A stretch of DNA of 64,000 bases from IMG/VR virus record IMGVR_UViG_3300021399_000099, positions 152,911 to 216,910 of that record; one strand, given 5' to 3'. The stretch comes from a virus. Taxonomy: Duplodnaviria > Caudoviricetes. The notes under the pieces are model-generated. The model saw nothing but the letters and a program-made list of their open reading frames with translations, had not been told where the DNA came from and ran no database searches. How positions within the stretch are numbered: the stretch's first letter is position 1; the number at the start of each line of letters is the position of its first letter. A program made the translations under genes and the position numbers. Shown in pieces: positions 1-64,000 of the stretch.

Positions 1-50
1 AATCATAATTTTTATTCTTTGGTGATTGTTAATTTAATCTTGCCCCCGTA

Positions 51-581
51 TTATTTTTCGTAAGGCCATGCAAAGCCGTCCGGAGATGTGGGTATCAGCA
101 TATAGTGAGTGGGCATATTAGGAAGATAGCCCTCTACCGCCTCACCATATTCATACTTGCACCAAGTTTTACGCGTTCCGTCCGGCTGTATCTGGTACGT
201 TTCATAATCATCCCCCTCTTCGAGACAAGTGGCATAACAATCCTGGTCATTAACCCATTTGGCCGAGAAAAACCCCGTATCGGAAAGAAAACCAATCCTT
301 GTTCCGGCCGGGTTAAAGTCTTCATTAACCCACTCTTTATTGTAACCAATTACCTCCTGTCCATAAGGCAGCGGATGGTCTTCATCAACTTTAATCCAAG
401 TACCAGGCATATTATCCTGTAAAGAATGAATAATGGAGACGACTTTAGTATATCCACTTAATTCTGCCACCCATTCTTTATAATTGGCTGCATAATAAAG
501 TTTATTCATTAATGATATAAGCTCGTCTTTCAACTTTCCTATCTCGGCAATCAATTTATCTGCATCGATGTATTTGTTCAT
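51..581 (-). CDS. Hypothetical phage protein with DUF551-like C-terminal region
   Basis: 176 aa ORF; 'WIKVDEDHPLPYGQEVI...PTHYMLIP' resembles the DUF551 W-x-S-V...LP...THWM-P pattern. Confidence 0.55.
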   Translation of the reverse strand: MNKYIDADKLIAEIGKLKDELISLMNKLYYAANYKEWVAELSGYTKVVSIIHSLQDNMPGTWIKVDEDHPLPYGQEVIGYNKEWVNEDFNPAGTRIGFLSDTGFFSAKWVNDQDCYATCLEEGDDYETYQIQPDGTRKTWCKYEYGEAVEGYLPNMPTHYMLIPTSPDGFAWPYEK

Positions 582-615
582 AATTTTTAATATTTGTTAA
601 GGAACATTAATCTTG

Positions 616-1122
616 TTATCTTTTAACATACTTAGAAAAGATTTCATCACGCATTTTCCCGGTAATGAAAACACTATCCGTAATAGGCACCGCTTCGTTA
701 CCGTCTTGTGAGATTATCAGTCCCATAAAAGTATCCGAGGTCATAACGGCCCTGGAAACGGTATTTATAACGGTGTCTTTATTTATTACAAACACGCTGG
801 ACCCATGCTCAACAAAACACCTGGAAATAGTTTTACGGGTCTGTTTTGCTACTTGTGTCTCAATGCTGTCAGTCCTCACCCTGCAGTCGATAAAATAGGT
901 CGTTGAATCATCCGGAACATATACATCACGGAAAAAATCTATGCCATATGAATGGATATCCAGTGACGTTCTGCTACAAGAGCCGACAATCACCATAAAC
1001 GAGAGGGCGATAAGACTAAGCTTCGCCATCTTTAATGAAAGCAATTTCTTCTTCATCATACCAATATTCAAGTTTAAGCGGTTTAAAACTAAAAAGCATC
1101 CTCTCATACGAATACTTGTCAC
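616..1122 (-). CDS. Putative lipoprotein (true start probably MAKLSL near 1029)
   Basis: Hydrophobic signal followed by GSC lipobox. Confidence 0.5.
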   Translation of the reverse strand: MTSIRMRGCFLVLNRLNLNIGMMKKKLLSLKMAKLSLIALSFMVIVGSCSRTSLDIHSYGIDFFRDVYVPDDSTTYFIDCRVRTDSIETQVAKQTRKTISRCFVEHGSSVFVINKDTVINTVSRAVMTSDTFMGLIISQDGNEAVPITDSVFITGKMRDEIFSKYVKR

Positions 1123-1336
1123 ATATCTTATTTACCATTTTTTTCTTCTCTCGATACTCTCCCCATCTCTGCTTCAGCTCGTTGTCATCTTTAATCCCAT
1201 CGAGCCAGTGAATAATGTTATCGTAGGCCCCATCACTGATTTTTGTCTGGAAGTGAAAAACCTGAGTGTTCCTCACAAGGAAAAAATAAATCGCAATGCC
1301 CAATGCGGTAAATAAAAAAATGTTAGCTACGTTCAT
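1016..1336 (-). CDS. Hypothetical membrane-anchored protein
   Basis: 106 aa ORF with N-terminal TM segment, directly after a sigma54-like promoter. Confidence 0.6.
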   Translation of the reverse strand: MNVANIFLFTALGIAIYFFLVRNTQVFHFQTKISDGAYDNIIHWLDGIKDDNELKQRWGEYREKKKMVNKICDKYSYERMLFSFKPLKLEYWYDEEEIAFIKDGEA

Positions 1337-1369
1337 AATACTTAATTTTTAATGTTTCACGTTCTATAT

Positions 1370-1385
1370 TGCAAGAATCGTGCCA
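1370..1385 (-). promoter_or_regulatory. sigma54-type -24/-12 promoter
   Basis: TGGCACGATTCTTGCA is a perfect TGGCACG-N4-TTGCW match. Confidence 0.7.
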
Positions 1386-1421
1386 AACTGATTAAAATAT
1401 ACAAAAAAGATAGAAAAAAAC

Positions 1422-1447
1422 AAAACCCCAGGTTTCCCCGGGGTTTC
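1422..1447 (-). terminator. Intrinsic terminator after fimbrillin-like gene
   Basis: AAACCCC/GGGGTTT hairpin followed by a U-rich tract on the minus strand. Confidence 0.6.
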
Positions 1448-1468
1448 ATAGAATAGAAGGTGTTCGCA

Positions 1469-3199
1469 TTAGATTTTAATAATCTGAGTGTGACCCTCAG
1501 TGTAATCGGTAACATCAATAGTTACCTGGATAGGGTTGTTCGTGATGTCAATATCGTCTTTCTCACCATTTGCGTCGCCAGGATTGTCTTTGCCATTACC
1601 TGTTGAAGTGATATTAATAATGTACTTGTAATACTTACCAGCTTCAAGCCCAGCAGCGGGGAGTGCGATAGGAACCCTTACATCATAAACCGTGGTACCT
1701 TTATAAGTATAGCTAAGTTTTACGACAAAGTGTGTAAGGCCAGTATCACCAGGTATTGCATAGAATGTAGTAGGCGAATAAATAGCTTCTGCCTCTGTAG
1801 TGCCAACAGGAACATTTGATGTGGGAAGCGAGAACTGAATAACATCGGTTACAGCGACACGATTATCAAATGTGAGTCCGGTAGATACTGTTGCATCAGC
1901 AGTCTTGGTGTGTGCAAGATGAGCATAACCATTTGTTGCATCTGCCTTTGCTGAGAATACACGGATTCCATCAATGCCAGTAACTGCAGGCTGATAAGGA
2001 GTACCAGGAGTAATAGTGCAAACCTGAGTAGATGCTTCAACATTGCTTGAAAGGAATACAAGCACCTGATTAGCATTAGCATCGCTTACGTTAATACGGA
2101 CAACTCTCCATCCTTCATTATAAGCTTTTTCAAACATTGACCAAAATGATTCAGCAGGAGAACCACCATACCAATCTGTTTGATGTGCTTTTAGTGCGGT
2201 TGAAAATGCATCATTACCAGCGGCAAATTCAGCCTTATCAACTCCATCAGCAAGCTTCATCATAAAGATGTTCTTATTAGAGGCAGCACTTTCCCAATCT
2301 TCTGTTGTTTCAGTCTTTGAAGTGCTATTGACAACTTGATTAAGTCTATAATATACAAACTGAGCATTTACGGCGTCTTTGATAGAAAGAAGCCAATCCT
2401 TAGCCATGTAATTAAGAGTGGCATTATTAGAGCCAACATAAAGAGGATTTGGCTGATTCTTTGTAAGCTTAGGAGAATTAGCACCATAAAAACCGATAGC
2501 AACCTGAACCTCACTACCTGCAGCAAGTTCATCAATAAACTTAGTGGTCTTCTTGGTATAGGTCTCTGTATCAGGTGTTGCTGGAACCTCAGGAGTAGTA
2601 GGTGTATAATCTAAAATCTTTGTATTAGAATCATCACTAATAAACCCAAGATAAAGGAGTGCATTACCGTGTTTGAACGGAAGATTTACCACACTACCAT
2701 AATTAACCTTTGCAACATCAGTCCTTGCCCAAAGGAACTCCTTAGGTGAATCAGCTGTAAGCGTTCCGGTAACTCTATTGTCATCAGCCACAAAGGATTC
2801 AACACCGACCTTAACAGCACCGTTATTTACCTTGGCATCAGTAGTAGGAATAATACCAATGAAAGAGTATGAATCGGCATTGTTCTTAAAATACTGAAGT
2901 TCTTGCCCATTTACGCCTTCATATACATATGAATTAGTATTGTTGGCCTGTACAGTGAAAGGATTCATAACCGTCTCGTTAAGTGTATTCCAAGCGTAAA
3001 GACTGAACTCGTCGTAGCCGTTACCGGCGGTTGTAGCAACACTAGCCTTGGTTTCGAGGGTACGGTCACCAAAAAGGATGGCGTACTCACCCTTAGAATT
3101 GGTTGGGGTTCTATTGGTAAATGTGCTTTCAATTTTTGCACATGAGGCAATCGTCATAACTGTTGCAACGATTGCGAGGAAAATGTTTTTGTTTTTCAT
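1469..3199 (-). CDS. Fimbrillin-family (Mfa/Fim-like, type V pilin) lipoprotein
   Basis: Lipobox IASC, 'TKAS' processing-like motif, 'VNLPFKH', C-terminal 'LEAGKYYKYIINI...IQVTIDVTDY' typical of Bacteroidales fimbrillins. Confidence 0.7.
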   Translation of the reverse strand: MKNKNIFLAIVATVMTIASCAKIESTFTNRTPTNSKGEYAILFGDRTLETKASVATTAGNGYDEFSLYAWNTLNETVMNPFTVQANNTNSYVYEGVNGQELQYFKNNADSYSFIGIIPTTDAKVNNGAVKVGVESFVADDNRVTGTLTADSPKEFLWARTDVAKVNYGSVVNLPFKHGNALLYLGFISDDSNTKILDYTPTTPEVPATPDTETYTKKTTKFIDELAAGSEVQVAIGFYGANSPKLTKNQPNPLYVGSNNATLNYMAKDWLLSIKDAVNAQFVYYRLNQVVNSTSKTETTEDWESAASNKNIFMMKLADGVDKAEFAAGNDAFSTALKAHQTDWYGGSPAESFWSMFEKAYNEGWRVVRINVSDANANQVLVFLSSNVEASTQVCTITPGTPYQPAVTGIDGIRVFSAKADATNGYAHLAHTKTADATVSTGLTFDNRVAVTDVIQFSLPTSNVPVGTTEAEAIYSPTTFYAIPGDTGLTHFVVKLSYTYKGTTVYDVRVPIALPAAGLEAGKYYKYIINITSTGNGKDNPGDANGEKDDIDITNNPIQVTIDVTDYTEGHTQIIKI

Positions 3200-3204
3200 C
3201 TTTC

Positions 3205-4503
3205 TTATTTTTTAAAATGTTTCTTATTTATACAAAAGTCTCTCTTAATGGTTATTCCAACATAAGTCGGTCCAATATAAAACGCTTTGTAACTATTTTC
3301 AAAAAATTCTTTATTAATGGTCTTGCTTATTGCAATCACCTTTGGCTCATCATTACTTATCTGTTCATTATTTGTGCCGCTATTTATCTTTCCGTTTTGA
3401 TACTCACCAAAAACGACATTCATACGACCCTGCTCACTATAAAAGTAATCTGCATAGTAAGACCTCTCAAAAAGACCGAACCGTATTATCGGGCAAATCT
3501 TCCAGTGCGGCCATAAACTGAAAGCCCAACCAACGCCTAGACCCCCTCCATAAAATACACCAATCTTTCCAACATCAGTAAATAGCTCAGTATCAAAATA
3601 TCCAGCATTTCCAAAAGCTTCAATAAATAGTTTATCGTAGTTGTTATTGAAGTACTTCCTAATCCCAATGTGCCATGAGTCTGTATCGTATTCTCGACCT
3701 GTAATCTTCCATTTTGAAAAAGACCCTTCAACAAAGAAAGACATCCGGTTAAAATATACTTCAGCTCCTATATTGGCCCGTAACAACATGTCCGAAAGGA
3801 GGTCATTATAGACCGCAAAAACCGGTTTAACATGAATATCGTTAGCGTAATCTGTTGTATTATTAACGTAGTCAGTCGTATTATTAGTGTGGTCAGTCGT
3901 ATAATAATTATATGTATTATAAACATTGTTTATTACCTGAGTAACCACGGTATCTTTACGTGATGGTTCGGGTTTGTTCGGCAGTTCCTCTGGCTCCGGT
4001 CTATGGAAGTGTATTTCAACATATGTGGCCCTAAGCTTCTGATAATCAGACTCATCTAAGCCAGTCTTTTCCAAAAATAGAGAGTAATCATTGTTCTTTA
4101 CAATCTTTTCTCTCGGGACGATATTCGATATATAAGAATAAATCTTACCGGCTCTCATATCCGCCAAACGAACATTATTCTGCACATTTCCCTCTGGTGA
4201 CGCCGAACCAATGAGTAAAATACGGTCGACTAAGACTTTTTTACTACGTATAGCTGGTACAATATCAGTAATGTAGTTATAATAGTTGTCGTTCTTTATT
4301 ATCTGGTCTGTATTTACCCTAAATTCAATTGTAAAGGACATGACTTCACTATCCTTGTCCTGGCTCGCAACACTAAACGAGCTAAGCAAGAAAATAGCCA
4401 AAATAAATATTACATTTTTTATAAAATTCATATCCTTATATATAGAGCATAAACTCAAGCTTTCTTTTTTAAAAAAAATACAAAAATTTTTTAAACAAGC
4501 CAA
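3205..4503 (-). CDS. OmpA-like domain plus DUF3575-like beta-barrel protein (start probably MNFIK near 4431)
   Basis: 'IGSASPEGNVQNNVRLADMRA' OmpA-C motif, followed by a barrel region 'NIGAEVYF...GGGLGVGW'. Confidence 0.7.
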   Translation of the reverse strand: MACLKNFCIFFKKESLSLCSIYKDMNFIKNVIFILAIFLLSSFSVASQDKDSEVMSFTIEFRVNTDQIIKNDNYYNYITDIVPAIRSKKVLVDRILLIGSASPEGNVQNNVRLADMRAGKIYSYISNIVPREKIVKNNDYSLFLEKTGLDESDYQKLRATYVEIHFHRPEPEELPNKPEPSRKDTVVTQVINNVYNTYNYYTTDHTNNTTDYVNNTTDYANDIHVKPVFAVYNDLLSDMLLRANIGAEVYFNRMSFFVEGSFSKWKITGREYDTDSWHIGIRKYFNNNYDKLFIEAFGNAGYFDTELFTDVGKIGVFYGGGLGVGWAFSLWPHWKICPIIRFGLFERSYYADYFYSEQGRMNVVFGEYQNGKINSGTNNEQISNDEPKVIAISKTINKEFFENSYKAFYIGPTYVGITIKRDFCINKKHFKK

Positions 4504-4518
4504 ATCAATAGCAAAAAT

Positions 4519-5175
4519 TTACTTAATATTTCTTGGCTCCTTCAAATTGTCCCACCACTCTTTAACATATGATGGCATTGTTTCAATGAGCTGTTTTATT
4601 TCATCTGCTGTCGCCCTAAAGAAGGAAGAGCAGCCGGGAGCCCAGTCACCGTAAGCCGTGCCGTCTATGGCTGTTATCCCCCATTTACACCTGGGGGCTG
4701 ATTTTGACAAGTCTCCATCACCATAATCAAACGAAGAGACGAGCATAATGCCCTTCTTGCCGTTGCGATAATACGTAACGACGTCACCCACAGAAACAAA
4801 GTCAATCGGTATTCTTTTTTCTTCGTCTGGAACATCCGGGTCGCTCCTATAAATTTCAGCAAGTTTCCCATTTTCATCCATAATACCCGCAGATTTAAGA
4901 AACCTTATAGCTGATGTCCTATTTTTGGTCACCTCCTTTGCAATCTCTTCCAGAGACTTTTGCTCTTTCTTTTTATTAAGATACTCAACCCATTTTGCGT
5001 ATCTATGCGACGTTTTCACCTTATCAATGGCTGTTTTATGCCATATTCCATCGACAAGAAATTCAATAATCTCTTTCCTTGTTTTCTCATCCTCGCTCTC
5101 CTTCTCCTCAATGATAACCTTGTTTCCTTCAATCCTGGCTTTGTATCCTTCTGGTATTTCAATTTCTTTTATCAT
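4519..5175 (-). CDS. Hypothetical phage protein
   Basis: 218 aa ORF in a tightly packed operon. Confidence 0.6.
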   Translation of the reverse strand: MIKEIEIPEGYKARIEGNKVIIEEKESEDEKTRKEIIEFLVDGIWHKTAIDKVKTSHRYAKWVEYLNKKKEQKSLEEIAKEVTKNRTSAIRFLKSAGIMDENGKLAEIYRSDPDVPDEEKRIPIDFVSVGDVVTYYRNGKKGIMLVSSFDYGDGDLSKSAPRCKWGITAIDGTAYGDWAPGCSSFFRATADEIKQLIETMPSYVKEWWDNLKEPRNIK

Positions 5176-5177
5176 AA

Positions 5178-5540
5178 TTAAATCAAATTTTCAAGGCAAT
5201 ATTTTATAGCCTCTTCGCAGGCTTCTTCATATGAATTTGTTTTATATGGCTTTTCTCCATTATGAGCAAATATATACCAAATATACGGAAATGCTGAATT
5301 GTTATAACGAAAAACTACAATATGTAAATTATGCACTTCCCTTAACCATTTCATTGCCATTTGAAGTGTTGGGCATGCATAGCAATCCGCATTCAAAACG
5401 GTATTATAGTAACTATCAACATCCAGCCCGAAGAATATCTTATCCTCTCCATTATGGTATAGGGCGTGACACGGTTCGTCAAACCCTTTCTCCTTCAAGA
5501 GTTTTGCCGTTTCAAAACTGACGTAATCTTCTGTTATCAT
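5178..5540 (-). CDS. Hypothetical phage protein
   Basis: 120 aa ORF 'VSFETAKLLKEKGFDEPC...PTLQMAMKWLRE'. Confidence 0.65.
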   Translation of the reverse strand: MITEDYVSFETAKLLKEKGFDEPCHALYHNGEDKIFFGLDVDSYYNTVLNADCYACPTLQMAMKWLREVHNLHIVVFRYNNSAFPYIWYIFAHNGEKPYKTNSYEEACEEAIKYCLENLI

Positions 5541-5713
5541 ATTTGCTACTCAATTTTTTTCTTTATCCTGTTTGTGTCTAAATGACATGTTACAAATGTT
5601 TTTGAAAGAGCGACTTTGTATTCACATTGTTTGCAAATTTCATAAGATATTTTCCCAATATCTTTATTACAGCATTTTTCGCCGTATAAAGTATCAACTA
5701 ATACTGCCATAGT

Positions 5714-6058
5714 TTATTCATTTTTATACATATCTTTAGGTGCTTCAAGAGCAAGTCCTTTTTCAATTAATCCACGATAATCAAACATGTTCTTATTAAG
5801 CCAATCAACATCTTCGCCATAATTTCCTAATCTTATATTATCCAATTCATCTTGTTCATCATCTGTCATGGAAGACATTTGACGGAGATACGGTTTAAAA
5901 ATCTCACCTTCTGAATATTCAAGGAAATGAGCAAAATCGTCTAACTCGTTTTGTTTGAAAGTAATATCACAATTGTCACAATATCTATGTACAATAAAAC
6001 CATACGGCAACCTTGCACAAAGGTCTTTAAGCAATAGTTCTTTATCTTCTTGTGTCAT
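5714..6058 (-). CDS. Hypothetical phage protein
   Basis: 114 aa ORF 'LLLKDLCARLPYG...KPYLR...DYRGLIEKGLALEAP'. Confidence 0.65.
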   Translation of the reverse strand: MTQEDKELLLKDLCARLPYGFIVHRYCDNCDITFKQNELDDFAHFLEYSEGEIFKPYLRQMSSMTDDEQDELDNIRLGNYGEDVDWLNKNMFDYRGLIEKGLALEAPKDMYKNE

Positions 6059-6210
6059 ATTCTAATAATATTTTACAAATGAGGAATTCGCGCTTATTTC
6101 TTCCCCTTCTAATAAAATTCTTACGCCAAGATACGTTTCATCACAACTTTTATAAGGATAAAATTCTATTTTAAGATTTTCAGAAATATATTTTTTAATA
6201 TCTTCTTGTG

Positions 6211-6624
6211 TCATGACTTTTCGTATTTCTTTATTTGCTCTCTAATTTCCTCACATTTCGCATTAGTGAGGTTTCTGGCCGCAGGGTGAGGAACAAACAT
6301 AATTGGCTTCCCCTGCGCTTCAATTTCCGTCATATATTTATTTACTGTTTCCTTCGCCTGTTTTCCACATACGAGGACCATGTCAAAGTACTTTATCCTT
6401 TTTATCACCTTTTTAAAGTGTTCGTAATTGGGCTTTGGTTTTTCCCTTGAGGTCTTCGTTACCACATCGGTTGTGTTGGAAAACATAAAAAAGTTGTCGC
6501 CCACCATTTTCCTGATGGTTTTTGCACTTTTATTGAAAGGGTTGGGAACAAATGTAATGGGTAGTTCCCTGTCACCCCATGCGTTTTGCAGTATGCATAA
6601 TATTCTCATCGTGTTATTTATCAA
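6211..6624 (-). CDS. Uracil-DNA glycosylase-like superfamily protein
   Basis: 'VLVCGKQA' and 'FVPHPAAR' match C-terminal UDG-fold motifs. Confidence 0.5.
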   Translation of the reverse strand: MINNTMRILCILQNAWGDRELPITFVPNPFNKSAKTIRKMVGDNFFMFSNTTDVVTKTSREKPKPNYEHFKKVIKRIKYFDMVLVCGKQAKETVNKYMTEIEAQGKPIMFVPHPAARNLTNAKCEEIREQIKKYEKS

Positions 6625-6979
6625 ATTCGGCTAGCCATTTTTGCTTGTCGGCTTCAATTTTTTCTATGTCTTTTGTTAAAACTTCTTGAAGTAGGTTTTT
6701 TACTGCTTCCTTGGACGTGCCGAAAATTTTATATTCATGACCATCACATCCATAAACAAATGCTTCGTAGTTGCTTTCGTCGTTGCGTATTACATATTCG
6801 CCGTCACCGTTTAAAGACATTAACATTTCTCCTGACGGTTTCAGTTCTACTTTCCCATCATCGGTAAGCAAAAATATCTTAGCAGAACGAATTTCGTGAA
6901 GTCCATATTCGTACAATTCACTATACCACCAAACCCATACAGAGTCGCCCGCCTTCAACTCTGAAAATTTCTTACCCAT
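6614..6979 (-). CDS. Hypothetical protein
   Basis: 121 aa ORF overlapping the next gene. Confidence 0.55.
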   Translation of the reverse strand: MGKKFSELKAGDSVWVWWYSELYEYGLHEIRSAKIFLLTDDGKVELKPSGEMLMSLNGDGEYVIRNDESNYEAFVYGCDGHEYKIFGTSKEAVKNLLQEVLTKDIEKIEADKQKWLAEFDK

Positions 6980-6991
6980 AATTTAATAATA

Positions 6992-7465
6992 TTATATTTT
7001 TGAATATATTATAAGACTATCCAGTTCATCTAACTCTTTTAATGCCAAATATGCCTCCTGAGCCTTTCGGTTACGCAGACTTGTTGCTGCCGGGATATCA
7101 ACCCCAACAACACACTCCATCAGTTCCCGTACGAATTTTTGGTACTCTTCCTCGATGTTTTTGTCATTGTGCCTAATATTGTCAAACAAGAAACAATCGT
7201 AGAAATCTTCGCTTCCTTCAGGACTATTCTTAGGATAGGCATAAAAGGCATACAGCCAAATTTCCCCATCGTCATGTTTTGAATAATCATAATTGAAAGA
7301 AACTACATCAGCATCGACGATTCTCATGTCTTGCTTATATTTTTCAAGGATTTCCTGATACTTCTTTCTGTCAATCTTATATGGGACATTACTTTTGAAT
7401 CCGGTATCAAGAATCGGTTCAAGGAAATAAGTCTCGTAACTGCCTGTTCCTGGATTATAATACAT
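6992..7465 (-). CDS. Hypothetical protein
   Basis: 157 aa ORF. Confidence 0.55.
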   Translation of the reverse strand: MYYNPGTGSYETYFLEPILDTGFKSNVPYKIDRKKYQEILEKYKQDMRIVDADVVSFNYDYSKHDDGEIWLYAFYAYPKNSPEGSEDFYDCFLFDNIRHNDKNIEEEYQKFVRELMECVVGVDIPAATSLRNRKAQEAYLALKELDELDSLIIYSKI

Positions 7466-7664
7466 AATTCTTAATATTTGCCGTTTATCCTATTTTAAAA
7501 AGTTCTTTCCACCCAAAAATTGTAAGTTCCAGTCCTTCCGCATGAACTATATTACTTGAAAACTGACATAATGTGGCATTGTAATCCAATGAGTCGTAGT
7601 CGGCGAAAAAATGCTCATTTATCGTTCCGTCTTTCCGGGTTATTCTCAGCTTATACATGACTTA

Positions 7665-7982
7665 TTAAATATTTTTAAAATCATCTTCCGGACCATCCCA
7701 GGGAATAGTGCCGATGACATATTGCCCGAACATATTCCAACCATCCGGCAAAATCATAAACTCCCAGGGATTATTCTGCTCGGCCTTGGTAATTTCATCC
7801 CGGATAGCTTTTTCTTTCTTCCTTTTAGCCTCCAGTTTATCCAGTCGGGCTTTTTCCTCCCTGGCACGCTGTCTTGCTTCATCTTCTTCTACCATCTTAC
7901 GCCACCTTGCCTCGCGTTCCATTTCTTCTCTGAGCTCCTTCTCGCTTTTCTCCCTTATGTGAATGAAAATAGGTATAATCAT
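7665..7982 (-). CDS. Hypothetical coiled-coil protein
   Basis: 105 aa, charged helix. Confidence 0.55.
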   Translation of the reverse strand: MIIPIFIHIREKSEKELREEMEREARWRKMVEEDEARQRAREEKARLDKLEAKRKKEKAIRDEITKAEQNNPWEFMILPDGWNMFGQYVIGTIPWDGPEDDFKNI

Positions 7983-7994
7983 AATATAATCAGT

Positions 7995-8285
7995 TTAAAG
8001 TACGTAAGTGCAGGACCAATCAAATAGTCCCTTTTCTTCGTCAAAATGTACGAAAAGACCGACTTCCTTTCCGTCAATTGTAATTGGACCAGCATCGTCT
8101 GAATTCCAAATCAACACTGAATCATCAAGTCTGGTAGCATCTTCCCATGCACCAAGGTTTTTTACTTCATTATAGAAGTCTTCCCCTTTGTAGATAAAAC
8201 CATTCTTGATTTTTTCAATCACCCCGGTTATTTCTTCCGGGGTGAGTTTGCACCATTGAAGGGCCCCATAAATCGTTGCACTCAT
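7995..8285 (-). CDS. Hypothetical protein
   Basis: 96 aa ORF in operon. Confidence 0.55.
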   Translation of the reverse strand: MSATIYGALQWCKLTPEEITGVIEKIKNGFIYKGEDFYNEVKNLGAWEDATRLDDSVLIWNSDDAGPITIDGKEVGLFVHFDEEKGLFDWSCTYVL

Positions 8286-8288
8286 GAC

Positions 8289-9140
8289 TTATGCTGCTAT
8301 TGCTTCGGGCATAAACCTTTCGGCAACAGCCCAAAGTCTCTGGTTATAATCAACATCCTTCTTAATAGACGAAATGGGTCGTTGCTTACGGGCTTTGCCG
8401 TTTTTCCCAGTCGCAGAAAAACCGCCCTTAATCATCTTTTCCTGCAGAACATTGAACACGTTCCAAAGAGTGTTTCCATTATCTTCCGGACGAACGGGGG
8501 TGAGAAGTTCGGCGATGGTAGCTTCATCTACTTTTGCTGTAGTCTTCTCGTCGATACCCTTGCGGATTTTGTAGGTCTCAATGGCCAGGCTTCGCTTCTG
8601 CTCATCGGAAAGGATTGTCTGGTTCATTCCATTTATCCTACCGATAATTCCAGGAACTGTATCGATAACCCTTGCGACAATTCCACGAAGTTCTTCAAAG
8701 CTATAGTTAATGTGACGGATAGAAAATGAAGAGAACTCAGCATCGCAGACCACGAGCCCATTTGAACAGATGCACCGATACAGACCCATCATAAACTTGA
8801 AGGAATTGAAACCGTCGTGGCTGTTCTGAAGGATGATACGGACATATGCCTCGGTACCCCCGTTGGGGTTGATAATCTTCACCTTGTCGTTTTGAAGTGC
8901 TACCATATGGAAGGAACGGATGCCCTTGGAGCCCTTTTTCTCACGACACTGCTTAGCCTGGACAGGGTACCAACCAAGTTTTTCAAGGTCTTCTATTACC
9001 GTCCTCGTACTGGCCTGGACATACTTACCAGAAACGCCTGGGTTTGTGGGTGATACGGCAAAAGCAAATGGACAAGCTTCTCTAACTTCGTCCATCGTCA
9101 TTCTCTTCATTGAATCAGAGAGGGAAATCATTGTACTCAT
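8289..9140 (-). CDS. DUF932/DUF945 family protein
   Basis: 'LQNSHDG..SFKFMMGLYRCICSNGLV', 'IRH', 'LWNVFNVLQE' are hallmark motifs. Confidence 0.85.
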   Translation of the reverse strand: MSTMISLSDSMKRMTMDEVREACPFAFAVSPTNPGVSGKYVQASTRTVIEDLEKLGWYPVQAKQCREKKGSKGIRSFHMVALQNDKVKIINPNGGTEAYVRIILQNSHDGFNSFKFMMGLYRCICSNGLVVCDAEFSSFSIRHINYSFEELRGIVARVIDTVPGIIGRINGMNQTILSDEQKRSLAIETYKIRKGIDEKTTAKVDEATIAELLTPVRPEDNGNTLWNVFNVLQEKMIKGGFSATGKNGKARKQRPISSIKKDVDYNQRLWAVAERFMPEAIAA

Positions 9141-9179
9141 ATGTAAAAAAATTAAAGTTTAAAATTATATTATGGCATA

Positions 9180-9195
9180 TGCAATAATCGTGCCA
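9180..9195 (-). promoter_or_regulatory. sigma54-type promoter
   Basis: TGGCACGATTATTGCA upstream of the DUF932 gene. Confidence 0.7.
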
Positions 9196-9198
9196 AAC

Positions 9199-9438
9199 TT
9201 ACTCACCCAGCCAATTTTTTAGGTCAGTAATGTCGTCTATACAGTCAAGTCTATCGTTAGTGTATGCCCAGATAAGCCTGATGGTATTTTTATCTTCATC
9301 AGCTGTATAATCTATAATGGATAATGGTTCCTGTTTAAACCTCATTATATGTACCAATGGGGTTTTCGCCCGCTTTTCACACAAGCCAACCAGGAAACCG
9401 AATTCTTCCAAAAGTATTTCGACTTCTTCTCTACACAT
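9199..9438 (-). CDS. Hypothetical protein (start MCREEV)
   Basis: The longer ORF start overlaps a tRNA and promoter; ATG at 9438 follows the sigma54 motif at 9465-9480. Confidence 0.5.
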   Translation of the reverse strand: MCREEVEILLEEFGFLVGLCEKRAKTPLVHIMRFKQEPLSIIDYTADEDKNTIRLIWAYTNDRLDCIDDITDLKNWLGE

Positions 9439-9525
9439 AACGTAATCCTTTTTACATAATATAATACAAAAACTGTGCCAAAAAACAAAAATGACAGCAA
9501 AAAGTGAAAAATTTGCTGTCATTTG

Positions 9526-9597
9526 TGCCAGATACAGGATTCGAACCCGCATATCAACGTTTTAGGGACGCCCGCTTTACCAATCAGCTAATCTGGC
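9526..9597 (-). tRNA. Candidate amber suppressor tRNA (anticodon CUA, C33)
   Basis: Full cloverleaf GCCAGAT/ATCTGGC; anticodon arm GGCGT-CCCTAAA-ACGTT; TTCGAAT T-loop. Confidence 0.7.
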
Positions 9598-9631
9598 AGT
9601 TAAAAAGGGAGGAACCATGTCCTCCCAAGTA

Positions 9632-9919
9632 TTATTCAACCGGTCTTAATGTCTGAAACATCAGCCCCGTATTCTCTTCCAACGCTATCGCCGTAACCGT
9701 TCCGTTCATATCTGGCTCACGGAAAGCGGAATATTTAATCCCTCGTTCTTCTAGCATCTCCATCCACTTGTCTGTGTCGGCATAAAGATAGATGAGGTAA
9801 TTGTTATTCCAAGTCTGGTTCGGGTTATCAATCAACCACTGAGCAACAGCGTGACCGGCTTGCACACAACCGTAAATCGGGCTAAGTCTCTTATTCACCA
9901 ACACATACAACCTCTTCAT
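9632..9919 (-). CDS. Peptidyl-tRNA hydrolase, PTH2-like phage type (start MKRLYVLV)
   Basis: 'LYVLV...VQAGHAVA...FREPD...TAIA' motifs. Confidence 0.75.
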   Translation of the reverse strand: MKRLYVLVNKRLSPIYGCVQAGHAVAQWLIDNPNQTWNNNYLIYLYADTDKWMEMLEERGIKYSAFREPDMNGTVTAIALEENTGLMFQTLRPVE

Positions 9920-18591: not shown

Positions 18592-18961
18592 TGGAGCTGA
18601 CGCGACTCGAACGCGTGTCTTCAGGCATACCAATACGCTTTCTACATGCTTATTTCGGCTTAAAATCCAATAATCAAGAGCCGAGCACAACTTGATTATC
18701 TTTCTGAATCCAATCTTCCAGACCACTTTGTTTGCAATTACACTCCCATTGGGACGGATAACAAAGAAAACAGTCCCGAGAATGTTCGTCCCGACCCTGC
18801 CTTGGGGCCGATGGATTAAGCTAACTCACCTGGTGAATTAAGCAGCGAAAGAATACGCATAAGCGTCAACTATTTTTTTGAAGTTCTGATTAAAGTGGTT
18901 TCCTCCAATCCACTGCATGCTTACGGACCGCATATATCTGAATCAAAACCAGAACAGCCCC
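18592..18961 (-). ncRNA. ssrA: tmRNA, tag (A)DAYAYSFAA*
   Basis: 5' GGGGCTG / 3' CAGCTCC-A with G3:U70; T-arm; AAAAATAGTT|GAC GCT TAT GCG TAT TCT TTC GCT GCT TAA. Confidence 0.95.
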
Positions 18962-19105
18962 ATAAATAAAGCAACGTTGCCGAATCGAACTTTATTGTGG
19001 TGCTCAATTTTTCCACACCACTCACCGCTTCGAGCTACTCTTTCTTGCGCTCTAAGACATATCCTCGGGTGTCGCAAGTGTCGTTTAAACACCAACATTG
19101 CTTTG

Positions 19106-19179
19106 TGGACCGGATGGGATTCGAACCCACAACAACTAGAATGCAAATCTAGCGCTCTACCAATTGGAGCTACCAGCCC
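19106..19179 (-). tRNA. tRNA-Ala(TGC)
   Basis: G3:U70; TT-TGC-AT. Confidence 0.95.
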
Positions 19180-19482
19180 ATAATGTGATTTTTGTCTCCA
19201 TCAAATAGTTACTCATTGGTTATCCGGTTGCAACCGCACCTCAGACACTTGTCTTACCCGCACGGCCCTACTTCACTATTGACTTTAACCATTCCTGAGT
19301 TTTTTAACCTTTCTAAACTCCTTTCATCGGCTATTCACCTGCCTACTCACTAAATATAGTTTTTAAGGAGTAACGTTACCTCTCCCTTAGTGCTCATTTG
19401 GCTGCGCAACCGTGGTCTCGCACATAGCCACCGATATTAACGCATATCTCCACGACGCGCTTTAAGGACGGCGTAATCCTTG

Positions 19483-19568
19483 CGGAGAGCGGAGGTGTCG
19501 AACCCCATACGTTTCACCGTACGAATAGTTTTCAAGACTACCTTCGGAGCCGTCCGAATTCACTCTCC
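19483..19568 (-). tRNA. (8/4) tRNA-Ser(TGA)
   Basis: 8 bp acceptor GGAGAGTG/CGCTCTCC, 4 bp T-stem, 6 bp D-stem. Confidence 0.85.
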
Positions 19569-20495
19569 AAGATTGTTTCGTTTTCTATAGTCAGACATTG
19601 CGTGTTTTCCAACCCCAAAATGTTTTGCTATACTTTTCCACGTTAGTCCAGTTTCCCTAAGTTTTATTACTTCGGCTTTTGAAATATTATCAGTTTTTCT
19701 TTTTATATGTTCTTCTTTAATTTTTCTACCCTTTACCCACCCATTTTTAACATATTCTGCGAGGTCTTCCTTTTTTATTTTTAGGTTTTTTACGCCATTA
19801 GTAATCCAACATGTACCGTACTGTGAATTTTTAACACCAATTTGGTCGCCGTTTGCTCTGTGCGAATTTGACATCTTTTCTTTTGTTAACTCGGAATGGT
19901 TTCTTCCCACCCAAACAGCTTTTAATTCCCCGTTTAAATATCTTTCATCATCAAGATTAACAGACATCGTATTGCCGCTCATATCATAAACGGTTATTCT
20001 TCCTTTAGATTGATGAAGATACCTTTCTTGGTTATTTTTATATTCAGAGGTTTCAATAAGCTTATATTTTTCCTCTTCGGTGTCAAAAACTGCGATTTTT
20101 CCTTTAGAAAAGGGAACATATTTTCCGGAAAGATAATCTTCATCATCCGGCTTAATCCTATAAAAAACACCATTTTCGTCTCTAACCAAGATTGTTCCGG
20201 TGGTGACACCAAAATCACCACCAATTTTTAAGTTATAACAATTGGTATCCAAAACACAAGATTCGGTCACTACTTCATTTTCATATTCGGATGCCTGCTC
20301 TCGTGTTTTAAAATATTTTAGGATTGTCTTTTTAAAATTTTCCTTACCAAACTGTCTATACGCCCTTTTCAATCTCCTTCCAGACCCCATATAGCCATCC
20401 TCAATGTCGTTTGTTGAGTGTATCCCAAAATAATAATTTCCGTTTAACTGGTTTTCAATCTTATAAAAATAATGATATTTGTAATCACGTTCCAT
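19560..20495 (-). CDS. GIY-YIG homing endonuclease (Seg-like) with NUMOD3-like and HTH segments
   Basis: 'YFYKIEN.LNG.YYFGIHST...DGYMGSG', 'YNLKIGG', 'HSELTKEKMS'; stop overlaps the tRNA-Ser 5' end. Confidence 0.85.
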   Translation of the reverse strand: MERDYKYHYFYKIENQLNGNYYFGIHSTNDIEDGYMGSGRRLKRAYRQFGKENFKKTILKYFKTREQASEYENEVVTESCVLDTNCYNLKIGGDFGVTTGTILVRDENGVFYRIKPDDEDYLSGKYVPFSKGKIAVFDTEEEKYKLIETSEYKNNQERYLHQSKGRITVYDMSGNTMSVNLDDERYLNGELKAVWVGRNHSELTKEKMSNSHRANGDQIGVKNSQYGTCWITNGVKNLKIKKEDLAEYVKNGWVKGRKIKEEHIKRKTDNISKAEVIKLRETGLTWKSIAKHFGVGKHAMSDYRKRNNLGE

Positions 20496-20561
20496 ATGTT
20501 CGTATTTATAATATAAATATAACGAACACGCGAAACCATGTAAATATTTTTCAAAAAAAAC

Positions 20562-20628
20562 GGGAAACGGTTGTTGTTTTCAAAGCCAAAAATTGAATAT
20601 TAACGTTAAAACTTGCTGTGTGTTTCCC
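20562..20628 (-). ncRNA. Stand-alone ACAGCAA RNA displaying a Gln(TTG)-like loop
   Basis: GGGAAAC-AC-ACAGCAA...TTCAA-TTTTTGGCT-TTGAA...GTTTCCC. Confidence 0.65.
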
Positions 20629-20765
20629 TTATGTTTCTAATTACCACTATTCCCTTCTGGATTTCGTTATCCACTTTGGTCAGTACTGGGAAATCGGACA
20701 TCCTGACTTTGGTGCGGAATCTGGAATTGCACCGCTCCTACTTTCCTGATTTTATGGTAATTACG

Positions 20766-20849
20766 TGCGGCAGGTGAGACTCGAACTCACACGGGAATAA
20801 TGCCCACCAGTCCCTCAAACTGGCCTGGCTACCATTACAGCACTGCCGC
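20766..20849 (-). tRNA. tRNA-Leu(GAG)
   Basis: Class II cloverleaf; TT-GAG-GG. Confidence 0.9.
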
Positions 20850-20919
20850 ATAATGTCTGTTTCTTATCCTTTTCGGTCACCCTTAATAAGTGTTGAACAG
20901 ACCTAAAGTCTCCCTAGTA

Positions 20920-21042
20920 TGCTGAGAGTTGGATTCGAACCAACGCGTGTCAATTCCGTCGCACCAGAATTGTGATAGCGGGCTTCCCCATAGTTGCGAT
21001 TCCGGGGTCCTCCGCTGTGTTCAGCCACTTCACTACCTCAGC
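20920..21042 (-). tRNA. tRNA-like RNA with elongated anticodon and variable arms
   Basis: GCTGAGG/TCTCAGC; normal D and T arms. Confidence 0.5.
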
Positions 21043-21156
21043 CTTCGAGACCATATTTTTACCCGGCTGGTTAGACCGGTCCGACTTGTCAATGAACTTG
21101 CTTTATTAATATACAAAAACTGTGCCAAAAACACAAATTTTTTGCAAAAAATTTTG

Positions 21157-21237
21157 TCCGGATGGCTGGATTCGAACCAGCGAGGCGTTTGCGGGGCCTT
21201 ATGAGAGCCCTCCGATACCAGCTTCGGGCACATCCGG
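21157..21237 (-). tRNA. tRNA with CAT anticodon (Met/Ile2) and long variable loop
   Basis: GGGCT-CT-CAT-AA-GGCCC. Confidence 0.8.
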
Positions 21238-21244
21238 ATGCCTA

Positions 21245-21559
21245 TTACTTAAAAAGACCTTCGATTTTTCCTTTTATTTTCTTTATATCATCCTCAATTT
21301 CCTGAATAAGGTCATAATCGGAATCTTCCTTGTCAATTTCGGCTATTACTTTTTCAATGCCAATTATTTCACCCTTAAATATTTCGAGTGTTTCCGGGTC
21401 GTTTTTAGCGTTATCGTCGTTATTAATTTGTTTGATATGCTTTTCTATGTCCGAAAAACATGCCCTCATCTTATGAAGTTCATGATGCTTTGTTTCCTTA
21501 TAAGTCACATAACACCCTAGAACAATTAGCAATACAAATATTAAAATTATCCAAAACAT
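21245..21559 (-). CDS. Hypothetical membrane-anchored coiled-coil protein
   Basis: N-terminal TM segment, 104 aa. Confidence 0.6.
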   Translation of the reverse strand: MFWIILIFVLLIVLGCYVTYKETKHHELHKMRACFSDIEKHIKQINNDDNAKNDPETLEIFKGEIIGIEKVIAEIDKEDSDYDLIQEIEDDIKKIKGKIEGLFK

Positions 21560-21576
21560 AATACTATAATTTTTAA

Positions 21577-22677
21577 TTAGTTAGCAGGGGTGCAAGGATT
21601 CAAACCCTGACCAACGGTTTTTAGTATTTCCGGCATATATTTCTTAATGAAATCCATAAGCGTTTGTCTGTTAATACCGGTAGTTTTACTTAATTTAGTT
21701 AGCCACCCTCTTTCACTAGTATCTATTCCCGCCTCTACTATTATTTTTTTTCTATTTCTTATTTTTTCTTTATCTTCTTCCTTTTTTTTAATTTGGCTAT
21801 CTTTTCTCCTCTTTACTGACTCAATAGCCTTTTCTTTCGTATAACAAGTTGCATAAAAATCTGGGTCGTTTTTCATTAAAAATTCCCTAACATGTAATTG
21901 GGTCATTCCAACCAATTCGCCAGCTTTCTTTACCCACCCCCATTTTTGAAAATCTATCCCACTATTTTTTATAGTTTCAAGTTTTTCGGTTGTTGTTTTT
22001 ATTTTTTCCTCTTCTTTTTGAATTTTTTTATTTAGCTTTTCTTCAACCTCTTTTATTATTTCCTTTGCTGTTCTTTTCTTTGCATTTTTCCCGCAATAGT
22101 TATCAGTTAAAGCATGACAGTTTGGGCATAAAATCTGTAGGTTTTCAATAGAATTGTTGGTTCTGTCTCCGTCTATGTGATGAACTTGTAGTGGTATCGG
22201 TTCCCCTTCCCATTCAACTCTTCCACATCTTTCGCACACCCTTTCTTTAATCCCAAACTTAAACAAGTAACCAGATATTCTGCTACTTGATATTAAGCTT
22301 TCCTTTTTAAAAATATCTTCTTCTTTTAAAGAGTTTTTATGCTGGTTGCTTTTCCCCTTTCTATTAAAATGAGTGGTATCTAACCCATATTTTTTGGCGA
22401 TTTTTTTAAATTCTAAATATGTATTACTTCCTACACTCAAATTAAGCTCTTTTGCCACCTCTGAAAAATTGTTTTTTACTTTAATCAGTTCACAAACCGC
22501 TTTCTCCCTTTTTTCTTTTTCTTTTTGGTTTTGCGTAATGTGTTTTTGGTCTTCCATGAATTTTGGCGCAAGAACCAGTTTAATATATCTTTTATCCTCG
22601 TTTAAAATTTTAGAAATTTCTTCCCTTGTTTTTCCTTCATCATATAAGGCATATACCTTTTTCATTCGCTCGTTCAT
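21577..22677 (-). CDS. HNH homing endonuclease
   Basis: 'CERCG...LQVHHIDGDRTNNSIENLQILCPNCH'. Confidence 0.9.
   Translation of the reverse strand: MNERMKKVYALYDEGKTREEISKILNEDKRYIKLVLAPKFMEDQKHITQNQKEKEKREKAVCELIKVKNNFSEVAKELNLSVGSNTYLEFKKIAKKYGLDTTHFNRKGKSNQHKNSLKEEDIFKKESLISSSRISGYLFKFGIKERVCERCGRVEWEGEPIPLQVHHIDGDRTNNSIENLQILCPNCHALTDNYCGKNAKKRTAKEIIKEVEEKLNKKIQKEEEKIKTTTEKLETIKNSGIDFQKWGWVKKAGELVGMTQLHVREFLMKNDPDFYATCYTKEKAIESVKRRKDSQIKKKEEDKEKIRNRKKIIVEAGIDTSERGWLTKLSKTTGINRQTLMDFIKKYMPEILKTVGQGLNPCTPAN
21585..21622 (-). pseudogene. 3' half of a Trp-type tRNA embedded in the end of the HNH gene
   Basis: AAAACCGT-TGGT-CAGGG-TTTGAAT-CCTTG-CACCCCT-G. Confidence 0.6.
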
Positions 22678-22752
22678 CTCTTTTTATTTTTGCTATATAT
22701 AAATATATACGAACTTGGAAAAAAAATCAAGGTTTTAATTTTTTTTTACCTG

Positions 22753-22837
22753 CAAGAGTGGGAGGATTCGAACCCCCGAGGACATTACTCCTTCTGGTTT
22801 TGGAGACCAGTGCCATCAACCACTCGGCCACACTCTT
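22753..22837 (-). tRNA. tRNA-Trp(CCA) with long variable arm
   Basis: CTGGT-CT-CCA-AA-ACCAG. Confidence 0.85.
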
Positions 22838-22846
22838 ATATTTTAC

Positions 22847-22911
22847 GGGAAACTGTTTTTAATGTCGGCGTTACAGGCTGATTTTCAAAAGTAACTTGCT
22901 GTCTGTTTCCC
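22847..22911 (-). ncRNA. Stand-alone ACAGCAA RNA displaying a Tyr(GTA) anticodon stem-loop
   Basis: GGGAAAC-AG-ACAGCAA...TCAGC-CTGTAAC-GCCGA...GTTTCCC. Confidence 0.7.
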
Positions 22912-22921
22912 TATATTTTAT

Positions 22922-23392
22922 TTATCTTCTTGCCTTATAGTCGGCCATCGTAGTTGATAGCGGGCAGAGCGTCTTCCATCTACATTCAAATCCCTCTGAC
23001 TCAACCCATCCTTTAGCCGCACTAAAGGCTACGTTAGACCCAGCATCCTCATCCGGACTAATGTCAATGTCAATATACTTAACAAAGATGCCAGAATCCC
23101 TCATTAACTTTGCTACATCAAGAGAAGCCATTGTTTCGTCCATCATTCTGTCAAAAATCTCAGACTTCTTATATCTTCTACTTCTCCAAGTCCTGGAAAT
23201 AACGTGCGCCCCATGTCCATGCTCACCATCGCCACTGTCGTAAAGGGCGACAATTGTAGCAAAACAAGTGTGCCCGCCGTGGCATTGAGAGTCCGTACTA
23301 ACCATAATCTGGATATTACGGTGTGTGTGGCAGTAGTTGCCTACATAAGTTACCAGGTCTATTTTCTCCCCATTAAATTTCTTGAACTCCAT
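22922..23392 (-). CDS. RNase H-like YkuK/DUF458 family protein
   Basis: 'VSTDSQ...FATIVAL...GAH...RMMDE..SL..A...IDIDI...SN...AD'. Confidence 0.8.
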   Translation of the reverse strand: MEFKKFNGEKIDLVTYVGNYCHTHRNIQIMVSTDSQCHGGHTCFATIVALYDSGDGEHGHGAHVISRTWRSRRYKKSEIFDRMMDETMASLDVAKLMRDSGIFVKYIDIDISPDEDAGSNVAFSAAKGWVESEGFECRWKTLCPLSTTMADYKARR

Positions 23393-23432
23393 ACTTCATA
23401 CTCCTTAACTTTTATAAATATTATCCTTTTTG

Positions 23433-23516
23433 CGGAAGACTGAGGTGCCGACCCCCACACCATACAGTGCGCTTCGCTTTCAAGACGAGCCCCAAGGCCG
23501 CTCAGGTTAATCTTCC
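23433..23516 (-). tRNA. (8/4) tRNA-Ser(TGA)
   Basis: GGAAGATT/AGTCTTCC; T-stem GGGG/CCTC. Confidence 0.85.
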
Positions 23517-23525
23517 ATATTTGTG

Positions 23526-23608
23526 CGGATAGCGGAGGTCCCGACCCCCACCCCAAAAGGAGCGTACCGCTTTCGAGACGGACTTGAGCCCCGCCCAATT
23601 CACTATCC
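23526..23608 (-). tRNA. (8/4) tRNA-Ser(CGA)
   Basis: GGATAGTG/CGCTATCC; CT-CGA-AA. Confidence 0.85.
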
Positions 23609-23609
23609 G

Positions 23610-23699
23610 AGGAAGAGACTGGTACCGACCCAGACCCGTTTTTTAGACGAGCAGACACCTTTCCAGAGTGCTCCGGTAACCCCGACCGGTTCCTCTTCC
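23610..23699 (-). tRNA. (8/4) tRNA-Ser(GGA)
   Basis: GGAAGAGG/TCTCTTCC; CT-GGA-AA; T-stem CTGG/CCAG. Confidence 0.8.
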
Positions 23700-23703
23700 A
23701 ATA

Positions 23704-23797
23704 TGGCGGTGAGGGAGGGGCTCGAACCCTCGCGCCGGGTTTTAACCGACCTAACGGTTTAGCAAACCGTCCCCTTCACCAACTTGGGTACCTCACC
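23704..23797 (-). tRNA. tRNA-Ser(GCT), CCA encoded
   Basis: Canonical class II cloverleaf. Confidence 0.95.
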
Positions 23798-23801
23798 ATA
23801 G

Positions 23802-23872
23802 TTGGGATATTTAGATTCGAACTAAAATAACAACTTTCAGAGAGTTGCATGTTACCATTACATCATACCCCA
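23802..23872 (-). tRNA. tRNA-Gln(CTG)
   Basis: CAACT-CT-CTG-AA-AGTTG. Confidence 0.9.
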
Positions 23873-23879
23873 ATATTTA

Positions 23880-23947
23880 CAGGAAACATTTGTTCAGAAT
23901 GTTAGATTAAAAGTCTAGTCCTTAAAAACTTGCTGTATGTTTCCTTG
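23880..23947 (-). ncRNA. Stand-alone ACAGCAA RNA displaying a Lys(TTT) anticodon stem-loop
   Basis: GGAAAC-AT-ACAGCAA...TAGA-CTTTTAA-TCTA...GTTTCC. Confidence 0.75.
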
Positions 23948-24019
23948 AGCGGGTAGCCAGAATCGAACTGGCGTTTCCAGCATGGCAAGCTGGCGCACTA
24001 GCCACTGTGCTATACCCGC
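23948..24019 (-). tRNA. tRNA-Gly(GCC)
   Basis: CCAGC-TT-GCC-AT-GCTGG. Confidence 0.95.
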
Positions 24020-24187
24020 GAATGCACTTACTAAACCCATAATAACTGGTACCGCTTTTCATTACGGACAACATCGGTGCAATGTTTGCCATAGGCATCA
24101 TTGGATTTAACATCTTTCTCCATTTCAGGTCCATCAGCATCTTCCTCAACCGCAGAATCAAGTCCTGCTTTCATAGTATGGCTTTTG

Positions 24188-24262
24188 TCGGGAAGACCGG
24201 ATTCGAACCGACATGCTCCTGCCTCCGATGCAGGCGAGATAAAACCATTCCTCTACTTCCCG
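24188..24262 (-). tRNA. tRNA-Pro(CGG)
   Basis: CCTGC-AT-CGG-AG-GCAGG. Confidence 0.85.
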
Positions 24263-24266
24263 TTAT

Positions 24267-24350
24267 TGGTGGCACTACCGGATTCGAACCGGTGTTTGGA
24301 ATACTCCCCAGAGCCACAATCTGGTGCCTAACCTCTCGGCCAAGTGTCAC
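24267..24350 (-). tRNA. tRNA-His(GTG) with long variable arm
   Basis: G-1:C73; CCAGA-TT-GTG-GC-TCTGG. Confidence 0.85.
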
Positions 24351-24351
24351 G

Positions 24352-24430
24352 CGGGCACGACCCGAATCGAACGGGTGCCTTCAGAGCTTCAATCTGACGC
24401 GCAAATAACAACCACCTACGCTACATGCCC
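24352..24430 (-). tRNA. tRNA-Phe(GAA)
   Basis: TCAGA-TT-GAA-GC-TCTGA. Confidence 0.85.
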
Positions 24431-24437
24431 ATTATTG

Positions 24438-24691
24438 TGGAGGCCCCCGGAGTCGAGCCGGGTTCTCCGGATTGTTTGATGCATAGGATTCGAACCTATA
24501 TTCCCTGCGATGGGGCAACCTTTATGAAGAATACCTGCCTCTTCTTGGATTCGTTTTCACATCTCAGACCGTTACTCCGCTTATCTTTTCACAGTCTCCG
24601 CGGAACTCCTCCCGATGGTATGCCACTTCCCATTCAGCATCAAAGTGTCCATAATTCAGTCCGGTGCATAGACCACCTCTGCCAGACCTCC
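24438..24691 (-). tRNA. Interrupted tRNA (Phe-GAA, or Val-GAC with a different junction); ~180 nt insert holds a nested tRNA-like element
   Basis: CCGGA-CT-GAA|insert|AA-TCCGG; nested TTTGATGC/GCATCAAA stem with T-arm ATAGG-TTCGAAT-CCTAT. Confidence 0.7.
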
Positions 24692-24794
24692 ATAATTGCC
24701 AGGCGAAGCTAACCTGGCCCCGAGATTAATCCTGGCTCATCATCTCGGTGTGATAACTTAAAGCCATATCCGTTTATCACTAAGCTTACTTTTG

Positions 24795-24868
24795 TGGGCA
24801 AGGCAGAACTCGAATCTGCGCTCTCCTGAATATCAGTCAGGTGCTTTCACCAACTAAGCTACTCGCCC
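24795..24868 (-). tRNA. tRNA-Ile(GAT)
   Basis: CCTGA-CT-GAT-AT-TCAGG. Confidence 0.9.
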
Positions 24869-24878
24869 AATATATTTG

Positions 24879-24953
24879 TACCCCCGGTGGGATTCGAACC
24901 CACACTACATAGACCCTAAATCTATTGCCATCTTCCAGTTGGGCTACGGAGGC
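24879..24953 (-). tRNA. tRNA-Leu(TAG), short variable loop
   Basis: ATAGA-TT-TAG-GG-TCTAT. Confidence 0.85.
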
Positions 24954-25032
24954 ATTTTGGTGCTCAATTCTTATAAGGCGTCTGCAGAGCACCACCCACG
25001 CCAGTATTCTACAAAAATCGTGCCAAACTTTG

Positions 25033-25107
25033 TAGCCCCGGTCAGATTCGAACTGACACTTTACAGATTTTGAGACTGTTGCCATCTTCCAGTTGGGCTA
25101 CGGGGCC
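25033..25107 (-). tRNA. tRNA-Leu(CAA), short variable loop
   Basis: CT-CAA-AA loop. Confidence 0.85.
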
Positions 25108-25181
25108 ATAAAAAGCACTCCTACTTACATCCCTTAGTCCCCGTTTTTGGTATGTCGGGACATAGTAAAGTCTGTGCTTAG

Positions 25182-25256
25182 TACCCTTGGTGAGATTCGA
25201 ACTCACACTGTATAGGTCCTTAACCTATTGCCGGCTTCCAGTTGGGCTACAAGGGC
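25182..25256 (-). tRNA. tRNA-Leu(AAG), short variable loop, A34
   Basis: ATAGG-TT-AAG-GA-CCTAT. Confidence 0.85.
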
Positions 25257-25341
25257 ATATATAAGTTTTTGTATCATACCTTACTATTGAGGTTGAATAT
25301 TTAATATTCATTTATACTTAGGATAACTTTAAACCTTCTTT

Positions 25342-25419
25342 TGGTACCTCCGGTGGGATTCGAACCCACACTTGACAGGTCTTTAAGTCCTTTGCCGCTT
25401 CCAGTTGGGCTACGGAGGC
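25342..25419 (-). tRNA. tRNA-Leu(TAA), short variable loop, weak anticodon stem
   Basis: CT-TAA-AG loop; paralog of its neighbours. Confidence 0.7.
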
Positions 25420-25423
25420 ATTT

Positions 25424-25559
25424 AACAGGCTCATCAGCGTATCCGTTACTTTCAGGCTTTCAGCTAAATAGCGTTCTGCGACGTCTGTCAGGGCTTTGTT
25501 TAGCCTAGCACCCTCCTCCGATTTAAAGAATCCCGAACCAACGTGGATTCTACCTGTTT
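25424..25559 (-). ncRNA. Unknown ~135 nt structured RNA, copy 2
   Basis: Closing stem AACAGG/CCTGTT; core AAGCCCTGACAGACGTCGCAGAACGCT shared with 10870-10896. Confidence 0.6.
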
Positions 25560-25560
25560 G

Positions 25561-25635
25561 TACCCCCAGTGGGATTCGAACCCACACATAAATACGGTCT
25601 GAACGTAAAGCCTCTACCAATTGGGCTACAAGGGC
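25561..25635 (-). tRNA. tRNA-Leu(CAG), short variable loop
   Basis: TACG-TT-CAG-AC-CGTA. Confidence 0.85.
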
Positions 25636-25642
25636 ATATGAT

Positions 25643-25773
25643 AAAATTATATATTCAATGTAGTAATGGCCACTTCTACAAATTTTACAGCCAGTGTTTT
25701 AACCTCATAAACTATCATATTTGACTACTCTGCAGATTTGAACTCACTTCTCTGACTTGTAATACATAATTTT
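25643..25773 (-). ncRNA. Permuted tRNA mimic with YrlA/Y-RNA-like topology
   Basis: Long closing stem, GTCAG, T-arm-like TTCAAAT, D-arm GTTT/AAAC, CTGGC. Confidence 0.45.
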
Positions 25774-25776
25774 ATG

Positions 25777-25851
25777 AGCTCCTAACCGGATTCGAACCGA
25801 TACTTAAACTTTACAAGAGTCTCGTGCTCAGCCATTAAACACCATAGGAGC
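25777..25851 (-). tRNA. tRNA-Thr(TGT)
   Basis: AGACT-CT-TGT-AA-AGTTT. Confidence 0.9.
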
Positions 25852-26123
25852 ATATGGTTTTCTTTTAAATGCGGTCATGTCCTTCCATGCTTATTGCCAC
25901 TTGGGTCTAACCCAAGACATGGGGTGTCATAACTTGGCAGGCTAACCAAGCCTGATTCATTTATCTTTGTTTGGGCTCACGCGATTATTGCGCCGAAGCG
26001 GGAAAATGTCTCCGATTAAAAACCGCTCCTTTTGAGGTTGATAGTGGGAGCGACCACACTACCTTTTTACCTCTCAGCAAGTTACACCTCAGGGACTTGC
26101 AATCTCCTTTCAGTGCTTCCTAG

Positions 26124-26218
26124 TGGGCAGGGAGGGATTCGAACCCTCTTACTGCGAAGTCCGCTACGACTATTTGTTAACGCAGATTGGTTTTACAGAC
26201 CAGTGCCGTTACCTACCC
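26124..26218 (-). tRNA. tRNA-Tyr(GTA) with relocated D-arm strand, copy 1
   Basis: Only TAACGGCA between acceptor and anticodon stems; enlarged variable arm contains TAGTCGTAGCGG. Confidence 0.75.
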
Positions 26219-26231
26219 ATTTTGGTTTTTG

Positions 26232-26409
26232 CGGGGATAGCAGGGCTCGAACCTACAACCTATTGATTAAGACCCGATAAGAGGAATCGAACCTCTGTTA
26301 CCATGTGTCGTAAGACTAGGTGTCCTATACCACTAAACGATACCGAGTTGGTTAATTTCGGATAACCGCCCCGTTTCAGTCAATTGCTCTACCATTGAGC
26401 TATATCCCC
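26232..26409 (-). tRNA. tRNA-Asn(GTT) with 106 nt intron (26271-26376) containing a nested tRNA
   Basis: ATTGA-CT-G|TT-AA-TCAAT. Confidence 0.85.
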
Positions 26410-26417
26410 ATTGTTTG

Positions 26418-26501
26418 CGTTTGGTGCAGGATTCGAACCTACGGTGTTCTTCACACGGCACATTAACAGTGTGCTGCCTTAAACCACTCGGCCAACCAAA
26501 C
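26418..26501 (-). tRNA. tRNA-Asn(GTT) with long variable arm
   Basis: GCACA-CT-GTT-AA-TGTGC. Confidence 0.85.
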
Positions 26502-26508
26502 ATATTTG

Positions 26509-26587
26509 TCGCGAAGACTGGACTCGAACCAGCATCCCCCTGCCTCCTATGCAGGCCGCTTACAAAAACCAATTAGCGTACTTCGCG
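26509..26587 (-). tRNA. tRNA-Pro(AGG), A34
   Basis: CCTGC-AT-AGG-AG-GCAGG. Confidence 0.8.
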
Positions 26588-26599
26588 TTATATTTTATG

Positions 26600-26671
26600 A
26601 GCCCCTTGTCGGAATCGAACCAACATCTAGGCGTTACGAATGCCTTATAATAGCCGTTATACTAAAAGGGC
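26600..26671 (-). tRNA. tRNA-Thr(CGT)
   Basis: TT-CGT-AA loop. Confidence 0.9.
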
Positions 26672-26774
26672 ATATAATGATAACCGTAGTTGGGTTTGTC
26701 AAAGTACCTTTATCTGCCATATTCTCAAGAGCCCAACCTTGTGGCATTGATTATGTACATGCAGTTATCATTTG

Positions 26775-26847
26775 TGGCGGTAACCGGAGTCGAACCGATA
26801 TCTGGTGGGTCAAAGCCACCCATACTCAGCCTTTGTACGATACCGCT
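26775..26847 (-). tRNA. tRNA-Gln(TTG)
   Basis: GGTGG-CT-TTG-AC-CCACC. Confidence 0.85.
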
Positions 26848-26848
26848 G

Positions 26849-26922
26849 TGGACACATGTGGGATTCGAACCCCTCCTTCACAGTGCAAGTGTGAGGTGCT
26901 ACCAAGTTACACTACACGGCCC
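26849..26922 (-). tRNA. tRNA-Ala(TGC), irregular acceptor stem
   Basis: TCACA-CT-TGC-AC-TGTGA. Confidence 0.75.
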
Positions 26923-26929
26923 ATATTTG

Positions 26930-27018
26930 TGGAACTTACGGATTCGAACCGCCTGTTATCGGGTCTTCCCTCGTTATTTCACCCCGTGAGCATCCGCCCC
27001 CAACTGGCTTTAAGTCCC
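26930..27018 (-). ncRNA. Ala-acceptor (G3:U70) tRNA-like RNA lacking a canonical anticodon arm
   Basis: GGGACTTA/TAAGTTCC-A with TTCGAAT T-loop. Confidence 0.5.
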
Positions 27019-27026
27019 ATATTTTG

Positions 27027-27121
27027 TGGGAGAGGTGAGACTCGAACTCACTTACCGCGAAGGCCAATACGGCTATTTGGTGACGCGGGTTGGTTTTACA
27101 GACCAGTGCCGTTACTCTCCC
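27027..27121 (-). tRNA. tRNA-Tyr(GTA) with relocated D-arm strand, copy 2
   Basis: Same architecture as 26124-26218 with compensatory changes. Confidence 0.75.
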
Positions 27122-27129
27122 ATAATTTG

Positions 27130-27314
27130 TGGCTCCGAAGAGGATTCGAACCTCCATTCAGACAGTAGCCTTCCGGATTGGCACTTGTCCCTGTGTTTAT
27201 TCTTGCGCCCAACCTTTGGCAGCTCGCGACACTGTTGTTCCTCACTGTCAGGTAACCCCTATTACACACTTCCCTCACCATGCAAGGGCGACTTTACCGT
27301 TTGTCTATCAAGCC
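27130..27314 (-). tRNA. tRNA-like gene with ~110 nt insertion in the variable loop
   Basis: GGCTTGA acceptor, D-arm GAC/GTC, T-arm GGAGG-TTCGAAT-CCTCT. Confidence 0.5.
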
Positions 27315-27321
27315 ATATTTG

Positions 27322-27394
27322 TACTCCTATCGGGAGTCGAACCCGAATCCCCGGACTGAGAATCCGGTCGCCTGAACCATTAGCAGATAGGAGC
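27322..27394 (-). tRNA. tRNA-Glu(CTC)
   Basis: CCGGA-TT-CTC-AG-TCCGG. Confidence 0.9.
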
Positions 27395-27422
27395 ATATAT
27401 TTCAGTATGTCAAAGAACATAT

Positions 27423-27501
27423 TGGTACTGGGGACGGGACTCGAACCCGCATTTACCGACTTGAAAGGCCGATTACCTAAGACCAATTAGTAGACCCCAG
27501 C
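27423..27501 (-). tRNA. tRNA-Glu(TTC), CCA encoded
   Basis: TCGGC-CT-TTC-AA-GTCGG. Confidence 0.9.
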
Positions 27502-27507
27502 ATATTG

Positions 27508-27702
27508 TGGTGAGGGTAGGATTCGAACCTACAATAGCCAAATTAAAGGCAGCGAGTGTACGAGTTCGCTTTGCTCACCTACCACGCTCGTAACGTGGAA
27601 TCACAAACTTATCTACATATCAATTATAGTTTCAATAAGATGTACGGTCAAATCTACCTCTATAATCTCAGTTAGCTTCGTCTGAAACTTTGCTGCCTCA
27701 CC
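27508..27702 (-). tRNA. Tyr-like class II tRNA body with ~110 nt D-region insertion
   Basis: GGTGAGG/CCTCACC-A; T-arm GTAGG-TTCGAAT-CCTAC; AGCGA/TCGCT arm. Confidence 0.5.
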
Positions 27703-27739
27703 ATATATATCAATGAACTTTTATATCAATGAACTTTAG

Positions 27740-27813
27740 CGGTCCTGACCGGATTCGAACCGGCACCACGCACCGTGACAGGGTGGCATTGTAAACCATT
27801 CAACCACAGGACC
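27740..27813 (-). tRNA. tRNA-Asp(GTC)
   Basis: CT-GTC-AC loop. Confidence 0.9.
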
Positions 27814-27821
27814 AATATTTG

Positions 27822-27934
27822 TGGAGATAGATGGCATCGAACCATCACCCGTTATTTTTTCTCAGATTTGTACTCTGACCGAACTTGCAGCTTTCGCCTT
27901 GGGCCCGCACTCTGCCATATTGAGCTATATCCCC
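27822..27934 (-). ncRNA. Ala-acceptor tRNA-like RNA with anticodon arm replaced by a ~55 nt domain
   Basis: GGGGATA/TATCTCC-A (G3:U70); normal D and T arms. Confidence 0.55.
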
Positions 27935-27942
27935 ATTTAATG

Positions 27943-28027
27943 TGCGTCCAATGGGACTCGAACCCATAACGCCTTACGGACCCCTCTGATTAAAAGTCAG
28001 ATGCGCTACCAATTGCGCCATGGACGC
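27943..28027 (-). tRNA. tRNA-Lys(TTT) with long variable arm
   Basis: TCTGA-CT-TTT-AA-TCAGA plus ~16 nt variable region. Confidence 0.85.
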
Positions 28028-28100
28028 CTAATTTTCAAAGAACTTTTCTAATATATTACAAAAGCCATGCCAAACTTTTTCAGTTCTTATAATTTTTTTG

Positions 28101-28175
28101 TCGGGACAGAAAGATTCGAACTTTCATTGCTACTGTATCAGAGTAGTATCCTAAGACCGTTTAGATGATGTCCCG
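28101..28175 (-). tRNA. tRNA-Ile(GAT)
   Basis: CTACT-CT-GAT-AC-AGTAG. Confidence 0.85.
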
Positions 28176-28196
28176 TTATGTTTCAAATAACTTTTG

Positions 28197-28271
28197 TGGT
28201 CCCGGTGGGATTCGAACCCACAACCCGACGGGTAAGAGCCGCCTACGCTAATCCAGTTGCGCCACGAGACC
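28197..28271 (-). tRNA. tRNA-Lys(CTT)
   Basis: GGCGG-CT-CTT-AC-CCGTC. Confidence 0.9.
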
Positions 28272-28282
28272 ATATTTATTTG

Positions 28283-28357
28283 TGCCCCCGGTGGGACTCG
28301 AACCCACAATCACGCACCTTAAAAGGGTGGAGCTTTAACCAATTCAGCTACAAGGGC
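28283..28357 (-). tRNA. tRNA-Lys(TTT)
   Basis: CACC-CT-TTT-AA-GGTG. Confidence 0.9.
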
Positions 28358-28442
28358 TTTCCAAGAACCTATTTGCCGGCTTAATTTATTACCTGTAACC
28401 GGCAGGCTCCATTTTCTTTCTTAGCCCTCGTATCTTGGAGAG

Positions 28443-28679
28443 CTAAAGATTGTATTTTCGTTTAAACTCTTTCATATCTATTTCTTCTTTTTTAACTTCC
28501 GTTCTTTTTCCGTTAATGACAACTTCAATGGGGAACTGTGATTCGTCCCAGAAATACTCTTCCGGCTTCACCTTTGTTCCGTCTTCAAAAAACAATTCAC
28601 ATTCTCCCCTTTCAATCATCTTCCTAACCATCAAGGTTGCAACATAAATTGCTTCTATTTTTTGTTCGTTGTCTGTCAT
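28443..28679 (-). CDS. Hypothetical protein
   Basis: 78 aa ORF directly after the sigma54-like motif at 28692-28707. Confidence 0.55.
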   Translation of the reverse strand: MTDNEQKIEAIYVATLMVRKMIERGECELFFEDGTKVKPEEYFWDESQFPIEVVINGKRTEVKKEEIDMKEFKRKYNL

Positions 28680-28905
28680 ATTGTCTATATTATCAAAAAC
28701 CGTGCCAAACTTTACTTTTGAAACGGACTTTTTAATCCTTTCGTGTAAGGTATGTAGTAAAGTACTTGATTATCAGTCAAATTCTCGTACCACTCGTCAA
28801 AGTACTTAAGAAACTTCTTATGTACGTTATACCTCCACTCGTTCCAAAGGTATTCTTTTAACTTATCGTTTTGCCCCGCTTTCCATAACTATATTCTTTA
28901 TTTCG

Positions 28906-28979
28906 AGCCCAGAGCCGGATTCGAACCGGCGAATGTCAGTTTTGCAGACTGATAGGTTAGACCACTTCCCCATCTGGGC
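28906..28979 (-). tRNA. tRNA-Cys(GCA)
   Basis: TCAGT-CT-GCA-AA-ACTGA; U73. Confidence 0.9.
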
Positions 28980-28987
28980 ATATTTTG

Positions 28988-29066
28988 TGGAGCGGACGGG
29001 GTTCGAACCCGCAACTCCATCCCTCATATAACTGAATGGCTTTTCCGTTTTTAAAGCTACCACCCC
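28988..29066 (-). tRNA. Ala-acceptor tRNA-like RNA with 11 nt anticodon loop
   Basis: GGGGTGG/CCGCTCC-A; CATTC-AGTTATATGAG-GGATG. Confidence 0.5.
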
Positions 29067-29072
29067 ATTTTG

Positions 29073-29145
29073 TACCCCGGGCCGGAATCGAACCGACATC
29101 TTATGTTCCGTAGACACACGCTCTAATCCGTTGAGCTACCAGGGC
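29073..29145 (-). tRNA. tRNA-Arg(ACG)
   Basis: CT-ACG-GA loop; A20. Confidence 0.9.
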
Positions 29146-29152
29146 ATTTTTG

Positions 29153-29223
29153 TAGTCCCAATGCGAATCGAACGCATATCGTAGGAATCGGAATCCTAAA
29201 TTCTTCCGTTAAACTATGGGACC
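29153..29223 (-). tRNA. tRNA-Arg(CCG)
   Basis: TAGGA-TT-CCG-AT-TCCTA. Confidence 0.9.
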
Positions 29224-29404
29224 ATGGTAGCCGTGACTTTAATTACGCAGTTACACGGCACCCCTATCTCTGCGAGCAACCATTACGGTTTCTGTTAGGG
29301 TTATGTTGCTATCAACCCGTCAGGCCGTCGTCCCTGCTCTAGCGCTGCTTCCGCGACAGACACAATTTCTTCCCTATCTCAGTCTAAGGGGAACCTGACT
29401 ATTG

Positions 29405-29479
29405 AGCCCTCAGTCGGATTCGAACCAACACTTTTACCATACCACAGTAATGTACTCAACCATTAAATACGATAAGGGC
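29405..29479 (-). tRNA. tRNA-Thr(GGT)
   Basis: TTACT-GT-GGT-AT-GGTAA. Confidence 0.85.
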
Positions 29480-29487
29480 TTAAAACG

Positions 29488-29665
29488 TACCCCCGTGCAG
29501 ATTCGAACTGCAATTAAGAGTTTAGGATTGGGTAGCGGGAATTGAACCACGCGACACACTGAGGAATTGCTTCCACCGGCTCTGACCACCTGAGCTATAC
29601 CCGATAATTTGTTTCGGTAAATTACTCCGTGTAAGACTCTGGTCCTTCCATTGAACGACAGGGGC
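29488..29665 (-). tRNA. tRNA-Arg(TCT) with 107 nt intron (29526-29632) containing a nested tRNA-like element
   Basis: AGAGT-CT-T|CT-AA-ACTCT. Confidence 0.85.
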
Positions 29666-29836
29666 ATATTTCAAAATGATGTCTTCCCACCAGAATGATA
29701 TCCTTCTGTTTTTTACGTGGGATGGTATCTGTCATTTTCCAATCTCGGGAGTTTCTCATCGGAAAGCGCTTAATCCGTATGCACCACCTTCTTCATTAGA
29801 CGACTTGACATCATTATATATTTCAAAGAACTTGTG

Positions 29837-29910
29837 TGTGGCTGGATGGATTCGAACCAACGGCTTTCTGCACGTCAAGCAGATGTACTTACCCACTATA
29901 CGACAACCAC
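29837..29910 (-). tRNA. tRNA-Val(GAC)
   Basis: TCTGC-TT-GAC-GT-GCAGA. Confidence 0.9.
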
Positions 29911-30038
29911 ATAAAGCGACAACCCGCGAATTCTATCTTGCACAACGGTATCATAGTTAAGGCTGGCCGAAGAGTTACCCCTCGATTTAAAGTTCCCATG
30001 AACACACCTTAACACCTCACTATATTTCAAATAACTTG

Positions 30039-30110
30039 TACCCGGGAGACGACTCGAACGTCCAATCTTCGCTTTAGGGGAGCGCTGCATTTCCATTATG
30101 CTACCCAGGC
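30039..30110 (-). tRNA. tRNA-Arg(CCT), C33
   Basis: CGCT-CC-CCT-AA-AGCG. Confidence 0.85.
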
Positions 30111-30124
30111 ATATAATCTTATAT

Positions 30125-30206
30125 TACAAATACCGTGCCAAACTTTTCAAACTACTAAAAAAAATTTCATTTGTTTCTGGACCACTATATTACAAATACC
30201 GTGCCA
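30125..30206 (-). promoter_or_regulatory. Two identical sigma54-type promoters at the head of the tRNA array (30125-30140, 30191-30206)
   Basis: TGGCACGGTATTTGTA twice. Confidence 0.65.
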
Positions 30207-30225
30207 AACTTGAGTTGTGGGTATT

Positions 30226-30277
30226 AAAAAACCTCCGAATCTTGGGTTTTTCCTTGCCGGAGCCTTAGATTGGAGGT
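30226..30277 (-). terminator. Attenuator terminator upstream of the tRNA array
   Basis: ACCTCC-AATCT...AGATT-C-GGAGGT-TTTTT. Confidence 0.75.
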
Positions 30278-30324
30278 GAAGTTAAGATGTATGTTGTGGT
30301 TAGAAACCTATGTGCGATTTTTTT

Positions 30325-30483
30325 CTAAGTTCGCATCACTCCTACTTCTCCCCTTGCTCCGGGTGCCTCATACCATTCATTACCTTTAAGGTAACTTCCA
30401 CAGAGTACGGCAGCGGCCAGGTCAATTCTGGTGAAATCGACTGGGCGTGAAAACTGCTTCGTATTATGTAACATCTGTGTCAT
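30325..30483 (-). CDS. Putative codon-sampling attenuation leader peptide (52 aa, MTQMLHNTKQ...GVMRT)
   Basis: A-rich initiation region; all 20 amino acids; 41 distinct codons; 3' end complementary to the terminator 5' arm. Confidence 0.7.
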   Translation of the reverse strand: MTQMLHNTKQFSRPVDFTRIDLAAAVLCGSYLKGNEWYEAPGARGEVGVMRT

Positions 30484-30588
30484 TGAATGTATGATTTTTT
30501 TTGTTTTTGATTTTTGTTCGCTATATAAATAGTACAAAAAATAAAAAAGAAAAGCAAGAGAAAAATATTTTTTTTTTAAATTTTTTTC

Positions 30589-31083
30589 TTAAAACTTCTT
30601 TTTTCTGCCCTTTTCCTTCTTCTGGGCGGCTCTTTCTGCCTTTTCCTGGGCTTTCTTCTCAGCCATCTGTGCGAGTGTATATTGTGCAAGGAGTGCCGAA
30701 TCAACTGCAGCGTTCTTGAACTTCTCGTACATACCTACCGGGACCGTAATGCTGGGGGCACCGATGATAATCTTCTCCTTTTCGCTGTCATAGGAAATCT
30801 GGTCCATTGCAAGACGCAGCCACATATATTTGTTATCCAAACCGTTCTCGTCAGGTCCGTCCGGGAGAAGGTCAAAAGCTTCCCCATTAACAAGCACAAG
30901 AATGAGGTCCTCACGACCGGAAAGATATTCGGCATATTCGTTCGCCCTGACAATCTTTACGACTTCCTTAAGATTCACAACGTCAAGTGTTTCAAAATCA
31001 ACGAATTGTGAAAGACCAAGCTCGTGTGCAATCTCATCAACAAGTTTTACGATACTTTCATCTGCCTTAAAAAACTTTGCCAT
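30589..31083 (-). CDS. Conserved-looking hypothetical phage protein
   Basis: 164 aa ORF, basic C-terminal tail. Confidence 0.65.
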   Translation of the reverse strand: MAKFFKADESIVKLVDEIAHELGLSQFVDFETLDVVNLKEVVKIVRANEYAEYLSGREDLILVLVNGEAFDLLPDGPDENGLDNKYMWLRLAMDQISYDSEKEKIIIGAPSITVPVGMYEKFKNAAVDSALLAQYTLAQMAEKKAQEKAERAAQKKEKGRKKKF

Positions 31084-31176
31084 ATTCAGTTAAATGTTTA
31101 AATTATTTATTATTGTATTTTTTTACCTTATATTGTATTGTAAAGGAAATATACAAACTATTTTTTAAAAAACCAA

Positions 31177-32166
31177 ATGGCTGAAAGAACAATCACCGAA
31201 AAAGAAAGACTGAGAAGGGAACGCCTTGCTGAGAGACGCAGGGTGGGGTTTCTTGCGTATCTTGAGCGGAGAAAGAAGGAAAAGGAAGAGAGGAAGGAGC
31301 TTGAAAGGTTGGAAAAGGAAAGAAAGAAGTTGGAAAGGGAGGCGGAAAAAAGGGAAAGGAAGAAAAAACCCGTCGTTAAAAAAAGGAAAGTCGGTAGGCC
31401 AAAGAAGCGTGGCCCCAAGAAAAAGAGGAAATACATATCCAGGAAGCCGAAAATCGACAAGAGAACCTTAAGGATATACGACTATAAGGTGGTGTCGTGC
31501 CATAACGGGAAACAAAACGGCTATGTCGGTGTATATGTAAGACCGGAAGAAGCGTACGAAGCCATTGAAAGGCTTATGGAGGGGCAAGAGGACATAATTT
31601 TCCCGGCAAGGATTCAAATCACGGACACAATCCACGATTCAAGGAACGAATACCTTATACTTGAAAGGAACAGGTACGGCGATAAGGAGGCCCCACTTTT
31701 AAGGAACTCATATGGGAAACTTGTAAAGCAGGAAACCAACTCGGACACCTGGATTATTATGGATAAGATAAGGTACGATGTGGAGGAGACGTTCTGGGTA
31801 TATGGTTACGACCCGTCAAGGGGAAGAAAGACGTTCGAATGGATATACAATAATATAATAACGGGTAACATCGAAAGTTCCTATGACATAAAAAGGGTGA
31901 TATTGTACAAGAACAAAATCATCATAAAGGACGATGTCGGGGGGCTCGATATCGTATTCTGCAAGACACCAAGTGAGGGAATACGCTTCTATAACCTATT
32001 GGGTGAATGGGTGTTAAAGAACAAGATGAAGAAACATATCTTCTTGCTCGGGGACTATAGCAAAATTGGAGATAAGCGGAGGGCCCTGGAAAAGGAACTT
32101 GTTGAAAAGACCGGCTGGACGATACGGAAAATACAGATGAGCACAAGTAAAAAATGCAGATTATAG
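31177..32166 (+). CDS. Hypothetical protein with highly basic N-terminus and AT-hook-like GRPK motif
   Basis: 'KRKVGRPKKRGPKKK'. Confidence 0.7.
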   Translation: MAERTITEKERLRRERLAERRRVGFLAYLERRKKEKEERKELERLEKERKKLEREAEKRERKKKPVVKKRKVGRPKKRGPKKKRKYISRKPKIDKRTLRIYDYKVVSCHNGKQNGYVGVYVRPEEAYEAIERLMEGQEDIIFPARIQITDTIHDSRNEYLILERNRYGDKEAPLLRNSYGKLVKQETNSDTWIIMDKIRYDVEETFWVYGYDPSRGRKTFEWIYNNIITGNIESSYDIKRVILYKNKIIIKDDVGGLDIVFCKTPSEGIRFYNLLGEWVLKNKMKKHIFLLGDYSKIGDKRRALEKELVEKTGWTIRKIQMSTSKKCRL

Positions 32167-32232
32167 TTTTTAGTGTTTGCTGGACTATTTATGATAGATA
32201 ATAAAATAATAAAAACAGATAAACAACAAACT

Positions 32233-33051
32233 ATGGCAAATCTAACTTATTTCAAAAAATTCAGTACCAAGAGTGATTATGACACTTATATCGGGGGAGA
32301 CCCTGTATTACCTAATGTAAGTATTGTTGCAAATGAAGACGTGTATTTCAAAGACGGGGAAGGTCCGGTACCACCACATGATTATTCACAAGATTATTTG
32401 ACATTTGTAATGCTTGAGGATGATGCCACAGTAAGTACAAGCTATGATGACATCTTTTTCTCGAGCGACAACGGGGAAACGTGGCTCAATGGAGAAATTA
32501 CTGGTTTAAGTGCAGGGGACAAAGTTTTAATTAAAGCCAATAGACCCGCGTTTGTGGGTAGCAATAAAACCGCCTTCAGCGTCGACAAAAATTTCAATGT
32601 TGAAGGAAATATTATGTCATTAACTTATGGGGATAATTTCAAAAACCAAACCACACTTCCTCCTTATGACGAGCAGCATGAGTATGGCGAATTTTGTGGA
32701 ATTTTCTTTTATTGTAGTAGTTTAATTTCCGCTGAAAATCTTGTATTACCCGCCACAACATTGACAGAGAAATGTTATAGTGACATGTTCATTGAATGTA
32801 CATCCTTAACAACAGCACCTGAACTTCCTGCCGCAACATTGGCAGAGAATTGTTATAATAATATGTTCCAGCGTTGTATCTCCTTGAATTACATCAAATG
32901 CCTTGCAACAAATATATCAGCAGATAATTGTACATATAATTGGGTAAATGGCGTTGCTGCAACCGGTACCTTCGTAAAAGACGCTTCCATGACCGATTGG
33001 ACATCTGGTAGTGACGGTATTCCTAATGGTTGGACAGTACAAGACGCTTAA
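32233..33051 (+). CDS. BspA-type leucine-rich repeat protein (short paralog; start MANLTYF)
   Basis: 'LPATTL..CY..MF..CTSLTTAPE' repeats. Confidence 0.85.
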   Translation: MANLTYFKKFSTKSDYDTYIGGDPVLPNVSIVANEDVYFKDGEGPVPPHDYSQDYLTFVMLEDDATVSTSYDDIFFSSDNGETWLNGEITGLSAGDKVLIKANRPAFVGSNKTAFSVDKNFNVEGNIMSLTYGDNFKNQTTLPPYDEQHEYGEFCGIFFYCSSLISAENLVLPATTLTEKCYSDMFIECTSLTTAPELPAATLAENCYNNMFQRCISLNYIKCLATNISADNCTYNWVNGVAATGTFVKDASMTDWTSGSDGIPNGWTVQDA

Positions 33052-33086
33052 TTGAAATAAAATAATAAAAATAGATTGTAAAAAGT

Positions 33087-34667
33087 ATGGCAGAATTAAC
33101 TTATTTCAGAAAATTCAAAACAAAGAATGAATATGACACTTACATTGGTGATACTCCTGTATTACCTAATGTAAGTATTGTTTCTGACAGTGATGTATAT
33201 TTCACAGACAGAGATACACCAGAACCGCCATCCCCATATTTGTCAATGCCTTTAACGATTGAAGTTACTGCCGGGACAGGAACATTAGCGTTTAATAGGG
33301 TAGAATTAAAATACAAATTAAATGACGGAGAATGGATATTGGACGATAACCCGGTCATTTCTGTGTCAAGTGGCGATATTATACAAGTTAAACAGGATTA
33401 CCAAGCCCCTAGCGGCCCTGGAAGTGGCAGTGGTTCAGGAAGCGGTAGCGGCTCTGGCAGTGGTTCAGGAAGCGGTGACGATGGGCCACAGTTGTTTACC
33501 GCCGACGGCTCTTTGTTGTATGTTGTTTATGGTAATATAATGAGCATATATCAAGAAGATGGCTTTGAAAGTTTAACCTCATTTGCCGGAGGAGAAGAAA
33601 ATGTGTTTTCCGAATTGTTTCAACTTTGCACCGGTTTAACTTCAGCTGAAAATCTTATATTACCTGCTACTACATTGACAAGTAATTGTTATCAATATAT
33701 GTTCCTTGGTTGTACAGCATTAACCGCAGCCCCTGAACTTCCTGCTACAACATTGGCAGGTTATTGTTATGGTCGTATGTTCTCTGGTTGTACCTCATTG
33801 ACCTCAGCACCGGCACTTCATGCAACAACATTGGCAGAGTATTGTTATACTGGTATGTTCCTTGGTTGTACATCCTTAACCACAGCACCTGAACTTCCTG
33901 CTACAACATTGGCAAGTAATTGTTATAGTAGTATGTTTTATGGTTGTAGGTCATTAACAACAGCGCCAGCACTTCCCGCTACCACATTGGCAAGTGGTTG
34001 TTATGATGGTATGTTCTGTTATTGTACATCATTAACAACAGCCCCTGAGTTACCTGCAACAAAATTGGCAAATAGTTGTTATTTTAATATATTCAATGGT
34101 TGTACATCTTTAACCACACCGCCTGAATTACCAGCAACAACATTGGCAGATAGTTGTTATTATGGTATGTTCGCCGAATGTGCATCCTTAACAACAGCGC
34201 CTTCATTACCTGCTACTACATTGACAGAGAGATGTTATGAACGTATGTTCCAAGGTTGTACATTATTGACAACAGCACCTAAATTACCAGCAACGACATT
34301 GGCAAGTTATTGTTATCAAGGTATGTTCCAAGGATGTACGTCATTAACCACAGCTCCTGAACTACCTGCTACTACATTAGCACAGTATTGTTATAGGAGT
34401 ATGTTCCAAGGTTGTACAAGTTTAACAACAGCACCTGAATTACCTGCAACCACATTGACAAAATATTGTTACAATGGTATGTTCTCTGGTTGTACGTCAT
34501 TAAATTACATTAAATGCCTTGCAACGGATAAATCAGCAATTTATTGTACGACTTCTTGGGTAAATGGTGTTGCTTCAACTGGTACATTTGTTAAAAATCC
34601 AAATATGTCATCTTGGACAACCGGCATTAGTGGTATCCCTTCAGGGTGGACCGTACAAAACGCTTAA
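33087..34667 (+). CDS. BspA-type LRR protein with (GS)n linker
   Basis: About 12 copies of a 24 aa LRR. Confidence 0.9.
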   Translation: MAELTYFRKFKTKNEYDTYIGDTPVLPNVSIVSDSDVYFTDRDTPEPPSPYLSMPLTIEVTAGTGTLAFNRVELKYKLNDGEWILDDNPVISVSSGDIIQVKQDYQAPSGPGSGSGSGSGSGSGSGSGSGDDGPQLFTADGSLLYVVYGNIMSIYQEDGFESLTSFAGGEENVFSELFQLCTGLTSAENLILPATTLTSNCYQYMFLGCTALTAAPELPATTLAGYCYGRMFSGCTSLTSAPALHATTLAEYCYTGMFLGCTSLTTAPELPATTLASNCYSSMFYGCRSLTTAPALPATTLASGCYDGMFCYCTSLTTAPELPATKLANSCYFNIFNGCTSLTTPPELPATTLADSCYYGMFAECASLTTAPSLPATTLTERCYERMFQGCTLLTTAPKLPATTLASYCYQGMFQGCTSLTTAPELPATTLAQYCYRSMFQGCTSLTTAPELPATTLTKYCYNGMFSGCTSLNYIKCLATDKSAIYCTTSWVNGVASTGTFVKNPNMSSWTTGISGIPSGWTVQNA

Positions 34668-34735
34668 TAAAACAAAAAAAATAAAGTTAAAGCACAAAAA
34701 GCCGTAATTCTGCGGCTTTTTTAATTAAAAGCAAC

Positions 34736-36295
34736 ATGAAGAGTTGTATACTAACAATAGTTAAAAACGAACAGGAATATCTTGATGAGTGGATAAGATA
34801 CCATTTAAAACTAGGTATCGACCACATCTTTGTTTTTGAAGATATTGACAGTAAATCTCATAAAGATATCACGGATAAATATAAAGATAGCGTATCGTTA
34901 TATAGCACGTTTTCAAACTTAAATGAAAGTGATAGGAATAAAGCGCTTGAATTAAAGAAAACAAGGAAGTGGAACGTACAGCATATATATTTAAGAAATT
35001 CTTTGCTATGGCTCAAAAATACATTTGCTGACATATACGATTGGTGCTTTGTAATAGATAATGATGAGTTTATAACGTTTGAGGACAAAACTAACACGTT
35101 GGAAGATATTTTCCGACTATATGAAGATTATGATGCTTTTACAATGCAATGGGAGTGTTACGGAGCTAACGGGCTTGTAAAAAAACCGGATTACAAAAAC
35201 AATAGCTTAATTGAAATATACAAAGAAAAAGCCAGTGGTTACGTGCCAGATACTGCTGATTCCCTACTCAAAACATGCTACAACATAAAAAAATATAAAA
35301 ATGAATTCTTCTTCAATCAGCATCATCCAAACAATAAGTGTAATTGGTGTAATACGAATTTCAAAAAGGATTATAGAAATCCAGGCCACAATAACGTTTA
35401 TTTAAGGCATTATATAACCAGGTCTTGGGAGGAATATGTTTGGAAAAGGAAAGAAAGGGGGTTTATGTGGGGCAGAATGAGGGATTTTGACCTTTTCTTT
35501 ACTGTTAACCCGGATATGAACAATTTAAAGGCTGAACTTGTTGGAAATGTTAAAAAGGAAGTCTTGGTTGTGCTTCCATATAAGCAAGGTGGGTCGCAGG
35601 GAAATGAAATTAGGCTGGCGCTGCGCGGGTGGAAAAAATTTTGTCAATTTAAATATCGTTTCGTGGTGATTGGGGAATTTGATGAATCACTTGATACCGA
35701 ATTTCCGTGGGCCGAATTTATATTCATACCACAAGGTAATAAAATAGAGGGGCAGTATACGCAACACATCAACGTTCAAAATTGTATGGAAATTATAAAT
35801 AAAAGATACGATAAAGAATATGATGGTTTTATATGGATGGTGGATGATAACTATGCGATTAAACCGTTTGAATTGGAAGATATAATGCAAATTCATTATC
35901 ATTCAAATAGTTTTACCGGTGACGAGAACAAACCAACATCTTTCTGGCAACACGATAAATGGAAAACCAGACAACTATTAGACCAAAACAATTTACCGTG
36001 TAAGAATTATACAACGCACTATCCATGTTATTTTGAATTTAAAAAGTTAAAGGAAATATGGGACAAGTTCGGTATGAGAGAAGAAAGCTATGTCCTTGAA
36101 GACATTTATTTTAATTATTTCCCGCACGAGGAGCCGATACTTGATTCAACAATACGTTTAGGAATCTGGGATAAAAGAATATTTGAACGAGAATTTCAAA
36201 AAGCTATTGAAAATCCGGATATCAAGTTCGTTTGCAATAGCGTCGAAGGATGGAGCAAGGAACTGGAGGACGAATTATGGAAAATTGTTAAATAA
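34736..36295 (+). CDS. Two-domain glycosyltransferase (GT2/GT92-like plus Stealth-like C-terminal domain)
   Basis: 'KNEQEYLDEWIRYH..LG.DH', 'IDNDEF', 'HYITRSWEE'; second domain 'EIRLALR..WMVDD..THYP'. Confidence 0.75.
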   Translation: MKSCILTIVKNEQEYLDEWIRYHLKLGIDHIFVFEDIDSKSHKDITDKYKDSVSLYSTFSNLNESDRNKALELKKTRKWNVQHIYLRNSLLWLKNTFADIYDWCFVIDNDEFITFEDKTNTLEDIFRLYEDYDAFTMQWECYGANGLVKKPDYKNNSLIEIYKEKASGYVPDTADSLLKTCYNIKKYKNEFFFNQHHPNNKCNWCNTNFKKDYRNPGHNNVYLRHYITRSWEEYVWKRKERGFMWGRMRDFDLFFTVNPDMNNLKAELVGNVKKEVLVVLPYKQGGSQGNEIRLALRGWKKFCQFKYRFVVIGEFDESLDTEFPWAEFIFIPQGNKIEGQYTQHINVQNCMEIINKRYDKEYDGFIWMVDDNYAIKPFELEDIMQIHYHSNSFTGDENKPTSFWQHDKWKTRQLLDQNNLPCKNYTTHYPCYFEFKKLKEIWDKFGMREESYVLEDIYFNYFPHEEPILDSTIRLGIWDKRIFEREFQKAIENPDIKFVCNSVEGWSKELEDELWKIVK

Positions 36296-37034
36296 ATACC
36301 TTTCTAAGACCCTCACGGATATTCGTGGGGGTTTTGTTTATGTTCTCGTGAGTTTCATCTACAACCTGCCTTTCTTTGTCGGCTTGTCTAACTTCTTGTG
36401 TCTTAATGACTTTCAGGGGCTTATATTTTTTAACTTCATCAACAAATTCCGCAACGCTATTTTCTTCCGGATTGACCACATTATAGAGCCCGTCCGGTAG
36501 CGTAATCGCCCTTTCAACGCACTCGCACACGTCGCCAACATATGTAAAGTGCCTGTAATTCAATCCGTTATTATATAGCGTTATCTCATCATTTTTCAAA
36601 CAAATCCCCAGCAAAGTATCTTTCCGGCTGTTCTTCCCATATACATTATGAAACCTCAGCCCGACCCCATAATCTTTCGCATACATGTCATCAAACATCT
36701 TGGAAAATCCGTAAGGTGACGTGACATTGACCGAACAACTGCTGCTTGCATAAAGGAATTTCTTCCCAAGTTTCCGGCATAAGTCAAATATATGCATGAA
36801 AGCCAATATGTTATCTTCAATTATGGACTTGTAATCCTCGTTCCACACGCTTGTTTGAGCCGCCAGATGGATTACGCAATCAACGGCGGCGATATCACCT
36901 TCCGTCAATGCTGATACCTCTTTTCCTTCAACCCTATCGACGCCAATAATGTCATATCCCTTGCCGGTAAGATAGCTGACAAGGTGCGACCCGATAAAGC
37001 CCTTGTGCCCTGTAATTAAAACTCTTTTCATCAC
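36288..37034 (-). CDS. NAD-dependent epimerase/dehydratase (extended SDR)
   Basis: 'VLITGHKGFIGSHL', 'HLAA', 'ASS', 'YGFSK', 'RFHNVYG'. Confidence 0.9.
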   Translation of the reverse strand: MMKRVLITGHKGFIGSHLVSYLTGKGYDIIGVDRVEGKEVSALTEGDIAAVDCVIHLAAQTSVWNEDYKSIIEDNILAFMHIFDLCRKLGKKFLYASSSCSVNVTSPYGFSKMFDDMYAKDYGVGLRFHNVYGKNSRKDTLLGICLKNDEITLYNNGLNYRHFTYVGDVCECVERAITLPDGLYNVVNPEENSVAEFVDEVKKYKPLKVIKTQEVRQADKERQVVDETHENINKTPTNIREGLRKVFI

Positions 37035-37070
37035 ATTTATAAATATTTATTGGTATAAGATAAACAGCAT

Positions 37071-37865
37071 ATGAAAGTGGCGATAATAGCGATTGCAAAG
37101 AACGAAAATCTATACATAAACGAGTGGCTTGAGTATCATTTCAACCTGGGCTTCGACAATATCATAATCTGCGAGAACGATGACGAACTGATATTGAAAG
37201 ACATTATACACGACGACAGGGTAATCATTGAAGATTTCACAAAGATATATGGAGTGCAACAAATGGCTTACCAGGAAACATTCAGGAAATATAAGGACAA
37301 GTTCGACTGGTTCCTTTTCATTGATATAGATGAGTTCCTGGTGCTTGAAAACCATGACAACGTAAAGGATTTCATTAAAAGTTACGGGGAGGAACCGAAC
37401 TGTATAAAACTGACCTGGAGGCATTTTAATGACAACGGGGAACTTGACGTGATTGATGGAAACTACAACGTTTTTAACCGCTTTAAGACTGTGGTTGATA
37501 CAAAGATGGACAGAATGACAAAACAATTCATAAAAGGTAATATCTCGGAGGACGACATAAAATTTCTTCACCAGCATGAAATATTGGGGAAGGACATCCG
37601 AGCGATAGACGTGCTTGGGAATAAGGTATATTATGGGCGTGAATTAAGGGGTGGTCCAATAAACAAAGTCGCCTGGATAAACCATTACCGGACAAAGACA
37701 ATCGGGGAATATGTAAGACAGAAGTATTTTAGAGGGGGACCAAATAGAAACAACGTAAGGTACCACAGATTAAGTTATTTCTTTGAGACAAATGAAAAGA
37801 CACCAGAAAAAGTTGAATACGCTGAAAAACTTATAAAAGAAATCGAAGAAAGTATGAAACAATAG
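37071..37865 (+). CDS. Glycosyltransferase, family 2/92-like
   Basis: 'AIAKNENLYINEWLEYH..LGFD', 'FIDIDEF', 'INHYRTKT'. Confidence 0.85.
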   Translation: MKVAIIAIAKNENLYINEWLEYHFNLGFDNIIICENDDELILKDIIHDDRVIIEDFTKIYGVQQMAYQETFRKYKDKFDWFLFIDIDEFLVLENHDNVKDFIKSYGEEPNCIKLTWRHFNDNGELDVIDGNYNVFNRFKTVVDTKMDRMTKQFIKGNISEDDIKFLHQHEILGKDIRAIDVLGNKVYYGRELRGGPINKVAWINHYRTKTIGEYVRQKYFRGGPNRNNVRYHRLSYFFETNEKTPEKVEYAEKLIKEIEESMKQ

Positions 37866-37919
37866 GATAAGTTTTACTATTTATGTTAGATAATAAAATA
37901 ATAAAAACAGATAAACAAC

Positions 37920-39032
37920 ATGGCAAATCTAACTTATTTTAAGAAATTCGAAACAAAGAACGAATATGACACTTACATTGGTGGAACTCCCGTATTACCT
38001 AACGTAAGCATTGTAGCAAATGAAGACGTATATTTTAAAGATGGTGAGGGACCGGAACCATCGCATGATTATTCACAAGATTATTTGACTTTCGAGGTTA
38101 TAAGCGGAGGAACAATTCAAACGCAACTGGATGGCATTTTACTTTCAAAAGACAATGGAGAAAATTGGGATACCAAGATTACGGGTTTAACAAGTGGTGA
38201 CAAGGTAATTGCAAAGGGAGACGTTCATTCTTTTGGTGAAAATAGTGAGGCTTCGTTTAATTTTGGGGACACAATAGTTAACGTTTGTGGAAATATTATG
38301 TCAATATATGACTCACAAAATTTTAGAACAATAACGACATTCAGTTATGGTGGTAATTTTAAACTTTTATTTACAAATGGAACCCAAATAATATCAGCAA
38401 AAAATCTTGTGTTACCCGCTACTACATTGGCACAGAATTGTTATAGTGGTATGTTCAGCCGTTGCACATCCTTAGCACAAGCACCTGAATTACCTGCAAT
38501 GACATTAGCACAGTATTGTTATCAAAGTATGTTCGCTGAATGTACCTCATTAACAACCGCGCCTGAATTACCTGCTACTACATTGGAAGGTTATTGTTAT
38601 CAAAATATGTTCGTAGGTTGTACAGGATTGACAACAGCACCTGAATTGCCTGCTACTACATTGGCAAAAGATTGTTATGAAAATATGTTCGCTGGCTGTA
38701 CGTCATTAACAACAGCACCAGGACTACCTGCTAGTACATTGGCAGAAGATTGTTATCAATATATGTTCGAAAATTGTACATCCTTAACATCAGCACCTGA
38801 ATTACCTGCAACTACTTTGGCAAGGTATTGTTATTATGGCATGTTCGGTGGTTGTAGCAATCTTAATTATATTAAATGTCTTGCAACAGATATATCAGCA
38901 ATGGGTTGTACATTAGGTTGGGTAAGGGATGTTGCTTCTTCTGGTACCTTCGTTAAGCCAAGCACAACCGACTGGAGTTCAAAAACCGGCACCAATGGTA
39001 TTCCAAGTAACTGGTCAGTACAAGACGCTTAA
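37920..39032 (+). CDS. BspA-type LRR protein
   Basis: About 6 LRR units; N-terminus and 5' UTR nearly identical to the 32233 gene. Confidence 0.9.
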   Translation: MANLTYFKKFETKNEYDTYIGGTPVLPNVSIVANEDVYFKDGEGPEPSHDYSQDYLTFEVISGGTIQTQLDGILLSKDNGENWDTKITGLTSGDKVIAKGDVHSFGENSEASFNFGDTIVNVCGNIMSIYDSQNFRTITTFSYGGNFKLLFTNGTQIISAKNLVLPATTLAQNCYSGMFSRCTSLAQAPELPAMTLAQYCYQSMFAECTSLTTAPELPATTLEGYCYQNMFVGCTGLTTAPELPATTLAKDCYENMFAGCTSLTTAPGLPASTLAEDCYQYMFENCTSLTSAPELPATTLARYCYYGMFGGCSNLNYIKCLATDISAMGCTLGWVRDVASSGTFVKPSTTDWSSKTGTNGIPSNWSVQDA

Positions 39033-39171
39033 TTTAAAAAACGGGGAGATTTTTCTTCCCGTTTTACTATTTATATTTGATATTACGATAGAAATGGTGT
39101 TCTATAACACTTGTGAATAATGGCTCTATAGCTGTAAAATAAAAACAAATTAACAAAAGAAAAAACAAACT

Positions 39172-41478
39172 ATGGGAAAAATTGAAGATAGGATAAATAG
39201 ACAAATCCTTATTAACCCACATACCTCAGGTACTACAGCACCTGCGGGCAAACTTAATCTTGGTGAAATCGCCGTACAACACGACAGTACATCAGGTGCA
39301 TCATTATGGATTGAAACTGATGCTAATAGTAATAGCGAAAGTACTCTTGTAAGATTTATGAACGCAAGTGCCGTTACAGCACTCGTTGAAAGCGCACGCA
39401 CTGATTTACAGACCGAAATTAACTCTATAAATGACGCTGTTGGCCTCCCTCATTCAGCCGGAACATTCGCTGATGGCGTTGTATGGGACGCAATCGAGCA
39501 GATTTATGATGAGCTTGTTGCCTCTGCTGCAGCTGCTACAACATATGTAGTACCAGGAGAAAACGAAGATACTGAAAGATATTTAAAGATTACAGATGCT
39601 CTTGACGAGAGTACATCAGCACGCACCTATACAATTTCACTCAGTGGTATCAGTGATGATATTGAAGCTGTTGATGCTAAGGTTGATGAACTTTCTGGCG
39701 CCGTTGAGGACCTTTCCACAGTCGTTGAGAACCTTGATTTCTCCGGCGTTTCAGTTGCAAATAAGCCAGTTGTCAATGTTGAGCAGGAAAATGGTCTTGT
39801 AAGTGCTGAACAGGGTAATATTAACGCAGAGTTTGTTGATGTTGCAGATGCTGATGACCACTTTACTGCTACAACAGTTGAAAATGTTCTTGCTGAGATT
39901 GCAGAAAAGATTGAAGCAAATGAGATTTCAAATGCCGATGGTTCAATCAACGTAACTCCTACAACCGCAGGAACGGACATCAATGTCAATATTAAATCTG
40001 GTGACAAAATCCTTGCAAAAGATGGCAATAGCGGTATTTATACAACCCTTAGCCTTGTAAAGACTGTGAGCGGTCTTCCTGCTTATGTTAAGGAACGTTA
40101 TACTCTTGAAGGAATCGGTGGTGAGCAAATTGGCGAACCTATTGATGTTCCTAAGGATAGCCATATCGTAAGCATCACCTATATCACCGACACAGCCTCC
40201 ACACATTACCAGAACCTTGAATATGTATATATTGACGCCGATGGCAACACACAAACCGAATACGTTGATATGTCTGAGCTCGTCATTGAGGCTGAGTTTG
40301 CAAGCGGTTTAACCGTTACTGACGGAGTGGCTCACGGTGTTGTCGATGTTTTGACCGAAAAGGACAGCAATAACAATCCATTCTTAACTGTTGGTGCTGA
40401 TGGTTTCAAGGTAGATGGCATCAAGAACGAAATTGTACATCAGATTTCACTCCTTGACGTTACCGATGATGCCGCTGTTGCTGGTCAATATGTAGCCGCT
40501 ATCGAGGAAACCGATGGTGTTGTTGCTGTCAAGACCCGTGCAGACGTTTCAAAGGCTCCTCTTAACGATTATGTAAAGGGTACCGATGCTTCCGCAGTAG
40601 CTGCTACCGATACAATCAACGAGGCTGTAAGCAAACTCGAAAACCAGATTGACGCTGCTAAGAAGGCTGCTACTACAAAGGTTGTTGAAGGTACTGAGAA
40701 CCCACACATGGAGATTACCTCCACTGTAAGCTCCGCAGATAGCTCAACAACTTACGCAATCACATTGACTGATGTTGCTTCTGAGTCTGCTCTTACCGCT
40801 GAAATCGCTGCTCGCAAGGCTGTTGATGGACAGAGCGGTGACACTTATGCTGCAAACACATCCGCTAACTATATCTCCAGTGCAACAAGTCTTAATGATG
40901 CTGACGTAAAACTCGACGCAGCTGTTAAAGCACTTGATGATAAACTTAACGACCTTGACTATACTGACAGTGCTAAGACCGGTCAGTATGTAACAAAGGT
41001 TGATGAGACCGATGGCGTAATCAGCGTTGCAAGGGCTAACGTTTCTGAGGCTCCTCTTAACGAGTATGTAAAGGGTGAAGATGCGACCAGCGTTACTTCT
41101 GCTGATACAATCAACGAGGCTGTAAGTAAGCTCGAAAACAAGATTGACGTTCTTGCAAAGGCAACTGAGCTTGAACTTGCAGCAGAGGCAGATGCTCGTC
41201 AGAGAGTTGATGGACAGAGCGGTAGTGCTTATACTGCGAACTCAGGTGCTAAATACATCTCTGGTGCAACAAGCCTTAACGATGCTGATATTCTCCTTAA
41301 CAACGCTATCACGGCTATCACCGAAAGTGCTGTTAAAGAAGCTGGATTTGCTGCAGTTGATACCAAGGACACCACTGAATACGGTAGCAATGCCGGTATC
41401 AATGTTGTTGATGGTACTACGGGTAAGAAGGTTGTTCTCGACCTCTCTCGCCTCAAGATTGACTGCGGTGAGTACTAA
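39172..41478 (+). CDS. Tail-fibre-like structural protein with internal repeat
   Basis: 'LNLGEIAV' N-terminus, duplicated 'GQYV...ETDGV...DTINEAVSKLENQID' block, 'IDCGEY' C-terminus. Confidence 0.6.
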   Translation: MGKIEDRINRQILINPHTSGTTAPAGKLNLGEIAVQHDSTSGASLWIETDANSNSESTLVRFMNASAVTALVESARTDLQTEINSINDAVGLPHSAGTFADGVVWDAIEQIYDELVASAAAATTYVVPGENEDTERYLKITDALDESTSARTYTISLSGISDDIEAVDAKVDELSGAVEDLSTVVENLDFSGVSVANKPVVNVEQENGLVSAEQGNINAEFVDVADADDHFTATTVENVLAEIAEKIEANEISNADGSINVTPTTAGTDINVNIKSGDKILAKDGNSGIYTTLSLVKTVSGLPAYVKERYTLEGIGGEQIGEPIDVPKDSHIVSITYITDTASTHYQNLEYVYIDADGNTQTEYVDMSELVIEAEFASGLTVTDGVAHGVVDVLTEKDSNNNPFLTVGADGFKVDGIKNEIVHQISLLDVTDDAAVAGQYVAAIEETDGVVAVKTRADVSKAPLNDYVKGTDASAVAATDTINEAVSKLENQIDAAKKAATTKVVEGTENPHMEITSTVSSADSSTTYAITLTDVASESALTAEIAARKAVDGQSGDTYAANTSANYISSATSLNDADVKLDAAVKALDDKLNDLDYTDSAKTGQYVTKVDETDGVISVARANVSEAPLNEYVKGEDATSVTSADTINEAVSKLENKIDVLAKATELELAAEADARQRVDGQSGSAYTANSGAKYISGATSLNDADILLNNAITAITESAVKEAGFAAVDTKDTTEYGSNAGINVVDGTTGKKVVLDLSRLKIDCGEY

Positions 41479-41496
41479 TAGATGGTATGTATGAAT

Positions 41497-41527
41497 AAAA
41501 GGAGGCCTAAATGACCTCCTTTTTTTT
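41497..41527. terminator. Bidirectional terminator between convergent genes
   Basis: AAAAGGAGG-N-CCTCCTTTTTTTTT. Confidence 0.7.
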
Positions 41528-41770
41528 GTCCCCACCAAATATCTTTTTAAGGTTCTCTTTCCATATTGAGAGCCTTTTTTTCTTGGTATATTTCTTGGCT
41601 ATCTTCTGTCTCTTTTTCTCGTCAGGATTTTCAATCTCCTTTTCCATTTCTTCTCCAAGACCTTCGAGCAACTTTCTCTCATATGCGTGTTTTTCAGCCA
41701 TATCCTTTGCTGCGGCGTGCTTTATGTCCTGTTTAAACCCCTTAATCTCCTGTTGTGTTAAATAATCCAT
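41507..41770 (-). CDS. Hypothetical protein
   Basis: 87 aa ORF in operon. Confidence 0.6.
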   Translation of the reverse strand: MDYLTQQEIKGFKQDIKHAAAKDMAEKHAYERKLLEGLGEEMEKEIENPDEKKRQKIAKKYTKKKRLSIWKENLKKIFGGDKKKEVI

Positions 41771-41772
41771 AA

Positions 41773-42207
41773 CTATCTCCTTGTAATGTCATCAACTTCA
41801 ATGGTATCAGGGTCGCGCTCTTCAACTATCTCGGCTGTTTTATCCGCATTTTCGGCAATGTTTTCAAAATATTCCTCCACGTGATGGATAAGCCATACAA
41901 TACCAGTAGTGAAACAGCAATCAAGCAATAAAGCCAGCCACCAGTAACCAGTTCCGGCAAGGATTATATTGAATGGGGTAATCGCAATGCCCGGAAGAAG
42001 GAACCAGTCAATCAAAGATATAACCCACCCGAAGTTGGCAGGAAAACACATCATACAGCTAAAAAGTTGTCCGAAATGCTCTCCAATCGCACTGCTTATG
42101 CTCCTTATATATTCAAAAATCCTAAACGGGCCACTTCCAAAGACCATCATATTGGATAGTCCGTACGCCACGATACAATAGCAAAATATTAAAAGTCCGT
42201 TACTCAT
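41773..42207 (-). CDS. DUF1360-like membrane protein
   Basis: 'IFEYIR...GQLFSCMMCF..FG' CxxC plus TM helices. Confidence 0.6.
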   Translation of the reverse strand: MSNGLLIFCYCIVAYGLSNMMVFGSGPFRIFEYIRSISSAIGEHFGQLFSCMMCFPANFGWVISLIDWFLLPGIAITPFNIILAGTGYWWLALLLDCCFTTGIVWLIHHVEEYFENIAENADKTAEIVEERDPDTIEVDDITRR

Positions 42208-42385
42208 TGCCTAAAAACTCATTTAACTTATCTATTCCATTGGTTTTTAGATACTTAACAGCGTCTTGAAAACCCTGAATGTATGCCCACCTCGCGTTAG
42301 TGTTTCCGTCAATCATCTCGCCGTCGAAATAACCCCCAGGCACTTCCGGGAACTTCTCATAAGCCAAATCAAATAACTTTTTCAT
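42200..42385 (-). CDS. Hypothetical protein
   Basis: 61 aa ORF overlapping the next start. Confidence 0.55.
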   Translation of the reverse strand: MKKLFDLAYEKFPEVPGGYFDGEMIDGNTNARWAYIQGFQDAVKYLKTNGIDKLNEFLGNE

Positions 42386-42390
42386 AATCT

Positions 42391-42855
42391 TTAATCCGTT
42401 TCGTTGTTTTGTATATCAAGTTCTTTTTCTGCAACCTCCTCAACCAACGTTTTCTTCTTGTTTGCTTCCTTTTTCTGTCTGGGGAAAGTGAATTCGAGGG
42501 TCTTCAGCTTCTTAATGCTGTTCTCCTCGTTACCGAATATCTCTTTCAGTTCATTAATCTTATCCTGGAATATCTGGGCCCTCTCTGCGGCATCCCTATT
42601 TACGGTTATACAATGGTCTATGGCATCGAAAACCGCATCAAAGCCAACGGACATCTCAGCACAGAAGAGATATTCCCCCTCCGTTTTTCCATCTATAACG
42701 GAAACCTCGTACTTCTCTTTCACAATGTCATCTATAATCCATCTGGGCGGAAAATGTACTATGACATAGATTACATCGGTGTCATCTACCTTCGTAACCT
42801 GCATTCCGTTAAAAAAAGCACCGGTGTTCTTTATTCTTTCCTGTATATCAGCCAT
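42391..42855 (-). CDS. Hypothetical protein
   Basis: 154 aa ORF. Confidence 0.65.
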   Translation of the reverse strand: MADIQERIKNTGAFFNGMQVTKVDDTDVIYVIVHFPPRWIIDDIVKEKYEVSVIDGKTEGEYLFCAEMSVGFDAVFDAIDHCITVNRDAAERAQIFQDKINELKEIFGNEENSIKKLKTLEFTFPRQKKEANKKKTLVEEVAEKELDIQNNETD

Positions 42856-42858
42856 TCC

Positions 42859-43071
42859 TTAAACTATAAATCCCGTTATAAGTATCGTTATAATATGGGC
42901 AAGTGAAATGCCTATCCACAATAAGGTGTGTTTCCCAACTTCATATTCCCCGGTGTTAAGCCCCCGAATAAAGCGCCAGCCCTCCTTTAAAAGGTATAGA
43001 ATGGCTAAAATAAATGTAAAGACAAAAAACTTCTCTATGAAAAACAATAATATGGTCATAGTCTCAAACAT
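42859..43071 (-). CDS. Small two-TM membrane protein
   Basis: 70 aa, hydrophobic. Confidence 0.55.
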   Translation of the reverse strand: MFETMTILLFFIEKFFVFTFILAILYLLKEGWRFIRGLNTGEYEVGKHTLLWIGISLAHIITILITGFIV

Positions 43072-43197
43072 ATTTTACATAGATAATATACAAAAAAGAT
43101 ACTAAAAAACAAAGTTTAAGGAAATATGGATATTAAAAAATAAACCCGGAATTAAATCCGGGTTTTTTGTTTTCAGTTATGTCTCTTTCGTTTATAA

Positions 43198-43968
43198 TCA
43201 TTTCTTCTTCTTTGTTCCATCGCTTACCGTTAGGAGGCTATTAACTTTGTAGGACGCCATCACCCAATCCTGGACAAGGTATTTCTCGTTAATGATGTCC
43301 GCCCCTTCTACATATGCAAAGCTCATAACTGCATTCGGTGTGTTCTCAATATCCATAAGGCGGAAACCTAAATACTTGATACCCAGTGCTTTCGCTCTAT
43401 AATATGCTGTATTGTCAATCTCTTTCAGGTCTTCGACACTTCCATACCACATTTCGTTTTCCCTCAAATATGTCGCCAATGGATAAAGCGAAAGTCTTAC
43501 GTTGTCGAACTGCTCGGCGATTGGTGTCATAGCCGGGTTCATTGACTCATATGTTAGCGAAGCAAAAAGGAAAGGCATTCCGTCAAGGTTGTTCGTGCTG
43601 TTGTGCAGTTCCCATATGGATACCCAGGAGGCGTCTGTCATTATCCTGAACTTGTCCAATTCGGCCTGGATAAGCGGAGTGTTGTTCATTCTCTCAACCA
43701 TCTTTTCAGCGTGCTTCTGCTCCCTGTACTGGTCAAGCCTGTTGGAGAATATGCCGGGCTGGAAAATCCATAAGCCGATAAAAACAACGACACAAACTGC
43801 TATGATGTCCATTACAAGCTTTTTAAAGCCGTTTTTCTTAATGAACTTATGAACCACTTCAACCCAACCGATAGTCGCATTGGTTGTCTTAATGACTGCA
43901 TCTATCTTTTCGTTTCCACTTTCAATGGTGTCCAAAAGGTTTTTCTGTTTTTCTGTTTCCCCTGACAT
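43198..43968 (-). CDS. Single-TM protein with GAF-like periplasmic domain (T4 holin T-like topology)
   Basis: One TM then 'ASWVSIWELHNS...F.FASLTYE'. Confidence 0.5.
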   Translation of the reverse strand: MSGETEKQKNLLDTIESGNEKIDAVIKTTNATIGWVEVVHKFIKKNGFKKLVMDIIAVCVVVFIGLWIFQPGIFSNRLDQYREQKHAEKMVERMNNTPLIQAELDKFRIMTDASWVSIWELHNSTNNLDGMPFLFASLTYESMNPAMTPIAEQFDNVRLSLYPLATYLRENEMWYGSVEDLKEIDNTAYYRAKALGIKYLGFRLMDIENTPNAVMSFAYVEGADIINEKYLVQDWVMASYKVNSLLTVSDGTKKKK

Positions 43969-43981
43969 TGTTTTAGATACC

Positions 43982-44806
43982 TTATTTGATTATTTTTCTT
44001 GCCTTATTCAGTGTATCTGTAAAACTCTCGTTTCCTTCGGTCAGGCGGCTTGCGGTAGAAGTTCCCTTGTAATAATCGCTTGCCTTGTAGCCGTAGAGGG
44101 CTTTCATTCTTTCAATTGACTCGTTCATACCCTGCTTGTTGCTGTGGGATATGATTTCGGCCTTTCCGTTCTTCCATTCCAGGAGATATTCATTGCCGGT
44201 CTTGTCCTTCATTCTAAAGACATTTTCCTCGACCTTGAACTCGTCCGGTATTCTTGACATCATATGACCCTCGGTAAGGAACGTGGTCTTCTTGAAATAG
44301 GCGGTCTTCACATTCTTGTTCTCGTAAAGGCTGTCGTGCTTGAAAGTGTCCTCCGGTGTTGTACGTGCTGTGAGACCGGCTCTCTTAACCATCTCACGCT
44401 CTTTCTTCCATTCGTCGGCATCGTCCGTAATACCTTTGAAAATGTTCTTATTACCTTCAAAGTCGCCCTGCTTCTCTATGCCGTTTTCCTTCTCGGCAAC
44501 ACTGGTATAACCTTCTGCCTGGGCCTTGATGCGGTCCTTGTACTTCTGGTCAACATTGTCAACTTCGTAATCAAGGGTGGTTCTGTTGTGGTCCCCCTCC
44601 TTGGTCTTGTCGTACTTTGCTACCTCAATGGAGTCGGCAAGTCCCCCATCATAGTCCTTTGCTCGCTTTTCTGCGTCCTTGTAAGCCTTGCCGTTGTTAG
44701 CCTTATCTCCGCTCTCAACTCCGGGCCCAAGTTTTGCCTTGAACTCGTTTGAGCTTTCCGCGATAAGTGCCTTTAAATCGCTTACCTTGTAGGTCATTGT
44801 TTTCAT
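43982..44806 (-). CDS. Hypothetical virion/head-associated protein
   Basis: 274 aa; 'MNESIERMKALYGY' helix. Confidence 0.6.
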   Translation of the reverse strand: MKTMTYKVSDLKALIAESSNEFKAKLGPGVESGDKANNGKAYKDAEKRAKDYDGGLADSIEVAKYDKTKEGDHNRTTLDYEVDNVDQKYKDRIKAQAEGYTSVAEKENGIEKQGDFEGNKNIFKGITDDADEWKKEREMVKRAGLTARTTPEDTFKHDSLYENKNVKTAYFKKTTFLTEGHMMSRIPDEFKVEENVFRMKDKTGNEYLLEWKNGKAEIISHSNKQGMNESIERMKALYGYKASDYYKGTSTASRLTEGNESFTDTLNKARKIIK

Positions 44807-44829
44807 TTTAGTTTATGATTAGTTTTTTA

Positions 44830-45810
44830 TTAAATGCGCTCTCCGTAATCAAACAAGCCTATGTCGTTCCCTCTGTCATTATAAGCTTTTGTTCCGATTT
44901 TTGGTGACTCCACTTTACTTGCAACCGGCATAAAATAATCTGGATACATATACTTGTCATCAATTTCGGCCATGTCAACCTGCATTCCTTTCCTAAACAC
45001 GTATACTTTTCCTATATCAGAATATTTTGAGAAATTCCAGGACAACTGTTCATCATATCCATACCCATATTTCTTGAATTCCTTAAACATGTCAGCTAAT
45101 GGACCACGGTCTAAATAACCATTGGACGGGATTTCGCCCTTTGGCTTCGGGACAACAATCGCCTTTTCGGTATATTCTCCGGTTTTATAATCCGGAAAGT
45201 GCTTAATTTTTCCGTCATATTTTTTGAGCAGATAGTTTTCAACGTATTTGTCATAGTCTTTGTCACTACCCTTTGCTTCTGGTTTTTTTACACCACGGCT
45301 ATCATTATGTTTGGCTTGGCGCATAGATTCTGGGCTGATTGAATATTCATAGTGTCTGTTTCTTCCATCATCATCGGTTTCCCACTCTTCACCGTGGCCA
45401 GACTCTACATCGGCGTTACGCCTATCACGAAGTTGTGAACTTGATTCTCTATATTGTGCAATCAAATCCTTAACCTTTTTATCATTCATGTATTCATCTT
45501 TAACCTTGTATACGTTCATGCCATCTCTAAATCTAATAATCGGTTCATCATCAAAGAACTGTCCGATTATCTTCTTCATGCCAAATAATCCTTTGGTTAC
45601 CAAAAAATTTTCTTGAAAGAATTTTTGGCTAAAGTCAGCATTTAATTTATCCAATTGTAAAGAAGGGTCAACATATCTTATTCCTCCGTGTTCTTTGGCT
45701 AGCCGTTTCAGACTAGGCGAAGCAAGCCCCTCTTTTAGTACTCTCTTAACAGCCTCGTTAATCATATAACGAAGTTGGTTTTCATTTAATCTAATGATAT
45801 TCTTTTTCAT
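44830..45810 (-). CDS. Protein with I.L.E.QL N-terminal motif
   Basis: MKKNIIRLNENQLRYMINEAVKRVLKE. Confidence 0.7.
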   Translation of the reverse strand: MKKNIIRLNENQLRYMINEAVKRVLKEGLASPSLKRLAKEHGGIRYVDPSLQLDKLNADFSQKFFQENFLVTKGLFGMKKIIGQFFDDEPIIRFRDGMNVYKVKDEYMNDKKVKDLIAQYRESSSQLRDRRNADVESGHGEEWETDDDGRNRHYEYSISPESMRQAKHNDSRGVKKPEAKGSDKDYDKYVENYLLKKYDGKIKHFPDYKTGEYTEKAIVVPKPKGEIPSNGYLDRGPLADMFKEFKKYGYGYDEQLSWNFSKYSDIGKVYVFRKGMQVDMAEIDDKYMYPDYFMPVASKVESPKIGTKAYNDRGNDIGLFDYGERI

Positions 45811-45834
45811 TCCTTATGCCATTTTCACTTATAT

Positions 45835-46194
45835 TTAATCTATATCTGGTCTTCCGCGCTGTATGTATTCATCTTCAAAAGAATCATACTGGCGCTGTTT
45901 TCTTGCATAGAAACGCTTAAATCTTTCAAAAACCCTGGACAAATCGTCATAGATGAGTTTAGCCTCGTTATTTACTGGCTTTATTTTATTCCACCCGCAA
46001 TCGGCAATATCAGCGAGAGCGTCCTGTAAATCCTCAAACATTTTGTTAATCTCTTCCAAAACACCGTTATAGCGCTCGGAATTTCCAAGTGCATCTGCCA
46101 CTGTTCTGTCACTAACTTCATTAACTACCTTTTTCACTGTTTCAGATATCATCCTGCGAAGCTGAGTTTCATTTAATTTTACTTTTCTTGTCAT
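45835..46194 (-). CDS. Protein with I.L.E.QL N-terminal motif
   Basis: MTRKVKLNETQLRRMISETVKKVVNE. Confidence 0.7.
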   Translation of the reverse strand: MTRKVKLNETQLRRMISETVKKVVNEVSDRTVADALGNSERYNGVLEEINKMFEDLQDALADIADCGWNKIKPVNNEAKLIYDDLSRVFERFKRFYARKQRQYDSFEDEYIQRGRPDID

Positions 46195-46235
46195 AATCCG
46201 TTTTCTGTGTTTTATTTATTACCACTTTATTTTGC

Positions 46236-46619
46236 TTAATCGTCCGGCAATTCATTAAATTTTTTAGCGTAAAATTCACCCATATTCAAGGTTTGGTTCC
46301 ATTTTCTATCACGAACTTTACGAAGTCCTTTTGCAAAATTCTCTACTGTATGCTTAACTCCTTCAACATTTAAATCCTGTGCAATTTTTCTGCTCAACGA
46401 TGTAGTATTGCTGTAGCCCCCAAAAAACAATTCGTCCATAGCCTCTAACAGTTTGTTGCATAGGTCGCACACATTATCAATAGCGCCAGCTTGGTCTTCG
46501 GTCCTTTGTTTGGCGTCATAAGCCAAATCTGCGGATATCTCATTGACAGTTTTTTTCACGCTTTCAACTATAATTCGCTTGAGTTGGCTTTCGCTTAGTT
46601 TTACAACATTCTTTTTCAT
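46236..46619 (-). CDS. Protein with I.L.E.QL N-terminal motif
   Basis: MKKNVVKLSESQLKRIIVESVKKTVNE. Confidence 0.7.
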   Translation of the reverse strand: MKKNVVKLSESQLKRIIVESVKKTVNEISADLAYDAKQRTEDQAGAIDNVCDLCNKLLEAMDELFFGGYSNTTSLSRKIAQDLNVEGVKHTVENFAKGLRKVRDRKWNQTLNMGEFYAKKFNELPDD

Positions 46620-46640
46620 TTTTATGATGTTTTTTATTTA

Positions 46641-46880
46641 TTACCACGGAACCATACCGCGATATGTTCTTCCGTTCATTGTTCCGCTTAAAAGGTCCAT
46701 ACCCCTCATAAGTTGCTTTTCTTTGAGCTCCAGTAGTTTTTCCCTGTCCGGTTCTTCCTTTTTAAGTTCCTTTTCAATGTCTTCGTTTATCTTTTTGACA
46801 TCTTTTAGTGCTTCCGGGTTATATGGGTTCCCGTAGCCGTATATGTTCTTATTCATTTTAACAATTTCTTCCGTATTCAA
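46641..46880 (-). CDS. Hypothetical protein
   Basis: 79 aa ORF. Confidence 0.55.
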   Translation of the reverse strand: MNTEEIVKMNKNIYGYGNPYNPEALKDVKKINEDIEKELKKEEPDREKLLELKEKQLMRGMDLLSGTMNGRTYRGMVPW

Positions 46881-47118
46881 CTCCAGCAGTGAAAGCCCTG
46901 ATTATGTTTTCGTCCCCATCAAGACCGTTTTCTTGGGCCCATTCCCTTGCCGCACTTTCTGCCGGGTCTTCCTGGGACATTATATATCGCATCCACTTTT
47001 CTGCACCTTGTCTTCCCTCTGGTGTGCTCATATCATAGCCCAAAGCCTCTTCAATACCCTCGGTAATCATTCGCCGAAGCTGACCCTCGTTTATTTTAAC
47101 TACCTTCTTTTCCATCAC
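46858..47118 (-). CDS. Protein with I.L.E.QL N-terminal motif
   Basis: KKVVKINEGQLRRMITEGIEEAL. Confidence 0.65.
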   Translation of the reverse strand: MMEKKVVKINEGQLRRMITEGIEEALGYDMSTPEGRQGAEKWMRYIMSQEDPAESAAREWAQENGLDGDENIIRAFTAGVEYGRNC

Positions 47119-47126
47119 AGTGTCTT

Positions 47127-48098
47127 TTATTTTTTATTCCACTTTTTTGCATTAAGTTCAAAGGTTGCCATCTTTTTCTGTTCCGGCGTTCCATTTTCCT
47201 TATACCAGCTTGCGGATTTTCCGGTTCTTTTTTTCAGTGCCGTGAATTTTCCTTCGTGGCTCTTTTTTATGTGAATGCCGCTATCCTCTTCTTCCAGGCT
47301 CTTATGTCCTACCGGCTGATTTGACTTGCTCTTCCTTGATAATATATTCTTATGGTCCATTGCAGGGTCATTCTTGCTCTTGGCACCAAATGGAACATCA
47401 TACCACGGATAACTTCCATCCCTTCCTATGTTGCTGTCTGTTAGGGCTCCTCCGCCGAACTCGTCTTCTTTGATAAGTTGTGCGAGTTGTTTCATCTGTT
47501 CTTCGGTAATATACATAGTCACTCTACCGATTGGGCGTTTCATTTTCTTGGACTCATTTTTATACGCCTCTGTACCTATTTTGCGACGAACCATACCAAA
47601 CAATGGCTGGTCGGTTGGTGCTGTGTCATTACAATCAGCCGCACTTAGGGCTCCATCTGTTCCAGGACCAGGAAATCCACCATCATCTTCATTCAATATA
47701 GTTCCCTCAACGACATGGTTTTCAAACAACTTAATATAAAGGTTCCTGAGTTTTTCGTCAATCCCCTTTATCCCGTTGGCTATATCCTTCTTTGGGACCT
47801 TGTAAGTCACCTGGAATTCATCCTTCAAAGGTTTTCCAAACTCATCGGTTCCGCCGTTCTTAATCCTTTCGGTTCGCATAACGACGGCGGTTTCAGGGTG
47901 GGTTTCATCTTCCGGCTTTGTGAGCAGTTCCAGGGCCCGTTTGGCATCAATATCAAATCCCTTAAGATAATCATCAACGTCAGCGGAAAGCGGGTTATCA
48001 CCAATCAGTTTCCCAATGAAATCTTCCATATGGGAAACAAATCCATGACGTGTAAGTTCCTTTGCGTCAGGGAAATATGTTGCTTCACTTAATTTCAT
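47127..48098 (-). CDS. Hypothetical virion-associated protein
   Basis: Internal 'YITEEQMKQL' motif; C-terminal 'IHIKKSHEGKFT...KMATFELNAKKW' module. Confidence 0.65.
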   Translation of the reverse strand: MKLSEATYFPDAKELTRHGFVSHMEDFIGKLIGDNPLSADVDDYLKGFDIDAKRALELLTKPEDETHPETAVVMRTERIKNGGTDEFGKPLKDEFQVTYKVPKKDIANGIKGIDEKLRNLYIKLFENHVVEGTILNEDDGGFPGPGTDGALSAADCNDTAPTDQPLFGMVRRKIGTEAYKNESKKMKRPIGRVTMYITEEQMKQLAQLIKEDEFGGGALTDSNIGRDGSYPWYDVPFGAKSKNDPAMDHKNILSRKSKSNQPVGHKSLEEEDSGIHIKKSHEGKFTALKKRTGKSASWYKENGTPEQKKMATFELNAKKWNKK

Positions 48099-48361
48099 TA
48101 TTGGTTATTTATTAGTCCTGTCCAAAAATTATTCCTCTCCCATAATCCACGGAAAAGCACCTTGACAGAATCGGCAACAATCTTGCGGACTTTCTTTTCA
48201 AGTTCCTTATCTGCCTCCCGGTTGTTCTTGATGGCTTTATTTACGGCGTCCTTGAAATCCTTGTTATCGGCAAGGGCGGCAATGTCGGCTTTGCTCATAA
48301 TTTCCTCAACTATGAGCTTCTGTGCCATACTTTCACTGATTATGACTTTTTTATTTGCCAT
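48098..48361 (-). CDS. Hypothetical protein
   Basis: 87 aa ORF following an ACTATTTATA motif. Confidence 0.6.
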   Translation of the reverse strand: MANKKVIISESMAQKLIVEEIMSKADIAALADNKDFKDAVNKAIKNNREADKELEKKVRKIVADSVKVLFRGLWERNNFWTGLINNQ

Positions 48362-48483
48362 ATACTTTTATTCGTATATAAATAGTTCTGCTTATGGAAA
48401 AATACCATTGTTATGCTTTTTAAAAGAGGTGAAATATTTCTGGCGGGGAAGAACTATTTATATAAGAAATAATAAATATCATT

Positions 48484-50259
48484 ATGAGTATGGATAAATC
48501 TTACATTCACCTTTTTAATACCGTTGCCGAATACGAAGAAGCAAGAAAAAATAACTATTATGAGCCTTGGGTGTCTTATACCAAAGAAGTTGGCGGAGGA
48601 CTTGCCTATGACAAGACTGAATATGAAAAATTACTTGAAGAGCCGCTGACTTTTAAGGTTATATCTGCAGGAACCATTGTTTGGAAAGCGAATAATACTG
48701 CTTATACAACAACAATCGAGTATAGTATGGAAAGTGGGGAAACCTGGACCAGTACTACAGCAACTACTGGTGGTACTTCTTTTTCTGTAAATGCTGGCGA
48801 TGTTGTTCAGTTTAGAGGGGATAACGCAACTTACGCCACCAATATTTCAAATTATAATTCTTTCAGTGGTTCGACAGCGAAGTTTGAAGTTGAAGGCAAT
48901 ATAATGTCTTTAATAGATAGTACTAACTTTGTTACTGCAGCCACACTGGTATCAAGTTATACTTTTTGTAATTTGTTCTATGGTTGTACTGGTTTAACTT
49001 CTGCCGAAAGACTTGTACTTCCTGCTACTACATTGGCAGTTTGGTGTTATCAAAATATGTTCCAAGGATGTAGAAGTCTGGTTACAGCACCTGCACTTCC
49101 AGCAACAACATTGGCAAATTATTGTTATTCTTTTATGTTCAACGGCTGTACTGGTCTTACAACGGCACCTGAACTTCCAGCAACTACATTAGCAAATAAT
49201 TGTTATTATAGTATGTTTTATGGTTGTACAAATTTAACTACTGCACCAGAATTACCTGCTATTACATTGGTAGATAGTTGTTATAATAATATGTTCAATG
49301 GATGTAGAAGTTTGGTTACTGCACCTGAACTTCCAGCAATTACATTAGCAAAACAGTGTTATAGTAATATGTTCGATTATTGTAGAAGTTTGGCTACCGC
49401 ACCTGCACTTCATGCTACTACATTGGCAGAGGAATGTTATTATGGTATGTTCCATGGTTGTACAAGTTTAACAACGGCACCTGAGCTTCCTGCTACTACA
49501 TTGGCGGGTAGTTGTTATTATAGTATGTTCTCTAATTGTACAAATTTAACTTCGGTACCTGAACTTCCAGCTACTACATTGGCATATCGGTGCTATTGTA
49601 ATATGTTTGGCGGTTGTACGTCATTAACTTCAGCACCTACACTTCCTGCTACTACATTGGCAGATGGTTGTTATTATGGTATGTTCTCTAATTGTACAGG
49701 TTTAACGGATGTACCAGAGCTTCCTGTTACAACATTAGCAAATAATTGTTATTATGAAATGTTCCGAGGTTGTACAAGTTTAACGTCGGCGCCGGAACTT
49801 CCCGCTACTACATTGGCAGATTATTGTTATAGAGCTATGTTCCAAGGTTGTACAAGTTTAACAACAGCACCAGAACTTTCCGCCACCAATCTGAGACACG
49901 GTTGCTATTGGAGTATGTTCCAGAATTGTACAAAATTGTCTGTTGCACCTAAACTTCCGGCAGATAAAATTGCATCAGCTTGTTATGCCTTTATGTTTGT
50001 TGGATGTACAAGTTTGGTCATGGCTCCTGAACTTCCAGTGGCTGATTTGTTAAGCGAATGTTATTATAACATGTTTCAGGGCTGTACAAACTTAAACTAT
50101 ATTAAATGTCTTGCAACAAACATTTCTGTAAGTAATGGAACAACTGGTTGGGTAAATGGCGTTTCCGCTGCCGGTATATTCGTTAAAGATGCAAATATGT
50201 CGTCTTGGACTACAGGTGTAAATGGCATTCCAAATGGATGGACGGTTCAAAACGCATAA
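48484..50259 (+). CDS. BspA-type LRR protein (longest paralog)
   Basis: About 15 LRR units; shared 'GNIMSL' cap and 'LNYIKCLAT...GIPNGWTVQNA' C-terminus. Confidence 0.9.
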   Translation: MSMDKSYIHLFNTVAEYEEARKNNYYEPWVSYTKEVGGGLAYDKTEYEKLLEEPLTFKVISAGTIVWKANNTAYTTTIEYSMESGETWTSTTATTGGTSFSVNAGDVVQFRGDNATYATNISNYNSFSGSTAKFEVEGNIMSLIDSTNFVTAATLVSSYTFCNLFYGCTGLTSAERLVLPATTLAVWCYQNMFQGCRSLVTAPALPATTLANYCYSFMFNGCTGLTTAPELPATTLANNCYYSMFYGCTNLTTAPELPAITLVDSCYNNMFNGCRSLVTAPELPAITLAKQCYSNMFDYCRSLATAPALHATTLAEECYYGMFHGCTSLTTAPELPATTLAGSCYYSMFSNCTNLTSVPELPATTLAYRCYCNMFGGCTSLTSAPTLPATTLADGCYYGMFSNCTGLTDVPELPVTTLANNCYYEMFRGCTSLTSAPELPATTLADYCYRAMFQGCTSLTTAPELSATNLRHGCYWSMFQNCTKLSVAPKLPADKIASACYAFMFVGCTSLVMAPELPVADLLSECYYNMFQGCTNLNYIKCLATNISVSNGTTGWVNGVSAAGIFVKDANMSSWTTGVNGIPNGWTVQNA

Positions 50260-50310
50260 TCAATAAAAAAAAAATAAACAGGAAGAAATCAATCTTCCTG
50301 TTTTTTCTTT
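50258..50310. repeat. ~50 bp direct repeat (bidirectional terminator), also at 52744-52796
   Basis: AATCAATA(n)TAAACAGGAAGAAATCAATCTTCCTGT(n)CTTTA on both sides of the 50361 gene. Confidence 0.85.
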
Positions 50311-50360
50311 ATTTTAATCTATAACTATTTATTATTATATAAGTTTAAAAAGAGAAAAAT

Positions 50361-52751
50361 ATGGCAGAAAAAAGAGTATCAGCTACAACTATGAATATAT
50401 TATATAACACTTCTACTAGTGCCGTTAATATATTTACAACATATAAGGTTAATGAATTAGTTGGTGAAATTACAGGGCCAGTTATATCAAGTACTTCTAT
50501 TACACCAACCACAGAAAGTACTTCAATAACTCATAAATTAACAGTTGGTTTTAAAGAAAATACAAGTACTAGTCAAAGAACTGGTTATCTTAGTATTAAA
50601 AAAGGAAATAAAGAAGTTGGTCTATTAACAGTTAATCAACAAGGTGAGCCAACAGATAAATATTTCAAATGGAGTAATGAACAACAAGACATTACTAAAA
50701 CAGTATCAAGTGCTAGTACTACGTTAACTGAAACATATAGCACAACCTATTCAAATATTACATTTGATTGTGATGGAACTGTTTGTACAGCCGTTACTAG
50801 AAATGGTAATTCTATAAGTTATGCTATAACTCAGAATAATGTAGAATCTTTAAGAAGTGGTTATATTTATGCTAAATATGACGGAGATACAGTTGGTACA
50901 TTAACAGTTAATCAACAAGGTAAAAACCCCGGACCTGAACCAACAGTTAAATATTTCAAATGGAGTGACACTTCTGATACTGCAAATACGATACCACACG
51001 ATTATAATTCAGGAGAAATACAAGCTGCTTATGAAACGGACTATTTAGAAGGTGAGTATAATTTTTCACCAACAACAACGAGTATAATGAAATATCCGGA
51101 ACTTTTATATGGTGAAAAAAAATTTAAATTTGATTTTGACGAAAATTTAGATGCAGGACCAAGAGATGAAAGTATTAATATTGTAAGAACAAGTGACAAT
51201 AAAAACATAGCAAAATTAACATTTATTCAAAAAGGAAGAACAGAACCTGGTTCAGATAAATATTTTTATTGGAATGATGCATCTACAACGCAAGGTTCAG
51301 AAGTAATTGAATCAACTACTAAAGATGTACGTATTATATATATAACAAATGTTAGCGAGGAGATTGTAAAAGGTAATAACTTTTTCCAAATAACAACAGT
51401 TCCAACAGGTGTTCAAAAACCTACATTAACAGTAAATGATAGATTTTTAACATTAAGTGATATTCCTGAAAACACAGGAACTGATGATATTACATATAGA
51501 ATTCGAGTTAATTATGAAGGACTAACTGACTGTTATTATGATATTATTCAGAATCCTAGACCCGCTGAATATTTCTTTTGGTATAGTGGCGGTACCAATT
51601 TAGGATATGATGTAAGCAGTAATATAGAAGGTTCTGGTGGAACACTTACATTGAATTATGAAACAAATATTGATATTGAAGATATAACTTTTGAAGAAGA
51701 AAAAGAAGGATATGTTACGGGTGTTACTACTGCATTAACTCAAGACCAACTAAGTGTAAGTTTTGAGGTGAATGATAGCCGTTCTCCTAAAGTTGTAAAA
51801 TATAATGTTAAAAAAGACGGAAACACGATTGCTACATGGATTATAAGACAATATGGTTCATATTTTACTTGGTATGATGGAAATTGGAGTATATATAACA
51901 ATCTAAAGTATATTGAATATAATGCCACTGGATGCGATGTGACCTTTAAAACAAATTATAGTAATTATGATTTTGTAATTTCAGGCTTAGCAGCAAATCA
52001 ATATGAGATAAATGAACCTGAAAGAAAAATTACCATAAAAAATCTTTCAGAAAATACCGGGGATAGTATGAAAGTATTCTCTATAACACCTAAAATTAAT
52101 GGAAAAGGGGTCCCAATATTTACATTAAATATTGTTCAACAAGTATCTCCATCAAATTATAAGTTTAGTTGGACTTATTCTAGTGGTGCAAAAACAATAA
52201 CATATAATATACAATGTAACGAAACACAAGGTGGTGCATTTTTTGATACTAATATTTGTCAAGACACATCTGAATTTATTAATGCTTTTAGCTTTACTCC
52301 TTCATCAGATTCAACAGAAAAATTAAATTTAGTATTTGCACCTGGTTATGTTTCACTTACCGGAATTAAACCAAATACATCACCTGACCCAAAACATTAT
52401 GCTATTAATTTTAACTTAGGTAATTTAACTGGTTATATTTGTAACATAATACAAGCTGGAAATGGATATTTTAAATGGAATAATAGTGAATATAGTGCAA
52501 AAACATCAGAGGTTACTAGTGCAGCGGCAACATTATCAGAATCATTTGATACAAATTATATCTATGACGATATAAGTTTTGAATGTGATAGAGCAGTTGT
52601 AAGTTCAGTAGAAAAAGGAGAAAATAAATCAATAACATATAGCGTGACAGAAAATCAAACAAGTTCAGTAAGAACAGGTTATGTTAGGGCAAAATATAAA
52701 GATGCTGAAATAGGAATACTGATTATTAATCAAAAAGTTCCAAATCAATAA
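50361..52751 (+). CDS. Repeated Ig-like (BACON-like) domain protein
   Basis: About 8 repeats of ~95 aa, 'KYFKW...Y.TN...EN...R.G...L.V.Q'. Confidence 0.7.
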   Translation: MAEKRVSATTMNILYNTSTSAVNIFTTYKVNELVGEITGPVISSTSITPTTESTSITHKLTVGFKENTSTSQRTGYLSIKKGNKEVGLLTVNQQGEPTDKYFKWSNEQQDITKTVSSASTTLTETYSTTYSNITFDCDGTVCTAVTRNGNSISYAITQNNVESLRSGYIYAKYDGDTVGTLTVNQQGKNPGPEPTVKYFKWSDTSDTANTIPHDYNSGEIQAAYETDYLEGEYNFSPTTTSIMKYPELLYGEKKFKFDFDENLDAGPRDESINIVRTSDNKNIAKLTFIQKGRTEPGSDKYFYWNDASTTQGSEVIESTTKDVRIIYITNVSEEIVKGNNFFQITTVPTGVQKPTLTVNDRFLTLSDIPENTGTDDITYRIRVNYEGLTDCYYDIIQNPRPAEYFFWYSGGTNLGYDVSSNIEGSGGTLTLNYETNIDIEDITFEEEKEGYVTGVTTALTQDQLSVSFEVNDSRSPKVVKYNVKKDGNTIATWIIRQYGSYFTWYDGNWSIYNNLKYIEYNATGCDVTFKTNYSNYDFVISGLAANQYEINEPERKITIKNLSENTGDSMKVFSITPKINGKGVPIFTLNIVQQVSPSNYKFSWTYSSGAKTITYNIQCNETQGGAFFDTNICQDTSEFINAFSFTPSSDSTEKLNLVFAPGYVSLTGIKPNTSPDPKHYAINFNLGNLTGYICNIIQAGNGYFKWNNSEYSAKTSEVTSAAATLSESFDTNYIYDDISFECDRAVVSSVEKGENKSITYSVTENQTSSVRTGYVRAKYKDAEIGILIINQKVPNQ

Positions 52752-52811
52752 AAAAAAATAAACAGGAAGAAATCAATCTTCCTGTTTTTTTCTTTAGATA
52801 TAAGGCAATGA

Positions 52812-53336
52812 TTATCCGTTGTCCTTAATGTTCCTTACCATTCTGTCAAGGTCAGCAGCTTCTGTTCTCCATTGTTCTCGCCAATTCTGGTAATACCCGA
52901 ACAGCTTATTAAGGATTTGAATGTTATCCTTGTTGATGATAAGTCCGTCAGCCCATACGAAACAACCGCTGCCGGTATTTGTTTCAAGGACAAACTGCCA
53001 CTTAAGGTTGTTTAAAGCGGGTATTGTTCCACTAAAGACCATATTCTTTGTCTCCGGCATAAAGATAAGCGGGCTGTCACTTACCTTATCCGGGTTTGCC
53101 TCGTTAAACTGGGCACCGCTTTCAACCTGAGTACGGAAAGACTCAATCTGGCTTGAAAGGACATTCGTGCCAAATTTGGGCTCGTCCGTAATCGCAATGG
53201 CATCGGTTTTCTTTTCTCCCCCGTCGGTCTCTTTCTCTTCTTTTATGATGCCCCAACCGGTACCAGATGCCTTACCCCTGATAGCTCTAATCCTATCAAG
53301 CATATTCCTTGTCATTTCGTCTTCCCTAGTGTTCAT
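52812..53336 (-). CDS. Hypothetical protein
   Basis: 174 aa ORF. Confidence 0.65.
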   Translation of the reverse strand: MNTREDEMTRNMLDRIRAIRGKASGTGWGIIKEEKETDGGEKKTDAIAITDEPKFGTNVLSSQIESFRTQVESGAQFNEANPDKVSDSPLIFMPETKNMVFSGTIPALNNLKWQFVLETNTGSGCFVWADGLIINKDNIQILNKLFGYYQNWREQWRTEAADLDRMVRNIKDNG

Positions 53337-53362
53337 TGTTTAAAAAGTGTTTGTCTTAATTA

Positions 53363-53893
53363 TTAATAAAGTCCGCTTGTGCCGTTCCACCAGTTCGTAA
53401 AGCCGTCATTGTCTCGTGCCCCCCTGGTTTCCTTTTGAATGTTCGATTTGATTGCCTCGGCCTTCTTCTTAATTGCCTCGACCCTCTTCAGTTCTTCCTG
53501 TACTAGTTTTTCTGCGTTTTCCGGCTCTTTTCCAAGCTTTTCGTTAAACTCTTCCTTTCCATTCTCAAGGTCAGCAATCTGTTCTTTGATTTCGGCAGAT
53601 GGCTCAACATTGTCTATGATATCATGCACCTGCTTTTCGAAATCAATCGGTTCTGGCGTTTCTCCATTTGGCTCGATTGTTTCATCTCCCACCGGTTCAA
53701 TGTCAGCATTAATATCTTCCGGCTTAATCTCTTCCGGGACAATGGTTGCAGCCTCATTGGCTTTCTGTGCCTCGAGAGCCTTTTCAAGCTTCTCTATCTG
53801 TTCCATTGTCGTTGTTTTCTTGTTTTCTTTCTTGGTTTCCGCCTTCTTAATGGTGCCGGCAGAAGCGTTCTTTCCTTTGTTTCCTGTAGCCAT
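53363..53893 (-). CDS. Hypothetical charged protein
   Basis: 176 aa ORF. Confidence 0.6.
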   Translation of the reverse strand: MATGNKGKNASAGTIKKAETKKENKKTTTMEQIEKLEKALEAQKANEAATIVPEEIKPEDINADIEPVGDETIEPNGETPEPIDFEKQVHDIIDNVEPSAEIKEQIADLENGKEEFNEKLGKEPENAEKLVQEELKRVEAIKKKAEAIKSNIQKETRGARDNDGFTNWWNGTSGLY

Positions 53894-53936
53894 AAATAGT
53901 TTGTTATTATCCTTTATAAATAGTTTTTAAAAAATA

Positions 53937-54647
53937 TTAAAAGAAATTAGCCGTCATTCCGGTAGCCAGAGCGACACTTCTCATCTTTTTGAACGAAGTA
54001 TTCTTAATTTGGCGTATCCTTTCCTTCGTCAATCCGTATTCCATACCGATTTCTTCCAAGGTTTTCGGTTTGTTTCCGTCAAGTCCGTAATATTTCGTGA
54101 TTATATTCCTTTCACGCTGGTTAAGGTATTCCATAAGCAGGTTTATCGCCTCCGTCTGCTCCATTTCCTTGTTCGTTTCAATGCCGTCGTTAAGGAAGTT
54201 ATCGTCGCCCATCTCGGTCTTGTAGTCGTCATCGTCGGTCGCCAGGGGCTTCTCGTAGTCGTTTGGAAGGTCTTCGCTGTCGGACGTGTTCCTTTTTTCC
54301 AGGGCTTCCAAAATCGTCTGTTTAATCCACCACACGGAATAGCTGATTATCTTGTACCCGCGTTCCCCGTCGAACTTATCCAATGCCTTCATCAGCCCTA
54401 TGTTCCCTTCCGCAATGAGGTCGGCATATGAAAGCCCGCGGCCCTGGTATTGTTTAGCGACACTGGCCACGAACTTAAGATTTGAGGAAATGAGCTTGTC
54501 CCGGGCCGCCATATCCCCGTCATACTTATATTTTCGCCAAAGTTCAAGCTCCTCGTCTTTTGAGAGGGACTTATAACTTGCAACTTCATTGAAATATGTT
54601 GTTACACTTTTATCGTGCTCAGTTCCAATTTTTTGTTTCTTTAACAT
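53937..54647 (-). CDS. Phage RNA polymerase sigma-70 family factor (RpoD/SigA-like, group 2/3 size)
   Basis: 'NLKFVASVAKQYQGRGL...DLIAEGNIGLMKALDKFD..RGYK..SY.VWWIKQ', 'TLEEIG..YGLTKERIRQI'. Confidence 0.95.
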   Translation of the reverse strand: MLKKQKIGTEHDKSVTTYFNEVASYKSLSKDEELELWRKYKYDGDMAARDKLISSNLKFVASVAKQYQGRGLSYADLIAEGNIGLMKALDKFDGERGYKIISYSVWWIKQTILEALEKRNTSDSEDLPNDYEKPLATDDDDYKTEMGDDNFLNDGIETNKEMEQTEAINLLMEYLNQRERNIITKYYGLDGNKPKTLEEIGMEYGLTKERIRQIKNTSFKKMRSVALATGMTANFF

Positions 54648-54673
54648 TACCCATAAAACTTGCTCTCTTATTC

Positions 54674-57058
54674 TTAATCCATTGAAATCGTCGAAATATT
54701 GTTCTTCTTCGTGACGTATATAACATTTCCGTCATACCAGTCGAGGTCAATATGACAGATATGGAGTACGAAGTCATATTCAAGTGCAATCTTGTCGTAG
54801 AGCCTCTTCATATCATCATAGTTCTCGGCGGCGACACTTCCAAGGATTTCATCAAGGACAAGGAACGGCGGTCTCGAAAGGTTTGACATATTGGCCAGAA
54901 CGACTCGTAGCGCCAGTGCAGCCTGGGTTCTTTCAAGCCCGGAACCACCCGCAAGTCTGGTCTTAACATCGTCGCGTACCAACCAGAAATCAATATCATT
55001 CTTCTCATTGACCTCGACCTCGACCTTGAAGTCAGTAACATCGCAAAGGAGGTCATCCAAAAGCTGGTTGATGAGCGGAATGGTATTACGGAGCACAATC
55101 TTTGATATGCCGTCCTTACCGACCATACTGAGATACAACCTCCAGGTCTTTTCGAGTTCGATTTCCTGCTCTATACGTTTAATATACGACTCTTTTTCCT
55201 TAATAGTTTCATTATTAGCGTCAATATCCTTCTTGGCGGCAACATTTTCATTTTCCAAGCCCCTTATGATATTGTCATAGGTTGTGATGTTTGTCTTTAA
55301 GACATTTACCTGGGTGTCTATTTCGTTGTTCCGTTGAATAGTGTCCTTGTTGTCCCGGAAATCATCAGCTATCTTCTTGAGCTTGTTATAGTCAGCGAGG
55401 AGCGTTGTTCTCTTGTTCTTAAGGGCCCCGATTTTAATCTCCTTCTGTGCCTTTGCCAGATATTTTTCCCTGGTGGCTTCGAGGGCATTCATAGCCGTTT
55501 CTACCTCGTCCTTCTGGGACTTAAGCTCCAGACCAACCTTAACTCCCTGGTTGTATTCTTCCTGCAACTTCGCAATAGCCACCGAATTATCCCTATTGGG
55601 CCATTTTTGACCACAAGTCGGGCAATATTCGTCCTTTTCGAGCGATACTGCCTTTTCTTTCTTGTTTTTAAGTTCGGCCCTGAGCGTTGCAAGTTTGCTG
55701 GTCAGGTCGTCCTTCTTGCTTGAAAGACTCTTGTACTCGTTGTCGGAGTATTCAACTTCACCGAAAGCCGCCACCTCTTTCTCAAGGACTGAAAGAGCTT
55801 CATTATTTTTCTTTCCGTCCTCGATTATAGCTTTTATCTTTGTTTCAATCGTCGTTACATCTACATTAAGTAGTTCATCATCGACTTTTTGCTTTGATGA
55901 AAGGAGGATATCCTTACTCTTGCTATCTTGTTCAAGGAGTGCCTTTGTGTTCTCGATTTTTTGCTTGTTGGCTTCGATTGTCTTTGCACTCTCCGCGTTT
56001 TCTTCCTTAAGGTCTTCGATTTCTGTTTTCAGGGTTTCCCGGTCATAGATATCGCATAAGCGTCCGGCACAAGACTTCGCCCACATATCTTTCGCCTTCT
56101 GCTCCTTTTCTTCAAGCGGAAGCAATCCTATCCACCTAGAGAGAATTCGTCCCCTGTCAGTATCCTTCATTGAGATAAGCTCGTCAAGGTCCTTTGCGTT
56201 AGCTGAAATAATCCTGTCAAAGTCCTCTTCGTTACCGATGGCTTCTTTAATTGCGTTGGAAGTCTTTGTTGTTGAGACGCCCTGCATATTATCTGCGTCC
56301 TTAAGCTCTTCAGAAGTCCCGTCTCCATTCATTCGGTAATATGTCACGCTGTTCCCGATTGTCTTGGTCTTTTTCTTCGGGTCAGGTTTGGTCAGGGTTC
56401 TCCTAATCACATAATTCTCCCCGTCAATGGTAATACCTATCTCCACAGACAATTCTCTCTCGTCCGGAAGATAGTTGTTGAACATCTCAGAGAACTTATC
56501 AGCTTTGCCGGAACGGGTCTTACCGAAAAGGGCAAAGTGAATCAGGTCATATGCGAAAGTTGATTTACCACTCTTGTTTGCCGGGTCTCCCTTAAGAAGA
56601 ACGAGACCGCTGAGTTTGGTGAAGTCGAAAAAGTTGTCCTTGCCATATGACAAAAAATTACTCCACTTCGCATATTTCAATACGAATCGCCGACTTTTCT
56701 CGTAAGCGTCATAGTTTATGCAGGCATTTACACGCGAGTCAATGTTAAGGATTTCTTCCCAGTTGTAGTCCTTTATCCCGTTCTGGGTAATGTACTTCTT
56801 AAAAAGCTCCTGCTGAAACTTCGGGTCCTTAATGTTGTTTATCATTTCAGCATTAAGTGCCGTATCCTCTCCTGAAACACCATTTGGATATATCTTCTTG
56901 GTTGAAAATCTTACTTTTGCCGGTGGAACACTATGCTTTTTCGCTATCTTGGCGATGATACTCTTTTCCTGTTCCTTCGTTATGCTCTGGGTTGGCAAGA
57001 TTGGCATCTCGTACCAATAGTTGTTTGTATTTTCTGGTGCTGCTTTTGCTTTCGCCAT
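54674..57058 (-). CDS. Rad50/SbcC (gp46-like) SMC ATPase
   Basis: 'NFLSYG', Walker A 'NKSGKST', Zn-hook 'CPTCGQ', signature 'SGLE', Walker B 'LVLDE'. Confidence 0.95.
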   Translation of the reverse strand: MAKAKAAPENTNNYWYEMPILPTQSITKEQEKSIIAKIAKKHSVPPAKVRFSTKKIYPNGVSGEDTALNAEMINNIKDPKFQQELFKKYITQNGIKDYNWEEILNIDSRVNACINYDAYEKSRRFVLKYAKWSNFLSYGKDNFFDFTKLSGLVLLKGDPANKSGKSTFAYDLIHFALFGKTRSGKADKFSEMFNNYLPDERELSVEIGITIDGENYVIRRTLTKPDPKKKTKTIGNSVTYYRMNGDGTSEELKDADNMQGVSTTKTSNAIKEAIGNEEDFDRIISANAKDLDELISMKDTDRGRILSRWIGLLPLEEKEQKAKDMWAKSCAGRLCDIYDRETLKTEIEDLKEENAESAKTIEANKQKIENTKALLEQDSKSKDILLSSKQKVDDELLNVDVTTIETKIKAIIEDGKKNNEALSVLEKEVAAFGEVEYSDNEYKSLSSKKDDLTSKLATLRAELKNKKEKAVSLEKDEYCPTCGQKWPNRDNSVAIAKLQEEYNQGVKVGLELKSQKDEVETAMNALEATREKYLAKAQKEIKIGALKNKRTTLLADYNKLKKIADDFRDNKDTIQRNNEIDTQVNVLKTNITTYDNIIRGLENENVAAKKDIDANNETIKEKESYIKRIEQEIELEKTWRLYLSMVGKDGISKIVLRNTIPLINQLLDDLLCDVTDFKVEVEVNEKNDIDFWLVRDDVKTRLAGGSGLERTQAALALRVVLANMSNLSRPPFLVLDEILGSVAAENYDDMKRLYDKIALEYDFVLHICHIDLDWYDGNVIYVTKKNNISTISMD

Positions 57059-57453
57059 TATTTAAGTCTTCTTTTATTTATTTTTCTGATTACTTTTTCA
57101 GGTACCCCGGCATTTTCCAAAAATTCCTTGTCCAGGGCTTTTTTCCTTTCTATTATCTCTTCTGGAATTGGAGGTGCCTCTATGGGTTTTACTTCTTCTT
57201 CCTTAGCATCCTCTGTCTCATCATCCGTTATCGGGGCCGGTTGCTGCATATATTCTTTTTCAAACTGCTCGACCGGAAACTCTTTCACTATTTTCCTCTT
57301 ATAATCTGCAAAAGGAACATCCCCATACATTTCTATCATAAGTCCGTCAAAAATGAGCTTATCAGCATATTGCCCGATTTTCAAGTCATTAAGAGAACAA
57401 TATTCCTTGAGTTTTTCGTAAGTCCTGTCCGTTATTTCTATTTTATGCGGCAT
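57058..57453 (-). CDS. Hypothetical protein with RHH-like N-terminus
   Basis: 'IEITDRTYEKLKEYCSLN.LKI..YADKLI'. Confidence 0.6.
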   Translation of the reverse strand: MPHKIEITDRTYEKLKEYCSLNDLKIGQYADKLIFDGLMIEMYGDVPFADYKRKIVKEFPVEQFEKEYMQQPAPITDDETEDAKEEEVKPIEAPPIPEEIIERKKALDKEFLENAGVPEKVIRKINKRRLK

Positions 57454-57543
57454 ACTTTCAAATATAAACTATACAACACTATAATACAAAAAAATATTGA
57501 TTTCTACCAAAGAAATGATTATTTTTTATTAAAAGAATGTAGA

Positions 57544-58353
57544 ATGGAAGAAAATAATATATATCCAAGAGTAATACTTGGGCTTGATATCAGTACAGCC
57601 TGCATCGGTGCCTGTCTCGTTGTTGATGACGGGAAAAGCGACCTGCCAAAGATTGAAATACTTACGCATAAGACCCCCAAGGTACCTAAAAAGATTAAAG
57701 GTATCGAGGCACTGTTTATCCGCAAGCAGATTTTTGAGGACGAATTCATTAAGACCCTCACCGGCTATGGCATTACAGATGTTGTCATTGAGGAACCGCT
57801 TTTATCATCAAACAACGTGAATACCGTTGCCACACTGCTTCGCTTCAACGGAATGATTGCCGAGTCAGTATATCGTAATCTCGGTGTGGTACCTAACTTT
57901 ATTTCATCATACGACGCCAGAACCTATTCGTTCCCGGAACTTGTCGCTTTGAGGAAGTTCAACAAGAAGGGTGAGGAATATTCGCTTTCACATATTAAAA
58001 AGGCAATTAAAGATAATCACCCGGTACTTTTCGGTGCTTATCCCTTTGATATTGACAAAAAGAACGTGATGATGAATATGGTCAATGAAGTTTATCCGGA
58101 CATTCCTTGGATTTTGGATAAGAACGGGGAACTTAAAAAGGAAAACTTTGACGCCTGCGATTCACTCATCTGTGCCCTTGCCTATGTGAATATTAACCAT
58201 CACGGTCTGGCACCGATTGACATAACGAGTTCAAACATCGATACGGAAAGTGACCCGGACAATATAATAATCGAATATACTACAAGTGTCTGGGATAGAG
58301 AATACAAGAAAAAGGTTCTATTAAACAGAAATCAAGAAGGGTCGGGTGAATAG
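57544..58353 (+). CDS. RuvC-like Holliday junction resolvase (start MEENNIY)
   Basis: 'ILGLDIST..IG', 'VVIEEPL', 'FDACDS'. Confidence 0.8.
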   Translation: MEENNIYPRVILGLDISTACIGACLVVDDGKSDLPKIEILTHKTPKVPKKIKGIEALFIRKQIFEDEFIKTLTGYGITDVVIEEPLLSSNNVNTVATLLRFNGMIAESVYRNLGVVPNFISSYDARTYSFPELVALRKFNKKGEEYSLSHIKKAIKDNHPVLFGAYPFDIDKKNVMMNMVNEVYPDIPWILDKNGELKKENFDACDSLICALAYVNINHHGLAPIDITSSNIDTESDPDNIIIEYTTSVWDREYKKKVLLNRNQEGSGE

Positions 58354-58397
58354 CTTGACCCTTTGTTTTTTAACTTAATTTTTTGTATTTTCAACAT

Positions 58398-59867
58398 ATG
58401 GGAAAAAAGAAAAAAGACGGAAAGATATTCACGCCGAAGGAAACTGCGGACAGAATGCTGCACGATATTCTCGGGTGGGATAACTTGAAATATGAAAATG
58501 GTCGTGTCTATTGGCCAAATGTAAGGAAACATATAATAGACAACTCTTGCGGCGACGGGGCGTTCCTGGCACTTATCGTAGATTTTTATATCCACAACGT
58601 AAGTGTAACAACCAGAAGAAACAACCAGGAGATTAAGAGACTCCTGGAAACCTATATTCATGGGATTGAGCTTGACCCCGTTGAATACCAGAAATGTATC
58701 GATAGACTTGACCGGGTTGCGGCTCGTGATGGAATTAAAGACGTAAAATGGGATATACAGAACCGGGACGCTCTTTCCTGCCACGATTATGACGGAAAGA
58801 TGGACTTCGTCGTTGCCAATCCGCCGTACATTAGAACCCACGACCTTGATTGTGACCTTTCCGGCTATTCTTTCACGACGGAAGGGATGAAGGATATCTA
58901 TCTCGCTTTCTATGAGCTCGGATTCCGTATGCTTAATGAAACCGGCAAGATGTGTTATATTACGCCGTCCTCCTGGTTCTCTTCCACGGCTGGTCAGAAA
59001 ATGAGAAACTATATCATTGAAAATCAGAACCTTACATATGTTGAGGATTATAGGCACTACCAGCTCTTTGAAAACGCCACCACATATGTCGCAATCACTC
59101 TGTTCAATAAGGTGAAGAACGACAAGGTGGAATACGTGACAATGGAACGGACGAATGACGATGACGGGTTCTGGGAGGGAAAGATAGACGTACCCTATGA
59201 AGATATGTGCATCGGGGGTAAGTTCTATTTCAGCTGCAAGACGATGCTTGACAAGTTGCGGGAGATAACGGAGTACGGAAAGAGTCTGAAAAAGGAGGAC
59301 AAGGCGTTTGAGGTAAAAAATGGCTTCGCTACCCTGGCTGACGACGTATTCATTTCAAAAACCCCGATGGTCTCACGAGTTTATCACGCGGCAAACCCCT
59401 GGAACATCATACCGGTAATCAAGTCATCAACAGGCAAACAGGAATGGTGCTATTACCCGTATGACAAGAATGGGAAACTGATGGAGGAGAAATATGTCGA
59501 CGAGGTTATACTTGAAACTCTTCGGAAAAGTAAGGATAAACTTGAAACAAGGGCTACAACCGAACCCTGGTATGCTTTTGGGAGGACGCAGGCAATCAAT
59601 GACACCTTTAAGGATAAGTGGGCGATAAAATCCATTATAAAGGCAACAAAGGATACAAAGCCCGTAATGGCGCCCGCAGGAACCGGTGTGTATGGCGGTC
59701 TATATATCCTTACCGAACACCCAGAAGGTCTTGATGTGCTTGAAACCCAGGACTTTATAAACTACATAATGATGCTTGGTAAATATAAATCTGGCGGGTA
59801 CTACACTTTCTCGTCAAAAGAACTTGAAAACTATTTGAACTGGAGTTATGGAAAGAAGAAAGATTAA
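58398..59867 (+). CDS. N6-adenine DNA methyltransferase (Eco57I/TaqI-like gamma class)
   Basis: 'IFTP', 'IDNSCGDGAF', 'VANPPY', 'YITPSSW'. Confidence 0.9.
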   Translation: MGKKKKDGKIFTPKETADRMLHDILGWDNLKYENGRVYWPNVRKHIIDNSCGDGAFLALIVDFYIHNVSVTTRRNNQEIKRLLETYIHGIELDPVEYQKCIDRLDRVAARDGIKDVKWDIQNRDALSCHDYDGKMDFVVANPPYIRTHDLDCDLSGYSFTTEGMKDIYLAFYELGFRMLNETGKMCYITPSSWFSSTAGQKMRNYIIENQNLTYVEDYRHYQLFENATTYVAITLFNKVKNDKVEYVTMERTNDDDGFWEGKIDVPYEDMCIGGKFYFSCKTMLDKLREITEYGKSLKKEDKAFEVKNGFATLADDVFISKTPMVSRVYHAANPWNIIPVIKSSTGKQEWCYYPYDKNGKLMEEKYVDEVILETLRKSKDKLETRATTEPWYAFGRTQAINDTFKDKWAIKSIIKATKDTKPVMAPAGTGVYGGLYILTEHPEGLDVLETQDFINYIMMLGKYKSGGYYTFSSKELENYLNWSYGKKKD

Positions 59868-60324
59868 TGTTTATGTTTTGATTGGACTTCCTGGTGCCGG
59901 AAAAGACACCTGGATTATGAATAACCTACCTGATGCACATAAAGTGGTCTGTAGGGACGATATACGGGCTGAAATGGGTCTATGTAACGCCGGCGAAAAG
60001 ATTGTCGCATCACCCCAACAGGAAAACCTTGTTACAACGCTCTTCAATACAAAGCTGAAGGAATACGCAAGGGCTGGGGAAGATATTGCAATCAACAACA
60101 CGAACCTCAGGCGTAGATATAGGAACGAATATAAGAAGACCCTGTCCGGCTTTGATGTCAATTGGATTTATGTCATCGTTGAAGCACCCGACCTGGACAC
60201 AAACAAGGAAAGAAGAAAGGGGCAGATACCACCGGAAGTCCTTGACCGCCTTGCACAAAGTTACGAGCCACCCACACCAGACGAATATGATGAAATAATT
60301 TACGCAAAACAAGAAAAAATATGA
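59848..60324 (+). CDS. P-loop kinase (AAA_33, polynucleotide-kinase-like)
   Basis: 'LIGLPGAGKDT', 'RDDIR', 'NTNL.R.YR'. Confidence 0.85.
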   Translation: MERRKINVYVLIGLPGAGKDTWIMNNLPDAHKVVCRDDIRAEMGLCNAGEKIVASPQQENLVTTLFNTKLKEYARAGEDIAINNTNLRRRYRNEYKKTLSGFDVNWIYVIVEAPDLDTNKERRKGQIPPEVLDRLAQSYEPPTPDEYDEIIYAKQEKI

Positions 60325-60767
60325 AACTAGAAATCAATGTAGATGAGACAATGTTCAAGGATGTGTTGGAGAAAGAGCTCAACGCATTCAGCCAGGAGGA
60401 ATTACATGAAATCCTAAAGGGTTGCATTATTGAATTTTTTAATAAAAACGACAACATTAAAAAGATGTTCCTGGAAGAGAAGACAAACTACTGGGGGAAT
60501 TCTATTGAATATGAACCCACTGGTCTTTTAAAGGATATCGTCAAGAATAAATTTGATTACACCGAACCTTATGAGGAAGTAAAGGAGAAAATCCTCGAAT
60601 TCTGTAAGAAAGAGGATGTTATGAAATCAATATTAAAGGAAATGATAGCTGATTCTTTCACGAACATGTTAAATGGTTACATCTTCTATAACAATGACAT
60701 CCGGAATAATATTGCCAACGTCGTAAGAGAGGTTATACGCGACGAAAAAAATGAAGGAAGACTTTAA
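60321..60767 (+). CDS. Hypothetical protein
   Basis: 148 aa ORF. Confidence 0.6.
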   Translation: MKLEINVDETMFKDVLEKELNAFSQEELHEILKGCIIEFFNKNDNIKKMFLEEKTNYWGNSIEYEPTGLLKDIVKNKFDYTEPYEEVKEKILEFCKKEDVMKSILKEMIADSFTNMLNGYIFYNNDIRNNIANVVREVIRDEKNEGRL

Positions 60768-60802
60768 ATGAAAAGCCCCGCATAAAGCGAGGCTTTTTTG
60801 TT

Positions 60803-61957
60803 TTAATTCATATACGTCTTGTTGTCCTTATCACACAGACTATAAAGGTATTTTCCGTACTCGTTCTTAATCATTCCGTTTGCGGTCTCAAGTAATTGAA
60901 ACTTGTCAATCCACGCATTGTTGTAGGCGATTTCCTCAAGACAGGCAATCTGCTGTCCGGTACGTTTTTCGATGGTCTCTACATAATTTGATGCCTCTGA
61001 AAGGCTGTCAAATGTACCGGTGTCAAGCCAAGCGAACCCGAGACCAAGATTTTCAACCCTTAATTTTCCCATTTCAAGATAAGCCTGATTAACCGAAGTA
61101 ATTTCAAGTTCCCCTCTTGCCGAAGGTTTTACATTCCTTGCCACTTCAACAACACCAGCCGGATAGAAGTACAGCCCAGTTACGCAGAGATTAGACTTCG
61201 GCTTCTTCGGTTTTTCTTCAATGGATATGACTTTCCCATCTATATCAACTTCCGCAATACCATATCTCTGTGGGTCTTTAACGGCGGTGCAGAATATGCT
61301 TGCCCTTCCACCGTCCTTATCTTCTAAAATTGTGTTTTCATTGGCATAACCCCTTGAGTTCCACATTGCACGGTTAAGTTTCTCCGTAAATCCTGGCCCA
61401 TGAAAGATATTGTCGCCAAGAATGAGGGCACAAGGTTCGTCATTTGAAAGGAATCCGCAGTCATTGGCGATTATAAATGCTTGGGCCAAACCATCCGGAG
61501 AAGGCTGGACGGCATAAGACAGGTTAATGCCAAAAGAACTTCCATCGCCCAGAAGTGTCTTAAAGGCATTCTGGTCCTGTGGCGTTGTTATGATAAGAAT
61601 ATCCCTTATTCCGGCCAACATAAGCGTTGATACCGGGAAATATATCATTGGTTTGTCATAAATCGGGAGGAGTTGCTTACTGGTTCCCTTCGTAATGGGC
61701 CAAAGCCTGCTTCCGCTTCCGCCTGCTAAAATTATACCTTTCATTCGTCCTTTTCCCTTGTATTTTTTCAGATAATTATAGTTTTCTTGCCTTTCAGGCT
61801 GTCCAGCTAGAATATTCCGGGCCTTTTCCTCACTTACAAACTCGAAGTGCTTGCAAATTCCATGCTCGTCAAGTTTAACATCATCAAGGCATTCACAGCC
61901 ACCGTCACGCCAACCGCCATAGCCATTATTCCTTTTACAAAATAAACATTCTGCCAT
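60803..61957 (-). CDS. rfbA: Glucose-1-phosphate thymidylyltransferase (core starts at 61744; in-frame Cys-rich N-terminal extension)
   Basis: '[31 protein letters not shown]', 'LGDNIF', 'SARGELEIT', 'WLDTGT'. Confidence 0.95.
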
Positions 61958-62040
61958 ATCGTTTCGTTTCTTACAATATAGTCCGTAAAAAACTAAAAGT
62001 CAAAACAAACTATTTATCTATTACTATAAACACAAATATT

Positions 62041-62280
62041 ATGAACGTAAAAGAAGAAATTATCAACTTATTGTGTGAGAAACTAGGTTTTGAACCAATA
62101 GAAATTACTGAGGATAAGGACATTGTCAATGACCTTGGTGCTGATTCGCTTGATATGGTCGAAGTTGTTATGGGAATTGAGGAGAAATACGGAATTAAGA
62201 TTGATGACAGAGAAATTGATGGTATTAAAACCGTCGGAGACTTGATTGAAAGGGCTGAAGAATTGGTCAAAAATATGTGA
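62041..62280 (+). CDS. acpP: Acyl carrier protein
   Basis: 'DLGADSLDMVEVVM.IEE..I.I.D...IKTVGD'. Confidence 0.95.
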   Translation: MNVKEEIINLLCEKLGFEPIEITEDKDIVNDLGADSLDMVEVVMGIEEKYGIKIDDREIDGIKTVGDLIERAEELVKNM

Positions 62281-62323
62281 TTTTCTGGTTATTAAAAGAT
62301 ATTTATAATAAAATTAGTGGCTT

Positions 62324-62785
62324 ATGGCAAAGATTAGATTAACTGAAAATTATCTCAAACAAGTTATATTAGAAAACATAAAGAAGGTACTTAACGAAGA
62401 AGAGATTGAAAGTGAGGCTTCTAACGGCAAAATCGTGGACCTCATCTCTTTCCTTCATAACGCACAGCTTCCAGTAAGGGAAATTCATTGGAACACAAGG
62501 AACAACGCGCTTCACCTCCTTACAGATGAGGCTATTGACGAGCTTCTTGACTGGGAAGACCGCCTCGCTGAAACATATCTTGGCGGAAATGGCGGCGAAC
62601 TTAAAATTAACGATACAAAACCTTCATCCGAGGAGTTTAAGGGTATTATGGAAGAGCTCTCAGACCTGGCAACCGAGGTAAAGGAAAGTTTCGGCGACGA
62701 TAAAAAATACGAAAACATAAATGCCGTACTTGACGAAATTCTTGAAGCCACTAAGAAAAACGCCTATAGAGCAGATTTTAAATAA
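62324..62785 (+). CDS. Ferritin/Dps-like four-helix protein fused to the I.L.E motif
   Basis: 'EIHWNT..ALHLLTDE...DRLAE...NAVLDEI'. Confidence 0.6.
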   Translation: MAKIRLTENYLKQVILENIKKVLNEEEIESEASNGKIVDLISFLHNAQLPVREIHWNTRNNALHLLTDEAIDELLDWEDRLAETYLGGNGGELKINDTKPSSEEFKGIMEELSDLATEVKESFGDDKKYENINAVLDEILEATKKNAYRADFK

Positions 62786-62812
62786 TAATCGCCAATTGTC
62801 AAAAAGAAGAAA

Positions 62813-63592
62813 ATGAGTAAAATAAAAATAACTGAAAACGAATTGAAACAAATCATTTCTGAAAGTGTTAAAAGCATGATTAACGAATACAAGTGGGATA
62901 AGTATGGCACACCTTGGAACATGCTCTCCGACACCGAAAAGAAAAATTACGCATATTATTATGCTAATAAATATAGAGCATGGAAAACTGACGGAAAAGG
63001 GCGTTATATATACCAAAATGGAAAAGCTGTACCGGACTACAATAAACTAGAACAGATTTACAATCAAGAACAAGAAAAATACCAGCACAAGGGAAACAGG
63101 GGACAATATAGCCAAGGACATATAGAAAACCTGAACCAACAAAAAAATCAGTTGAATGTACAACTTAAACAAGTTCAGAATCTAAATGATGGTTATAAAA
63201 ATGCAATTCAACAAATCGCACAGGCTTTAAAAGTTCAACTTGCGGAAGCTGTTGGAAGTACGCCGGCAATTGACTCCTCTTTGGCTGGTACCGGAGCTGT
63301 CGCATCCCCAACGCCAGAACAAAACGCAGAAATGCTGGTGAAGAGTGCCGTGCCTCAACTTCCTCAGATTTTAAAGGCTATTCAAACATTGAAAGGCCGT
63401 GTGGCGCAATTAACTAAAGCAAATCAAACCCTTAACGACCAAAATAAATCACTCACACAAAGAGTGCAAAATGGTCAAAACCAAAAGATTGCTTCACCTA
63501 TTGCTGCACCAAAAGCCACAGTACAAGCACCAACGCAACAAGCTACATTAGCAAGACCAAAGGCGGCTGCACCAGGAAATACACAGGCATAA
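62813..63592 (+). CDS. Coiled-coil protein with I.I.E.EL N-terminal motif
   Basis: MSKIKITENELKQIISESVKSMINE. Confidence 0.7.
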   Translation: MSKIKITENELKQIISESVKSMINEYKWDKYGTPWNMLSDTEKKNYAYYYANKYRAWKTDGKGRYIYQNGKAVPDYNKLEQIYNQEQEKYQHKGNRGQYSQGHIENLNQQKNQLNVQLKQVQNLNDGYKNAIQQIAQALKVQLAEAVGSTPAIDSSLAGTGAVASPTPEQNAEMLVKSAVPQLPQILKAIQTLKGRVAQLTKANQTLNDQNKSLTQRVQNGQNQKIASPIAAPKATVQAPTQQATLARPKAAAPGNTQA

Positions 63593-63629
63593 AAAATAAA
63601 AAGGAGGACCAAATCCTCCTTTTTTTGTA

Positions 63630-63968
63630 TCATATTCCCAGCCATTCCCTTGCGTCCATAAGCCGATAGGTCTGCTTCAAGAGCCTCCTCTTTACAACAT
63701 CTTCGATTGCAAGAGAATCGTCCCCATTACGAAGCCTATTTACGACATATAGTGCATCACCAAATCCGGGCTCCCTACGGTGTGCGGCATAAAAATCCTT
63801 TGCCGAAACAGAGGTATCCGCAAGGTAAAGGTCGATGAACTTCTGGGCCCGTTCAACCTCTTCACGGAACTTAACCTGCACAATCTTTATGAGGCCGGTT
63901 ATCCTTTCACGGACCTCCTCATCTTCAATCAGGGAAAGCAAGTCGTCAATGGTTTCGTTTAAAATCAT
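63630..63968 (-). CDS. Hypothetical protein, probably the 3' part of a gene running off the window
   Basis: Frame remains open to the window edge. Confidence 0.5.
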   Translation of the reverse strand: MILNETIDDLLSLIEDEEVRERITGLIKIVQVKFREEVERAQKFIDLYLADTSVSAKDFYAAHRREPGFGDALYVVNRLRNGDDSLAIEDVVKRRLLKQTYRLMDAREWLGI

Positions 63969-64000
63969 CTCAACAATAACATTCTCCTGGTAGATAAATT

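What the first reader, a model, noticed from the sequence alone, without database searches (positions are those of the whole stretch)
20562..23947. Stand-alone mini-RNAs that display bare Lys, Tyr and Gln anticodon loops: candidate anticodon-nuclease decoys
Seen in sequence: each ~65 nt ACAGCAA RNA carries one hairpin matching an anticodon stem-loop. These are TAGA-CTTTTAA-TCTA (Lys UUU, 23880-23947), TCAGC-CTGTAAC-GCCGA (Tyr GUA, 22847-22911) and TTCAA-tTTTTGGCt-TTGAA (Gln UUG-like, the weakest, 20562-20628). None has D, T or acceptor arms, so they cannot decode. Established knowledge: tRNA-Lys(UUU) is cut by PrrC and PARIS AriB, and tRNA-Tyr(GUA) by retron Ec78 PtuAB and colicin E5. Inference: these are decoy substrates, or cleavage-triggered sensors that open or release a bound protein when the host ACNase fires.
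Basis: partly seen in the sequence, partly recalled or inferred. Interest (0 to 1): 0.85.

Follow-up and report, generated by a model that had tools for sequence, protein, structure and literature searches.

The report
Phage Y-like RNAs displaying anticodon arms
Three ~65-base RNA genes in a giant rumen phage's tRNA cluster are the smallest members of a widespread, apparently undescribed phage RNA family that joins one constant "handle" (probably the docking site of the phage's Ro60-like ring protein) to a copy of a tRNA anticodon arm; they might bait or sense tRNA-cutting defence enzymes, but that is untested.

Summary
The three elements are real (minus strand: 20563-20627, 22848-22910, 23882-23944). 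Each has a closing helix (GGAAAC/GUUUCC), the invariant letters ACAGCAA, an A-rich return strand and an apical hairpin. Two hairpins are textbook anticodon arms (Lys UUU, Tyr GUA). The third has a 9-nt loop and is not.

Across IMG/VR I collected 115 non-redundant "minis" in phage tRNA arrays. Of these, 78 carry a 7-nt U33/R37 loop on a 4-5 bp stem, against 27±4 in shuffles. Helix and stem covary. Within families the stem and positions 32/33 stay fixed while the triplet 34-36 switches.

The same handle frames whole, side-armed and back-to-front (YrlA-like) tRNA mimics. The phage encodes a DUF2828/DUF7788 protein whose model matches only Ro60/TROVE structures. It is syntenic with RtcB and the arrays in relatives.

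In three cultured phages (Leptolyngbya Lbo-JY46, Vibrio BUCT194, Campylobacter F348), ACAGCAA-handle RNAs lie directly beside this gene. The best reading is therefore Y-RNA-like partners of a phage Ro60-like protein that display anticodon arms.

The decoy/sensor idea is compatible but unproven. The anticodon set is broader than the known nuclease targets. This scan had already met the family on other DNA. I found no paper describing it.

The parts
23882..23944 (-). Mini 3: handle RNA with a Lys(UUU) anticodon-arm mimic. Closing helix 23937-23944 / 23882-23889; ACAGCAA 23930-23936.
   Evidence: sequence. R1 73.8 bits, E 6e-14. The interior 38 nt are almost identical in two other phages despite different flanks and a covarying helix.
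23902..23918 (-). Apical hairpin of mini 3: CUAGA-CUUUUAA-UCUAA
22848..22910 (-). Mini 2: handle RNA with a Tyr(GUA) anticodon-arm mimic. Helix GGGAAAC/GUUUCCC reaches 22847-22911; ACAGCAA 22896-22902.
   Evidence: R1 56.2 bits, E 4e-10. The same stem UCAGC/GCCGA carries a CUUUUAA loop in another phage.
22865..22881 (-). Apical hairpin of mini 2: UCAGC-CUGUAAC-GCCGA
20563..20627 (-). Mini 1: handle RNA whose apical hairpin (20579-20597) has a 9-nt loop, not a canonical anticodon loop. ACAGCAA 20613-20619.
   Evidence: R1 35.3 bits, E 1.7e-5, with a loop insertion; fold.
15059..15173 (-). Same handle framing a back-to-front (3' half, then 5' half) tRNA-like domain, in YrlA-like topology.
   Evidence: Weak YrlA hit at 15070-15134. 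RNA contigs from two studies stop at 15173.
16782..16902 (-). tRNA-Lys(UUU)-like gene carrying the handle, loop-capped, as a side arm between positions 29 and 30 of the anticodon stem.
   Evidence: Rfam tRNA 48.8 bits over 121 nt; motif at 16833-16850; fold.
18433..18563 (-). Same handle framing a normal-order tRNA-Ser(GGA).

Best explanation
The three elements are small Y-RNA-like non-coding RNAs.

Shown: each is a rod. Its base is a constant handle made of a 7-8 bp helix formed by the two ends, then an internal loop with the invariant 5'-strand letters ACAGCAA opposite an A-rich 3' strand. Its tip is a tRNA-derived effector module, here an anticodon arm.

Inferred: the handle is the docking site of the phage's Ro60-like ring protein (DUF2828/DUF7788 plus a vWA domain; own genome G000:66701-68302, outside the window). 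This would parallel the way the GGUCCGA/CGAA bulged stem of Y RNAs docks Ro60.

Inferred by analogy with Y RNAs, which tether Ro60 to other proteins and gate its cavity: the displayed anticodon arm recruits or competitively occupies proteins that recognise anticodon loops, most plausibly host tRNA-cutting enzymes. This would work together with the RtcB ligase that lies between the Ro60-like gene and the array in related phages.

The switching triplet on a constant scaffold would set which tRNA is mimicked.
For: 1. RNA structure. The closing helix covaries perfectly through at least 7 hexamer variants. On 22 minis, 96.2% of cells pair against 77.4+-1.5 in shuffles, all 5 apical-stem pairs change on both sides, and the slide controls collapse.

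2. Anticodon-arm display. 78/115 minis against 26.6+-4.0 in shuffles; 37/115 against 2.3+-1.5 under the strict definition; 17/113 and 6/113 in chance hits outside arrays.

3. Selection. The interior of mini 3 is conserved in three phages with unrelated flanks. Two 412-kb phages that are about 91% identical locally differ in their 63-nt mini only at positions 35 and 36. Within families, the stem and positions 32/33 show about 0 changes while positions 34-36 show 5, 5 and 6.

4. Y-RNA architecture. The same handle frames back-to-front tRNA-like domains with a sealed acceptor stem. These hit Rfam YrlA at 34-41 bits, E 5e-7 to 7e-4, below the gathering score. These copies duplicate ordinary tRNAs in the arrays.

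5. Protein partner. The model of the own-genome protein (pLDDT 76.9) has Ro60/TROVE structures as its 13 best PDB matches, E 2.6e-8 to 1e-4. The gene is present in 8 of 8 near-complete handle-bearing genomes tested. It is co-oriented upstream of RtcB and the array in several.

6. Independent lineages. In cultured Leptolyngbya phage Lbo-JY46, five ACAGCAA-handle RNAs fill the gap right after this gene. In Vibrio phage BUCT194 and Campylobacter phage F348 they lie right before it. R1 gives E 1e-7 to 2e-4 with compensated helices.

7. Distribution. The pattern is at chance level in 596 Gb of prokaryotic genomes: 7 hits, of which only 2 are genuine, on MAG contigs that carry several tRNA genes and are probably phage (my inference).

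8. Literature. Ro60, Y RNA and RtcB are co-encoded in Salmonella and induced by anticodon-loop-cleaved tRNAs. The authors suggest YrlA may competitively inhibit the nuclease (PMC7790460). Phage phiLo Ro60 binds phage Y-like RNAs (PMC12135203).
Against: No binding, expression level or RNA ends were measured.

The handle motif ACAGCAA differs from the known Ro60-binding motifs (GGUCCGA, GNCGAAN0-1G, CGAA).

Pfam TROVE does not detect the protein.

In this genome the Ro60-like gene lies about 95 kb from the array, and no RtcB was found in the 61%-complete record.

The large rumen and gut phages are probably one clade, so co-occurrence among them is not independent. The three cultured phages are the independent cases.

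The minis fold weakly (z -0.9 to -2.1).

The anticodon set is broad, which does not single out nuclease targets.

Mini 1 lacks a canonical loop.
Confidence: 0.55

Rival explanations
1. Free anticodon-nuclease decoys or cleavage-triggered sensors. The loops are cut or bound by host PrrC-, AriB-, PtuAB- or colicin-like enzymes, independently of any Ro60-like partner.
For: Genuine anticodon loops under selection, with a fast-switching triplet. Lys UUU is the commonest loop and Tyr, His and Asp also occur. Hughes et al. raise a competitive-inhibitor idea for YrlA (PMC7790460).
Against: Pro UGG, Cys GCA, Ser UGA and Ile GAU are about as common. This looks like a general tRNA repertoire. The invariant handle and its adjacency to a Ro60-like gene in three cultured phages need a partner protein. 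Unmodified stem-loops are poor PrrC substrates (my own knowledge). Nothing was tested.
Confidence: 0.15
2. The handle is a splice or circularisation signal, functionally like the archaeal bulge-helix-bulge motif. It lets RtcB join back-to-front and interrupted tRNA genes into working tRNAs. On this view the minis are emptied or degenerate cassettes.
For: Back-to-front units have matching, covarying acceptor strands and complete anticodon arms split at position 29/30. RtcB is present in 7 of 8 large relatives. A tandem pair of side-armed tRNAs at 16782-17020 shows how such units can arise.
Against: No splicing endonuclease was found. The flanks show no bulge-helix-bulge geometry (my inspection of the units). 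The distance from the core to the junction varies from 11 to 20 nt. Handle-bearing copies duplicate ordinary tRNAs. The RNA contigs show no spliced joint. The 115 conserved minis and the tandem handle RNAs beside a Ro60-like gene have no role in this model.
Confidence: 0.12
3. Processing punctuation. The rod is cut at its base by RNase P, RNase E or a similar enzyme to separate tRNAs and mRNAs in the polycistronic array transcript. The apical hairpin would be incidental.
For: Minis sit at tRNA-tRNA and ORF-tRNA borders. RNA contigs from two studies end exactly at the first G of the handle at 15173, and another ends at 23943.
Against: This does not explain the invariant ACAGCAA, the selection on anticodon-loop geometry, or the five tandem copies next to a Ro60-like gene without tRNAs between them. 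Contig ends are weak evidence.
Confidence: 0.08
4. Decaying remnants of tRNA genes, or a small DNA-level mobile element (inverted-repeat cassette) spread by the homing endonucleases in the array. No RNA function.
For: A graded series of cargoes runs from whole tRNA, through T arm plus anticodon arm, to a single arm. The same mini appears in different flanking contexts. GIY-YIG and HNH genes lie beside the minis. The helix shows no G-U pairs, so an RNA-level constraint cannot be proven from the pairs alone.
Against: Strict strand bias with the tRNAs. The interior is conserved while the flanks diverge by about 9%. The apical stem changes are compensatory. The asymmetric one-strand motif is conserved across cyanophage, vibriophage, campylophage and rumen phages.
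Confidence: 0.06

Closest known systems
YrlA/YrlB Y RNAs with Rsr (Ro60) of bacteria and mycobacteriophages (Rfam RF02553; Chen et al. 2014, PMC4201824)
   Same: The 5' and 3' ends pair into a stem with a conserved 5'-strand motif next to an internal loop. The other end is a tRNA-derived module. The larger family members have the YrlA order: T arm, sealed acceptor stem, D arm. They are co-encoded with a Ro60-fold protein and often RtcB. A small version without the tRNA-like domain also exists (YrlB).
   Different: The motif is ACAGCAA, not GNCGAAN0-1G. The partner is a DUF2828/DUF7788 protein that Pfam TROVE does not detect. There are 8-12 copies per genome, scattered through tRNA arrays. The minis display a true anticodon loop, which YrlA lacks. 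The Rfam score is far below gathering for the large members and absent for the minis.
Thermus phage phiLo Ro60 with Yrl1/Yrl2 (PMC12135203; PDB 9KOP, 9L5Y)
   Same: A phage-encoded Ro60 ring with phage-encoded stem-bulge-stem RNAs beside the gene. These are the best structural matches of the protein modelled here.
   Different: The phiLo RNAs carry a CGAA bulge and no anticodon arm. Binding and a PNPase complex are shown for phiLo. Nothing is shown here.
Circularly permuted and intron-containing tRNA genes processed through bulge-helix-bulge motifs (archaea, red algae; reviewed in PMC4090602)
   Same: Back-to-front and interrupted tRNA-like genes share one flanking helix motif. An RtcB ligase is present.
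   Different: No bulge-helix-bulge geometry and no endonuclease gene. The copies are redundant with ordinary tRNAs. The minis have no counterpart.
Phage tRNAs that evade anticodon nucleases (for example T5 tRNAs against PARIS AriB, PMC12409363)
   Same: A phage answer to tRNA-targeting defence that centres on the anticodon loop.
   Different: Those are full decoding tRNAs that replace cut host tRNAs. The minis cannot decode.

Membership tests
Y RNA (Ro60 partner RNA) | The 5' and 3' ends pair into a stem adjoining an internal loop or bulge | tested here: met
   The closing helix is 100% paired, with 3 of 6 pairs covarying in A1 and at least 7 hexamer variants overall. Compensated again in cultured phages.
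Y RNA (Ro60 partner RNA) | Conserved Ro60-binding motif on the 5' strand (GGUCCGA / GNCGAAN0-1G / CGAA) | tested here: not met
   The invariant motif at the analogous place is ACAGCAA. The motif definitions come from PMC4201824 and PMC12135203.
Y RNA (Ro60 partner RNA) | Encoded within a few kb of, and on the same strand as, a Ro60 gene | tested here: inconclusive
   Met in Lbo-JY46, BUCT194 and F348 (directly adjacent). In the relatives where I compared coordinates the nearest handle lies about 4-17 kb from the gene. In this genome it is the same strand but about 95 kb away.
Y RNA (Ro60 partner RNA) | Bound by a Ro60-fold protein | not testable with these tools
   Only the fold of the candidate partner was tested. 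The top 13 PDB matches are Ro60/TROVE.
YrlA (Rfam RF02553) | Reaches the family's gathering score (69 bits) | tested here: not met
   The minis give no hit. The back-to-front units score 34-41 bits.
tRNA | Cloverleaf with acceptor, D and T arms | tested here: not met
   ARAGORN and Rfam call none of the three. Only an anticodon-arm-like hairpin is present.
Bulge-helix-bulge intron / permuted tRNA precursor | Splicing endonuclease present and two 3-nt bulges 4 bp apart at the junctions | tested here: not met
   PF01974 is absent from 5 genomes at E<=1. The flanks of the units do not form that geometry (my inspection).
Known self-cleaving ribozymes (Rfam hammerhead, twister, pistol, hatchet, HDV-like, hairpin) | Match to a family model | tested here: not met
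   No such hit at E<=10 over 14500-24100.

The most novel reading that the evidence does not exclude
A programmable phage 'tRNA-damage alarm'. Each mini parks on the Ro60-like ring and offers one anticodon loop as bait. When a host anticodon nuclease of that specificity fires, the bait is cut. The RNA then releases or opens the ring, which engages damaged tRNAs together with RtcB (and perhaps host PNPase) for repair or clearance. The rapidly switching triplet on a constant scaffold would record an arms race over nuclease specificity.
Probability: 0.12. Interest if true: 0.9.

Novelty: new variant of a known kind. Interest (0 to 1): 0.7.

Why it matters
Ro60-like (DUF2828) genes occur in hundreds of cultured phages: 675 GenBank records matched, including T4-like, N4-like, Listeria, Campylobacter and mycobacterial phages. 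Their RNA partners and purpose are largely unknown.

A recognisable handle (helix plus ACAGCAA) that marks the partner RNAs would allow them to be annotated genome-wide. The finding that many display real anticodon arms with a switching triplet gives a concrete, testable link between Ro60/Y-RNA biology, RtcB repair and tRNA-targeting anti-phage defence.

Three cultured phages now offer bench systems.

Tried and rejected
- **Rfam.** Searches at gathering and at E<=10 found nothing on the minis.
- **Splicing or permuted-tRNA reading.** This was my first reading. I rejected it as the main explanation because there is no endonuclease, no bulge-helix-bulge geometry, the copies are redundant with ordinary tRNAs, and the minis would have no role.
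- **Pfam TROVE search.** Negative in 5 genomes. The partner surfaced only through an earlier scan note, synteny and structure.
- **PDB sequence search** of the protein profile: nothing.
- **G-U versus A-C test** for RNA-level pairing: uninformative, because the helices are almost always perfect.
- **RNA evidence.** Only Logan contigs of four metatranscriptomes were available. Minis 1 and 2 are not covered. Mini 3 is covered only by a divergent relative's contig in a sheep-gut run. No joints appear at the handle junctions.
- **blastn of mini 3** against 50,697 GenBank phages: no match. The family was found there only through the neighbouring gene and the covariance model.
- **RNaseH-like ORF 22922-23392** as a conserved array nuclease: not conserved in related arrays.
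- **Literature searches** for permuted tRNAs in phages, phage anticodon decoys, and DUF2828: nothing relevant.
Full report
**What is there**

The window is part of a 216.9-kb IMG/VR virus record, 61% complete. It carries 48 tRNA genes, a tmRNA and a tRNA-Sec-like gene, all on the minus strand between 9.5 and 30 kb. Sequencing runs that hold it are rumen and gut metagenomes.

The three elements read, on the minus strand: GGAAAC, A-N, ACAGCAAGUU, about 40 nt containing a hairpin, an A-rich run, then GUUUCC. The extended motif occurs three times exactly, against 0.26 matches (at up to 3 mismatches) expected by chance.

- Mini 3 (23882-23944) carries CUAGA-CUUUUAA-UCUAA.
- Mini 2 (22848-22910) carries UCAGC-CUGUAAC-GCCGA.
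- Mini 1 (20563-20627) has a 5-bp stem closing a 9-nt loop, which is not a canonical anticodon loop.

None is called a tRNA or any Rfam family.

**The family**

The same 5' motif occurs elsewhere in the window. It sits inside a 121-nt tRNA-Lys-like gene (16782-16902), in front of a back-to-front tRNA-like unit (15059-15173), and around a tRNA-Ser (18433-18563).

Related huge phages of 241-413 kb carry 4-12 strand-specific copies per record. The reversed-pattern control gave 0-1.

The 5' hexamer varies: GGAAAC, GGAAGC, GGGAAC, GGAATC, GGAGTC, GGGTAC, AGGAAC. In every case an exactly complementary hexamer follows, either 35-79 nt downstream ("minis") or 94-167 nt downstream (tRNA-sized cargo). 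What stays constant is the helix, then two variable nucleotides, then ACAGCA followed usually by A, and an A-rich strand before the 3' half of the helix.

Three IMG/VR scans were filtered by a criterion independent of the cargo: a same-strand tRNA within 1.5 kb. This gave 115 non-redundant minis. The 113 hits outside arrays look like chance, since only 42 have A after the core, against 108 of 115 in arrays.

| Definition of anticodon arm | Array minis | Shuffles | Non-array hits |
|---|---|---|---|
| Stem of at least 4/5 bp, 7-nt loop, U at loop position 2 and a purine at position 6 | 78/115 | 26.6±4.0 (max 41 of 200) | 17/113 |
| Strict (5/5 bp, Y32, U33, R37) | 37/115 | 2.3±1.5 | 6/113 (Fisher p = 1e-7) |

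The loops are identity-typical: CUUUUAA, UUUGGGU, CUGCAAA, CUUGAAA, CUGUAAA, CUGAUAA, UUGUCAC, CUGUGAA.

On an alignment of 22 minis, 96.2% of cells pair against 77.4±1.5 in shuffles. All five apical-stem pairs change on both sides. Sliding the partner columns drops pairing to 18.6-59.6%. Because I chose those rows for having a hairpin, the unbiased shuffle test carries more weight.

**Signs of selection**

The interior of mini 3 (about 38 nt) is nearly identical in three phages. In those phages the neighbouring tRNAs are unrelated, and in one the closing helix has changed in a compensated way to GAAAUC/GAUUUC.

Two 412-kb phages that are about 91% identical around the locus differ in their 63-nt mini at two positions only. 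Both are in the triplet (CUGCUAA against CUGUAAA).

I grouped minis into families without using positions 34-36. Across those families, the stem and positions 32/33 show almost no changes, while positions 34, 35 and 36 show 5, 5 and 6. The stem of mini 2, UCAGC/GCCGA, carries a Lys loop in another phage.

So the scaffold is kept and the "anticodon" is swapped.

**What the handle is**

My first reading was a splice or circularisation signal, for three reasons:

- The larger units are back-to-front tRNAs with matching, covarying acceptor strands.
- RtcB is encoded in 7 of 8 large relatives.
- A tandem pair of side-armed tRNAs could generate such units.

Against this reading:

- No splicing endonuclease is present.
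- There is no bulge-helix-bulge geometry.
- The handle-bearing copies duplicate ordinary tRNAs of the same anticodon.
- The RNA contigs show no spliced joint.
- The minis would be pointless.

Rfam then placed the back-to-front units nearest to YrlA, the bacterial Y RNA. Scores were 34-41 bits, E 5e-7 to 7e-4, below the gathering score of 69. YrlA has exactly this order: anticodon-side ends, T arm, sealed acceptor stem, D arm, all on a protein-binding stem (PMC4201824).

**The partner protein**

Earlier notes of this scan on other genomes had reached a similar reading and mentioned a Ro60-shaped protein. I tested that here.

- Upstream of the array in the 401-kb relative lies a 540-aa DUF7788 protein with weak DUF2828 and vWA matches.
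- Its 52%-identical homologue is in this phage's genome at G000:66701-68302.
- A model of the own-genome protein, built from 24 homologues (pLDDT 76.9), has Ro60/TROVE structures as its 13 best PDB matches. These include the Ro60 of Thermus phage phiLo, at E 2.6e-8 to 1e-4.
- The gene is present in 8 of 8 near-complete handle-bearing genomes tested.
- In several it lies co-oriented upstream of RtcB and the array. This recalls the Salmonella rsr-yrlBA-rtcBA operon (PMC7790460).

**Independent confirmation in cultured phages**

The protein family matches 675 GenBank phage records.

- **Leptolyngbya phage Lbo-JY46:** the 390-nt gap right after the gene holds five tandem units of "helix, ACAGCAA, cargo, helix". 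Two or three of them carry Lys- or Cys-type loops.
- **Vibrio phage BUCT194:** the 693-nt gap right before the gene holds at least five such units, including minis with CUGCUAA and CUUCUAA loops and back-to-front tRNA-like cargo.
- **Campylobacter phage F348:** two units lie right before the gene. One has the same inner flanks (UUUUAAGGA … AUUCU) as mini 3 but an Ile-type loop.

The covariance model built only from rumen-phage minis finds these at E 1e-7 to 2e-4, with fully different but compensated helices.

A specific pattern for the minis is at chance level in 596 Gb of prokaryotic genomes. There were 7 hits, of which only 2 are genuine, on MAG contigs that carry several tRNA genes and are probably phage (my inference).

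**Mechanism**

Shown:
- A conserved rod-shaped RNA gene with a constant handle and an anticodon-arm tip.
- A Ro60-fold protein gene linked to handle RNAs in four unrelated phage groups.

Inferred:
- The handle docks that protein.
- The tip engages anticodon-loop-binding proteins, as a tether, gate or competitive bait.
- RtcB repairs cut tRNAs.

The literature offers a precedent for the last two steps only as speculation. [quoted passage not shown] Phage phiLo Ro60 binds its Y-like RNAs and host PNPase (PMC12135203).

But the displayed anticodons (Lys, Pro, Cys, Ser, Tyr, Ile, Asp, His and others) resemble a general tRNA repertoire more than a list of known nuclease targets. Nothing functional was tested.

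**Novelty**

Y RNAs with tRNA-like domains, and phage Ro60 proteins, are known. I found no paper on the ACAGCAA handle, on its DUF2828-type partner, on multi-copy dispersal through tRNA arrays, or on minis that display true anticodon loops with a switching triplet.

The same family has already been noted by this scan on other DNA. I rate it a new variant of a known kind.

Noticed in passing
window 14700-15056 (-): About 350 nt with no ORF or Rfam hit, lying between the back-to-front unit and tRNA-Glu. Metatranscriptome contigs from four runs cover it, at word depth up to 128. It may be an unrecognised structured RNA.
   Followed up: no
window 14996-15173: RNA contigs from two different studies (X15, X16) have identical ends, 14996 and 15173. 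Position 15173 is the first G of a handle. Another contig stops at 23943, inside the handle of mini 3. This is a weak hint that RNAs begin or end at the base of the handle.
   Followed up: partly
window 16782-17020 (-): Two adjacent side-armed tRNA-like genes (Pro-like, then Lys). The handle 5' strand of the first (GGAAGC at 16982) pairs perfectly with the 3' strand of the second (GCUUCC, 16857-16862). This frames a chimeric 'Pro 3' half plus Lys 5' half', and looks like a snapshot of how back-to-front units arise.
   Followed up: partly
window 16520-16680 (-): A further handle variant (UGAAAC-CAG-GCAGCA, loop-capped) inside a Met/Ile-like (CAU) tRNA-like gene that neither ARAGORN nor Rfam calls.
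   Followed up: no
window 14500-14620 (-): A handle-like unit with an extra 17-nt insert between GUGAAAC and ACAGCAAG, in front of a CAU-loop tRNA 3' half.
   Followed up: no
window 20920-21042, 26124-26218, 26276-26406, 29488-29665 (-): Rfam tRNA hits 95-178 nt long, with large insertions that lack the ACAGCAA motif. Their nature is unknown.
   Followed up: no
window 9525-9597, 18589-18961, 19483-19569 (-): The array also holds an amber-suppressor-type tRNA (anticodon CUA), a tmRNA (tag DAYAYSFAA) and a tRNA-Sec-like gene (49.5 bits, gathering score 47). Even so, long ORFs read normally under code 11.
   Followed up: no
window 19560-20495, 21577-22677, 22922-23392 (-): GIY-YIG and HNH homing-endonuclease genes and an RNaseH-like (PF04308) gene are interleaved with the minis. 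HNH relatives recur in related arrays, but the RNaseH-like gene does not.
   Followed up: partly
L155 10112, L158 1524; L031 8244, L158 1735, L156 11678: The handle also frames two conserved non-tRNA cargoes of about 95-167 nt (with the GGAAGC and AGGAAC helices). Neither has an Rfam match.
   Followed up: no
L167, L168, L192, L217, L234, L307: Several records that matched the mini search patterns are labelled giant-virus MAGs (GVMAG) in IMG/VR; four of them (L168, L192, L234, L307) hold minis next to tRNA genes. They are probably mis-binned large phages.
   Followed up: no

Follow-up and report, generated by a model that had tools for sequence, protein, structure and literature searches.

Phage-borne tyrosine tRNA genes with the 5' strand of the D helix placed in the variable arm

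Introduction

The cloverleaf is, to our knowledge, regarded as nearly universal among tRNAs outside mitochondria. In canonical tRNA, there is a U8-A14-A21 triple, positions 45 and 46 of the variable region are in contact with positions 9 and 10, and, in class II tRNAs, D-loop position 20 adjoins or stacks on the base of the long variable arm. The identity set of bacterial tyrosyl-tRNA synthetase (TyrRS) comprises the GUA anticodon, A73, G1-C72 and the long variable arm. That a pseudoknot can build a tRNA-shaped fold fit for aminoacylation is known from plant viral tRNA-like structures (TLS), such as that of TYMV, and from the tRNA-like domain of tmRNA; the viral pseudoknot forms the acceptor arm at the 3' end of a genome, and an anticodon arm is missing from tmRNA. 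The D arm of allo-tRNAs is an ordinary hairpin within a nested cloverleaf; these tRNAs have Ser- or Leu-type identity and carry many anticodons.

Other departures from the standard design have been described. The (8/4) tRNAs, or allo-tRNAs, come from metagenomes and phages and have long variable arms (Mukai et al. 2017, PMC5389517). D-armless mitochondrial tRNAs, such as metazoan mt tRNA-Ser and nematode mt tRNAs, are left with a short connector from acceptor to anticodon stem; they genuinely have no D helix and depend on flexibility (PMC7609411). Further tRNA genes are permuted, split or interrupted by introns; in the permuted and split genes of Cyanidioschyzon merolae and Nanoarchaeum equitans, the segments stand in a non-canonical order and processing restores the cloverleaf (review PMC4033280).

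tRNA-Tyr is also a target of anti-phage defence. Septu and the PtuAB proteins of Retron-Eco7 cleave tRNA-Tyr in the variable loop, at U47/C48 (PMC13096335, PMC12673091, PMC11555353). The tRNA-Tyr of phage SP15 is left uncleaved, and its longer variable loop is required to neutralise Retron-Eco7 (PMC12673091), while the tRNA-Tyr of T5 resists cleavage via a distinctive variable loop (PMC13096335).

Here, we describe two genes of a rumen giant phage, TyrA and TyrB, in which one strand of the D helix is displaced into the variable arm. Both likely belong, as functional genes, to a class of tyrosine tRNA that phages carry and whose core is rewired.

Materials and Methods

The window, i.e., the whole stretch of 64,000 nucleotides that was analysed, is the final 64 kb of the 216,910-bp IMG/VR virus record IMGVR_UViG_3300021399_000099, which is estimated to be 61% complete. 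Relatives were collected by pattern searches. The first pattern fixed both D strands and retrieved five viral contigs, which were useless for covariation. All later patterns fixed the T loop and, besides it, only AAAUA with the anticodon loop or else AACAAAUA with no anticodon; in these patterns the 5' strand of the D helix was written as N and the 3' strand was absent, while the apparent invariance of AAAUA and of the anticodon and T loops is partly imposed by them. Relatives were filtered on the acceptor, anticodon and T stems, and D pairing was not used.

Results

A dense tRNA array occupies 9.5-30 kb of the window on the minus strand. ARAGORN called 48 genes in this array, among them a tmRNA and a tRNA with a CUA anticodon, and every ARAGORN tRNA call of the whole record falls inside the window. 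Beyond the ARAGORN set, several further array tRNAs with large insertions were matched by Rfam only. The domains BACON, BspA-type LRR and DUF3575, which are present in proteins of the record, point to a putative host in Bacteroidota, and the record's DNA occurs in ruminant gut metagenomes.

The two genes and their parts are as follows.

26124..26218, minus strand: TyrA, rewired tRNA-Tyr(GUA) gene, 95 nt, CCA not encoded; Rfam tRNA 33.5 bits, our own model R1 103.4 bits
26205..26209, minus strand: TyrA D-helix 3' strand ACGGC, about positions 22-25, after U8 A9 and before A26; alignment columns 11-16
26194..26196, minus strand: TyrA anticodon GUA in the CUGUAAA loop (from sequence and Rfam alignment)
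26181..26185, minus strand: TyrA variable-stem 5' strand CUGCG, partner of 26152-26156
26166..26170, minus strand: TyrA D-helix 5' strand GUCGU in the variable-arm loop, preceded by AAAUA; columns 51-55, covarying with columns 11-16
26161..26165, minus strand: TyrA D-loop-like AGCGG, comprising an A14-like A and a GG with a putative tertiary role in docking on the T loop
26152..26156, minus strand: TyrA variable-stem 3' strand CGCAG (alignment helix 4)
27027..27121, minus strand: TyrB, rewired tRNA-Tyr(GUA) gene, paralogue of TyrA, 95 nt; Rfam tRNA 31.4 bits, R1 100.7 bits
27108..27112, minus strand: TyrB D-helix 3' strand ACGGC (from sequence and alignment)
27097..27099, minus strand: TyrB anticodon GUA (from sequence)
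27069..27073, minus strand: TyrB D-helix 5' strand GCCGU in the variable-arm loop (from sequence)
27064..27068, minus strand: TyrB D-loop-like AUUGG (from sequence)

The RNA of TyrA reads GGGUAGG-UA-ACGGC-A-CUGGU-CUGUAAA-ACCAA-U-CUGCG-UUAACAAAUA-GUCGU-AGCGG-ACUU-CGCAG-UAA-GAGGG-UUCGAAU-CCCUC-CCUGCCC-A, and TyrB shares this 95-nt layout, its variable-arm loop containing GCCGU-AUUGG. From the 5' end, both copies consist of a 7-bp acceptor, UA, ACGGC, A, a 5-bp anticodon stem with a CUGUAAA loop and 1 nt, followed by a 5-bp variable stem (24-nt loop), UAA, a 5-bp T stem with a UUCGA(A/G)U loop, the acceptor 3' strand and A73. Most of the molecule is therefore that of a tRNA: a 7-bp acceptor with a discriminator, a 5-bp anticodon stem with a 7-nt loop (U33, purine 37), and a 5-bp T stem with a UUCRANU loop. 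The acceptor/T layout is 7/5 and not the 8/4 or 9/3 of (8/4) tRNAs and allo-tRNAs. The anticodon stem holds a C27.A43 mismatch in TyrA, TyrB and one relative (L002).

The D arm is where both copies depart from the cloverleaf. The gap between acceptor and anticodon stem is 8 nt (UAACGGCA) and holds no local D hairpin of positions 10-25. As the earlier note had described, just the 3' half of a D arm, UA-ACGGC-A, stands in the D-arm place. The acceptor, anticodon (GUA) and T arms are all present. The missing half was found where that note had located it, inside the enlarged 24-nt loop of the variable arm, as GYCGU-A-NN-GG; the motif is AAAUA-GUCGU-AGCGG in TyrA and AAAUA-GCCGU-AUUGG in TyrB. The two genes are 84% identical, and the compensatory differences that had been reported between them in the acceptor, variable and T stems were borne out.

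TyrA and TyrB had also been called the only clear Tyr genes of the window, which is a fair description but not literally correct, as ARAGORN calls a third GUA tRNA at 17103-17174. This call (72 nt, class I) is weak and atypical: residue 33 is G, the discriminator is C, and A1 is mismatched with A72. Apart from it, no ordinary tRNA-Tyr was found in the record. Neither a TyrRS gene nor a stand-alone TyrRS C-terminal domain was found in the 216,910-bp record (61% of the genome).

On the window copies alone, the complementarity of connector and variable loop might be accidental, and the genes might be D-armless tRNAs or decaying pseudogenes. A 5-nt complement (G-U allowed) is estimated to arise by chance in a 24-nt loop in about one of seven sequences (0.375^5 x ~20 positions), so the pairing in the two copies is not significant by itself. 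Thermodynamic folding of single sequences, a method blind to pseudoknots, gives differing nested folds for TyrA and TyrB. Since two copies cannot decide the pairing, relatives were collected, and the pattern search for further phage copies that the earlier note had proposed yielded 45 distinct sequences of the same design (subfamily 1) and a second subfamily.

The 45 sequences of subfamily 1 hold 21 D-strand combinations (MAFFT alignment A4), such as ACGGC/GUCGU, ACAGC/GCUGU, AUCGC/GCGAU, ACGGA/UCCGU, ACAUC/GGUGU, ACGCC/GGCGU, AUCGA/UCGAU, ACAAC/GUUGU and ACGGU/AUCGU. The 5-bp long-range helix is paired in 225/225 cells, and both sides change at four of its five pairs (46 double-change cells). 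Its covariation score is 0.657, compared with 0.192 in shuffles, and none of 500 shuffles reaches it; when the register is slid by 1-3 columns, just 16-45% of the cells are paired. This is the best-kept helix of the molecule, as the acceptor, anticodon and T helices are paired in 96-97% of cells and the variable stem (helix 4) in 93%, with 4/5 of its pairs covarying; all of these helices covary as in normal tRNA. One relative (L148) has the acceptor and T stems of TyrB but ACGGA/UCCGU in place of ACGGC/GCCGU, which is, judging from this comparison, compensation that took place in the lineage to which the window belongs. The loop strand retains the canonical D-arm signature, including G10:C25, Y11:R24, A14 and a GG at the distance of G18/G19; an A followed after 1-4 nt by GG occurs in 45/45 relatives, although the search pattern and the filter required it.

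The pairing of ACGGC with GYCGU, first proposed from two copies, is therefore strongly supported. A D-armless tRNA should leave the connector unpaired, whereas here it pairs in every cell with compensatory changes, and the covariation of every stem excludes decay. The alternative local hairpins within the variable-arm loop fail: AGUC/GACU, which is seen in TyrA, is paired in 56% of cells and does not rise above shuffles, and CAA/UUG is paired in 79% of cells with zero compensatory changes. In our view, accidental complementarity is already refuted by the covariation, and a D-armless tRNA or pseudogene is hardly credible. As read from the alignments, the D helix, the other helices and the Tyr identity elements are shown to be under selection.

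A further pattern search identified subfamily 2 (about ten sequences), which is rewired in the same way on a different scaffold. In its members the acceptor is 8 bp and the T stem 4 bp long; there is a connector strand of 6 nt, a variable stem of 3 bp and an A-rich linker AAUAA, followed by a partner strand of 6 nt and then YGG, and CCA is encoded. The eighth acceptor pair covaries (GC 5, UG 4, UA 2). The long-range helix of 6 bp takes eight different sequence pairs, all complementary, which again argues against accident; 5/6 pairs covary, and the unpaired cells come solely from one sequence that is shifted by one column. One member resides, unannotated, in RHph_N3_2 (43 kb), a temperate Rhizobium phage available as an isolate, where it is the only tRNA-like gene.

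Members of the family are located in tRNA clusters of phage contigs of 12 kb to ~500 kb, from human, ruminant and rodent gut samples and further metagenome projects. When one genome each of 185,579 prokaryote species was searched with the subfamily-1 pattern, only two MAG contigs were obtained, both with a phage-like tRNA array as here. BLAST of the members, a method weak on 90-nt RNAs, matched only Bajarodcaudo virus 1 and RHph_N3_2 among 50,697 phage records and nothing among 72,556 plasmids, an absence that means little with this method. Bajarodcaudo virus 1 is complete (98.6 kb) and has 12 ordinary tRNAs, none of which is for Tyr; the rewired gene inside its tRNA cluster is the sole Tyr tRNA among 13. 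It is thus shown that rewired genes fill an otherwise empty Tyr slot in Bajarodcaudo virus 1 and, the weak 17103-17174 call aside, in the window record. At three loci (L003, L115 and L118), an ordinary tRNA-Tyr adjoins the rewired gene. The T arm is identical in the two neighbours at L003, and at L118 the stretch separating the rewired Tyr gene from the ordinary one codes for a stand-alone TyrRS C-terminal RNA-binding domain.

The anticodon is GUA in every member. The anticodon-free pattern likewise gave only GUA among family members, as did a generic descriptor for all matches with a long-range helix of at least 5 bp; the loci were mostly fetched by Tyr-biased patterns, which bears on the absence of other anticodons. 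G1-C72 is present in 44/45 and A73 in 45/45 sequences of subfamily 1. The tRNA-Tyr identity set is thus complete, with a helix of 4-5 bp at the variable-arm position, but the loop of this arm is not free. Odd anticodon loops are found in a few members, with G37 in the L082 group, C33 in L079 and C37 in L076.

Standard gene finders had been expected to miss such genes or to call them pseudogenes, and this held in part. ARAGORN called none of the rewired copies that were checked in the window and among the relatives. The Rfam tRNA model (RF00005) matches TyrA and TyrB just above its gathering threshold of 29 bits, by means of a D-arm deletion and a 35-nt insertion in the variable region, but it does not detect the copy in RHph_N3_2, a genome for which both ARAGORN and Rfam report zero tRNAs.

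Discussion

In the proposed fold, the acceptor/T arm and the anticodon arm are ordinary, and the D helix is no hairpin. ACGGC comes immediately after U8-A9 and continues into A26 and the anticodon stem, while GYCGU, the A14-like A and GG are supplied from the variable-arm loop. The two strands pair across ~35 nt in the order D3', V5', D5', V3', i.e., as a pseudoknot. Three new junctions result: the first leads from 8/9 to 21/22, residues linked in canonical tRNA by the U8-A14-A21 triple; the second leads from the variable region to position 10, where the canonical 45-10-25 and 9-12-23 triples lie; the third leads from position 19/20 back into the variable arm. Each of them joins canonical neighbours, and the usual L shape can therefore form with altered strand connectivity; on this structural reasoning, the L shape can be retained despite the rewiring.

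The rewired RNA would be processed like its neighbours in the array, charged by the host TyrRS and then used in decoding UAY codons. Charging by the host TyrRS is expected because the RNA retains G1-C72, A73, GUA, A37 and, where class II tRNAs have it, a variable stem, and, as TyrRS is absent from the 216,910-bp record, it would have to be the host enzyme that charges. TyrA and TyrB are, on the features of their sequences, most likely working tRNA-Tyr charged in this way.

It has to be considered whether the genes encode a precursor, from which the variable-arm segment is excised and religated to give a mature RNA that is canonical in order or D-armless, the pairing being a guide for processing. 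The permuted, split and intron-bearing genes mentioned above are a precedent, and the same array holds several tRNAs with large insertions. However, two cuts and two ligations would be required to move an internal segment upstream and so arrive at a canonical order, and we know of no pathway that does so. The segment is flanked by a plain variable-stem helix of 4-5 bp, with no feature resembling a bulge-helix-bulge visible in the alignment, and the signatures of mature tRNA on the transposed strand (G10:C25, Y11:R24, A14 and GG) are sensible only in the final fold. Assembled rumen metatranscriptome contigs from related strains cover all of TyrB and part of TyrA; being assemblies from RNA libraries, they are not counted as support for transcription, mature ends, CCA or charging. 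One RNA-library contig over TyrB is collinear with the gene, which, for an assembled contig, counts weakly against excision. We therefore regard a precursor as very improbable, and the evidence favours a mature molecule in which the new strand order persists.

The rewired RNA could also be a mimic of tRNA-Tyr that does not decode but acts as a decoy or competitive inhibitor of a tRNA-Tyr-specific nuclease (Septu/PtuAB-like) or another tRNA-Tyr-binding protein, and thereby spares the tRNA-Tyr of host or phage. At L003, L115 and L118, where an ordinary tRNA-Tyr directly adjoins, the rewired gene is not needed simply for the supply of tRNA-Tyr, which leaves room for a non-decoding role, and its place as sole tRNA-like gene of the 43-kb RHph_N3_2 suggests a special role beyond codon supply. 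The TyrRS C-terminal RNA-binding domain at L118 would also suit a mimic, and overexpression of tRNA-Tyr neutralises PtuAB toxicity (PMC12673091). On the other hand, a decoy of the variable arm has no need of a covarying 7-bp acceptor, A73, CCA (in subfamily 2) and a full T loop, nor of the exact 7-nt anticodon loop with A37 that nearly every member keeps, and the filling of an empty Tyr slot in Bajarodcaudo virus 1 and in the window record argues for decoding. A non-decoding mimic thus appears unlikely.

As for the selective value of a decoding tRNA with this core, the remodelled variable and D regions may no longer be substrates of host nucleases that attack tRNA-Tyr, which is the least certain step of the proposed mechanism. 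Such an escape, which the earlier note had suggested for Tyr-targeting nucleases, would be in line with the published findings on Septu, Retron-Eco7 and T5-type tRNA-Tyr. With its variable loop buried in the core, the molecule is a natural candidate for a part in the tRNA-Tyr arms race. We tentatively suggest, from this structural comparison, that the topology itself may serve anti-defence: with the D arm's 5' half threaded through the variable arm, the tRNA would keep its L shape and TyrRS identity and lose the free loops that nucleases need, and so would remain chargeable while the host tRNA-Tyr is destroyed. The lost parts would be the free variable loop and the closed D loop needed by nucleases similar to Septu and Retron-Eco7 PtuAB; two scaffolds (7/5 and 8/4) would have acquired or retained this same solution, and some phages would add a stand-alone TyrRS C-terminal RNA-binding domain.

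The closest relatives of the rewired class are canonical class II tRNA-Tyr(GUA), such as those of E. coli (tyrT/tyrU), of phages T5, SP15 and T6 and of the ordinary gene beside the rewired one at L003. They share GUA in a CUGUAAA loop, G1-C72, A73, 7/5 arms, a UUCGAAU T loop, a helix at the variable position, G10:C25, Y11:R24, A14 and GG. Unlike them, the rewired class has no D hairpin, as positions 10 to ~19 are moved into the variable-arm loop to form a 5-bp pseudoknot, and its 24-nt variable loop is engaged in the core. Allo-tRNAs are likewise non-standard, and subfamily 2 also has an 8/4 layout, but the rewired class always carries GUA, and the window genes, as members of subfamily 1, are 7/5. 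D-armless mitochondrial tRNAs have a similarly short connector, whereas the rewired class rebuilds a covarying helix from a distant strand, retains the T loop and GG, and is found in phages of bacteria. Compared with permuted and split genes, the rewired genes have both acceptor strands terminal, and the rearrangement is internal. In contrast to the TYMV TLS and tmRNA, the rewired RNA is a free-standing tRNA of ~95 nt with a real anticodon arm, and it is the D helix that is pseudoknotted. No published description of this design was found in the literature covered, which included a review of non-canonical tRNAs and few subscription journals. The rewired class is a new structural variant of tRNA and not a new kind of molecule.

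As the class largely escapes standard gene finders, the tRNA sets of phages are under-counted, and Tyr tRNAs recorded as "missing" may actually be present. RHph_N3_2 has been isolated and its host, Rhizobium phaseoli, is named, which makes experiments feasible, and a natural tRNA-Tyr scaffold of unusual architecture may interest work on genetic-code expansion. With tRNA-Tyr's variable loop being a documented battleground, the class is a candidate for structural escape from tRNA-targeting immunity. If borne out, it would be a natural and widespread class of tRNA with a pseudoknotted core helix, and the L shape would be reachable by a different strand order.

Atypical tRNA genes and associated genes in the tRNA array

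Besides the rewired tRNA-Tyr genes, which carry the 5' strand of the D-arm in the variable-arm loop, the following features were found in the window:

9525-9597, minus strand, tRNA with a CUA anticodon (amber-reading)
16782-16902, minus strand, Rfam tRNA match
17103-17174, minus strand, class I tRNA with GUA at the anticodon position (72 nt, 34.6 bits)
18591-18961, minus strand, phage tmRNA (tag DAYAYSFAA)
19560-20495, minus strand, GIY-YIG (SegE-like) homing-endonuclease gene
20920-21042, minus strand, Rfam tRNA match
21577-22677, minus strand, HNH homing-endonuclease gene
26229-26409, minus strand, tRNA with an interrupted anticodon region
29488-29665, minus strand, Rfam tRNA match

The tRNA at 26229-26409 has ordinary acceptor, D and T arms, while its anticodon region is broken up by about 124 nt, within which lies a second tRNA-like unit (labelled '???' by ARAGORN at 26271-26347). 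Contigs from rumen RNA libraries contain a tRNA closely related to the outer one in which a simple 18-nt anticodon hairpin (GUU) takes the place of the interrupted region, at a depth of about 260, the joint linking 26260 to 26385. The three Rfam matches span 121-178 nt; such extents far exceed the length of a tRNA and imply large insertions, and ARAGORN called no tRNA gene of this size at any of the three positions.

The class I tRNA at 17103-17174 carries G33 in place of U33, a discriminator C and an A1.A72 mismatch. A CUA tRNA is also present in L005, a 441-kb contig bearing a rewired tRNA-Tyr.

In L118, another locus with a rewired tRNA-Tyr, a 76-aa ORF is located between the rewired and the ordinary gene:

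L118:7633-7718, ordinary tRNA-Tyr
L118:7735-7965, minus strand, 76-aa ORF
L118:7975-8060, rewired tRNA-Tyr

This ORF matches Pfam PF22421 (35.8 bits, cut-off 27), and its top PDB matches are TyrRS C-termini; it encodes the S4-like RNA-binding domain of the TyrRS C-terminus as a stand-alone protein. No tblastn match to this domain was found in the record containing the window or in the other collected loci.

The same phage-like tRNA array, including a rewired tRNA-Tyr, is shared by MAG contigs CAMJOB010000004.1 (L122) and CAMJMP010000002.1 (L123). The two MAGs, labelled Firmicutes and Tenericutes, came from one study, and the array probably reflects misbinning of a phage contig.

Both homing-endonuclease genes are located within the tRNA array of the window, an arrangement that recalls T-even phages, in which SegB adjoins the tRNA-Tyr region (PMC13096335).

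Follow-up and report, generated by a model that had tools for sequence, protein, structure and literature searches.

Two tRNA genes in the 64,000-nt stretch of phage DNA analysed here (the window; positions 152,911 to 216,910 of IMG/VR record IMGVR_UViG_3300021399_000099) are interrupted by a real, recurring tRNA intron that is not of the group I type, has a conserved leader joined to a nested tRNA-like unit, and was found in seven copies. The insert is best explained as a discrete, probably mobile "tRNA-shaped intron." Read on the minus strand, tRNA-Asn(GTT) (26232-26409) carries an insert of 106 nt (26271-26376) and tRNA-Arg(TCT) (29488-29665) an insert of 107 nt (29526-29632), each directly after base 34; the coordinates, lengths and split after the wobble base given in an earlier note on this DNA proved exact. 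A third nested case lies in the same array. The features are as follows.

26377..26409, minus strand: tRNA-Asn(GTT) exon 1, bases 1-34; junction from contigs joining 26270 to 26377
26349..26376, minus strand: Asn intron leader, AA-ACGG-GGC-GGTTA-T-CCGAAAT-TAACC-A
26363-26367 and 26350-26354, minus strand: arms of the Asn leader hairpin, which covaries
26371-26373 with 26359-26361, minus strand: proposed pairing S1 of the Asn leader, invariant
26271..26348, minus strand: Asn nested tRNA-like unit; 8-bp acceptor ACTCGGTA/TATCGGGT, D arm, T arm, degenerate anticodon arm, terminal C74
26232..26270, minus strand: tRNA-Asn(GTT) exon 2, bases 35-73; same contig junction
29633..29665, minus strand: tRNA-Arg(TCT) exon 1, bases 1-34
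29606..29632, minus strand: Arg intron leader, AC-ACGG-AGT-AATTT-A-CCGAAAC-AAATT
29526..29605, minus strand: Arg nested tRNA-like unit; acceptor ATCGGGTA/TACCCAAT with one C.A mismatch, D arm GCTC/GAGC, GCAA tetraloop hairpin, T arm with one bulge, terminal C
29488..29525, minus strand: tRNA-Arg(TCT) exon 2; intron-less allele at L071:1656-1727
24438..24691, minus strand: tRNA-Phe(GAA) with a 181-nt insert at 24474-24654

The leaders read AAACGGGGC-GGTTA-TCCGAAAT-TAACC in tRNA-Asn and ACACGGAGT-AATTT-ACCGAAAC-AAATT in tRNA-Arg, and each is followed, as had been described, by a nested unit with an 8-bp acceptor helix, a D arm (U8, GG) and a T arm (GTTCRA), but without a proper anticodon arm. 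That arm is replaced in the Arg unit by a GGAA-GCAA-TTCC tetraloop hairpin, and the Asn unit is called by ARAGORN as a tRNA with a 4-nt "anticodon." A strain variant observed in metagenome contigs, 29603 G>A, converts the C.A mismatch of the Arg nested acceptor to a U:A pair. The Rfam tRNA model covers each of the two split genes as a whole. The single C before exon 2 is no spacer but position 74 of the nested unit, a position occupied by C in 99 of the 101 tRNA genes of this phage lineage, about 9% of which encode a full CCA. In tRNA-Phe, the insert consists of a 10-nt unstructured leader, a tRNA-like shell (8-bp acceptor TTTGATGC/GCATCAAA and T arm) and then C; the ACGG/CCGAAA leader is absent from this insert.

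Both junctions of the Asn and Arg introns are known to the base because alleles that differ by exactly the insert coexist. In a sister strain, the syntenic position of the array holds this tRNA-Arg uninterrupted (L071:1656-1727; loop CTTCTAA), and metagenome contigs run directly from 26270 to 26377 and from 29525 to 29633, with zero positional slack; intron-less joints are also present in DNA contigs from a goat-gut run. In the leader-class copies, the 5' junction always lies 2 nt before ACGG and the 3' junction always directly after the 3' end of the nested unit. Put as a rule, 3 nt of intron precede the first leader helix and one base (C74) follows the nested helix. The point of insertion into the outer tRNA is less uniform: for Asn it is 34/35 in the window and in L071 but 35/36 in L083 and L018, and for Arg it is 34/35 in the window but 35/36 in L082. 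Given that the boundaries are constant although the position in the anticodon loop varies, it is the intron, and not the outer tRNA, that sets both ends, and the boundaries move together with the intron.

Textbook tRNA introns of bacteria and phages are group I ribozymes, which have a P3-P7 catalytic core, a terminal G and a length above about 200 nt. Group I introns of bacterial, plastid and phage anticodon loops, such as the cyanobacterial tRNA-Leu(UAA) intron at 34/35, share with the present introns their location, apparent mobility and phenotypically silent insertion. By contrast, the window introns lack a P1-P9 core and a terminal G and are about half the minimum size: they are 106 and 107 nt long, end in C and gave no Rfam intron match at gathering score or at E=10. 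The earlier statement that they are not group I introns agrees with all three observations.

The claim of a wholly distinct intron class did not survive comparison with Lak megaphages, whose tRNA introns have been called "enigmatic" since 2019 (Devoto et al. 2019, PMC6784885, Fig. 4 and Table S6; restated in PMC13037316, 2026). Both papers mention merely that one intron "may encode a tRNA"; the leader, the rule for the junctions and any mechanism go undescribed in them (PMC6784885, PMC13037316). When the sequences in Table S6 of PMC6784885 were parsed by eye, all four published introns showed the same order of parts, namely NNA, a leader hairpin, an A/U-rich linker, a tRNA-like unit with a 13-bp acceptor plus T stack, and a final C. 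The Lak Thr intron ends at the C after the nested acceptor strand, according to its alleles with and without the insert and to our reading of the paper's "offset by one." These, too, are anticodon-loop inserts in tRNA genes of huge gut phages and are polymorphic in presence or absence between strains. The window introns thus appear, from their layout, to be a leader-bearing variant of the Lak introns. They differ from them in the leader, which in Lak has varied sequences (stems CAGG/CCTG, ACAG/CTGT, CAATC/GATTG and ACAAG/CTTGT) and here contains ACGG...CCGAAA, with a loop able to pair with the linker in a possible pseudoknot, and in the insertion point, which is 35/36 or 36/37 in Lak and 34/35 or 35/36 here. 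The phage lineage also differs from Lak: the source phage is a very large one of the ruminant gut, with a genome estimated at about 350 kb.

The leader is conserved elsewhere. Five further leader-class copies were found in ruminant metagenomes, giving seven in total plus a degenerate eighth, on at least five phage contigs and in tRNA-Asn, tRNA-Arg and tRNA-Lys genes. Under a covariance model, the seven copies scored 62-114 bits and anything else 44 bits or less, and the 217-kb record contains ACGG-N9-CCGAAA at two places only, each of them the intron-leader position; given this rarity and this gap in score, the leader match exceeds chance. The 27-nt consensus is NN-ACGG-N3-stem-N-CCGAAAY-stem, in which the ACGG and CCGAAA blocks are invariant among the seven copies. 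The stem between them (S2) covaries as claimed, with two-sided changes at four of its five pairs and pairing in 100% of cells. The proposed S1 pairing, CGG:CCG, shows no variation in the seven copies, and the degenerate Lys copy, in which both conserved blocks are altered, has A.A at one S1 pair. The acceptor and T stems of the nested unit also covary. A free-standing copy (L054:4969-5069) has no flanking tRNA halves and lies 3 nt behind a promoter-like motif that is the one preceding tRNAs in the window; its homology to the intron copies begins and ends at the intron boundaries. This apparently promoter-driven form may point to a mobile RNA module able to exist both within tRNA genes and apart from them.

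As to how the insert leaves the RNA, we know of no tRNA for which the removal route of such an intron has been worked out. The likeliest route, to which we give an even chance, is one in which tRNA end-processing proteins cut out the insert and a phage RNA ligase reseals the tRNA, as opposed to self-splicing. Here, the enzymatic steps are inferred from the observed anatomy, boundaries, covariation, constraint on the genes, and ligase and CCA-adding genes. The nested unit retains the 13-bp acceptor/T stack, the D/T elbow and the N73-C74 end and has lost the anticodon arm; the retained parts are exactly those read by tRNA end-processing enzymes. Given that the unit ends like the phage's own tRNA genes, 3' endonuclease cleavage and CCA addition would be expected, and an ORF of the CCA-adding family is encoded. 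An RNase Z-type 3'-end endonuclease would cut after the nested C74, leaving a 5'-phosphate on exon 2, and RNase P could act at that unit's 5' end. Acting alone, RNase P would leave exon 1 with 27 extra nt, or with 10 in tRNA-Phe. An additional cut, specified by the leader and lying 2 nt upstream of ACGG (3 nt upstream of the first leader helix), would release exon 1 with a 3'-OH. With the halves held together by the outer acceptor and anticodon stems, the phage's ATP-dependent RNA ligase would then close the break in the anticodon loop.

RNase Z and RNase P, like the PF09414-type ligase family, operate with 3'-OH and 5'-phosphate termini. A cut after position 74 of a 13-bp stack departs from the textbook site of RNase Z, which is after position 73, and Rnl2-type ligases favour nicked duplexes over loops. 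To our knowledge, no nuclease cuts 3 nt upstream of a helix, and the 5' step has no candidate enzyme. The earlier proposal of ligation by RtcB or by Pnk/Rnl stands in that an ATP-dependent RNA ligase ORF is encoded (PF09414, PHROG 548/968), but neither Rnl1 nor Pnkp was found in the record, which is 61% complete, and RtcB was absent from the same fragment in a search that detected the Bacteroides thetaiotaomicron (B. thetaiotaomicron) control. The associated idea that the precursor hides the anticodon from nucleases until it is spliced gained no support. More tentatively, the introns may represent a third way of tRNA splicing beside group I and BHB/EndA, with a tRNA-mimic intron excised by ordinary tRNA end-processing enzymes, a leader-set 5' cut and rejoining of 3'-OH and 5'-phosphate ends by a phage ATP-dependent ligase; the leader would then be a nuclease guide or a very small ribozyme. 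In a bacterial system, a tRNA intron whose removal depends on proteins would, if true, be new biochemistry, and the locus offers base-exact junctions, natural intron-less alleles, diverged copies, a junction rule, candidate enzymes and a free-standing copy.

The free-standing copy bears on a different and rather unlikely explanation, that the leader and tRNA-like unit are primarily a small RNA (a stable tRNA mimic or decoy) and that the intron copies are its insertions. The leader would then serve 5' stability and folding rather than splicing, and the 5' cut would be made by a general single-strand endonuclease of the RNase E/G type, favouring A/U-rich stretches beside a hairpin, or the end would arise by exonuclease nibbling until a ligase captured the intermediate with a 7-nt loop. 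The promoter-like motif ahead of L054:4969-5069 and the confinement of homology to the intron boundaries are consistent with this, as are the unstructured 10-nt leader of the Phe intron and the first bases of the leaders (AAA, ACA, TAA, ATA), which resemble the A-rich trailers after C74 of ordinary tRNAs. However, an anticodon needs single-base accuracy, a precision that RNase E-type cleavage and exonuclease stops seldom reach. The spacing of 2 nt to ACGG, unchanged across the seven copies, argues instead that the leader positions the cut, and no function is known for the free RNA.

That constant distance between cut and motif would also suit a new small ribozyme, formed by the leader alone or with the tRNA-like scaffold, that, in the manner of HDV-like and hatchet ribozymes, cleaves itself at its 5' edge, or that even splices itself. 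The invariant, single-stranded-looking ACGG and CCGAAA around a covarying stem have the pattern of a catalytic or ligand-binding core. Such a ribozyme, raised as a possibility in the earlier note, is nevertheless very improbable. Rfam searches of both split genes at E values up to 10, covering hammerhead, twister, pistol, hatchet and HDV-like ribozymes and pseudoknot riboswitches, returned tRNA only, with no ribozyme or riboswitch family. At 27 nt, the leader is smaller than any natural self-cleaving ribozyme known to us. The same kind of intron has plain hairpins of different sequence in Lak and an unstructured leader in tRNA-Phe, and the degenerate Lys copy changes both conserved blocks. Unless extra healing enzymes acted, cyclic phosphate and 5'-OH ends would moreover misfit an RNase Z-generated 5'-phosphate and the encoded ligase, and RtcB is not in the fragment.

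Whether the inserts are removed at all is addressed by the outer helices. The acceptor stems formed between exon 1 and exon 2 are GGGGATA, GGGCACG and GGGAATG, and the anticodon stems ATTGA, GCGGA and ACGGA, each with a matching 3' strand. Given that these helices keep pairing through many two-sided changes between phages, the intron-bearing genes are functional and evidently remain under selection, and the covariation of exon 1 with exon 2 implies, at the level of sequence, that the insert is removed from the RNA. Contigs from RNA runs contain joints that skip the insert, but these joints also exist in DNA, and one such contig has intron-less-like flanks; these RNA contigs derive from intron-less strains. 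That observation and the circulation of intron-less alleles in the same populations would also fit inserts that are never removed and that killed both tRNA genes, an explanation to which we attach extremely little probability. Dead genes would not be expected to keep the exon 1:exon 2 helices perfectly paired by compensatory changes across diverged phages. In the record, no TCT decoder was found besides the split Arg gene, and the one other gene with a GTT anticodon has an aberrant class-II shape. In Lak phages, too, this design is retained from cohort to cohort.

Archaeal-type splicing, in which an EndA-like endonuclease cuts a bulge-helix-bulge (BHB) and RtcB joins the ends, is scarcely credible: RtcB does occur in the host phylum, as the B. 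thetaiotaomicron control showed, but a search of the 61%-complete record for the EndA family (PF01974) matched archaeal controls only, and the junction strands (5' side: 3-5 exon and 3 intron nucleotides; 3' side: 1 intron and 2-4 exon nucleotides) are by inspection unequal and variable, not two 3-nt bulges 4 bp apart, in line with the earlier remark that no such motif was apparent.

Removal by end-processing proteins and a ligase would have partial parallels. In tRNA punctuation and in MALAT1/mascRNA, a tRNA-like fold likewise serves as a landmark for cuts by RNase P and RNase Z, but the flanks are not rejoined, whereas the tRNA flanks here would need ligation to give a working anticodon loop. 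In phage T4, a phage ligase likewise seals a held-together break in an anticodon loop (PrrC damage, Pnkp healing, Rnl1 sealing); that reaction repairs host-inflicted damage with cyclic-phosphate ends, whereas the step proposed here would be programmed and would use a PF09414-type ligase.

Standard tRNA finders miss or mis-assign genes of this kind, which distorts estimates of codon capacity in huge phages. In intron mode, ARAGORN placed the junctions one base to the left and called the two genes Lys(CTT) and Arg(CCT), assignments that the L071 allele and the metagenome joints show to be wrong.

The genes at 26232-26409 and 29488-29665 (minus strand) are full cloverleaf tRNAs except for 106 and 107 extra bases, respectively, in the anticodon loop, and the Rfam tRNA model covers each from end to end (26232-26409 and 29488-29665). 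Read on the minus strand, each insert comprises a 27-nt leader, a tRNA-like unit and a single C, exactly the architecture that the earlier note had described. Both nested units contain an 8-bp acceptor helix, U8, a D arm with GG and a T arm with GTTCRA; a usable anticodon arm is absent from both, and a GCAA tetraloop hairpin is found there in the Arg unit. A candidate pairing of leader CGGG with CUCG of the nested acceptor, present in the minimum-energy fold of the Asn insert, is impossible in Arg and was discarded. A nested insert was also observed in a tRNA-Phe gene.

24438-24691, minus strand: tRNA-Phe(GAA) with a 181-nt nested insert

Here, a 10-nt unstructured leader is followed by a tRNA-like shell (8-bp acceptor, T arm), which encloses ∼110 nt of extra structured RNA, and then by C.

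The proposal that insertion occurred right after base 34 in both genes was upheld by natural alleles. On contig L071, whose strain is near-identical and shares the gene order, an uninterrupted 72-nt tRNA-Arg gene lies between Val(GAC) and Thr(GGT), with the loop CTTCTAA and compensatory changes in the anticodon stem. In addition, contigs from four public runs were aligned to the window. Position 26270 was joined to 26377 in goat-gut DNA contigs, and 29525 was joined to 29633 in contigs of two sheep RNA runs and the goat DNA run, with zero slack in either joint. Given these two independent observations, the intron-less allele of L071 and the joined metagenome contigs, the junction question is settled: the mature loops are CTG/TTAA (Asn GTT) and CTT/CTAA (Arg TCT), and the insert lies between bases 34 and 35. 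The junctions proposed by ARAGORN in intron mode, one base leftward to give Lys(CTT) and Arg(CCT), are ruled out by the intron-less alleles. The 29525/29633 joints from the two sheep metatranscriptomes were rejected as proof of splicing, since the DNA run has the identical joint. Given that DNA contigs also contain the joined form, and that the loose end of one joined RNA contig resembles the flank of intron-less strain L071, the joined contigs are not evidence of splicing. The intron-bearing form was likewise present among the RNA-run contigs; for Arg, it was the sole form in the sample of run X19. In addition, no back-joined (circular) intron was seen in the run contigs over the covered parts of the window.

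In the split genes, the outer acceptor and anticodon stems form between exon 1 and exon 2, the tRNA halves on either side of the insert. Intron-bearing Asn genes have the acceptors GGGGATA, GGGCACG and GGGAATG and the anticodon stems ATTGA, GCGGA and ACGGA, each with a matching 3′ strand, and the two intron-bearing Arg genes show the same pattern of differing but matched outer stems. Judged from these comparisons, the assembled tRNA has long been under purifying selection, which makes sense only with removal of the insert from the transcript.

Within the 217-kb record, ACGG-N9-CCGAAA occurs twice, only at the Asn and Arg inserts. Further copies were gathered by pattern scans and with a covariance model (R1). 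The scans yielded one copy in IMG/VR (L018) and five in metagenomes, one of these being on the same contig as L018. No leader-class copies were detected by pattern scans of GTDB genomes and the rest of IMG/VR, or by R1 in the more distant relatives G002-G005.

Copies of the leader-bearing unit (copy; gene; insertion point; remarks)
Window Asn copy; tRNA-Asn(GTT); 34/35
Window Arg copy; tRNA-Arg(TCT); 34/35
L071 copy; tRNA-Asn; 34/35; sister strain
L083 copy; tRNA-Asn; 35/36
L018 copy; tRNA-Asn; 35/36; on a 94-kb contig, proteins ∼50% identical to those of the window phage
L082 copy; tRNA-Arg(TCT); 35/36; nested unit larger
L054 copy; free-standing; no insertion point
Eighth, degenerate copy; split tRNA-Lys(TTT), CTTT/.../TAA; L071:∼5440-5610, plus strand

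Alignment of seven copies gave the leader consensus NN-ACGG-RRY-stem-W-CCGAAAY-stem. The covariation previously claimed for the leader hairpin was borne out: all cells of the 5-bp helix are paired, with two-sided changes in four of the five pairs (variants GGTTA/TAACC, GGTTC/GAACC, GGCTC/GAGCC, AATTT/AAATT and TATTC/GAATA). Covariation extends to the acceptor and T stems of the nested unit, and on four of five measures the whole structure outscored each of 500 shuffles and every slid register. The degenerate Lys copy keeps the hairpin (leader AAGG...GGTTC-A-CCATAAC-GAACC); the T loop of its nested unit, TGCAAGT, is atypical. Pairing of the leader CGG with the loop CCG would create an H-type pseudoknot that is sterically ordinary. 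This pairing is invariant across the seven copies, and in the Lys copy both partners of one pair are changed, to A.A; given that it never varies, covariation is silent for or against it.

Orthologous tRNAs differ in insertion point (34/35 versus 35/36), yet in every copy exactly 2 nt of intron precede ACGG and the last intron base is the C after the nested helix; both boundaries belong to the intron. In all nested units, those of the Lak megaphage introns included, a 13-bp acceptor plus T stack is followed by one unpaired C. Among ordinary tRNA genes in the arrays of the window phage (G000), the related phage G001 and contigs L071, L082 and L083, position 74 is C in 99 of 101, and the base preceding the tRNA is mostly T (TAT/G context). 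Lineage tRNA genes have A at 75 in ∼80% of cases and encode full CCA in only ∼9%. Such a pattern suggests a lineage-specific rule for tRNA 3′-end processing. Given C74 in 99 of 101 genes, the nested unit ends like any of the phage's own tRNA genes, and its terminal C is not a spacer. The 3′ splice site is the tRNA-to-trailer transition point of all lineage tRNA genes.

The Arg insert is present or absent between near-identical strains, and one copy stands outside any tRNA gene.

L054:4969-5069, contig JAEEGL016131967.1, plus strand: free-standing leader plus tRNA-like unit

This copy is intergenic, without surrounding tRNA halves, and is followed by ∼170 nt of GC-rich structured sequence; its homology to the intron copies begins and stops at the intron boundaries. 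A promoter-like motif, AAGTTTGGCAYGG-N5-T/GNAATATA, ends 3 nt upstream of the unit. The window form of this motif, AAGTTTGGCAYGG-N5-TGTAATATA, for which the chance expectation is none, lies just upstream of window tRNAs (28052-28077, 30120-30145 and 30186-30211, minus strand). Presence or absence between strains, shifting positions in orthologous tRNAs and the free-standing copy are signs that the insert is a discrete, mobile unit.

The nested unit has retained the features read by RNase P, RNase Z and the CCA-adding enzyme and lost what the ribosome reads. A CCA-adding-family protein and an ATP-dependent RNA ligase (PF09414; PHROG 'RNA ligase') are phage-encoded; the ligase ORF (309 aa) lies in the region of G000 138190-138528, and a PDB search returned no sequence relative of it. 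RNase Z, RNase P and ligases of the PF09414 class all handle 3′-OH and 5′-phosphate ends. In the proposed model, a tRNA 3′ endonuclease would cut after the nested C74, the unit might then be released by RNase P (an optional step), a 5′ cut would be made at a position set by the leader, and the ligase would seal the halves, held together by the outer tRNA. The weak point of this four-step model is the 5′ cut, since after RNase P cleavage exon 1 would still carry the 27-nt leader (10 nt for the Phe intron), and no nuclease known to us cuts 3 nt ahead of a helix. Inspection by eye across the copies revealed no conserved pairing that would make the 5′ site a substrate of RNase P, RNase Z or RNase III or a BHB, none between the first bases of the intron and its last bases or exon 2, and no conserved RNase III-like duplex spanning both sites. 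RtcB, Rnl1, EndA and metallo-β-lactamase families were unmatched in the 217-kb record, absences that are uninformative given that the record is 61% complete, that the Rnl1 control was silent and that RNase P and RNase Z would come from the host.

An alternative view, to which the free-standing copy lends weight, is that the leader is part of a functional free RNA and that the 5′ cut is made by a general RNase. That the leader is a ribozyme is unsupported: no Rfam family matches it at the gathering score or at E = 10, the motif is very small, and the leaders of the Lak and Phe introns are quite different. A preQ1/queuosine link, Asn carrying Q34, was dropped, since Q is absent from Arg, Lys and Gly.

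A 2019 paper reported tRNA introns in Lak phages, described them as enigmatic and remarked that one 'may encode a tRNA' (PMC6784885); a 2026 survey restates the remark (PMC13037316). Parsed by eye, four of these (Devoto et al. Table S6, PMC6784885) fit the layout of the window introns, with NNA, hairpin, linker, tRNA-like unit and C in order; the leader has a 4-6-bp hairpin, an A-rich hexaloop and a 7-11-nt A/U-rich linker. According to the authors, comparing alleles that have the Lak Thr intron with alleles that lack it moves the predicted boundary by one base (PMC6784885). In our reading, this shift would place the intron end at the terminal C and yield a normal CTTGTAA loop. Applied to the Lak 'Tyr(GTA)', the terminal-C rule would make this tRNA an Asn(GTT), in keeping with its short variable arm. 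Literature searches found no mechanism and no leader description for such tRNA introns. The present locus adds a sub-class with a conserved leader, junctions fixed to the base by natural alleles, the C74 rule, evidence for function of the split genes and a free-standing copy.

The window forms the right end of a 217-kb huge-phage fragment (completeness 61%, CheckV), and its minus-strand tRNA array spans 21 kb, with ∼50 tRNA genes, a tmRNA and a CUA suppressor tRNA. The presence of BACON, DUF3575 and BspA-LRR domains in phage proteins suggests a host among the Bacteroidota, and the runs containing the stretch came from gut samples of goat, sheep and cattle. Three protein-coding genes are embedded in the array.

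19560-20495, minus strand: GIY-YIG homing endonuclease gene
21577-22677, minus strand: HNH homing endonuclease gene
22922-23392, minus strand: PF04308 RNase H-like ORF

The GIY-YIG and HNH genes are candidate drivers that could account for spread at the DNA level. The PF04308 ORF, conserved in G001 with 49% identity, is a candidate RNA nuclease.

Five over-long or unassigned tRNA-like stretches also lie in the window.

26935-27020, minus strand: tRNA-like stretch
27130-27313, minus strand: tRNA-like stretch
27830-27935, minus strand: tRNA-like stretch
28985-29070, minus strand: tRNA-like stretch
29225-29400, minus strand: tRNA-like stretch

Outer T arms are present in these and a standard cloverleaf is absent; they do not belong with the nested-tRNA introns described above. 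At G001:C1:27814-28441 (minus strand), a tRNA-Arg(TCT) with a 554-nt insert is predicted by ARAGORN in intron mode. Directly adjoining the split tRNA-Asn gene is an 85-nt tRNA (26417-26501, minus strand) with a GTT (Asn) anticodon on a class II body, with a long variable arm and a Ser/Leu/Tyr-like D arm.

Follow-up and report, generated by a model that had tools for sequence, protein, structure and literature searches.

Ribosome-mediated attenuators of amino-acid operons, among them trpL, hisL, pheL, thrL, ilvL and the predicted trp leaders of Bacteroidota, combine a short translated leader ORF with an intrinsic terminator and with a competing helix that takes in part of the ORF and cannot coexist with the terminator. 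The locus that we describe here is predicted to have the same set of parts, and as we propose for it, the position of the ribosome chooses the structure in these operons. To our knowledge, every leader peptide of the classical type responds to one amino acid or to a few related ones. T-box riboswitches lack an ORF and recognise a single specific uncharged tRNA by direct binding. The E. coli leader ORF toiL reportedly acts via Rho-dependent termination and the translation of the downstream gene. Situated upstream of topAI-yjhQ, it is a generalist translation-stress uORF (PMC12121999), and in Sinorhizobium the attenuator-derived rnTrpL is a trans-acting small RNA (PMC6614838). Full-text searches of the literature turned up no report of phage tRNA arrays with a leader or attenuator. 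Why phages carry large sets of tRNAs is an old question. One current view holds that phage tRNAs replace host tRNAs that were destroyed by anticodon nucleases (PMC10264068).

The window analysed here, the whole stretch of 64,000 nucleotides, belongs to a 216.9-kb record of a rumen jumbo phage. An earlier note on this DNA had described a 52-codon ORF and a terminator directly upstream of the first tRNA of an array, and had read them as an attenuator whose leader peptide samples codons and thereby senses the depletion of any tRNA. The position at the head of the array is confirmed: the first tRNA, Arg(CCU) (30038..30110), follows 116 nt after the U-run of the terminator. It opens a minus-strand tRNA block (9525..30110), the putative regulated target, which comprises 47 tRNA calls and a tmRNA; the record has no tRNA or tmRNA call outside it. 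The features upstream of it are encoded on the minus strand as well. An AT-rich promoter-like box TACTATTTATA (30524..30534), the putative promoter of the leader transcript, is followed by an A-rich untranslated leader that reads without a Shine-Dalgarno sequence (30484..30523). This start context matches the rest of the record, where the regions upstream of genes are A-rich in Bacteroidota style and Shine-Dalgarno sequences are not enriched (6% vs 9% in a control window). The leader ORF (30325..30483) has 52 sense codons and a TAG stop. As claimed, it contains all 20 amino acids and 41 distinct codons, with 37 distinct ones in its first 41 positions, and it lacks a run of any single codon, unlike the classical leaders with their clusters of regulatory codons. 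We compared the codon count with the genome background, as had been proposed: none of 11,165 in-frame 52-codon windows from the window's own long ORFs reaches 41 (mean 29.0, sd 3.25), and P is 1.2e-4 under an i.i.d. codon-usage null. The frequency of a full set of 20 amino acids is 1.9% among windows from real genes, 3.4% among i.i.d. draws and 3.2% among small ORFs in any frame.

Relatives were collected by anchored DNA searches, which furnished about 65 distinct copies that fall into 25 peptide clusters with less than 50% identity. Nearly all copies come from jumbo-phage contigs of rumen or gut origin. Among 50,697 deposited phage records, blastn with 30100-31100 as query gave no match. The layout common to all consists of an AT-rich promoter box (TAT(A/T)TTTATA-type, at the matching position), an A-rich leader, an ORF of 40-69 codons, a 26-nt motif, the terminator and a co-oriented tRNA array. 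In the relatives with tRNA arrays the element always forms the 5' edge of the array. Indeed, across the family the tRNA density is 2.7 per kb downstream, with all tRNAs co-oriented, versus 0.07 per kb upstream. All 25 clusters carry an ATG ORF of at least 40 codons, while 0.86 would be expected from dinucleotide shuffles, and the other two frames across the ORF contain 2.7 and 5.7 stops on average. Viewed alone, a 52-codon ORF with all 20 amino acids would arise by chance in about 2-3% of comparable windows, and one could imagine a chance ORF beside an ordinary terminator that ends an upstream gene, with no regulatory device. Conservation of the whole layout in 25 diverged clusters, together with a codon count above all 11,165 background windows, speaks against this. 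The family data contradict such a coincidence, which we regard as extremely improbable.

The family also separates two levels of diversity. The earlier note had predicted that relatives would have leaders with divergent peptides and conserved codon diversity. For amino acids this is what we see: the complete set of 20 is present in 10 of the 25 clusters (about 0.6 expected) and in 27 of 51 unique leader peptides, and eight further clusters contain 19. The excess is confined to the first 32 residues, with 17.1 distinct amino acids compared with 15.2 (sd 1.4), and the last 15 residues show none. For codons the prediction fails. Once the peptide sequence is taken as given, the family uses no more different synonymous codons than expected (mean z -0.6 to -1.15), and the one exception is the lineage of the window (z +1.8 to +2.5). 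Sampling of isoacceptors, and with it a pan-tRNA sensor in the strict sense, is thus not a family property, and the data fit sampling of amino acids instead. Part of the completeness could come from shared ancestry. When we asked whether residue types that are lost within clusters are replaced, the randomisation was not significant (combined P = 0.27). Single cases were noted on the side: I20T occurs together with A24I, Phe disappears from positions 11 and 17 and turns up at 32, and three positions show Val in one cluster (L003). The proposal that amber suppression could activate the element had to be dropped as a family feature, because the stop codons vary (13 TAA, 7 TGA and 5 TAG in the 25 clusters). 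Additionally, the ORF coverage of the record gives no clear sign of TAG or TGA recoding, and a suppressor tRNA(CUA) that lies upstream of the element in seven relatives has no link to a TAG stop.

The proposed hairpin and U-run of the intrinsic terminator (30226..30277) are confirmed. The 5' arm 30277-30267 pairs with the 3' arm 30242-30231 to give an interrupted 11-bp stem with a 24-nt loop, followed by U6 (-15.6 kcal/mol). A simple terminator scanner misses this hairpin because the stem encloses 43 nt. A covarying terminator had been expected in relatives, and we found it: a CCUC.../...GAGG stem with a run of U6-9 is present in all 25 clusters, in 10 distinct versions that include the compensatory change from CCUCUGA/UCAGAGG to CCACUGA/UCAGUGG. 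The competing structure is formed by an antiterminator 5' strand (CCGGAGC ... GGGGAGAAGU; 30344..30362) within codons 41-47 and a 3' strand (30257..30282) that comprises the 5' flank and 5' arm of the terminator and part of its loop. Two of the three pairings that had been claimed between ORF and terminator occur in the MFE fold of the whole leader (z = -3.2 vs shuffles), namely CCGGAGC (30362-30356) with GCUCCGG (30263-30257) and GGGG-A-GAAGU (30353-30344) with ACUUC-A-CCUC (30282-30273). The third, TGCGA/TCGCA, is not conserved, and since it is already lost in the closest relative, it is probably due to chance. The antiterminator duplex reaches -21.2 kcal/mol, compared with the -15.6 kcal/mol of the terminator.

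Folding calculations point to a switch. For the naked native RNA, the terminator is predicted with a mean probability of 0.46, and a ribosome placed at mid-ORF gives 0.40; the value rises to 0.95 when the ORF is shuffled and to 1.00 when the ORF is masked to stop+10. Because the antiterminator 3' strand varies too little within subfamilies for covariation to be read, we folded swapped partners instead. Native pairs of ORF and terminator gave 0.456 and swapped pairs 0.791, and none of 20,000 permutations reached the native value. In these models the 3' third of each ORF is co-evolved to compete with its own terminator. The ORF sequences point in the same direction: in the two clusters compared, the final 30% of the ORF has one quarter of the synonymous divergence seen over the preceding 70%. 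When a ribosome footprint is moved along the leader of the window, the predicted terminator probability is about 0.4 until the A site has passed about codon 38 and at least 0.9 thereafter. About 13 of the 25 clusters, including that of the window, show such a step, from roughly 0-0.4 to about 1 as the footprint enters the last 10-17 codons. In another 8-10 clusters the terminator is retained at any ribosome position, i.e. no switch is predicted, all of this in a model of equilibrium thermodynamics and not of co-transcriptional kinetics.

Could the ORF simply be an ordinary small phage protein gene? It would then have its own promoter and terminator, the peptide would be the product, for example a regulator of host or phage machinery, and pairing and diversity would be side effects. 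The maintained ORF is in line with this idea, pN/pS of about 0.5 signals some constraint on the peptide, and the aligned peptides share a weak scaffold: they start with M..M, have an aromatic residue near the middle and are rich in Gly and basic residues at the end. The promoter box is common to ordinary genes, too, with AT-rich boxes of the leader type 20-100 nt before ordinary ORFs at 39065, 37875, 48452, 53925 and 23423. Yet no column of the peptide is conserved (mean column identity 16%), Pfam and PHROG gave no family for the four peptides searched, and AF2 with the 25-sequence alignment predicted no confident fold (pLDDT 56.5, pTM 0.19). The constraint on synonymous sites in the 3' third and the co-evolution of ORF and terminator are likewise hard to reconcile with a protein gene, and the fixed place at the array head and the completeness in 10 of 25 clusters would be unexpected for a small structural peptide. 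We consider this explanation improbable. An ORF that is kept open at a pN/pS near 0.5, with no conserved column and low pLDDT, rather suggests that the act of translation is selected and not a fold. Judged from its sequence, the leader ORF is most probably translated.

We next turn to the region behind the terminator. It contains two exact copies of a promoter-like motif, TTTGGCACGGTATTTGTAATATA, with a sigma-54-like TGGCACG-N4-TTGT geometry. Copy 1 (30186..30208, minus strand) lies 19 nt past the terminator, and copy 2 (30120..30142, minus strand) lies 85 nt past it and ends 10 nt before the first tRNA. Eight more copies are spread through the block, which makes 10 in the window, all on the minus strand, versus 0.7 expected. 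The whole record has 24 copies, 23 of them on the minus strand, and the two after the terminator are the most upstream ones. The sigma-54 consensus TGGCAC-N5-TTGC is matched in its -24 part and in the spacing, and the GC of the -12 part is GT or GA here; a Sigma54_DBD was not found in the phage record, which is 61% complete. TGGCACG-N4-TTTGT motifs, putative promoters as well, also occur between terminator and first tRNA in most relatives. In L001 every small gene, and the first tRNA too, has the motif 30-35 nt upstream, and a few relatives do without it, such as L018, in which 27 nt separate the terminator from the first tRNA. The earlier claim that read-through switches on the array was therefore overstated, since promoter-like motifs directly follow the terminator and recur through the block. 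Read-through can add to the transcription of the array but is probably not its sole source.

Between the ORF and the terminator we found an invariant 26-nt motif, GCACAUAGGUUUCUAACCACAACAUAC (30289..30315, minus strand), that had been overlooked in the earlier reading. It contains a small GGUU-UCU-AACC hairpin and stop codons in two frames. Three anchored searches, each of which left a different part of the motif free, established its invariance: the freed parts show no variation among true family members. It occurs once per record or locus and is the most conserved part of the element, and the classical attenuator model has no role for it. The motif may serve for pausing or spacing, bind a protein, or provide the released RNA with a seed that acts in trans. 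An Rfam 15 scan of 29500-31200 (E <= 1) matched only tRNAs and gave no match on the strand of the element. Exact 18-mer matches in Flavobacteriaceae were discarded because their surroundings are unrelated to the element and probably belong to a protein gene.

The element also appears in RNA data. A 263-nt metatranscriptome contig corresponds to 30484-30223 and so begins 1 nt ahead of the ATG and stops 3 nt behind the U-run, a second RNA contig from a different study crosses the terminator, and one RNA contig with adapter sequence at 30494 marks a possible 5' end; being assembled contigs, they cannot prove transcript ends or exclude DNA carry-over. For the same contigs, uncovered parts (for example the first tRNA) and differences in depth between bins are uninterpretable.

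These observations bring up a further explanation, in which the functional core is the 3' module of 26-nt motif and terminator. Released by termination, as rnTrpL is, the module would act as a small RNA in trans; alternatively it would serve in cis, like a nut or put site, as the target of a phage factor that controls read-through into the gene block behind it. The ORF and antiterminator would be an input added in the tRNA-array lineages. The motif, present once per genome, stays invariant while all else diverges, the end of a discrete RNA contig coincides with the terminator, and the element sits exactly at the start of the minus-strand block of the second putative promoter class. In two relatives, L101 and L128, promoter, motif and terminator are kept directly before protein genes, with neither ORF nor tRNAs, which also counts against the attenuator reading. 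Trans-acting attenuator RNAs are known as well (PMC6614838). What such a module leaves unexplained is the maintained ORF, the amino-acid completeness and the co-evolution of ORF and terminator. In addition, hits in 201 Bacteroidales genomes that could be a partner for the motif (complement or identity, at least 16/18 nt) did not exceed the control rate, and no second copy or complement at this threshold was found elsewhere in the phage record. We see this explanation as rather unlikely; it is compatible with an attenuator, and the two are not mutually exclusive.

Coming back to the ribosome-mediated attenuator, we propose the following course. The transcript would start at the AT-rich box, and ribosomes would load on the A-rich leader and translate the ORF of about 50 codons, the last third of which is predicted to be complementary to the 5' arm and loop of the downstream terminator. 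If translation is slow, stalled or absent, so that no ribosome stands in the last third, the antiterminator would form and RNA polymerase would enter the tRNA block. A ribosome on the last 10-17 codons during synthesis of the terminator would occupy the antiterminator strand, the terminator would form, and termination would release an RNA of about 265-290 nt. The first two thirds of the ORF would present nearly every amino acid once or twice. With this near-complete set, a shortage of almost any charged tRNA, or a general failure of translation, would give the same read-through signal, and the element would be a generalist sensor of translation capacity and not a sensor of one amino acid. The scheme assumes that transcription and translation are coupled in the host, probably a member of the Bacteroidota. 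We infer that the position of the ribosome decides about termination in vivo and that read-through matters despite the putative downstream promoters.

In summary, the computational case for a ribosome-mediated attenuator is well supported by the shared layout, the position at the array head, the amino-acid completeness and the co-evolution of ORF and terminator. From the initial reading, the maintained ORF, the universal terminator, the competition with the own terminator, the array-head position and the completeness stand; codon sampling and amber suppression as family features, and the dependence of the array on read-through, are not supported. That a ribosome-mediated transcription attenuator heads the phage tRNA block we give a somewhat better than even chance. 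A more far-reaching picture is held only tentatively, and we would sooner doubt it than assert it: in jumbo phages of rumen Bacteroidota, the element may be a generalist sensor of translation capacity whose leader is selected for every amino acid. Any shortage of charged tRNA, caused by starvation, host shut-off or anticodon-nuclease defence, would stall ribosomes before the antiterminator strand, and transcription would run on into the replacement tRNAs that the phage itself encodes; under healthy translation the 26-nt motif of the released RNA would act on a second partner. If the attenuator reading is true, a conserved cis element that reads out translation would couple tRNA expression to need, and it would offer a compact construct of less than 300 nt in which such coupling can be tested. 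An amino-acid-complete leader would then represent a new principle of design, in which a single sensor covers all 20 amino acids, and would be a ready-made part for translational-stress reporters in Bacteroidota. For this poorly known group of rumen jumbo phages, the family moreover brings to light an invariant 26-nt motif, of RNA or DNA, and two classes of putative promoters.

Compared with the leaders of amino-acid operons, the ORF here has all or nearly all 20 amino acids in place of a run of regulatory codons, the loop of the antiterminator encloses the 26-nt motif, and the terminator has promoter-like motifs behind it. The target would be a phage tRNA block and not a biosynthetic operon. 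The three-strand design also implies that untranslated RNA defaults to read-through, whereas the trp leader terminates without translation. As read here, the element resembles toiL and the leader ORFs of antibiotic resistance, in which many kinds of stalling lead to expression of the downstream gene; it differs from toiL in that the terminator is intrinsic, the putative signal is the supply of any amino acid or tRNA, the setting is a phage, and the two are not homologous. With rnTrpL it shares a typical small-RNA layout, since the released leader RNA would end in an invariant single-stranded motif and a terminator hairpin; unlike for rnTrpL, no target was found for the released RNA in the Bacteroidales genomes or the phage record, and a function in trans is only a possibility here. 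The lambda nut and HK022 put sites and the 6S transcript of lambda PR'-tR' are similar in that a promoter-proximal conserved RNA element and a terminator gate a long block, and L101 and L128 match the nut/put-type order of promoter, motif, terminator and genes exactly, although neither boxA/boxB nor the put stem-loops show similarity in sequence or structure. Finally, the element would share with T-box riboswitches the coupling of tRNA charging state to terminator read-through; it has no T-box match, and here the sensing would go through the ribosome.

The leader of the tRNA array contains on the minus strand an ORF of 52 codons, which starts with ATG at 30483 and ends with TAG at 30327–30325. 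The earlier note had described it as covering all 20 amino acids with 41 different codons, and a direct count bears this out: 37 of the different codons fall within the first 41, and the twentieth amino acid is reached before codon 38. We compared it, as the note had proposed, with length-matched stretches of this genome, using every in-frame 52-codon stretch of the window's own long ORFs (n = 11,165). The number of different codons in these averages 29.0 (sd 3.25) and never reaches 41; in random draws from the genome codon usage the value has P = 1.2e-4. Real-gene windows contain all 20 amino acids in 1.9% of cases, any-frame small ORFs in 3.2%. With simple wobble rules, the called phage tRNAs can read 44 of the leader's 52 codons.

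The intrinsic terminator claimed at 30277–30226 (minus strand) is indeed present as a hairpin followed by U6, with −15.6 kcal/mol; its large loop is the reason why a simple terminator scanner misses it. As a whole the leader is more stably folded than its shuffled versions (z = −3.2), and its minimum-energy structure forms, in place of the terminator, two of the pairings that had been suggested between the ORF end and the terminator, CCGGAGC/GCUCCGG and GGGGAGAAGU/ACUUCACCUCC.

Through the flanking 164-aa protein one relative was found, the contig L001, whose copy of the element is nearly identical. For the family searches we then used as anchor the stretch between ORF and terminator. Pattern scans, three differently anchored on viral contigs, one on metagenome contigs and one on genome contigs, furnished about 65 distinct copies of the element, nearly all of them on rumen or gut contigs, many of which are 90–390 kb long (the window's own record has 216.9 kb at an estimated completeness of 61%). 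All members share the same order of parts: an AT-rich TAT(A/T)TTTATA box, an A-rich leader, the ATG ORF, a spacer of 1–30 nt, an invariant motif and the terminator. The existence of this family excludes a chance arrangement, to which we give next to no weight.

Clustering of the leader peptides at 50% identity gave 25 clusters. An ATG ORF of 40–69 codons, ending −6 to +30 nt from the motif, is present in all 25, while dinucleotide shuffles predict 0.86; the other two reading frames contain on average 2.7 and 5.7 stops. Besides Met1 there is no conserved column among the 25 representatives (mean column identity 16%), the peptide belongs to no Pfam or PHROG family, and AlphaFold2 on the 25-peptide alignment gave a pLDDT of 56.5 and a pTM of 0.19. 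Within clusters, pN/pS is about 0.5. An open ORF together with an unconserved peptide is the mark of a reading frame for which being translated counts more than the peptide made. A plain small-protein gene is hard to reconcile with a peptide that has no conserved residue and with the co-evolution of ORF and terminator described below, and we consider it unlikely.

What the peptides do tend to keep is amino-acid completeness. All 20 amino acids occur in 10 of the 25 clusters and 19 in 8 more, while proteome composition would give 0.6 clusters with all 20; among unique peptides, 27 of 51 are complete. With 3.2% for each cluster, at least 10 complete clusters have P ~1e-9, if the clusters are treated as independent, an assumption that holds only roughly. 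The excess resides in the first 32 residues, with 17.1 amino-acid types vs 15.2 (sd 1.4) and at least 18 types in 11 of 25 clusters vs 4.7% expected; no such excess is seen in the last 15 residues. For a given peptide, the family as a whole has no surplus of distinct synonymous codons (mean z −0.6 under this genome's usage and −1.15 under uniform usage), and a synonymous-codon excess is confined to the window's lineage (z +1.8 to +2.5). Thus, of the pan-tRNA codon sampling proposed in the earlier note, and of the divergent peptides with conserved codon diversity that it expected in relatives, the divergence and the amino-acid completeness recur, but the codon diversity does not. Judged from these alignments, the conserved property is amino-acid sampling and not isoacceptor-tRNA sampling. 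Because a within-cluster test for regain of lost residue types elsewhere in the peptide was not significant (P = 0.27), shared descent may contribute to the completeness.

The terminator is likewise maintained. A CCUC.../...GAGG stem of 5–8 contiguous pairs, enclosing 22–47 nt and followed by U6–9, occurs in 25/25 clusters; its ten versions include the double change CCUCUGA/UCAGAGG to CCACUGA/UCAGUGG, which is compensatory. The 5' arm and loop are complementary to the ORF 3' end with sequences that differ by lineage: CCGGAGC/GCUCCGG in the window, GGGAAAC/GUUUCCC in the relative L003, and CAGGAU/AUCCUG plus AGAGGU/ACCUCU in L018. The ORF–terminator duplex energies have a mean z of −1.36 vs shuffles. 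In two clusters the final 30% of the ORF has a 4x lower synonymous divergence, as expected under RNA constraint.

Partition-function folding, an equilibrium calculation, gave a mean terminator-stem probability of 0.46 for the naked leader, 0.40 with a ribosome at mid-ORF and 1.00 with the ORF masked to stop+10 nt, and of 0.95 with a shuffled ORF and 0.79 with ORFs swapped between clusters. The value for the naked leader is under 0.5 in 15 of the 25 clusters, and not a single shuffled-ORF mean is; in 20,000 permutations of the ORF–terminator pairings the native value was never reached. When a 30-nt ribosome footprint was moved along the ORF, the terminator in about 13 clusters, including the window, was predicted to be off with the ribosome in the first two thirds and on from the last 10–17 codons; 8–10 of the 25 show no switch in this equilibrium model. 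In L073, a member of the window's subfamily (1140–1250), the terminator loop, 3' arm and U-run are absent, and the 5' arm (...CACCTCCAAT) runs straight into TCCCACAACTCAAG and a downstream promoter-like motif; this may represent an allele with constitutive read-through, or an error of assembly.

On balance we favor, with moderate confidence, a ribosome-mediated attenuator, in which an untranslated or stalled leader would by default give read-through, a translated leader would give termination, and the sensing part of the ORF would be held amino-acid-complete.

The 26-nt motif (30315–30289, minus strand; consensus (G)CACAUAGGUUUCUAACCAC(A/U)A(C/U)AUA) sits within the antiterminator loop and holds a small GGUU-UCU-AACC hairpin and stops in two frames. 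It occurs once per record, and whichever part of it the three anchored searches left open showed no variation. Two AT-rich phage contigs, L101 (1040–1170) and L128 (1500–1650), carry promoter box, motif and terminator before protein genes, with no long ORF and no tRNAs, indicating that the motif has a role of its own. It could act as a pause or spacer synchronising polymerase and ribosome, as a binding site for a phage factor, or as the seed of a released RNA; in 201 Bacteroidales genomes, copies or complements (at least 16 of 18 nt) were no more frequent than in the control. The main rival, in which the motif–terminator module carries the function and the ORF is an input added to it, can largely coexist with the attenuator and seems to us possible, if clearly less probable. 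In L101 and L128 the motif is also readable as a five-codon mini-ORF, (M)HIGF-stop, and in L105 (520–560) its start is partly duplicated (ACATAGGTTTC) 14 nt upstream of the full motif, the TAG of the duplicate being the leader stop codon.

About a tenth of a 2.2-kb stretch was found in six metatranscriptome runs, of which four were aligned to it. A 263-nt contig, from a run of the source DNA's own study, corresponds to 30223–30484, so that it begins 1 nt ahead of the ATG and stops 3 nt beyond the U-run. In a second study contigs end at 30485, with adapter sequence at 30494, and in a third, one contig runs through the terminator into the downstream sequence of a relative. Terminated and read-through forms are therefore both represented, at the level of assembled contigs, which prove neither transcript ends nor strand and may include DNA carry-over.

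Every member with enough flanking sequence has a co-oriented tRNA array downstream, 27 to ~2,100 nt from U-run to first tRNA, with 2.7 tRNAs per kb downstream vs 0.07 upstream of the element. The upstream ones are exclusively lone suppressor tRNA(CUA) genes (L005, L032, L059, L085, L094, L107 and L118; immediately before the leader promoter in L032 and L059); the window's own lies at 9525–9597, at the far end of the array. Several lineages seem to keep the amber-suppressor tRNA out of the array that the leader heads. ARAGORN called no tRNA-Phe in 9525–30110 (19 amino acids covered), and relatives have tRNA-Phe(GAA) early in their arrays; since several calls have odd anticodon loops ('???' entries), the Phe tRNA may be present in unusual form. 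Among the tRNAs on the minus strand we also find a homing-endonuclease and an HNH-endonuclease gene (19563–20495 and 21580–22677; PHROG E-values 2.5e-28 and 7.2e-40) and a tmRNA gene (18591–18961, tag peptide DAYAYSFAA), so that ribosome rescue is phage-supplied as well.

Between terminator and first tRNA stand two exact copies of TTTGGCACGGTATTTGTAATATA. Its core, TGGYAYR-N4-TTTGT, has 10 copies in the window vs 0.7 expected, all on the minus strand within 932–30206 (e.g. 30192–30206, 30126–30140, 28693–28707, 28058–28072, 25011–25025, 21113–21127, 16495–16509, 13924–13938 and 9466–9480). The record has 24, of which 23 are minus-strand between record positions 68 and 183 kb, and the two after the terminator are the most upstream. 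In L001 the core stands 30–35 nt ahead of every small gene and of the first tRNA. It matches the −24/−12 geometry of sigma-54 promoters, without the −12 GC, and no sigma-54 domain was found encoded in the 61% complete record. We read it as a second, putative promoter class, and the array is thus probably not transcribed by read-through alone.

As to the host, one copy lies on a contig in a Bacteroidales MAG bin. Genes of the whole record show A-rich upstream regions and no Shine–Dalgarno enrichment (6% vs 9% in the control window), in line with a Bacteroidota host. If TAG or TGA is read as sense, ORF coverage rises only slightly and by the same amount for both, giving no clear sign of stop-codon recoding in the available part of the genome.

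It has been hypothesized that phage tRNAs replace nuclease-targeted host tRNAs (PMC10264068), and our full-text searches turned up no leader or attenuator for the tRNA arrays of phages. The working would be that of trp/his-type leader attenuation: the phage leader shares three structural features of that family and departs in two, as it has no regulatory codon runs and has promoter-like motifs downstream. Closest in spirit is toiL, a generalist stalling sensor (PMC12121999), and rnTrpL (PMC6614838) would also be close if the released leader RNA acts in trans.
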